Assembly (NCBI RefSeq): GCF_000169095.1
Contig: NZ_AAVU01000034.1
Span: forward strand, 54,694 to 78,693
Direction of reading: 5' to 3'
From: Lyngbya sp. PCC 8106
GTDB lineage: Bacteria > Cyanobacteriota > Cyanobacteriia > Cyanobacteriales > Microcoleaceae
DNA: 24,000 nt
Position numbers and translations under genes: made by a program. This document shows positions 1-24,000 of this stretch, in pieces. Below the pieces are notes generated by a model. It did no database searches, was not told the DNA's origin, and saw only the letters and a program-made list of their open reading frames with translations. Position 1 is the first letter of the stretch. Every line of letters starts with the position of its first letter.

Positions 1-618
1 GGGGAATTAGAAGGCGAAAAATTGGAATATTTTCAAGCGTGGCAACAAGGAAAAACGGGTTTTCCGCTAGTAGATGCGAGTATGAAACAACTCCAATCGA
101 TGGGATGGATGAACTTTAGAATGAGGGCGATGTGCGCCAATTTTCTGACGGTGATTTGTGGGGTATCCTGGCATCACGGGGCGCGACATTATATGAATTA
201 TTTGGTCGATGGAGATATTGCAATTAATCATTGGCAGTGGCAAGCCCAAGCCGGAGTAACTAATCCCCTATCTTCGACTTTTCGGATTTATAACCCGACT
301 AAAAATTTAACCGAAAAAGACCCCAAATTTGAGTTTGTGCGAGATTGGATACCGGAGTTGAGAGACTGCACCGATGAGCAAATTTTATCAGGGGAAATTG
401 GGGAATTGAGCGGTTATCCTGAACCGATGTTAGATTGGTATGAGATGCGAAAGATTAATGGTAAAGTGGTGTCAGAGTTACGCAAACAAGTTAAAAAACG
501 TCTGGAACAAGAACAAGGGATAGAGTACGAACGGGCAATGGGATTGAGCGAAGCAATTGGCAAATATTGGAGCGCTCAAGAACAACGATATCAACAGTAT
601 AAACAGATTGCTGAGTAA
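1..618 (+). CDS. Cryptochrome/photolyase family protein, C-terminal FAD-binding part (5' end lies outside the window)
   Basis: Frame 1 is open from base 1. The TGFPLVDASMKQL..GWMNFRMRAMCANFL and RIYNPTKN...DWIPEL strings match the conserved photolyase FAD-binding domain. Stop codon ends at 618. Confidence 0.85.
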   Translation, partial: GELEGEKLEYFQAWQQGKTGFPLVDASMKQLQSMGWMNFRMRAMCANFLTVICGVSWHHGARHYMNYLVDGDIAINHWQWQAQAGVTNPLSSTFRIYNPTKNLTEKDPKFEFVRDWIPELRDCTDEQILSGEIGELSGYPEPMLDWYEMRKINGKVVSELRKQVKKRLEQEQGIEYERAMGLSEAIGKYWSAQEQRYQQYKQIAE

Positions 619-651
619 CTCAAAATGGCGAACAAAACTATGCGCGAATGG

Positions 652-1512
652 TTAATTTTGTAGAGGTTGAACCAATGGCATCACGCAGGACACCCGAAAA
701 CCATTGTAGTAGTTGATTTGGTCGCGCTTTGCACTATAGTTATCGTCGCGGTCAGCAGAGTGGCAGTCTTTAGCATGGTCAGCCCAGGAGCCACCCCGCA
801 CAACAGTCCTACTCTGTTTTTCCGCCAGGTTCATATTGTCATCAAACCATGCACTACCATCATCTGGCGCACCTTCATAGTTATCATGCCAATCATCTTC
901 GCACCATTCCCAAACATTGCCGTGCATATCGTGCAACCCAAAGTTATTAGGTGGAAAACTGCCAACATCGGTTGTTTGTTCTCGATATTTTCCTTTAGGA
1001 CTTTTATTATATGTGTAGTTTCCGTTATAGTTGACGAGTTCGGTTGTGATAGTTTCACCAAAATGAAATGGGGTTTTTGTTCCCGCACGACAAGCATATT
1101 CCCATTGCGCTTCGCTAGGTAATTTATATTCTCGTCCGGTTTTTACTGATAATCTTTTACAGAACTCTATTGCATCGTACCAACTAACGTTTTCAACCGG
1201 ACGATTATCTCCTTTAAATCTAGATGAATTTGGGTTTAATTCTCGCTCAATTTGCGGGTAGTTTGCTACAATTTGCCATTGGGCTTGTGTAACAGTATAT
1301 CGCCCTAAAAAAAACGGTTGAATTGTAACTTCGTGTTGGGGTCGTTCGTTATCTCGGCTTTCGAGTTCGTCTTCTGGCGACCCCATTAAAAACGTGCCAC
1401 CGGGAATGAGTACCATATCCAAACCAACACCATCTCCCAAATTTTCGGTGAAATACTGACCCGTGCGTTTGTAACGGGTAATAATAATACGTTTTTCTGT
1501 TTCGTTAGACAT
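652..1512 (-). CDS. Stand-alone FGE-sulfatase (SUMF1-like, C-type-lectin fold) domain protein
   Basis: Family-typical motifs: MVLIPGGTFLMGSP, ERPQHEV, LPSEAQWEYACRAG, HDMHGNVWEWC, RGGSW...GFRV. I prefer the ATG at 1512 (MSNETEKR) over the TTG at 1530 used in the ORF track. Lies 21 nt downstream of the preceding gene on the same strand. Confidence 0.85.
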   Translation of the reverse strand: MSNETEKRIIITRYKRTGQYFTENLGDGVGLDMVLIPGGTFLMGSPEDELESRDNERPQHEVTIQPFFLGRYTVTQAQWQIVANYPQIERELNPNSSRFKGDNRPVENVSWYDAIEFCKRLSVKTGREYKLPSEAQWEYACRAGTKTPFHFGETITTELVNYNGNYTYNKSPKGKYREQTTDVGSFPPNNFGLHDMHGNVWEWCEDDWHDNYEGAPDDGSAWFDDNMNLAEKQSRTVVRGGSWADHAKDCHSADRDDNYSAKRDQINYYNGFRVSCVMPLVQPLQN

Positions 1513-1533
1513 AGTAGAAACTTTCACCAAACG

Positions 1534-4218
1534 CTACATCGATGGCATCACGCACACCACACGAAAACCAACATCATCGTTGATGAGGTCGCGTGGAATA
1601 TAGCTGCTGCGATAGGCAGAACGACAGTTTCTTGGACAACGAGTCCAGGAACCGCCCCGCATTACCCGATTTGTATTTGTACGGTCTTCATCTATCCAAG
1701 CACTACCATCATCGGGCGCTCCTTGGTAATTTGAGTGATAGTAATCCTCGCACCATTCAAATACGTTACCGTGCATATCGTAGAGTCCCCAAACATTTGC
1801 GGGAAAATAGCCTACATCTGTTGTTTGTTCTCGATTCAATTTTGCTTTAGGGCCTGACCGATAAGAACCACTATAGGTTCCGTCTTTAGTAATTTTGTCT
1901 ATTCCTCTATAGTTAGCTAAATCTGGAGCGATCGTTTCTCCAAACTGAAATGGGGTTTGAGTCCCGGCACGAGTTGCATACTCCCACTGGGCTTCACTGG
2001 GCAGTTTATATTCCAATCCAGTATGGGCTGAAAGTCGCTTACAAAACTCTATCAGATCGTTCCAACTGACTCTTTCAACTGGGTGGTTATCTCCTTTAAA
2101 TACAGATGGATTTGGGTTTAAATAGCGTTCAATTTGTGGATACCTCGCTACAACTCGCCACTGCGCCTGAGTAATGACATATCGCCCCATGTAAAACGGT
2201 TTGAGGGTAACTTCATGTTGGGGTCGTTCATTTTCTTGACTTTCAGGTTCATCTTCTGGAGAACCCATTACAAACGTTCCGCCCGGTATTAAAACCATCT
2301 CCAAACCAATTTCATTATTTAGATGTTCAGTATAACCCCAAGCAGAAGAACGACGACGATGAATAACCCATTCTTCATTTTCCCGGCTAATGGTTGCGGT
2401 TTCAAATTCAAAACGTTCGAGAATATTGGTAATAATAGCAGGTTCGTACTCGAAGGTTTGCAAAGGGGGAAAATTAACAACTTTGGCAACTTCATACTCC
2501 CGTTCTTCCAACAGAAAATCAACCGTTTGAGTCTCCGTTTCCCCAACAGAAGACAATTCCCGACGCCCATAACGTTCGGCCAATTCTTGATAATCTCCCC
2601 CCAAACGCCGCAACACATCCAACCCAACGGTTGCAAAGGGTAACGCAGACTCGCCCAAAGCATTTTCAGACTCTTCTAAAACCGTCAACAAAGCTTCAAA
2701 ACAGTTAATCGTTCGTCCGGCTTTTTGTGCTATAATTTCAGAAAGACGGTTTAAAATCGCCGTTGTCTTGGTAATCGGAACCCCATCAATTAACAAATCT
2801 CGCACCCCGTCAAAAAACTCGTACTGACAAACCTCGCTTTCATCCGCATCGCAACGCCGCAACAAACCACTCAGCAACACTTCTGCCACATGATCCTGTT
2901 GTGCATCCGGTAAAAATTCATCCCGCAATAAATCAATAACAGGTAAACTCACAGGTATCGCCGCCATCAACCCCGCCAACTGTCTCGCCGTCCGCGAAGC
3001 CGTCGCCCGAAATAATTCTACTCGTTGTTTAGCAGTTCGTACAGGCGTTGAAACGGGTTCATCCGCCATTTCCCGCACAAAAGCTAGTTCAAACACCCGT
3101 CCTGGCGTCTGAGTCTCTCCCACACCCGCCAACACTCGCGCCCAACGTTGAAAAGAATTAGGGTCAAGTGTTATTATGGGTAAAGTTAGTAATCTGCGAT
3201 CGCTCACTTCCTCCGGTTCATCCCACTCATCCCACTCATCAACATCGGGTAAACCTTCTACATTTAACCTCGCATTCGCCAACCCCGCAACTCTCCCCCC
3301 CAACCGGACAATATAACCATTACTCAAAGCCGTGCGCGACCATAACCGTTCCGGTAACATCTGCATTAACGCTACAGGTTGGGTTTGCGACCATTGCCAC
3401 AACGTTTCGTAAATTATCCCTTGTCGCCACAACGCCGAAGTACAATCACTAACATATAATATCAAACGCCGCCCCGACGGGTCAACTAATTCTCGAATAC
3501 TGCGGGGACGCTGAGTTAAACGGTTTTCTAGACGTTCATTCCAACGGGGAAACAGTTGCACGGTCTGTTCTTCAGCTTGCAACCGCCAAGTCCGCGCTGT
3601 CCGAAACGCTCCCTGATATTCCATCAGATGTTGCAATTCGGCGATCGCACGTTTCCACAATACCGTTGTTTTAGAAGATTCTACCACTAAATCCAGGTCA
3701 AGCCAACGTTCCGGGGTTGGTCGGACGACGGGGACACAGATGTTCGTCTCAGCGAGTTGAGTCACGGTAGCTTCTTCATCGACATCAACCAAAATGCGCG
3801 ACGGTACCTTCCGCATCAACGGACGCAACGCACGCGCCAAGTCCAAACTTGTCCGAATAGCGGGGGCGGAGGGAACAGGAAAAGGTAATACTTTTTGGTC
3901 TGTTTGTGAAGGTTTAGAAGATTCTGTTGTTTGAGATATTGATGAGGATTCTTCGTTAGAATATAAATTAAAAGTGGGTTCGGATATTGAGGTATTTGTC
4001 TCATCAATTGTCTCATCAATACTATTCGTTTTTGTTGAAATTGACTCAACAATTTCTTCGGATATTTCTTCAGAAAAAACCTCACTTTCCGACTCGATAA
4101 ATTGAGCCAGCCAAAGCAGGTCAGCCAGGTCAGCCGCATCCAATTCTAGTCCCGAACGTTTTAACTGTTGCGCGAATTGTCCGATTGTTGGTCTTCGCTG
4201 CTGTTTAGGTGTTTCCAC
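1534..4218 (-). CDS. 894-aa multidomain protein: SAV_2336-type N-terminal helix, acidic Ser/Glu linker, vWA-like domain, helical middle region, C-terminal FGE-sulfatase domain
   Basis: Long uninterrupted ORF. N-terminus carries LDAADLADLLWLAQF. vWA-like strands LDLDLVVESSKT and RRLILYVSDCTS. The C-terminal ~255 aa are a close paralogue of the 652-1512 product. The start is GTG at 4218 and there is no in-frame ATG nearby. An alternative TTG at 4143 would remove the overlap with the ATPase gene but would truncate the conserved helix. Confidence 0.85.
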   Translation of the reverse strand: METPKQQRRPTIGQFAQQLKRSGLELDAADLADLLWLAQFIESESEVFSEEISEEIVESISTKTNSIDETIDETNTSISEPTFNLYSNEESSSISQTTESSKPSQTDQKVLPFPVPSAPAIRTSLDLARALRPLMRKVPSRILVDVDEEATVTQLAETNICVPVVRPTPERWLDLDLVVESSKTTVLWKRAIAELQHLMEYQGAFRTARTWRLQAEEQTVQLFPRWNERLENRLTQRPRSIRELVDPSGRRLILYVSDCTSALWRQGIIYETLWQWSQTQPVALMQMLPERLWSRTALSNGYIVRLGGRVAGLANARLNVEGLPDVDEWDEWDEPEEVSDRRLLTLPIITLDPNSFQRWARVLAGVGETQTPGRVFELAFVREMADEPVSTPVRTAKQRVELFRATASRTARQLAGLMAAIPVSLPVIDLLRDEFLPDAQQDHVAEVLLSGLLRRCDADESEVCQYEFFDGVRDLLIDGVPITKTTAILNRLSEIIAQKAGRTINCFEALLTVLEESENALGESALPFATVGLDVLRRLGGDYQELAERYGRRELSSVGETETQTVDFLLEEREYEVAKVVNFPPLQTFEYEPAIITNILERFEFETATISRENEEWVIHRRRSSAWGYTEHLNNEIGLEMVLIPGGTFVMGSPEDEPESQENERPQHEVTLKPFYMGRYVITQAQWRVVARYPQIERYLNPNPSVFKGDNHPVERVSWNDLIEFCKRLSAHTGLEYKLPSEAQWEYATRAGTQTPFQFGETIAPDLANYRGIDKITKDGTYSGSYRSGPKAKLNREQTTDVGYFPANVWGLYDMHGNVFEWCEDYYHSNYQGAPDDGSAWIDEDRTNTNRVMRGGSWTRCPRNCRSAYRSSYIPRDLINDDVGFRVVCVMPSM
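3196..3203. repeat. HIP1 palindrome GCGATCGC (one of 11 exact copies in the window)
   Basis: Exact GCGATCGC at 3196, 3641, 4858, 5492, 9260, 10579, 11204, 11530, 11627, 16328 and 16541 (start positions). HIP1 over-representation is a known cyanobacterial signature. Confidence 0.95.
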
Positions 4219-5192
4219 AGTCTATTAATAAGATTTTCTCGGTTAGTTAAATCGGAAGTTCGTTCTCGCATCACCAGATAAACGGCATTAAGAAGTTGGT
4301 CGGTTGCCAAATCTCCTTTATTGCGATCTGAACGTTTTTTCACAAACTTTTTGACAAGTTCTTTAATCAATTCTTCGGATTCTGCTATTTTTTTCGCCCC
4401 ATTTTCCTCTTGTTCAAAATGCGCTTTGACAATTTCTTCCAAACGTTTTTCGTCGGGTTCTTCCATCGTTAACCGCACGCAACGCCGTAAAAATGGCGGG
4501 GGAAAATCCCGTTCACCGTTGCTGGTTAATATCATCAATGGAAATTGACTGCAAACAACACGCCCTCCTTGAATTATTGTTGTTTTATCTTGGCTATTAT
4601 TTTTATAAGCAGTTCGGACTTCGACTGACCCTTTAATTTCTTCAATTCTCACTAATTCCGGTATTTCAAATTCTCCTTCTTCAAAAAGATAAAGTAAATC
4701 ATTGGGTAAATCAATATCGCTTTTATCTATTTCATCAACTAACAAAACACGGGGTTTATTAGAAGGTAACAACGCCGTTCCCAGTGGCCCCAAACGGATA
4801 TATTTGCCAATATTCTCGAAATTGCTTCTATCTTTTTCTCCGATATCTTGTAAACGGGCGATCGCATCATATAAATATAACCCATCTTTGAGGGTTGTTC
4901 GCGTGGTTATCGGCCAGTAGAGGACTTCTCCGAGGTTGAGTTCATGGGCGACGGCGTAGGCCAGGGAGGTTTTACCCGTTCCCGGTTTTCCTGTTACTAA
5001 TAGAGGGCGACGCAAATAAAAGGCTGCATTCACCATTTCTATTTCGGTGGGTTGGGCTTGAAAGGTAGCGCCTCTTTCCGGTTGGCGGCGATCAACTTTT
5101 CGCCAGGGGGGAGGGGGAGGAAGCTTAGAAATGGCTTTTGGGTTGGGTTTACCCGTTCCTTTGAATATGGGTTGAAATATTGGGTCATTCAT
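4161..5192 (-). CDS. MoxR-like AAA+ ATPase
   Basis: Walker A GKPGTGKTS and Walker B RVLLVDEIDK. Single AAA+ module of ~340 aa. RRPLLVTG...LAYAVAHELNLG...W.ITTRTTLKDGLYLYDAIARL matches my memory of the MoxR clade paired with vWA proteins. ATG start at 5192. Confidence 0.9.
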   Translation of the reverse strand: MNDPIFQPIFKGTGKPNPKAISKLPPPPPWRKVDRRQPERGATFQAQPTEIEMVNAAFYLRRPLLVTGKPGTGKTSLAYAVAHELNLGEVLYWPITTRTTLKDGLYLYDAIARLQDIGEKDRSNFENIGKYIRLGPLGTALLPSNKPRVLLVDEIDKSDIDLPNDLLYLFEEGEFEIPELVRIEEIKGSVEVRTAYKNNSQDKTTIIQGGRVVCSQFPLMILTSNGERDFPPPFLRRCVRLTMEEPDEKRLEEIVKAHFEQEENGAKKIAESEELIKELVKKFVKKRSDRNKGDLATDQLLNAVYLVMRERTSDLTNRENLINRLWKHLNSSEDQQSDNSRNS

Positions 5193-5194
5193 AA

Positions 5195-5231
5195 GTTTAG
5201 GAGTTAGGAGTTAGGAGTTAGGAGTTAGGAG
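5195..5231. repeat. Tandem heptamer array, GAGTTAG x4 perfect copies plus partial flanking units (STRR-like)
   Basis: Read directly: gtttag gagttag gagttag gagttag gagttag gag. Begins 3 nt upstream of the ATPase start codon, in the gap between the first two cassette genes. Confidence 0.9.
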
Positions 5232-5284
5232 GGAAGAAGTTAACACGGTTTACTGATCATTGCACGGTACTTGTTTACTGAAAA

Positions 5285-5302
5285 ACTGGTCACTGGTCAC
5301 TG
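5285..5302. repeat. Tandem heptamer ACTGGTC x2.6 (STRR-like)
   Basis: Read directly: actggtc actggtc actg. Same intergenic gap as the GAGTTAG array. Confidence 0.85.
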
Positions 5303-5320
5303 TAAACTGCCTATTACCTT

Positions 5321-6883
5321 CTAACAAGCCTCCGAGTCAAATTGTAGGGTGGGTGGCACAATATTTGGATCTTCCCAAACTAAGGTTAAATGATGACCAA
5401 TGTGGTTGTCATCTTCTGTGAGAGAATTACAACGTTCTTCTAATATACGTTCGGATAATTGGCTCACTTCGCAGTCTAAAATATTATCAATGCGATCGCT
5501 TAATTCGCTACGCCGCGACCATAAAGCAACGGGAAGGGCTGTTTTTCTGGCTACAAATTCTAATATTTTTTCGAGTTTTGTCATTTCTAAGTTTTCTAGA
5601 ATTGCCATTTCCGAAGATTTCAACGTTTGGAATAATTTGGCGGGACTTCCACAGTCAGCGCGAACAAATGTTGTTTTGGCGGTTTGTTCTATTTTAGTTT
5701 CTAATAATTGCCATTTTTGTTGCCAAAGTTTGTAATATTGTTTTCCGGTTGGGGTTAAGTTATGATGGGTTCGCATTACCAGTTTATATTGACTTCCGAG
5801 GGTTAATTCTGATTCGGTTTGGCGCTCGCTTAAATCTAAATTCAACCAATTTCTAGGGACAAATATATGAAGGGTGGGCGAGGTGTATTCTGAGTTTTCT
5901 TCTAACCAAGCTTCTAGAAAGTTCGGCAGTTCGTCAAGTGACATTGTTTCATCTTGAACCAGTGGTGAGGAGAAGTTCTTCGCATCCCACATTGAAACTC
6001 TTACTCCTTTTGAAAGTTCAGTGGGAATGACTTCTATGATTAAATGTTCGAGGGTGTTTTTGGGGGAAATATTGCGTTCTGATTTTTCTCGTATTGCTTT
6101 AATGAGTAACTTATTAAAGTTTTGTTTGGGGTTCCTAAATTCAACAAAAGTTTTAATATTATCGAATAATTCACGGGTTAAATTATCCGAAAATGTTGCT
6201 AAAAATACTGCAAATTGTGTTAACCCATCTATTTCACTCCAACCGGGATAAGAGACTTGACTCAAGTTTATAAATTTATCTAGTCTATCGCCTTCTATCC
6301 AATCTTGGGCGGGGTCGCAAAGTTGAAATGCTGCTTTAATTGCATTTTCTAAGTTGTTTTGTTCGTTATTATTCAGGCGTTCTAAATGGTCTTGTAATAA
6401 CTTATCTAAGTGTTCTAAGTTAAGTTTTTCGGGGATTAAGTTTAATTCGGCTGTCGGTGGAAAAATTGATTCACTGATTAGATTTTCCTGACTTTGAGGA
6501 CAAAGACGATCCCATGTTTTTGAAAATTGTTGTAAATTTTCTTCGATATCTTTTGACCATAAAGTCAGCGTAAAACGCCAATCTTCTAATCCCCGTTTTT
6601 GGATTCGTTCGTCTTTTAAGATGTTCAGAAAGTCATCCATCCGTTTGAGAGATTCTCGAATTTGAGCTTTTGTTAACCTGTTTTCCTGGCTATTTGTTAG
6701 GGCTTCTAATGTTCTCAGATTGGTTTCTATCCGCAGTTGGGGAGGTTTTTCTTCATCTAACCAACAGTATTTTAGATCAAAGCGATGGCTATTTTCTACC
6801 TCTCCTTTAACAAATAATAGCAGGATTTTCAATAAAGATTTGGCTCGGGCTTTGACTTTGGGGCCATAAGTTACTCTGGGCAT
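5321..6883 (-). CDS. Hypothetical 520-aa protein; candidate vWA-MoxR-associated protein (VMAP-like)
   Basis: Long ORF, first gene of the cassette. I prefer the ATG at 6883 (MPRVTYGPK) over the TTG at 6892. I can name no catalytic motif. The C-terminal third (LHIFVPRNWLNLDL, ALPVALWSRR, HHLTLVWEDPNIVPP) recalls VMAP-C-type sequences. The family call rests on memory plus genomic context only. Confidence 0.75.
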   Translation of the reverse strand: MPRVTYGPKVKARAKSLLKILLLFVKGEVENSHRFDLKYCWLDEEKPPQLRIETNLRTLEALTNSQENRLTKAQIRESLKRMDDFLNILKDERIQKRGLEDWRFTLTLWSKDIEENLQQFSKTWDRLCPQSQENLISESIFPPTAELNLIPEKLNLEHLDKLLQDHLERLNNNEQNNLENAIKAAFQLCDPAQDWIEGDRLDKFINLSQVSYPGWSEIDGLTQFAVFLATFSDNLTRELFDNIKTFVEFRNPKQNFNKLLIKAIREKSERNISPKNTLEHLIIEVIPTELSKGVRVSMWDAKNFSSPLVQDETMSLDELPNFLEAWLEENSEYTSPTLHIFVPRNWLNLDLSERQTESELTLGSQYKLVMRTHHNLTPTGKQYYKLWQQKWQLLETKIEQTAKTTFVRADCGSPAKLFQTLKSSEMAILENLEMTKLEKILEFVARKTALPVALWSRRSELSDRIDNILDCEVSQLSERILEERCNSLTEDDNHIGHHLTLVWEDPNIVPPTLQFDSEAC

Positions 6884-6909
6884 AGGGGTCAACGGATATT
6901 TTTACAAAA

Positions 6910-6958
6910 AGTTTGGGGTTATGGTGTTGGGTTCCAATGTTTTGAGTTACCCCAAACT
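6910..6958 (-). promoter_or_regulatory. 10-bp perfect inverted repeat (AGTTTGGGGT / ACCCCAAACT, 29-nt loop) followed on the minus strand by TTTT, 26 nt upstream of the cassette's first ATG
   Basis: Arms at 6910-6919 and 6949-6958 read directly. Function (leader hairpin, attenuator or operator) is not established. Confidence 0.35.
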
Positions 6959-7103
6959 ACCCCAATGCCCAATATACCTCGATTTTTGCTATTTCTGAAA
7001 GTCCGCTTGCTTGAGGGTACTACCCCAAAGCGATAGTCAGTTCAGTTGAGGAGGAGGTTCTGCTGACTCAACTACAGAAAACATTAAACAAGTGAGGAGA
7101 AAT

Positions 7104-7313
7104 ATGAAAATTTTATCCATTCCGGTTTTATTAACTGTTATTATTCCTGCTGTTTGTTTATATTCTAGTCCGATGTCTCAGCCCTTTAGTCAAACTTTCA
7201 TCTGTTTCGCAAACAATAAGAACAATGTACCGCCTGAAGTTAAAGATGGGGGTTCTCGATTTTCTTCACCTCAAAAAAACTTCGATATCGATACAGATTT
7301 GATGAGAACTTAA
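7104..7313 (+). CDS. Small (69-aa) predicted secreted protein
   Basis: Strong Shine-Dalgarno GAGGAG sits 5 nt upstream of the ATG at 7104. Hydrophobic signal-like N-terminus MKILSIPVLLTVIIPAVCLYS. Divergent from the cassette. No family recognised. Confidence 0.4.
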   Translation: MKILSIPVLLTVIIPAVCLYSSPMSQPFSQTFICFANNKNNVPPEVKDGGSRFSSPQKNFDIDTDLMRT

Positions 7314-7683
7314 AGTTATATCTATTGAGGTGCATTAGATTTGGACAGGAGTTATAAAATCACTAATTTAATTATCTGATGCACCCTACAAACTCGCTAA
7401 CTTTTATTGTAGTATAATCTTGCTCAAAAATAAAAAAAACAGTATAATAGTTCAGGTTATATTATTTTGATTGATATTATAATATTAACGTTTACATTTT
7501 TTTTCTTGAAAAACAGATTGAATTGACTAATTGAGCAAAATCAATTAGAAGCTATTACTATAGCAAGTCGCGAGTCGTCTATTTACAGATCGCCATTGTA
7601 AGAAATTGCTCAAAGCTTTGCACTATAAGCATTTCTCTCTTCTGTTCCCTGCGCGAAGCGCTATAGAATCAATTTTTTCAATC

Positions 7684-8172
7684 CTATTCAGATCTAGCCC
7701 GTTTTGATAAAAATTTTTCTAACAATTCTAACTTACTTTGCAAAGCATACCGCTCTCTTTGTAAGCGATCTATTTTATTATCATAATCAGCGATCTCTTT
7801 CCTAATTTCATCTCTTTCAGAAACTAATTCACTTTTAGGAAAAAATTCATCAACATTCCCTTGCTGATTTGTCTCTACTGGTTTGATTGTCATCTCTTTT
7901 GTATCCTTTGTATCGAAAGATGTCTCCTGTTTATTAGAAAATTCTTCTTTATATGAATAGAGTGATGGATAGTCATCAGATTTAACTACCCATCCACCCT
8001 CACACAAAACCTTCAGTGTTCCACTCATGGAACCCATACTTCTAGATTTGCCGGATTTTTTATTCGTCGCTTCAAGAATCTCTTTAGCTGTAAAGCTTCT
8101 AAATGTGTTTTCTTTAAGAAAATCTACCACAATTTGCTGAAAAGAATTTCGTGCAAGTTCCTTACGTCTCAT
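7684..8172 (-). CDS. Hypothetical protein, winged-HTH-like N-terminus plus C-terminal coiled coil
   Basis: 162-aa ORF in the AT-rich islet. N-terminus FTAKEILEAT...SGTLKVLCEGGWVVK resembles a wHTH. The C-terminus has heptad-like RDEIRKEIADYDNKIDRLQRERYALQSKLELLEKFL. Confidence 0.55.
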   Translation of the reverse strand: MRRKELARNSFQQIVVDFLKENTFRSFTAKEILEATNKKSGKSRSMGSMSGTLKVLCEGGWVVKSDDYPSLYSYKEEFSNKQETSFDTKDTKEMTIKPVETNQQGNVDEFFPKSELVSERDEIRKEIADYDNKIDRLQRERYALQSKLELLEKFLSKRARSE

Positions 8173-8330
8173 AATAATAGTGAACTGTTTTCATAGACGA
8201 GTATCCTCAGAGTTAGGAAGATAAGAACAGATAGGTTTTTCAACATCTTCGCTAACTCTTAGATACTAGCGGTGATCAAACCTAGTTATAGGTCTTAGTT
8301 ATAGGTATATATCAATATAAAATCTACTTT

Positions 8331-8708
8331 CTACCCTCTATTATATTTATCATAATGTGAGGAGTATTTTGTGATGTTCTTGATAAATTGTATATGCTCC
8401 GTAAGGTTTGAGTGAGAAACACTTCGCCGTAAAGTAGGCACAGAACCACTTTCCCACCGCCGCAAGGTAGCTTGGGAAATTTCGAGAAATTGAGCCATCT
8501 GCATGGGCTTCAAACCTAATTTCTGTCTGATTCTTTCTGGATTATTTCGTGTGTTTGGTGTGTATCCAGCAGAAATCCTCTTTAAATATTTCAGGAGCAA
8601 ATTTATTTTCTCGCCGTTTTTAGCCGAGGGTGTCTCGCCGCGAGACCACCGATAAACGGAGTTTTGGGAGATCTTCAGCAAATCTGCCAGACGTTGACAT
8701 TGTGTCAT
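8331..8708 (-). CDS. Tandem-HTH DNA-binding protein (two XRE/Cro-like helix-turn-helix repeats)
   Basis: Two internal copies of the pattern [LF]L[KE]ISQ.[ST][VL].RW..G..P: LLKISQNSVYRWSRGETP and FLEISQATLRRWESGSVP. Confidence 0.6.
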   Translation of the reverse strand: MTQCQRLADLLKISQNSVYRWSRGETPSAKNGEKINLLLKYLKRISAGYTPNTRNNPERIRQKLGLKPMQMAQFLEISQATLRRWESGSVPTLRRSVSHSNLTEHIQFIKNITKYSSHYDKYNRG

Positions 8709-9079
8709 GGTTTCTTTATATATTAATTTACTTTTCTAATATAGCAGTAATTATAATAAGTGTCAAGATATAATAAATAAAATTTTAGATCTAAATTCTG
8801 TAATGCCCGTAGGAATAAGCTTTAAGCTATTATAGATTATAATTAATTTATAATTCGGGGTGTAGTCATCTTGTCATGGACTGTTAAGACTAAGATAGAA
8901 TGAACCGGACAAAGCTGGAAATTCTCTCAACGGTTTTTCGGGTCGGGAGTGGAATCCTGACTACACTCTTATTGATATCAGATACTGCGATCACAATGAG
9001 TTGAAGCTTTTTGTACCATTGCTCAGTGGCGAGTCGGGAGATTAATTCTCCAGCTTTAAATGATTCTTTGAAAGCGAAC

Positions 9080-9946
9080 ATGAGTCCAACTATTCTGGTT
9101 ACGGGTGCATCGGGAAATGTGGGTCGAGAAGTTCTTCGCAGCTTGAAGGACAAACCCGCAACGATCCGCATTGCAAGTCGTTCTCCGGTGCCGCTTGGGG
9201 AACAACAAAACCCCAACACCGTTCACCTTGACTTTGAAGATCCAACCACCTATCTTAATGCGATCGCCGGATGCCAGTCCGTGTTTTTGCTTCGTCCCCC
9301 TGCCATCAGCAATATGAAGGCGACTCTCAACCCATTTATTGATACGGTTCGTGAAGTGGGAGTTCAACAAATCGTTTTTCTGTCGGTAGCCGGAGCCGAT
9401 GGCAATCGCATCATACCCCATTACACCGTCGAACAACACCTGCAAACTCATCCCGGCAACTGGACAATTCTGCGTCCCGGCTTCTTCGCCCAAAATCTCG
9501 GTAGCGCATACCGTTCGGATATCAGGAACGATGATCGCCTGTATCTGCCTTCGGGTCGGGGACGAGTTGCCTTTGTAGACTTGCGAGATGTCGGACAAGT
9601 TGCCGCAGATGCCCTAGTCTCATGGAAAACTCATCAAGGTAAAGCATACACCCTGACAGGCCCTCAAGCATTTTCCTTTGAGGAGGTAGCGGAGTGTCTA
9701 ACCTCGTCGTTGGGTCGTAAAATTCGTTATGACTCGGCAAGTATCTGGGGTTATGCACGCCATCTTCAACGTCAGAACCTGCCCGGGGCGCAAATTCTTG
9801 TTCAAACCCTTCTTCATCTGGGGCTGCGCTTCGGACAAGCAGAAACGGTCGATCCTACACTAGAACGGCTTTTAGGTCGAAAGCCCCTCGACGTGCGAGA
9901 CTACATTACAGACCACGCCCAGTTATGGCGCAAGGGTTCAACTTGA
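9080..9946 (+). CDS. NmrA-like / atypical SDR NAD(P)-binding protein
   Basis: Rossmann motif ILVTGASGNVGREV sits right after the ATG at 9080, which is in frame with the ORF-track start at 9011. Length and overall pattern are typical of NmrA-family proteins. Confidence 0.85.
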   Translation: MSPTILVTGASGNVGREVLRSLKDKPATIRIASRSPVPLGEQQNPNTVHLDFEDPTTYLNAIAGCQSVFLLRPPAISNMKATLNPFIDTVREVGVQQIVFLSVAGADGNRIIPHYTVEQHLQTHPGNWTILRPGFFAQNLGSAYRSDIRNDDRLYLPSGRGRVAFVDLRDVGQVAADALVSWKTHQGKAYTLTGPQAFSFEEVAECLTSSLGRKIRYDSASIWGYARHLQRQNLPGAQILVQTLLHLGLRFGQAETVDPTLERLLGRKPLDVRDYITDHAQLWRKGST

Positions 9947-9981
9947 GCGCTAAAGAATACTAACTTAAAAACAACCCGATT

Positions 9982-10209
9982 CTACTTTCTGTTAAATTCC
10001 AGCGCTCCCACATAGTCAAACTGACCGTAACGTTCATTATTTGTAAATAACTTAACCTCATAAGTTACCCTTGATGGAAGAACACAAGAAATTGGCGTTT
10101 GTTGAGTTGTTTCGGCACAATCAAATGATTCCCCTGTCTTTGAAACTGCTTGAGTCATAATCCAACGTTGAGTAGGATTTTTTAATTGAATTATGGCATT
10201 TACACTCAC
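9982..10209 (-). CDS. Small hypothetical protein (75 aa)
   Basis: It is the only ORF filling the gap between the flanking genes. No recognisable motif, so coding status is uncertain. Confidence 0.3.
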   Translation of the reverse strand: MSVNAIIQLKNPTQRWIMTQAVSKTGESFDCAETTQQTPISCVLPSRVTYEVKLFTNNERYGQFDYVGALEFNRK

Positions 10210-10278
10210 ATCTTTTCATAAAAATGAGAATTGTCTCCGAAACAGATGAAGAACAATAGAGATTGATTGGGGACGTTG

Positions 10279-10998
10279 ATGAGCGAGTCTAACTTTTCGG
10301 TTTCCGGGAAATATAATACCGAAGATTCTAGAAGATACCTTGACAAAATGGTTGACAGGCTGATGCCTCAATTGCTGAAAAGCCAGAAGCGTATTCTGCT
10401 TGAAGATAGTCAGTCTCAGATGACAGGTGCTGAAGTTGCTCAAACACTTCTGAAAAAATGTCAGATTAAAAATGTTCTGGTCTGTTTCAATTCAAACAAG
10501 CAAAACTCCTATCTTCCGGGCTTAAATTGGATTAATTTATCCGAAGATATTTATTATTCCCGCTCCGTTATTGCCGCCGCGATCGCCGCCCATGAAGTCG
10601 GCCACGTCTACCAACCCGAACCCCTGAAAAAACTCAGTTCTTTGTTAAGACAATCCCCAATCATATACTACTCACCTGCCCGAGAATTTCCGATTTTAAT
10701 TCCCCTATTTTTGAAAGGGATCGGCCAGTTATTCTCAATCCAAATCGCCGTCTTGGTTGTTCCGATTATTGGAGCTTTATTCGCCTGTTTAATAATGCTT
10801 TTGGGTGTATTGATTTGGATGGGTCGTTTATGGATTTTTCTGGATGAAATCTGGGCTTCCCTATTGGCATTGCATTTATTAGAAAAGCACAAGATTTTGA
10901 CCCGCCAAGAACGGAAAGTTGCCCGAAAATTATTGTGGAATGCGGCTTTAACTTATTTACCCTTACTTCGCCCGGCCTATAGACATCCCTTCTTTTAA
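10279..10998 (+). CDS. YugP-like zinc metallopeptidase (Zn_peptidase_2 type), membrane-associated
   Basis: MTGAEVAQTLL...INLSEDIYYSRSVIAAAIAAHEVGHVYQ matches the YugP-family pattern around HExxH. Hydrophobic C-terminal helices are present. I prefer the ATG at 10279 over the TTG at 10267. Confidence 0.7.
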   Translation: MSESNFSVSGKYNTEDSRRYLDKMVDRLMPQLLKSQKRILLEDSQSQMTGAEVAQTLLKKCQIKNVLVCFNSNKQNSYLPGLNWINLSEDIYYSRSVIAAAIAAHEVGHVYQPEPLKKLSSLLRQSPIIYYSPAREFPILIPLFLKGIGQLFSIQIAVLVVPIIGALFACLIMLLGVLIWMGRLWIFLDEIWASLLALHLLEKHKILTRQERKVARKLLWNAALTYLPLLRPAYRHPFF

Positions 10999-11175
10999 AC
11001 CAAGGTTTAAGAATCTCCCGGAATGGGCGGGAGAGTTGGCTTGTGTTTGCATGATTGATGGGAGTGTAGAAAAAAAGTGCATAAGTTAATAATCTTTCGA
11101 GATAAGTAGTAATACCGCAGTCTGGCTTTAGATTGGGTTCGCGCTCAGACAAGCCATCACTTTAGGATAACAGTT

Positions 11176-12567
11176 ATGGAGCAATTTATTGGTCGGGTTT
11201 TAGGCGATCGCTATCGCATTGAATCGCTACTCGGTGGTCAAGTCGGTCGTAGAACTTTTCTGGCGCATGATTTACAAACGGGTTTGTCGGTTGTGGTGAA
11301 ATTACTATTATTTAGCCCGGATTTCACTTGGGAATATTTAAAACTATTTGAACGGGAAGCCTCAGTGCTGAAATCTCTGGATCATCCCGCTATTCCTCAA
11401 TATTTGGATGACTTTGAGTTGGAGATGGAATGGGGAAAGGGGTTCGCGTTCGTTCAAACTTATATTGAAGCCAAATCGTTGCTGAAGTGGATAGAATCCG
11501 GTCGTACTTTTAGCCAAGCCGATCTCAAAGCGATCGCCAAACAGCTATTAGAAATTTTGGATTATTTGCATCGCCGCCAACCCCCAGTTATTCATCGAGA
11601 TATTAAACCCAGTAATATTTTATTGGGCGATCGCAGTGGTCATAGCGTCGGGCAAGTTTATCTGATTGATTTGGGTTCGGTTCAGACGGTGGTACATGGC
11701 GGCACCCGAACTATTGTGGGTACTTATGGCTATATGCCTCCCGAACAATTTGGCGGACACACCACATCGGCTTCGGATTTGTATGCTTTGGGGGCTACCT
11801 TAATTTATCTGGCAACCGGACAGCATCCCGATCAATTACCCCAACAGCAGATGCGTATCAGGTTTGAAAATCGAGTTCACCTCAGTTTTAATATGATAGA
11901 CTGGCTAAAATCGATGACCGAGCCTAATGTTGAACTCCGATTTCAATCTGCAAAACAAGCATTGGAAGCTCTAGAAAATTCCAACTTCCGCAAAAATCAG
12001 TTGTTCGTGACCAAACCGAATGGCAGCAAGGTCATAGTTACAAAGACTGAGGAGATGTTCGAGATTTTCATTCCGCCACGAGGTTTTCATCTGTATCTAA
12101 TTTTCCTAATTCCCTTGGCAATTGTATGGAACTCTTTTACCGCGTCCTTATTGTGGGCTATGCTTTCCAATTTTAGTTGGACAGGATTGTTTTTTTATTT
12201 AGTGTTTTTCACGTTTTTTTCAAGAGCTGGTCTTTCGATGATTGCATACATTCCCTTTAGTTTATTCGGAGTCACAACACTTCGGATTACTCCGGCTAAA
12301 ATTTCTCTAATTTCAAAAATATTTGGAGTCCAATACGGCCAACCCTTTATCGGCCATCGCTCGGATATTACAAAAGTTGAACTCTCCCCGGTTTTATATC
12401 AAAAAGACTCGGATGGAAATTCGGTTAAAGTTCATCCTAAGATTAATATTTGGGTGGGGGTAAAAAAATGCACGTCAAATACTATAAACGGTTTAACTCC
12501 CCCGGAAATCGATTGGCTTGCTCACGAATTGAGTGACTGGCTTAATTTACCAATTAGCCGAGGTTAA
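11176..12567 (+). CDS. Ser/Thr protein kinase with C-terminal multi-pass membrane region
   Basis: Hanks motifs VVVKLL, HRDIKPSNILL, DLGS and GTYGYMPPEQ. Hydrophobic stretches LYLIFLIPLAIVWNSF... and GLFFYLVFFTFF... follow the kinase domain. Confidence 0.9.
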   Translation: MEQFIGRVLGDRYRIESLLGGQVGRRTFLAHDLQTGLSVVVKLLLFSPDFTWEYLKLFEREASVLKSLDHPAIPQYLDDFELEMEWGKGFAFVQTYIEAKSLLKWIESGRTFSQADLKAIAKQLLEILDYLHRRQPPVIHRDIKPSNILLGDRSGHSVGQVYLIDLGSVQTVVHGGTRTIVGTYGYMPPEQFGGHTTSASDLYALGATLIYLATGQHPDQLPQQQMRIRFENRVHLSFNMIDWLKSMTEPNVELRFQSAKQALEALENSNFRKNQLFVTKPNGSKVIVTKTEEMFEIFIPPRGFHLYLIFLIPLAIVWNSFTASLLWAMLSNFSWTGLFFYLVFFTFFSRAGLSMIAYIPFSLFGVTTLRITPAKISLISKIFGVQYGQPFIGHRSDITKVELSPVLYQKDSDGNSVKVHPKINIWVGVKKCTSNTINGLTPPEIDWLAHELSDWLNLPISRG

Positions 12568-12638
12568 GAACAAGTTGACGAGGACAAAGGGCGTTAAGTT
12601 ATTATTCAGCCCAAAGGTGATTCTAAAGCCTAAAATCA

Positions 12639-15173
12639 CTATAAACCATTTCCAATTAAAATAAACGATGCCCAATAATAGGGGTGGTCGAGATGATTCC
12701 GAATATTAGCGGGAAGTTCAATTTCAGAACTGACAAAAACCATTGTACCATCAGGCGATTTCTGGCTGAAAACGGTTGAGGTATTTTTAGTAATTAAACT
12801 CTGTTGGGCGATTTGTAACGCCTCGGTTTTGCTGTATCCTTGTTGCAAGGCATTATAGAAAACATTCATCAATACTTGAGTCCCACCATCGCTAACTTTC
12901 CACAACGACGCCAGCACAGCCCTCGCCCCCTGATTTTGGAATTGATAACCGAGTCCGAGAATTTGTTCGCCGTTATTATCAAAGCCACCCAACCCCGTTT
13001 CACAGGCGCTTAAAACCACTAAATCTACATTCGATAATGACCAATTTTCCACATCTCTCAGCGTTGGATTTTCCCCCTCACCAAACACAATAAAAGATTC
13101 GGACGGGTCGCCTGGAACAAAAGCCGCATGAGTGGCAAAATGCAGTATATTATAACCATTCATTTTGGGTTTCATCGCTTCGAGGGTAAAGGCTTCATCG
13201 ACATAAGCCGTTGTATTGGTCAGGGTATTTTGTAACGCGGCTACTTCAATTCCAGCAAAGGGTAAACCCGCAAATTGTACATCCCGTTGACCTATTTTTG
13301 CCGAACGTATTAACGACTCACTCGCAAACGCCCCCGCTAAAATTTTGGGTTCGGGTTGGGGTTGGGTATCAATTTCTTCTAGGGAAGCTGCGGTAATATT
13401 ATTGACTCGAAAACGTTCGGCTAACCACCGTTTACCATCGTGCAATGCCATCAACGGAATGTAACGTAAAACCCCGTCAGGGGCATAAATAATCACCTCA
13501 GCATTGGCAGCTTTTAAGTCATCTTCGAGGGGTTCAAACAGCCACTTGTAGAGTTTTTGGGCGGGTGCAACCGCATCAATTGTTGGATCTTGTAACGCCA
13601 AACGAAACCGAACAATTGTCCGATATAATTCTTCTCGGCTAACCTCAACAGTGCGCCGCAAAGGGGGAGAATTGGGAGTGGTAATCACTAATTCTAAACG
13701 GTCTTCTAGAATTAAAGGATAGAACAGAACTGCATCCAAATCTCCTAATTTATCCCGTAAACCATCTAACGCACCCAGAGATAAAGTTTGTTCTCGTGCA
13801 TCAAAACTGAGTTTTTCAATTAATTCTCGGACTTCTGGACTACGAGCAAAGTTATTAAAATCTTTGTTAATTTCTTCTTGTAAGTTATATAATTGACTGA
13901 GGCGTTGTTCTTCAGAGGGCGTTAAATTTTGTTTCTGTTGCAGTTGGGTTAATTCTTCCCCGACTTCAATAGCGTTTTTTTGGAGTTCATTGTAACGGGC
14001 GAGAATTTCGGCTTCGGGTTGGTAAAATTCGATTCCGCCAGCAGTGTTGGCATTTCCCCGAACATTTTTGAGGTAATCTTCCAACTCCTGAACTTTCAGT
14101 AAATCCAAGACTCGCTGCGCTTCTAACACTCTATTTTCTTTTAACAATAAATCAGCTAGATTTCGATAAGTATGAGCAACATTATTAGTATACGATCTCT
14201 GCTGTTCAATAGGAAGTTCTTGAATATTTACCCGGATAGATTCGTAAACTTGGACAGCTTGCTTGTAAAACGTAACTGCTAGCCGGGATTGTTTTTGTTG
14301 AGTGAACCAGTCACCTATAAGGCTAAGTGCTTGTCCTTCTCCAGATAAATAATCAATCTCTTTAGCAATGAAAAAAGCCTGTTGATAAGATGCTAAAGCT
14401 TCTTGGTCACTTCCTAAAGCTTGATAAGTGCAACCCAAGCCTATTAAAGCATTAACTTCCCAGTAACGGTTTCTAATTTTTTTTGAAACAATAATAGATT
14501 TTTTGTAAAGTTCAAGTGCTTGTGTTGTACTTCCCAATACTCGAAAAATATTCCCCAAATCACTTAAAGCATAGGCTTCTATTTGCTTGAAATCATGTTT
14601 TTGGGCGATAGCTAAAGCCTGCTGAGAAAACCTCATAGCTTCTACATATTTTTCTAAACGAAAGTAAGCCATACCAATATCAGCTAGAAATAAAGCTTCC
14701 TCCCAATAAAAATTATTTCTTCGCGCAAGTGTCAAAGCCTCCTGATTCAATTCAATTGCTTTTTCGATCTGTCCTAGTTGTAAGTAAACATAGCCAATAA
14801 GATTAAAATTGAAGGCTTCTAAACGGTGATCTTCAATTTCTTTAGCAAGAAATAAAGATGCTTGATAAGATTCAATAGCCTTCTGTAATTGCCCAGTATC
14901 GTCGTAAGCCCATCCCAATCCATATAAAGACCAGGCTTGTCCAGAGAAATTTCCAGTCTCCTGATAAATTTTTAGTGCGGCTTGAAGAGACTCAATTGCT
15001 GCTTGATATTGATATATGCTCAATTGCTTAAAACCTTCTATACGAAGCTGTTCAGCTTTTTGTTCATCAGGGGTTTGTGCGATAACAGGCGACTCAGACA
15101 GAAGGTTCATCGGTAGAATGGGAGCCAACACACCAATGATCACCGCAACGGTTAGAGCTTTTAGATTTAGCAT
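12639..15173 (-). CDS. Exported TPR-repeat CHAT-domain (caspase-like) protease
   Basis: Many TPR-like repeats (A..A...Y..AL.I) in the N-terminal half. CHAT His/Cys dyad context ILHFATHAAF and DLVVLSACETGLG. I prefer the start at 15173 (MLNLKALTVAVIIGVLAPILP, signal-peptide-like) over the upstream ATG at 15266. Confidence 0.9.
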   Translation of the reverse strand: MLNLKALTVAVIIGVLAPILPMNLLSESPVIAQTPDEQKAEQLRIEGFKQLSIYQYQAAIESLQAALKIYQETGNFSGQAWSLYGLGWAYDDTGQLQKAIESYQASLFLAKEIEDHRLEAFNFNLIGYVYLQLGQIEKAIELNQEALTLARRNNFYWEEALFLADIGMAYFRLEKYVEAMRFSQQALAIAQKHDFKQIEAYALSDLGNIFRVLGSTTQALELYKKSIIVSKKIRNRYWEVNALIGLGCTYQALGSDQEALASYQQAFFIAKEIDYLSGEGQALSLIGDWFTQQKQSRLAVTFYKQAVQVYESIRVNIQELPIEQQRSYTNNVAHTYRNLADLLLKENRVLEAQRVLDLLKVQELEDYLKNVRGNANTAGGIEFYQPEAEILARYNELQKNAIEVGEELTQLQQKQNLTPSEEQRLSQLYNLQEEINKDFNNFARSPEVRELIEKLSFDAREQTLSLGALDGLRDKLGDLDAVLFYPLILEDRLELVITTPNSPPLRRTVEVSREELYRTIVRFRLALQDPTIDAVAPAQKLYKWLFEPLEDDLKAANAEVIIYAPDGVLRYIPLMALHDGKRWLAERFRVNNITAASLEEIDTQPQPEPKILAGAFASESLIRSAKIGQRDVQFAGLPFAGIEVAALQNTLTNTTAYVDEAFTLEAMKPKMNGYNILHFATHAAFVPGDPSESFIVFGEGENPTLRDVENWSLSNVDLVVLSACETGLGGFDNNGEQILGLGYQFQNQGARAVLASLWKVSDGGTQVLMNVFYNALQQGYSKTEALQIAQQSLITKNTSTVFSQKSPDGTMVFVSSEIELPANIRNHLDHPYYWASFILIGNGL

Positions 15174-16032
15174 GGGAGTTTCTTGAGGAGATAGTCCTTC
15201 ACTTTTAATATATGTCTCTAGTTCCAAGAGGTATGCAACCTGCACGCCGAACCGTCGAGATTTCAATCAATTATCATCGTTCTCCCTTCACAATTGGTCT
15301 AGATAAATTGAAGTTAAATAGGCTTCAAAGCGCCAAAACTTCATCCCCAATCTTGAGCGAATCAATCAAATTTTATTAGAATGAATTCGGTAGATAACCC
15401 GATGAGAAATATCTTGGGCAAATTTTTGAGCGTGGTTATTTAAACGGGACTCCCCAAATAGCGACATCACATCAATGGTATGAAAACTTTGCAGTTGCCC
15501 AATTTTACACCCGTATATATCCGTCTGATTTAACCCCACATCAGAAGAATCTCATCATCAAAAGTGGACAGATTTGCGAAAAAATGGGCTATAATCCAAA
15601 TTTATCGGCTCAATTCTAATCACTTACTAACACGCTATGTAGAATCCAAAGCCGAAGAGCAATTTTCTAGGGGAACTCGGATGAAAGCGGACTCAAACAT
15701 TCACCCGGAGCCAAACCATGTATCATCTTTCAGCAAAATTTTCCAACTTACAGTCGGCATTAAAACGACAGCAAATTAAGACTTCACGCACGCATATCAG
15801 TCGCTAATATTGCCTTCATTTTGCCTATCTATCGACAAATTAACCCAGAAATTCAACTTGTCAATCCCTCTTGAAATCGATCAACTACAAGAGATAAACA
15901 ACTGCAAAGCTTAAACAATTTAACCGGGGAATTCGGGAATTTTTTTCCTTAAAAGATTTTTTTCAAATGGCATCTATCAAATCTTTAAGGGGGTTTTAAT
16001 TTCTGCAAACTTTACTCTGTTGCATTGAAACG

Positions 16033-16290
16033 ATGTCTAACTTTCTGAATAAAAAAGCAGCTTGCGCTCTCCTCAGTGTGAGTTCTTCAACATTGAAAAG
16101 ATACCAGAAAAAATACTGGCTCGAAGGCATTCACTTTATCCGCGTTAATTCTCGCAACACTCGGTATAACGAAAGGTTGATCAAAGACTGGATTGAGAAT
16201 CGTTATAACTCAAAAGCCCATCAACAGACGATTGAACACTATCAACTCTCCCTTCAGAACGCTCAGAAAAAGCAGAAAGCGAAAAAGTAA
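16033..16290 (+). CDS. Excisionase-family / MerR-like HTH DNA-binding protein (orphan mobile-element gene)
   Basis: LNKKAACALLSVSSSTLKRYQKK...IHFIRVNSRNTRYNERLIKDWI fits the HTH_17/excisionase pattern (HTH followed by a wing and a W-containing helix). No integrase gene is nearby. Confidence 0.5.
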   Translation: MSNFLNKKAACALLSVSSSTLKRYQKKYWLEGIHFIRVNSRNTRYNERLIKDWIENRYNSKAHQQTIEHYQLSLQNAQKKQKAKK

Positions 16291-16320
16291 GTGCATTTCA
16301 TACTTACTACACTTCTTATC

Positions 16321-16555
16321 CGCCTACGCGATCGCGGCGAGTTTCGCAGTGCCGGAGCAATTGCTGATGATATACTAAATCCGCCTTAGTAAGCTGTTGT
16401 GCATTTAATCGGTGTCAGGTGTCCGGGTATGTCGTCGCGTAACAGCTTAAGAGGGCATTTGAAAAAGCAGCAGCCTTGCTAGACATAGGATGAAGATATG
16501 GGGACAAGCCCTCTTTGATAACCGGATATGGTATGAGTCTGCGATCGCGTAGGCG
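16321..16555. repeat. 235-bp GC-rich segment bounded by a perfect 15-nt inverted repeat that embeds HIP1 (CGCCTACGCGATCGC / GCGATCGCGTAGGCG)
   Basis: Arms at 16321-16335 and 16541-16555 read directly and are perfectly complementary. Further short stems lie just beyond the right arm (GCAAGCC at 16556-16562 / GGCTTGC at 16582-16588). Confidence 0.6.
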
Positions 16556-16914
16556 CAAGCCGTGCCGCTAGGCGAGTGTGGGCTTGCCCGTATCGCTGAG
16601 TATGCCAATCCAGCAAAAGAAAGGGAGGACTTGATGCTATGGAGCTTAATTGCCTCAAAACTCAAGGTTATAGAAAATTAAAGATTAAATTTAGAATTAT
16701 GGAGATCGGAACTAAAACCCCCTGTTAGATTGGGTTTAGGAAAGGATCGAGGATATAAATTTGGATGCTCGGTGCGACCGAGATCGGCTCATAATGTCTC
16801 ATTAGGTGTCAAGTTTTGGATAGAAAATGGTGAGAATAAATTTAAAGTCTATAGTTATAATGCTTGAATAGAGGAACTTTCAACGCTATCGAATGTAACC
16901 TTCGGGACGAGGGG

Positions 16915-16944
16915 GTCGCAGGTTCAAATCCTGTCATCCCGATT
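16915..16944 (+). other. 30-nt copy of the 3' end of tRNA-Pro (T arm, 3' acceptor strand, discriminator base and 2 downstream nt), not part of an intact tRNA
   Basis: GTCGCAGGTTCAAATCCTGTCATCCCGATT is identical to the reverse complement of 18659-18688, i.e. the 3' end of the full tRNA-Pro gene plus 2 nt. The upstream sequence does not fold into D or anticodon arms. Confidence 0.85.
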
Positions 16945-17150
16945 CTGCCGTTAGGCAGAACAGCAAGTGAACTACCTACGCAGACGCTTCGCTTTCTAGC
17001 GTAGGCTTCCAGCTTCTTGATCAACCTTGGTCGAAGCATCATTAGATTGATCATTGATCGGAAGTTGCCGCACAGAGGACTTTCGTCCTTTGGTTGGTCT
17101 TACACTTTCTCCACTGGCAGTCACCCCCGTCCCAGGGGCGAGGAATTGTC
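16943..17150 (-). ncRNA. Predicted TnpB omega-RNA (reRNA) scaffold overlapping the tnpB 3' end and right end
   Basis: Call by analogy with characterised TnpB systems. Hairpins TTCTGCC-gtta-GGCAGAA (16943-16960) and CCTACGC...GCGTAGG (16975-17005) lie at or after the stop codon. The 5' limit is a guess. Confidence 0.3.
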
Positions 17151-18309
17151 GATCTGGGTCTGCCGCGATAACTCTCAATCCCTCATCTCTGATATTGAGA
17201 GCCGCGTTGATATCACGATCATGTTGGGTGTGACAATGATTGCACTCCCAGTGACGAACATCGAGTGGCAGACTTTGAACAACATTCAGACAAACATTAC
17301 AAGTCTTTGAGGACGGAAAAAACCGATCTATTTCCAGATAGGTTTTTCCGTCCTTTTTTGATTTGTAATCAACAAAGTTTAAGAACCTTCCCCAACCACA
17401 GTCGCTGATTGCCTTGGCTAGATTGTGGTTGCGTACCCTTGCGGGTGAGCCAGTCGCTTCAAGTCGGGTTCCCCGCCCAACGCGCTGGCTCACCATGCCC
17501 TTTACGTTGAGATTTTCAGCAATTATGACTTGATTCTCGTTCACAATTTTGCGAGACAGTTTATGCAGGAAGTCTTGCCTCGCAAAGAAGATTTTCTCGT
17601 GCGCTCTTGCTACCAATTTCCTGGCTTTATTCCGGGAATTGGAACCTTTTTGCTTGCGAGATAATTTCTGCTGCTTTCGCTTTAAATTACGTTCATGTTT
17701 TTTAAAGTGCCGAGGATTTTCGTATTTAGACCCCTCGCTTGTAATCAAAAAGTGGGTGAGTCCCAGGTCTAATCCTATCGCTTTTCCTTCTTCAGAAGTC
17801 TGCGGTTCAGCTTCTTCGTTCTCAAATAAAATTGAAGCGTAATACTTCTCCGTTCTTGTCTTTGTTATTGTGACTGTTTTGATATTGCCATCAAATTTTC
17901 GGTGAATATTGGCTTTGATTTTGCCAATAACAGGAAAACTTAAATGACTGTCAACAATCTTGACGTTCTGAGGATACTGGATCGATTGCTTTTCATGGCG
18001 GCTCTTAAATCGAGGGAACTTGGCTCGACCTTCAAAGAAGTTAACAAAAGCTCTGGAAAGATTTAAAACAGACTGCTGTAAGCATTGTGAATAGGTTTCC
18101 TTTAGCCAGGCTGTTTCTTCTTTCTTTTTTAGAATTGGTAACTGTTTCTTCAGTTGCATTCCTGAGATTCCCTTGCCTGTTTCTTTATAGGCTTGGTTGT
18201 TCAGCTCCAGGCAGTAATTCCACACCCATCGGACAGAACCAAAAGCTTTTGTAAGAGCTTGTTTCTGTTCATCTGTTGGATATAGTCTGACTTTTGCTAC
18301 GTTTCTCAT
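16996..18309 (-). CDS. tnpB: TnpB (IS200/IS605-family OrfB, RNA-guided endonuclease family), apparently intact
   Basis: RuvC D in IGLDLGLTHF, E in IIAENLNVKGM, zinc finger CNVC...CNHC, and D in HDRDINAALNI. N-terminal MRNVAKVRLYPTDEQ is typical of OrfB. No adjacent tnpA. Confidence 0.9.
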   Translation of the reverse strand: MRNVAKVRLYPTDEQKQALTKAFGSVRWVWNYCLELNNQAYKETGKGISGMQLKKQLPILKKKEETAWLKETYSQCLQQSVLNLSRAFVNFFEGRAKFPRFKSRHEKQSIQYPQNVKIVDSHLSFPVIGKIKANIHRKFDGNIKTVTITKTRTEKYYASILFENEEAEPQTSEEGKAIGLDLGLTHFLITSEGSKYENPRHFKKHERNLKRKQQKLSRKQKGSNSRNKARKLVARAHEKIFFARQDFLHKLSRKIVNENQVIIAENLNVKGMVSQRVGRGTRLEATGSPARVRNHNLAKAISDCGWGRFLNFVDYKSKKDGKTYLEIDRFFPSSKTCNVCLNVVQSLPLDVRHWECNHCHTQHDRDINAALNIRDEGLRVIAADPDRQFLAPGTGVTASGESVRPTKGRKSSVRQLPINDQSNDASTKVDQEAGSLR

Positions 18310-18380
18310 TATGCAAATTAGAGCGAATGCAATTTATTATAACTCAATCTGGAGAATTAACAACCTCAAGGGCGATTCAT

Positions 18381-18410
18381 CCCACACTGAAACGCAGTGT
18401 CAGGTGTGGG
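18381..18410 (-). other. Left-end-like imperfect palindrome upstream of tnpB, with two mutually exclusive pairings
   Basis: CCCACAC (18381-87) pairs with GTGTGGG (18404-10). Alternatively ACACTG (18384-89) pairs with CAGTGT (18395-400). Subterminal hairpins like this are the TnpA recognition sites in IS200/IS605 elements. Confidence 0.4.
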
Positions 18411-18660
18411 GCTTCTCGCTGTGAAGCTAATTTAACCAACGTCAAGTTACACTTGATTCCCATTTCTATCCAAAATCTATCCAATAGAATATCTTTAATT
18501 ACCCTCAAAAATCAACATTGACTCAATCATCAACGATGGTAAAACTCTCGTTCTGTCAAACCCACATATTGACAAATCTTGCATCAATGGATTAGTACAG
18601 GATGCAAGTTTGATGCAACGGATACTGTATATCCTCGAAAATTAAATAGTTTTACCCTAA

Positions 18661-18734
18661 TCGGGATGACAGGATTTGAACCTGCGACATCCTGCTCCCA
18701 AAGCAGGCGCGCTACCAAGCTGCGCTACATCCCG
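18661..18734 (-). tRNA. tRNA-Pro (anticodon UGG)
   Basis: Manual cloverleaf: acceptor CGGGATG/CATCCCG, D arm GCGC-agcttggta-GCGC, anticodon arm CCTGC-ttTGGga-GCAGG, variable loop atgtc, T arm GCAGG-ttcaaat-CCTGT, discriminator A. CCA is not encoded. Confidence 0.95.
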
Positions 18735-18883
18735 TAAACTGTACTTTTAGTGTACACCTACATAGTACACTAAGTCAGTTAAAAATAGCAAAATTTACAC
18801 CTCACTCAAAATTTGACCAGATAGGAAGCAAAAGTGATCGGTCTTAGGGATTAGGAGTTAGTCCAGTCCCCAAGATAGCAGGG

Positions 18884-19085
18884 CCGTGCGCGTTGCCCTA
18901 AAACTTGATTTGTTGGGAGGTGGGGAGGTAGTGAGTCCACCCCCGTGCGCGGGTTCCCCGCGTTGAGGGGAGTGGCGAACCCGTGCGCGGGAGGTAGGGA
19001 GGTAGGGAGGATTTTTATTAATAAAAAGCTATTTTTCATGTTGAAAAAATACCTCTCCCCATCACCCCATCACCCCATCACCCCC
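18884..19085. repeat. Repeat-rich spacer: CCGTGCGCG x3, GGGAGGTA x2.75, CCCCATCA x3 plus a C5 run
   Basis: CCGTGCGCG at 18884, 18943 and 18981. GGGAGGTA units at 18989-19010. CCCCATCA units at 19057-19080, then CCCCC. All read directly. Confidence 0.85.
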
Positions 19086-19108
19086 GGCAATTTTTAACTC
19101 GGGAAGCG

Positions 19109-19154
19109 AGTCATCCGCAAGCACCGCCAATTCAGAGGCGGTGAACGGATGACT
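19109..19154. other. Nested 16-bp hairpin (9-bp outer stem, 7-bp inner stem), function unknown
   Basis: AGTCATCCG-caag-CACCGCC-aattcaga-GGCGGTG-aa-CGGATGACT read directly. No adjacent T-run on either strand. Confidence 0.6.
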
Positions 19155-19274
19155 GAGAATGAAACAGCCCTGCCCAAGATAGGGGTGTCCCGTTGTCAGC
19201 AACAGACATTCCCGCACACGTCACTACTCATTGTCTCCCCACTCCCGATACCTGGCGAGTAGAGCCATTAGGAG

Positions 19275-19823
19275 TTAATCTGGATACCAGAACATTCCTT
19301 TAATTCCTTCGGGGTCAGGAATAAAACCCAAATTTCGATAAAAATCTACAACATGGGGGTCAGCAAACAGAGTAATATTGCTGATATCGTCGCTACGGAG
19401 CTTTTTAATAATAAACTTCATCAGAGCTTTACCCAAGCCGCGATTCTGGAAATCCGGATGAACAACCACATCCCAGAGGGTCGCATTGAAAGCATGGTCA
19501 GAAGTCGCACGAGCAAACCCAATCAGCCGTCGTTGCTTGCCTTGGAGTTGCCACATCGAAACCACCAAAAAGCTATATTGGATAGCCTTTTTCACTTTTC
19601 GTAAAGGGCGACGAGACCAACCCACCGCACTGCAAAGTTCTTCTAGTTCATAAAGATCTATATCACGATCTGTACTAAAAAAAATGCGACCATTACTATT
19701 AGTCGATGTGCGAACTGCCTGGGGTGCAGCATTGCTGTCCCCGTTATTATGAACCTCGTAATCTGCTGTCGAGGAACTCGAAGTGGAATTCATACCGCTA
19801 AACAAGTTTTTCCAGAAACCCAT
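19275..19823 (-). CDS. GNAT-family N-acetyltransferase
   Basis: Acetyl-CoA motif [22 protein letters not shown] and C-terminal FYRNLGF. I prefer the start at 19823 (MGFWKNLF), which avoids overlap with the divergent gene. Confidence 0.85.
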
Positions 19824-19896
19824 GCAGGTGTGGTTAAGGTAGTAGACGTTGAATGACCGTACTAGATAGTATATCTCCCGTACCTTCTCCTCAATT

Positions 19897-20622
19897 ATGG
19901 CTTTGGGCTTAAAATCATCAACATTAGAACTGCTCAAACGCTTCAATCGAGCGTTCCCACAGTTTTATGAGCAATTTGTCAGTAGTGAGATTCAACTGCA
20001 AAATCTCAAACTTGCCTATCAAATTTACAAAACGAGACAGGCTGTCATTGAAATCAAACCCGAGGGAAGTCGAAGTGCCTTGCACTTTGCCTACCGCAAT
20101 CAGTCTTTTCTTCTGAGCGATATTTTTGGTGTTTTGGCAGCTTACGGTTTAACAATCCATAATCTAAGTTTATATGGACAAATTTATCCTCCCATGTTGG
20201 TCTTTATCAAGTTAGTCGTTTCCCGAGGGGGTAAAGCACTAACTGAGAAGACTGCTGATAATGTCTGTCGAGCTGTTCAAGAAGCTCTCGCTGGACATTT
20301 TGAAGTTGAGGAGATGCTCGCGGTAGAATTCAATTTAGATGCAGGTCTAGAAGATGTAGCCACCGAATTTTATGTAGATCCAGTGTTTCACCTCCCCGCT
20401 TTATTAATTGAAGCCGATAACCAGCCTGGTTTATTTTACAAGGTCATGTACGCCATTTGGCAAGAAGATTTGTTGGTAGTCAACGCAAACCTGCTCGTCT
20501 GGCGGGGTCGAACTCGTTTAATTCTTTATCTGCTAGGCCCCAATGAAAGTTTAATTCCTGACTATCTTGGCCAAAAAATTGCTGAAGGAATGCGTCAGCG
20601 ACTCATGGGAGAACGATTTTAA
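19897..20622 (+). CDS. Conserved hypothetical protein, probable tandem ACT-domain protein
   Basis: Two segments resemble the ACT domains of GlnD-type proteins: [23 protein letters not shown]... and [29 protein letters not shown].... The product call is tentative. Confidence 0.55.
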
Positions 20623-20963
20623 AACAGGGAACGCCGGATCAGGGAACGCCGGATCAGGGAACAACGATCATTGTAAACTGTAAATTGCCTCTTGCCTTCT
20701 GCCTGTAAAGACTGTTCTGGGGTAGGATGAAGGGATGACAACTCTTGAGATTCAGGGGGTCAAACACACTTACGATTTGACCCCATCAACTTTAAAACAG
20801 GGAACGCCGGATCAGGGAACGCCGGATCAGGGAACAACGATCATTGTAAACTGTAAATTGCCTCTTGCCTTCTGCCTGTAAAGACTGTTCTGGGGTAGGA
20901 TAAAGGGATGACAACTCTTGAGATTCAGGGGGTCAAACACACTTACGATTTGACCCCATCAAC
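20618..20963 (+). repeat. Tandem direct duplication, 2 x 173 bp, one mismatch
   Basis: 20618-20790 and 20791-20963 are identical except G20729 versus A20902. Each copy contains the 15-mer CAGGGAACGCCGGAT x2 plus a degenerate third unit (20625-20669 and 20798-20842), and the first 56 nt of the hydrolase CDS. Confidence 0.95.
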
Positions 20964-21810
20964 CCCTAAACAGGGTTCTGTAATTGTTTTTATCCACGGC
21001 TGGTTGTTGAGCCGTCGCTATTGGCAACCGCTAATTGAGCAGGTGCAACCCCATTACCCCTGTTTATCTTATGACCTACGAGGATTTGGGGATTCTCAAC
21101 TGTCTCCTTCTTCAGTTCAGGGTTCTTTGAGCTATACTCCGGCTTCCTACGCCGCCGATTTAGCCTTACTACTAAAACATCTAAATATTGAGCAAGCTTG
21201 GCTTGTCGGTCATTCTCTGGGGGGAACAATAGCATTACTAGCGGCTGACCTACTTCCCCAACAAGTCAAAGGCGTTATCTGTGTTAACGCTGGAGGCGGA
21301 ATTTATCTTAAAGAAGAATTTGAGAAATTTCGTTCGGCTGGACAACAAATTGTTAAGTTTCGTCCCCGATGGTTGACGATTGTTCCCTTACTTGATATTT
21401 TATTTTCTCGAACTCAAGTCGCTCGTCCCATTGCACGTCAGTGGGGACGTCAACGAGTGATTGATTTTGTCGTCGCTCACCGAGAAGCGGCTTTAGGTGC
21501 TTTATTAGACTCCACAACAGAAGCTGAAGTGCATCGTCTCCCCCAAGTTGTTGCTCGCCTCAAACAACCCGTTTATTTTTTGGCGGGGACAGAAGATAAA
21601 GTCATGGAACCCCAATATGTCCGATATCTGGCGAGTTTTCACTGGATGTTTAAACAGGGAGACGGTAACGTTATCGATATTCCTGACTGCGGACATCTGG
21701 CAATGGTTGAACAAACCGAAGTGATGGCAATTCACATTTTAAGCTTTCTCCAACAACAGGGCGAAACAGTCAATCGTGATCCATCACCCCCAGAAAGACA
21801 AGATAGTTGA
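20908..21810 (+). CDS. Alpha/beta-fold hydrolase
   Basis: VFIHGWLLS (oxyanion HG), nucleophile elbow GHSLGG and C-terminal DCGHLAMVEQ (catalytic His). Confidence 0.9.
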   Translation: MTTLEIQGVKHTYDLTPSTPKQGSVIVFIHGWLLSRRYWQPLIEQVQPHYPCLSYDLRGFGDSQLSPSSVQGSLSYTPASYAADLALLLKHLNIEQAWLVGHSLGGTIALLAADLLPQQVKGVICVNAGGGIYLKEEFEKFRSAGQQIVKFRPRWLTIVPLLDILFSRTQVARPIARQWGRQRVIDFVVAHREAALGALLDSTTEAEVHRLPQVVARLKQPVYFLAGTEDKVMEPQYVRYLASFHWMFKQGDGNVIDIPDCGHLAMVEQTEVMAIHILSFLQQQGETVNRDPSPPERQDS

Positions 21811-21965
21811 TAAATTATCTATGTCTTGTAAACTTCATTAACTGATAATTACCATACACACAATCTCAGAAAAGTTGAGCTAATGGCGACAGCCCCGCGT
21901 TCTATCGAAGATGAACGTCGGGAAGGATAGCCCGACAAATTAAGGACTCGATGTCCGAAATTTTG

Positions 21966-22370
21966 TCAATTAGGAGTTTTTTGATTCTCAACATATTCTT
22001 TTAATTGTGAAACAGTTACACCTCCGCAACTAGCAATAAAATATGATTCATTCCATAAAACTGACTTTCTATAAACATCAGCTAATTCTGGAAATTCAGT
22101 TCTTAAACGACGACTGGTTATAGATTTTAAGTTACCTACAAACTTAGGTAATTCTAATTGTGGGTAATATTGGAAAAGCAAATGAATGTGGTCTGTTTCC
22201 CCATTAACTTCAATCATCTGACAATCCCATTTACGGCGTTCCCATATGATGGTTTGAAGTCGCTCTATTATAGCTCCTGTAAACACTTTACGTCGATACT
22301 TAGTTGTCAAAACCAAGTGGGCTTTTAAGTCTGATATTGCTCTCCCGCTAGAGACAAAATCATCTTTCAT
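21966..22370 (-). CDS. tnpA: IS200/IS605-family Y1 (HUH) transposase TnpA
   Basis: HLVLTTKYRRKVF, HUH motif HIHLLFQ, and catalytic Tyr context LKEYVENQ. The 134-aa size is typical. Confidence 0.9.
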   Translation of the reverse strand: MKDDFVSSGRAISDLKAHLVLTTKYRRKVFTGAIIERLQTIIWERRKWDCQMIEVNGETDHIHLLFQYYPQLELPKFVGNLKSITSRRLRTEFPELADVYRKSVLWNESYFIASCGGVTVSQLKEYVENQKTPN

Positions 22371-22424
22371 GTTGTCACCGTGCCTGTTTTATGTTACAGT
22401 CATTGTAACAGGTCGAGGTTTACC

Positions 22425-23702
22425 ATGATAATTTCTTACCAATATCGTTTAAAACCTAATTACGAACAACGTTGTCGTCTCAACAGTTGGCTAGAAAAAT
22501 TAAGGTGTCAGTACAATTATTTGTTAGCTGATAGATTTGATTGGTGGGAAAACAACAGAAATTACGTTAATTCTTGTCCTTTAGTTTGTAGTATTGCTGA
22601 ACCTAGAGAACAACCAGAATACTATAAACAAAAAAGATCCCTTGTTCAATTAAAACAAGAGCGACCTTGGTATAAAGACATCCATGCTCATGTTTTGCAA
22701 GATATGGTCAAACGAGTCGATCTAGCTTTTAGTCGTTATATCAAGGGAGATAAAAATGGAAAACGTAGCGGTAAGCCTCGATTTAAAGGAAAGAATAGAT
22801 ATCGAACAATTGGGTTTCCTTCTATTAAGCCTGATTGTGTTAACAATAATCATATTACTTTCCCCAAATTAGGCAATATTAAGTTTATTCAACATCGTCC
22901 TTTACCTGATGGGTTGACAATTAAAAGAGCTTTAATTACCCAAAAAGCTGATGGCTTGTATGTAACACTAACACTTGAAGATAAATCAGTTCCTAGCCTA
23001 ACTGTAGATATTCAACCAACAGAAGAAAACAGTTTAGGTATTGATAGTGGTTTAGAGTTTTTTGTTGCTTGCAGTGATTTAACTGCTGTTAAACTCCCTA
23101 AATTCTATCGCCAATCCGAAGATAAATTAGCTAAACTTCAATCAAAAAGAGATCGTAGAAAATTAGGGTCTAAAGCCAGAAGAAAGCTCAACCAAAAAGT
23201 AGCGAAACTTCATCAAAAGATCGCAAGGCAACGTAAACAATGGCACTATGAAATTGCTAATCAACTCTTAGATAAAGCTGATGTCTTATTTGTTGAAGAC
23301 TTAAAGGTATCCAATATGTCTAGGCGAAATCAACCTAAGCAGGGAGAAAATGGAACATTTCTACCTAATGGACAATCAGCTAAATCTGGGTTAAACAAAA
23401 GTTTTGCTGATGCTGGTATCTCTGGATTTCTTAGCGAGATACTTCCTGGCAAAGCTGAAAAAGCTGGCAAGAAAGTAGTTAAAGTCAATCCAAAAGGTAC
23501 ATCTCAACATTGTGCAATTTGTCTTAATCGTGTTCCTAAAGAATTATCAGATCGTTGGCATTCTTGCGCTTGTGGTGCATCAATGTCAAGAGACATTAAT
23601 TCGGCAATATTAATAAAAAAAGTGGGGTTGGGCGTTCGCCTCACTATAAAACGCAAATCTTCTGATAATAAGAAGAGGAGAAGCCAGCGTTCTGTTGCCT
23701 AA
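22425..23702 (+). CDS. tnpB: TnpB (IS605 OrfB, RNA-guided endonuclease family), apparently intact
   Basis: MIISYQYRLKPN start, preferred over the GTG at 22380. RuvC D in LGIDSGLEFF, E in LFVEDLKVSNM, zinc finger CAIC...CACG, and D in SRDINSAILI. Confidence 0.9.
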   Translation: MIISYQYRLKPNYEQRCRLNSWLEKLRCQYNYLLADRFDWWENNRNYVNSCPLVCSIAEPREQPEYYKQKRSLVQLKQERPWYKDIHAHVLQDMVKRVDLAFSRYIKGDKNGKRSGKPRFKGKNRYRTIGFPSIKPDCVNNNHITFPKLGNIKFIQHRPLPDGLTIKRALITQKADGLYVTLTLEDKSVPSLTVDIQPTEENSLGIDSGLEFFVACSDLTAVKLPKFYRQSEDKLAKLQSKRDRRKLGSKARRKLNQKVAKLHQKIARQRKQWHYEIANQLLDKADVLFVEDLKVSNMSRRNQPKQGENGTFLPNGQSAKSGLNKSFADAGISGFLSEILPGKAEKAGKKVVKVNPKGTSQHCAICLNRVPKELSDRWHSCACGASMSRDINSAILIKKVGLGVRLTIKRKSSDNKKRRSQRSVA

Positions 23703-23760
23703 GCAACGAACGTCTGGAGTACGTCACTACAGTTAAACCTTAAGTCCTCAACCCATACGA
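23560..23760 (+). ncRNA. Predicted omega-RNA of the IS605-type element
   Basis: Call by analogy only. The 3' end of tnpB plus the hairpin at 23684-23717 is the expected location. Boundaries are guessed. Confidence 0.25.
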
Positions 23761-23766
23761 ACACTC

Positions 23767-24000
23767 ATGGTATTTTTTCTCAGTGATGGAGGAGCGGGTT
23801 TAATTAACTTTGGTGGCATTAATCCACCTGATCGTGAGACAGTCGTTAATAGCATCGTTGTTCCTCCAATTGTACCGAACGTTCCGCTTGCGGGAGAAGA
23901 CGTATTTTTCGAGTTTGAAGAAATTGGGAATATTCCATTAATTGCACCCGAAGGCGGATTTACACTTCGTCCAATTGTACCTGTGACTCGGAATCCCGGA
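23767..24000 (+). CDS. Open reading frame running off the window (78 codons seen), unknown product
   Basis: ATG at 23767 with no stop before the window end: MVFFLSDGGAGLINFGGINPPDRETVV...PIVPVTRNPG. No motif recognised. Could be the start of a gene or chance openness. Confidence 0.25.
   Translation, partial: MVFFLSDGGAGLINFGGINPPDRETVVNSIVVPPIVPNVPLAGEDVFFEFEEIGNIPLIAPEGGFTLRPIVPVTRNPG

What the first reader, a model, noticed from the sequence alone, without database searches (positions are those of the whole stretch)
652..6892. Four-gene MoxR / vWA-like-FGS / VMAP-like cassette: candidate NTP-driven conflict or sensing system with no recognisable effector
Seen in sequence: four co-directional minus-strand genes.
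- A 520-aa unknown protein (6883-5321), followed by a 128-nt repeat-filled gap.
- A MoxR-type AAA+ ATPase (5192-4161; Walker A GKPGTGKTS, Walker B LLVDEIDK), whose 3' end overlaps the next gene by 58 nt.
- An 894-aa fusion protein (4218-1534), followed by a 21-nt gap.
- A stand-alone FGE-sulfatase paralogue (1512-652).
The fusion protein reads as an N-terminal helix with LDAADLADLLWLAQF (the motif I associate with the SAV_2336 N-terminal domain), a Glu/Ser-rich disordered linker, a vWA-like segment with degenerate MIDAS positions (LDLDLVVESSKT ... RRLILYVSDCTS), a long helical middle, and an FGE-sulfatase (C-type-lectin-fold) domain. The first protein has no catalytic motif. Its C-terminal third (LHIFVPRNWLNLDL, ALPVALWSRR, HHLTLVWEDPNIVPP) resembles what I remember of VMAP-C.
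Established knowledge: MoxR plus vWA pairs act as remodelling couples. As I recall, MoxR-vWA-VMAP triads were proposed from comparative genomics (Aravind and colleagues, 2020) to be anti-invader conflict systems, and I know of no experimental characterisation.
Inference: this is a variant lacking the usual protease, TIR or nuclease effector, with two FGS modules serving as sensor or output. Its mechanism is therefore open.
Basis: partly seen in the sequence, partly recalled or inferred. Interest (0 to 1): 0.85.

Follow-up and report, generated by a model that had tools for sequence, protein, structure and literature searches.

The report
Known cyanobacterial MoxR–vWA–VMAP immune-like cassette
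This four-gene cassette from Lyngbya sp. PCC 8106 is a standard member of a family of putative bacterial immune systems predicted in 2020, with lectin-like receptor domains whose tips look retroelement-diversified, so it is not a new effector-less variant.

Summary
The claim of novelty fails.

- **Missed adaptor:** the "unknown" N-terminus of the 520-aa protein is EAD4, an adaptor domain. In VMAP proteins an EAD takes the place of the protease or TIR head, and the model is that it recruits an effector in trans.
- **Published architecture:** vWA fused to FGS is the standard cyanobacterial form of the VMAP ternary system (Kaur et al. 2020; Doré et al. 2024).
- **Missed variable tips:** both FGS domains end in DGR-type variable regions (NNY codons on a conserved scaffold, TvpA-like fold, FGE cysteine pair lost).
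- **Missing retroelement:** a related locus carries the full Avd–RT–template cassette. PCC 8106 and eight relatives have none within ±10 kb, lack the 3′ target hairpin, and are absent from a published list of cyanobacterial DGRs. The targets are probably orphaned.
- **Cassette exchange:** within the Limnoraphis clade the FGS module is exchanged by recombination between the long gene and the neighbouring short FGS gene.

The function is still untested by experiment. Verdict: a new member of a known kind, of moderate to low interest.

The parts
5321..6883 (-). VMAP gene (EAW35099; 520 aa from the ATG at 6883, with an alternative TTG at 6892). Layout: N-terminal EAD4, variable helical middle, C-terminal VMAP-C.
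   Evidence: ORF; Pfam EAD4 and VMAP-C; identity to Lyngbya sp. PCC 8106 protein
6509..6865 (-). EAD4 adaptor domain (residues 10-128 of the 523-aa reading)
   Evidence: PF19959, E 6.2e-33, 114 bits against a cut-off of 27. The family mostly heads NB-ARC/NACHT STAND NTPases.
5366..6001 (-). VMAP-C domain (residues 298-509)
   Evidence: PF20028, E 2.2e-27, 96.9 bits against a cut-off of 27
5193..5320 (.). 128-nt VMAP-MoxR spacer made of heptamer tandem repeats. It is a lineage-specific insertion and not part of the ancestral operon.
   Evidence: TRF arrays at 5197-5231 and 5285-5302. The same junction is only 3-9 nt in L002, L003, L125 and L126.
4161..5192 (-). MoxR-type AAA+ ATPase (EAW35098), with Walker A at residues 68-75 and Walker B LLVDEIDK
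   Evidence: AAA_5 34.4 bits (cut-off 22) and AAA 30.7 bits (cut-off 21.2); RefSeq name 'MoxR family ATPase'; sequence read
4161..4218 (-). 58-nt dual-coding overlap between the MoxR 3' end and the GTG start of the long gene; probable translational coupling
   Evidence: GTG start, overlap length and both protein frames are conserved in 8 loci
1534..4218 (-). Long sensor protein (EAW35097, L8106_27464; 894 aa). Layout: N-terminal helix, disordered Glu/Ser linker, vWA-like Rossmannoid domain, helical region, beta-hairpin extension, FGS/C-type-lectin domain.
   Evidence: structure models
2713..4137 (-). SAV_2336 N-terminal module (residues 28-502), including the vWA-like core (about residues 173-310; E180-S-S-K-T after strand 1, D258 after strand 4)
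   Evidence: NF041121, 421.9 bits against a cut-off of 200. Model pLDDT 85.8; best PDB match NorD, the vWA partner of NorQ, probability 0.99, E 4e-3. E180, S182 and D258 are (nearly) invariant in 76-89 homologues.
1555..2301 (-). FGS (FGE-sulfatase / C-type-lectin fold) domain of the long protein
   Evidence: PF03781, E 1.9e-55. Fold matches PvdO, TvpA (2y3c, rmsd 2.9 A) and FGEs.
1546..1659 (-). DGR-type variable region of the long gene (RGGSW-TRCPRN-CRSAYR-SSYIPRDLINDDV-GFRV)
   Evidence: NNY codons between conserved scaffold codons. A different sequence in nearly every Limnoraphis-clade strain. K/E/Q/M/W at 3 of 158 variable positions against 23% in the FGS body, p = 1e-13; third-position pyrimidine in 52 of 60 codons.
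652..1512 (-). Stand-alone short FGS gene (EAW35096; 286 aa): a spare lectin cassette
   Evidence: PF03781, E 9e-57. In another strain its 3' part, variable region included, sits on the long gene.
679..798 (-). Variable-region-like segment of the short gene (RGGSW-ADHAKD-CHSADR-DDNYSAKRDQINYYN-GFRV). It is frozen: identical but for one residue in L. robusta Tam1.
7104..7313 (+). Divergent 69-aa ORF with a hydrophobic N-terminus. It is syntenic with the cassette across the clade; whether it belongs to the system is unproven.
   Evidence: tblastn 88% (L127), 85% (L002) and 46% (L003). A 67-69-aa gene is called at the same position in L127, L129, L130 and L131.

Best explanation
The locus is a classical VMAP ternary conflict system of the cyanobacterial vWA-FGS subtype, from Lyngbya sp. 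PCC 8106 (Limnoraphis clade).

Shown here:
- The domain architecture of all four proteins.
- Tight operon coupling.
- Conservation of the triad in other cyanobacteria.
- The FGS domains are non-enzymatic, TvpA-like lectin folds whose C-terminal tips carry the codon signature of adenine-templated (DGR) diversification.
- A related locus has the full Avd-RT-template cassette aimed at the same kinds of targets.
- In the Limnoraphis clade no RT, Avd or template lies near the locus.
- The FGS module on the vWA scaffold has been exchanged by recombination with the adjacent short FGS gene.

Inferred mechanism, following Dore et al. 2024:
1. The hypervariable lectin tip of the long protein binds an invader-derived molecule.
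2. The signal passes through its vWA-like module to the MoxR AAA+ ring, which uses ATP to remodel the complex.
3. The remodelled complex engages VMAP-C.
4. The VMAP's N-terminal EAD4 then recruits, by homotypic EAD4-EAD4 contact, an effector encoded elsewhere in the genome. Going by what EAD4 is fused to elsewhere, this is most likely an NB-ARC/NACHT STAND NTPase.
5. The result is growth arrest or death of the infected cell in the filament.

The short FGS gene acts as a spare receptor cassette. In PCC 8106 the receptors are probably no longer being mutated, i.e. they are orphaned DGR targets.
For: Family assignment: (EAD4, VMAP-C, AAA_5, SAV_2336_NTERM, FGE-sulfatase, all above curated cut-offs) and the published descriptions.

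Conservation: the same gene order in L002-L004 and L125-L131. The 58-nt overlap is conserved. The N-terminal part of the long gene shows variable sites at codon positions 1/2/3 of 29/23/84, typical of purifying selection.

Receptor nature of FGS: TvpA and PvdO are the top fold matches. The first FGE catalytic cysteine position falls inside the variable hexamer. Column entropy peaks in the last 40 residues. NNY-codon signature with p = 1e-13.

DGR link: in L126 the template at 8307-8402 differs from two variable regions at 16-17 positions, with 0-1 of them at non-adenines, and that locus is ordered short FGS-Avd-RT-short FGS-Trypco1-Trypsin/VMAP-MoxR-vWA/FGS.

Orphan status: no RT, Avd or template in the window or within +-10 kb in 8 relatives (and the locus calls above). 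No 3' IMH/hairpin element of the kind that follows the L126 targets. No Lyngbya or Limnoraphis entry in the published table of cyanobacterial DGR RTs.

Recombination: the L131 long gene is long-type at its 5' end (91-93%) and 98% identical to the PCC 8106 short gene across the variable region, with no downstream short gene. Third-position divergence is 48% in the FGS body against 13.5% in the N-terminal part.

EAD4 partners: of 64 EAD4 proteins, 27 carry NB-ARC and 15 carry NACHT.

Expression support from a relative: CHAT, MoxR, VWA and a DGR target are co-expressed in Nostoc punctiforme.
Against: No experiment anywhere shows that a VMAP system defends against anything; the literature is computational plus one co-expression study. 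PADLOC has no model that hits. No second EAD4 gene was found in the window or within +-10 kb in seven EAD4-type loci, and I could not search the rest of the PCC 8106 genome, so the effector is unidentified. The vWA assignment rests on a weak structural match (E 4e-3, low TM-score) with no sequence-level hit to any solved vWA domain, and the first MIDAS acidic residue is Glu rather than Asp. The direction of signal flow (FGS as sensor, VMAP/EAD4 as output) is one of two published conjectures. Orphan status is inferred from absence nearby and from a 2020 survey, not from a whole-genome search.
Confidence: 0.55

Rival explanations
1. Original Kaur et al. 2020 model. The variable middle of the VMAP senses the invader and MoxR-vWA sets the threshold. 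The C-terminal FGS of the vWA protein is the effector: a 'neutralising' binder that sequesters invader molecules, possibly after proteolytic release. EAD4 brings in the processing peptidase.
For: This is the published proposal for the family. The VMAP middle region (residues about 130-297) matches no profile and is variable. Caspase-family genes lie a few kb upstream of the cassette in L. robusta (L127, L130), and a TPR-CHAT gene lies 5.7 kb upstream in the window.
Against: This VMAP has no peptidase. None of the nearby caspase or CHAT proteins carries EAD4. EAD4 is fused mainly to STAND NTPases, not peptidases. A hypervariable lectin tip is more naturally a recognition surface, as in TvpA and Mtd. 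VMAP is far more conserved between strains (20 members in one 90% cluster) than the long protein (4 members), which fits the long protein as the diversifying sensor.
Confidence: 0.2
2. The two FGS genes are still live 'remote' targets of a DGR encoded elsewhere in the PCC 8106 genome. Receptor diversification is then ongoing and not fossil.
For: Remote targets are common in cyanobacteria: 76 of 121 diversified CLec genes in one survey, and Kaur et al. note templates 'elsewhere in the genome'. The long variable region differs in almost every strain while the N-terminal 620 residues are 89-94% identical. P0187 differs from PCC 8106 only in the 3' part of the variable region, as expected for partial retrohoming.
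Against: No Lyngbya or Limnoraphis RT appears in the 2020 table of cyanobacterial DGR RTs. The IMH-like motif and hairpin that follow the L126 targets are absent. Third codon positions inside the variable region also differ between strains, and the whole FGS body is much more diverged than the N-terminal part, which points to cassette replacement more than in-situ mutagenesis. The short gene's variable region is frozen between strains. My genome-wide template scan failed technically, so this rival is not excluded.
Confidence: 0.25
3. The cassette is not a defence system. It could be a regulatory or signal-transduction module, or a MoxR-vWA chaperone pair that matures or assembles a cellular complex, with the FGS domains binding an endogenous ligand.
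For: Characterised MoxR-vWA pairs (RavA-ViaA, NorQ-NorD, CoxD-CoxE, chelatases) are assembly or insertion chaperones, and NorD is the best structural match. Cyanobacterial DGR targets have also been interpreted as tuning regulatory pathways (PMC7517822). No defence-system model hits.
Against: VMAP-C and EAD4 are known only from conflict-type contexts. EAD4 partners are Apaf-1-like STAND NTPases. Strain-specific hypervariation, module swapping and flanking transposases are the evolutionary marks of conflict loci, not of housekeeping chaperones.
Confidence: 0.1

Closest known systems
Classical VMAP ternary system, cyanobacterial vWA-FGS subtype (Kaur, Burroughs, Iyer & Aravind 2020, eLife 9:e52696)
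   Same: A VMAP-C protein, a MoxR AAA+ ATPase and a vWA-type protein with a C-terminal FGS domain, in the order VMAP-MoxR-vWA. An EAD sits at the VMAP N-terminus. FGS is always the C-terminal module. The host is a filamentous cyanobacterium.
   Different: No second EAD4 gene lies next to the cassette. No DGR lies next to it, whereas about 80% of cyanobacterial examples are reported as DGR-linked. The first MIDAS acidic residue is Glu.
DGR-linked MoxR/vWA/CLec loci of multicellular bacteria (Dore et al. 2024 PNAS; cyanobacterial RT clade 5E), represented here by locus L126
   Same: A long vWA-CLec target plus short CLec-only targets beside a MoxR gene. The same variable-region scaffold (GGSW..P..CRSA.R....GFRV). 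The long protein is 57-60% identical and the VMAP 47% identical to the L126/L125 proteins.
   Different: L126 has Avd, RT, a template and a conserved 3' IMH/hairpin after each target, and its VMAP carries Trypsin with a Trypco1 partner. PCC 8106 has none of these and carries EAD4.
Treponema denticola TvpA and other DGR variable proteins with the C-type-lectin/FGE fold
   Same: The fold of the FGS domains (2y3c, rmsd 2.9 A over 322 columns). The variable residues lie at the C-terminal end. The all-beta N-terminal extension is present.
   Different: TvpA is a surface lipoprotein. These proteins have no signal peptide region detected and sit on a cytoplasmic vWA-MoxR scaffold.
NorQ-NorD, CoxD-CoxE and RavA-ViaA MoxR-vWA chaperone couples
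   Same: An AAA+ MoxR-type ATPase is encoded next to, and presumably acts on, a vWA-type partner. NorD is the best structural match for the N-terminal module.
   Different: Those couples mature metalloenzymes or respiratory complexes. They have no VMAP, no EAD and no hypervariable lectin module.

Membership tests
VMAP ternary system (Kaur et al. 2020) | A protein with the VMAP-C domain | tested here: met
   PF20028, E 2.2e-27, 96.9 bits against a cut-off of 27, residues 298-509
VMAP ternary system (Kaur et al. 2020) | An adjacent MoxR-clade AAA+ ATPase | tested here: met
   AAA_5 and AAA above cut-off, intact Walker A and B; RefSeq name 'MoxR family ATPase'. Clade-specific helix-2 insert not examined; no PDB sequence hit.
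VMAP ternary system (Kaur et al. 2020) | A vWA-domain protein with a variable C-terminal module, with two acidic residues at the ends of core strands 1 and 4 | tested here: inconclusive
   SAV_2336_NTERM at 422 bits. The order of secondary-structure elements is that of a vWA domain. The best PDB match is NorD, with probability 0.99 but E 4e-3 and a low TM-score. There is no Pfam VWA hit and no PDB sequence hit. E180 (not Asp) and D258 are conserved.
VMAP ternary system (Kaur et al. 2020) | Conserved three-gene neighbourhood | tested here: met
   The same order is found in L002-L004 and L125-L131, with the 58-nt overlap conserved
VMAP ternary system (Kaur et al. 2020) | The VMAP N-terminus carries a peptidase, a nucleotide-signal enzyme or an EAD | tested here: met
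   EAD4, PF19959, E 6.2e-33; the nearest non-EAD4 VMAPs carry Trypsin_2
EAD coupling principle | [quoted passage not shown] | tested here: not met
   No second EAD4 in the 24-kb window or within +-10 kb in seven EAD4-type loci. The 'elsewhere in the genome' option could not be tested: no Limnoraphis partner was identified among the closest EAD4 proteins.
Diversity-generating retroelement target | A C-terminal CLec/FGS domain with a localised hypervariable region carrying the AAY-template (NNY codon) signature | tested here: met
   (3 of 158 against 23% non-NNY residues, p = 1e-13; third-position pyrimidine in 52 of 60 codons)
Diversity-generating retroelement target | A cognate template repeat differing from the variable region only at adenines | tested here: not met
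   None in the window or in L001-L004. The positive control in L126 works. The genome-wide scan failed technically, and the JGI metagenome scan found nothing.
Diversity-generating retroelement target | A DGR reverse transcriptase and Avd in the locus or genome | tested here: not met
   Absent from the window and from +-10 kb in 8 relatives. No Lyngbya or Limnoraphis in the published RT table. A whole-genome search was not possible with these tools.
Diversity-generating retroelement target | A 3' IMH and hairpin/cruciform after the variable region | tested here: not met
   The L126 targets share GAGGACTCTT plus the hairpin CTCGCCGTCAGGCGAG. Neither PCC 8106 cassette has a perfect hairpin of 6 bp or more within 130 nt.
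Formylglycine-generating enzyme (FGE/SUMF1) | The catalytic, copper-binding cysteine pair | tested here: not met
   In the alignment to T. curvata FGE the first Cys aligns with a variable position (D in the short protein, R in the long one). Only the second Cys is kept, as a scaffold residue.

The most novel reading that the evidence does not exclude
In the Limnoraphis/Lyngbya PCC 8106 lineage the system may have lost its retroelement. It would then vary its receptor by recombination, swapping pre-diversified lectin cassettes from the neighbouring short FGS genes onto the vWA scaffold, much like silent-cassette antigenic variation. Its output would run through EAD4 to Apaf-1-like STAND NTPases, coupling a MoxR-vWA sensor to an apoptosome-type executioner.
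Probability: 0.2. Interest if true: 0.55.

Novelty: new member of a known kind. Interest (0 to 1): 0.3.

Why it matters
VMAP ternary systems are a large class of putative immune or programmed-death systems in multicellular bacteria. They have only been predicted, never tested. They are of interest because their parts resemble animal and plant innate immunity: adaptor domains, STAND NTPases, caspases and hypervariable receptors.

This locus does not change that picture. It is nevertheless a compact, culturable example. PCC 8106 is an axenic strain with a genome sequence, and the cassette has a simple four-gene layout and an adaptor in place of a built-in effector. That makes it usable for asking what EAD4 recruits and what the lectin tip binds. 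The contrast between DGR-linked relatives and this apparently DGR-less clade, together with the documented cassette swap, gives a natural comparison of two ways of varying a receptor.

Tried and rejected
1. Genome-wide template search with a 'variable-region base or A' IUPAC pattern.
2. Scaffold-anchored variable-region/template pattern against JGI metagenomes: 0 hits.
3. Using the L126 RT to find a Limnoraphis RT: about 8000 homologues, and none of the top 120 is labelled Limnoraphis, so this is unresolved.
4. Looking up the closest non-VMAP EAD4 proteins for a Lyngbya or Limnoraphis origin: none.
5. PADLOC: only P-loop noise.
6. Rfam and tRNA scans: only tRNA-Pro, unrelated to the cassette.
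7. Promoter and terminator scan: counts no higher than in shuffled sequence, so no operon boundaries could be drawn.
8. phmmer of the ATPase and a profile of the long protein against PDB sequences: no ATPase or vWA hits.
10. Idea that the short gene's A-rich variable region could itself be the template for the long gene: rejected. The lengths differ by two codons and there are more than 15% non-adenine violations.
11. Idea that the nearby TPR-CHAT protein (window) or the caspases (L127) are EAD4-tagged effectors: rejected. None contains EAD4.
12. Supplements of Kaur et al. and Wu et al. did not hold searchable lists naming this strain.


Full report
**Observation.** They are 6883/6892-5321 (520/523 aa), 5192-4161 (343 aa), 4218-1534 (894 aa, GTG start) and 1512/1530-652 (286/292 aa). 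The 128-nt spacer between the first two genes consists largely of two heptamer arrays. The 58-nt overlap between the ATPase gene and the long gene is genuine. In all eight related loci examined, the GTG start, the overlap length and both overlapping protein frames (…LWKHLNSSEDQQSD… and VETxxQQRRPTIGQFA…) are conserved. By contrast the 128-nt spacer is a lineage-specific repeat insertion, because the same junction is 3-9 nt in L002, L003, L125 and L126. An exact protein look-up identifies the source as Lyngbya sp. PCC 8106, proteins EAW35096-EAW35099. Public databases already name these 'MoxR family ATPase' and 'VMAP-C domain-containing protein'.

**Domain content.**
- Protein 1 has VMAP-C (E 2e-27).
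- Protein 2 is an AAA_5/AAA ATPase with intact Walker motifs.
- Protein 3 matches NCBIfam SAV_2336_NTERM at 422 bits (cut-off 200) over residues 28-502, followed by FGE-sulfatase (E 2e-55).
- Protein 4 is FGE-sulfatase alone (E 9e-57).

PADLOC has nothing for any of the four proteins.

**The vWA question.** Pfam gives no VWA hit, and a profile of 89 homologues finds no vWA protein among PDB sequences. A model of residues 112-560 is confident (pLDDT 85.8, pTM 0.81). Its elements from residue 174 follow the canonical vWA order: β1-α1-β2-β3-…-β4-α4-β5-α5-β6. E180-S-S-K-T follows β1 and D258 follows β4, and both positions are (nearly) invariant in 76-89 homologues. The best solved-structure match is NorD, the vWA partner of the MoxR-type ATPase NorQ. 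The Foldseek probability is 0.99, but E is only 4e-3 and the TM-score is low. Classical vWA domains follow, interleaved with PRTases. I therefore call this module vWA-like, with weak to moderate structural support.

**The FGS domains are receptors, not enzymes.** The full-length model's FGS domain matches PvdO, the DGR variable protein TvpA (2y3c, rmsd 2.9 Å) and the FGEs. In alignment with FGE, the first of the two catalytic cysteines falls on a variable position, and only the second survives as a scaffold residue. Both FGS domains end in the pattern GGSW-x6-C-RSA-x-R-x12-14-GFRV, where the x codons are almost all NNY. Across seven cassettes from five loci, and across 76 homologues, column entropy peaks in these last ~40 residues. 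In eight Limnoraphis-clade orthologues, only 3 of 158 variable positions hold residues that NNY codons cannot encode (K, E, Q, M, W). The figure is 450 of 1940 in the FGS body (Fisher p = 1e-13). Third codon positions are pyrimidines in 52 of 60 variable-region codons, against about 51% in the body. This is the footprint of adenine-specific mutagenesis of AAY codons by a diversity-generating retroelement (DGR).

**Link to a real DGR.** VMAP homologues at 47% identity carry Trypsin_2 in place of EAD4. One such locus, L126, has the complete archetype: short FGS – bAvd – RT – short FGS – Trypco1 – Trypsin/VMAP – MoxR – vWA/FGS. My 'variable-region base or A' test finds its template at 8307-8402. 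The template differs from two variable regions at 16-17 positions, with 0-1 of those at non-adenines. This serves as a positive control. All three L126 targets are followed by a conserved IMH-like motif and the GC-rich hairpin CTCGCCGTCAGGCGAG.

**No retroelement here.**
- The window has no RT, Avd or template.
- Neither do the ±10-kb surroundings in L. robusta CS-951, Tam1, CCNP1315, a MAG, Capilliphycus salinus, a JGI contig and two more distant EAD4-type loci.
- The PCC 8106 cassettes lack the 3′ IMH/hairpin element.
- The published table of all cyanobacterial DGR RTs (58 DGRs, 52 genomes) contains no Lyngbya or Limnoraphis entry. Its table of CLec homologues lists exactly two PCC 8106 proteins with adjacent accessions, most likely these two genes.

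I could not search the whole genome. My one genome-collection scan was wasted on a badly designed pattern, and a better pattern found nothing in the JGI metagenomes. Orphan status is therefore probable, not proven.

**How the receptors vary in this clade.** Between PCC 8106, Tam1 and a MAG, the first 620 codons of the long gene show 29/23/84 variable sites at codon positions 1/2/3, which is ordinary purifying selection. The 25 variable-region codons show 14/16/13. However, the whole FGS body is much more diverged than the N-terminal part (third positions 48% against 13.5%), and it is mosaic between strains. In the JGI contig L131, the long gene is long-type for the first ~120 nt of the FGS region (91-93%). 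It then becomes short-type, reaching 98% identity to the PCC 8106 short gene across the variable region, and no downstream short gene remains. So recombination between the tandem cassettes has replaced the receptor module at least once. The short gene's own variable region is frozen between PCC 8106 and Tam1, and one upstream-cassette variable region is shared between Capilliphycus and L. robusta CCNP1315. P0187 differs from PCC 8106 only in the 3′ part of the variable region, which would fit partial retrohoming. My reading is that the variable regions were written by a DGR in the past, and that present-day variation in this clade comes largely from cassette exchange.

**The 'missing effector'.** Kaur et al. 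define EADs as adaptors placed on the VMAP N-terminus, with a second copy fused to an effector encoded next door or elsewhere in the genome. An exhaustive search finds about 315 EAD4 representative clusters, almost always with the domain at the N-terminus. Of 64 longer members, 27 carry NB-ARC, 15 carry NACHT, and many carry TPR or HEAT repeats. No second EAD4 lies within the window or within ±10 kb in seven EAD4-type loci. The nearby TPR-CHAT protein (window) and the caspases (L127, L130) lack EAD4. No Limnoraphis partner could be identified. The partner is therefore inferred, not shown.

**Mechanism.** I adopt the Doré et al. version. The hypervariable lectin tip of the vWA protein senses the invader, MoxR acts as an ATP-driven switch, and VMAP is the output, here through EAD4-mediated recruitment of a STAND-type effector. 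Supporting points are that the long protein diversifies far faster than VMAP (4 against 20 members per 90% cluster), the TvpA-like fold, and the repertoire of EAD4 partners. The original Kaur model (VMAP senses, FGS is a neutralising effector) and a non-defence chaperone or regulatory role remain possible. No VMAP system has been tested experimentally. The closest data are co-expression of CHAT, MoxR, VWA and a DGR target in Nostoc punctiforme, with adenine-specific hypermutation seen there.

**Comparison and novelty.** The locus meets the defining features of the classical VMAP ternary system. The vWA feature is supported only weakly at the structural level, and the adjacent-EAD feature is not met. 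vWA-FGS fusions are the standard cyanobacterial form: more than 100 homologue clusters carry this architecture, with rare GUN4, pentapeptide or methyltransferase alternatives. The locus is thus a new member of a known kind. The modestly new points are its apparent detachment from any DGR and the evidence for cassette swapping.

**Verdict.** Interest 0.3.

Noticed in passing
window 7104-7313 (+): A 69-aa ORF with a hydrophobic N-terminal segment, transcribed divergently from the VMAP gene. It is conserved at the same position in L127 (88%), L002 (85%), L003 (46%), L129, L130 and L131. It has no Pfam match. It could be a small membrane or secreted partner, or merely syntenic.
   Followed up: partly
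window 5193-5320: The heptamer tandem arrays (5 x TTAGGAG, 2.6 x ACTGGTC) resemble cyanobacterial STRR repeats. They have been inserted into what is a 3-9-nt junction in relatives. Tam1 has a different mix of related heptamers at the same site, so the array is evolving quickly.
   Followed up: partly
window 16900-16944, 16996-18309, 18659-18734: An IS605-type TnpB gene (437 aa) is bracketed by a 45-nt inverted repeat. One arm is the 3' half of tRNA-Pro(TGG) (18661-18734) and the other is a partial tRNA copy. This suggests insertion next to, and partial duplication of, the tRNA gene.
   Followed up: no
window 20618-20963: A 173-nt unit is duplicated in tandem at 99% identity. It spans the end of an unannotated 241-aa ORF (19897-20622) and the start of an alpha/beta-hydrolase gene (20908-21810).
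   Followed up: no
window 21966-23702: A complete IS200/IS605 pair: Y1 transposase TnpA (134 aa, minus strand) and TnpB (440 aa, plus strand). A further TnpB/TnpA pair lies just beyond the photolyase gene in the Logan contig L001. The cassette sits in a transposon-rich region.
   Followed up: no
window 12639-15266 (-) and 11176-12567 (+): A TPR-CHAT (caspase-like) protein of 875 aa, and a Ser/Thr kinase with a hydrophobic C-terminal half, lie 4.3-8.4 kb upstream of the VMAP gene. Neither carries EAD4. In L. robusta two Peptidase_C14 genes, each paired with an unknown gene of about 310 aa, occupy the corresponding upstream region (L127 145-4880).
   Followed up: partly
L004 11617-12819: In one relative (GCA_038530755.1) a glutathione S-transferase gene is inserted between the VMAP and MoxR genes, while the MoxR/long-gene overlap is kept. 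VMAP-MoxR coupling is therefore less constrained than MoxR-vWA coupling.
   Followed up: no
L126 6717-6830, 9479-9590, 15544-15650 and template 8307-8402: All three FGS targets of this metagenomic DGR share a conserved 3' element of about 100 nt: an IMH-like GTGTGGGAGGTGCCGAGGACTCTT, then the hairpin CTCGCCGTCAGGCGAG and a T-run. The template diverges from them right after GCCGAG. The middle target (8595-9491) ends in a degenerate variable region.
   Followed up: partly
L125 7122-9535: In a Trypsin/VMAP relative, the two short FGS genes flank a 117-aa ORF where L126 has Avd-RT. No RT gene is called there, so this may be an intermediate stage of DGR loss.
   Followed up: no
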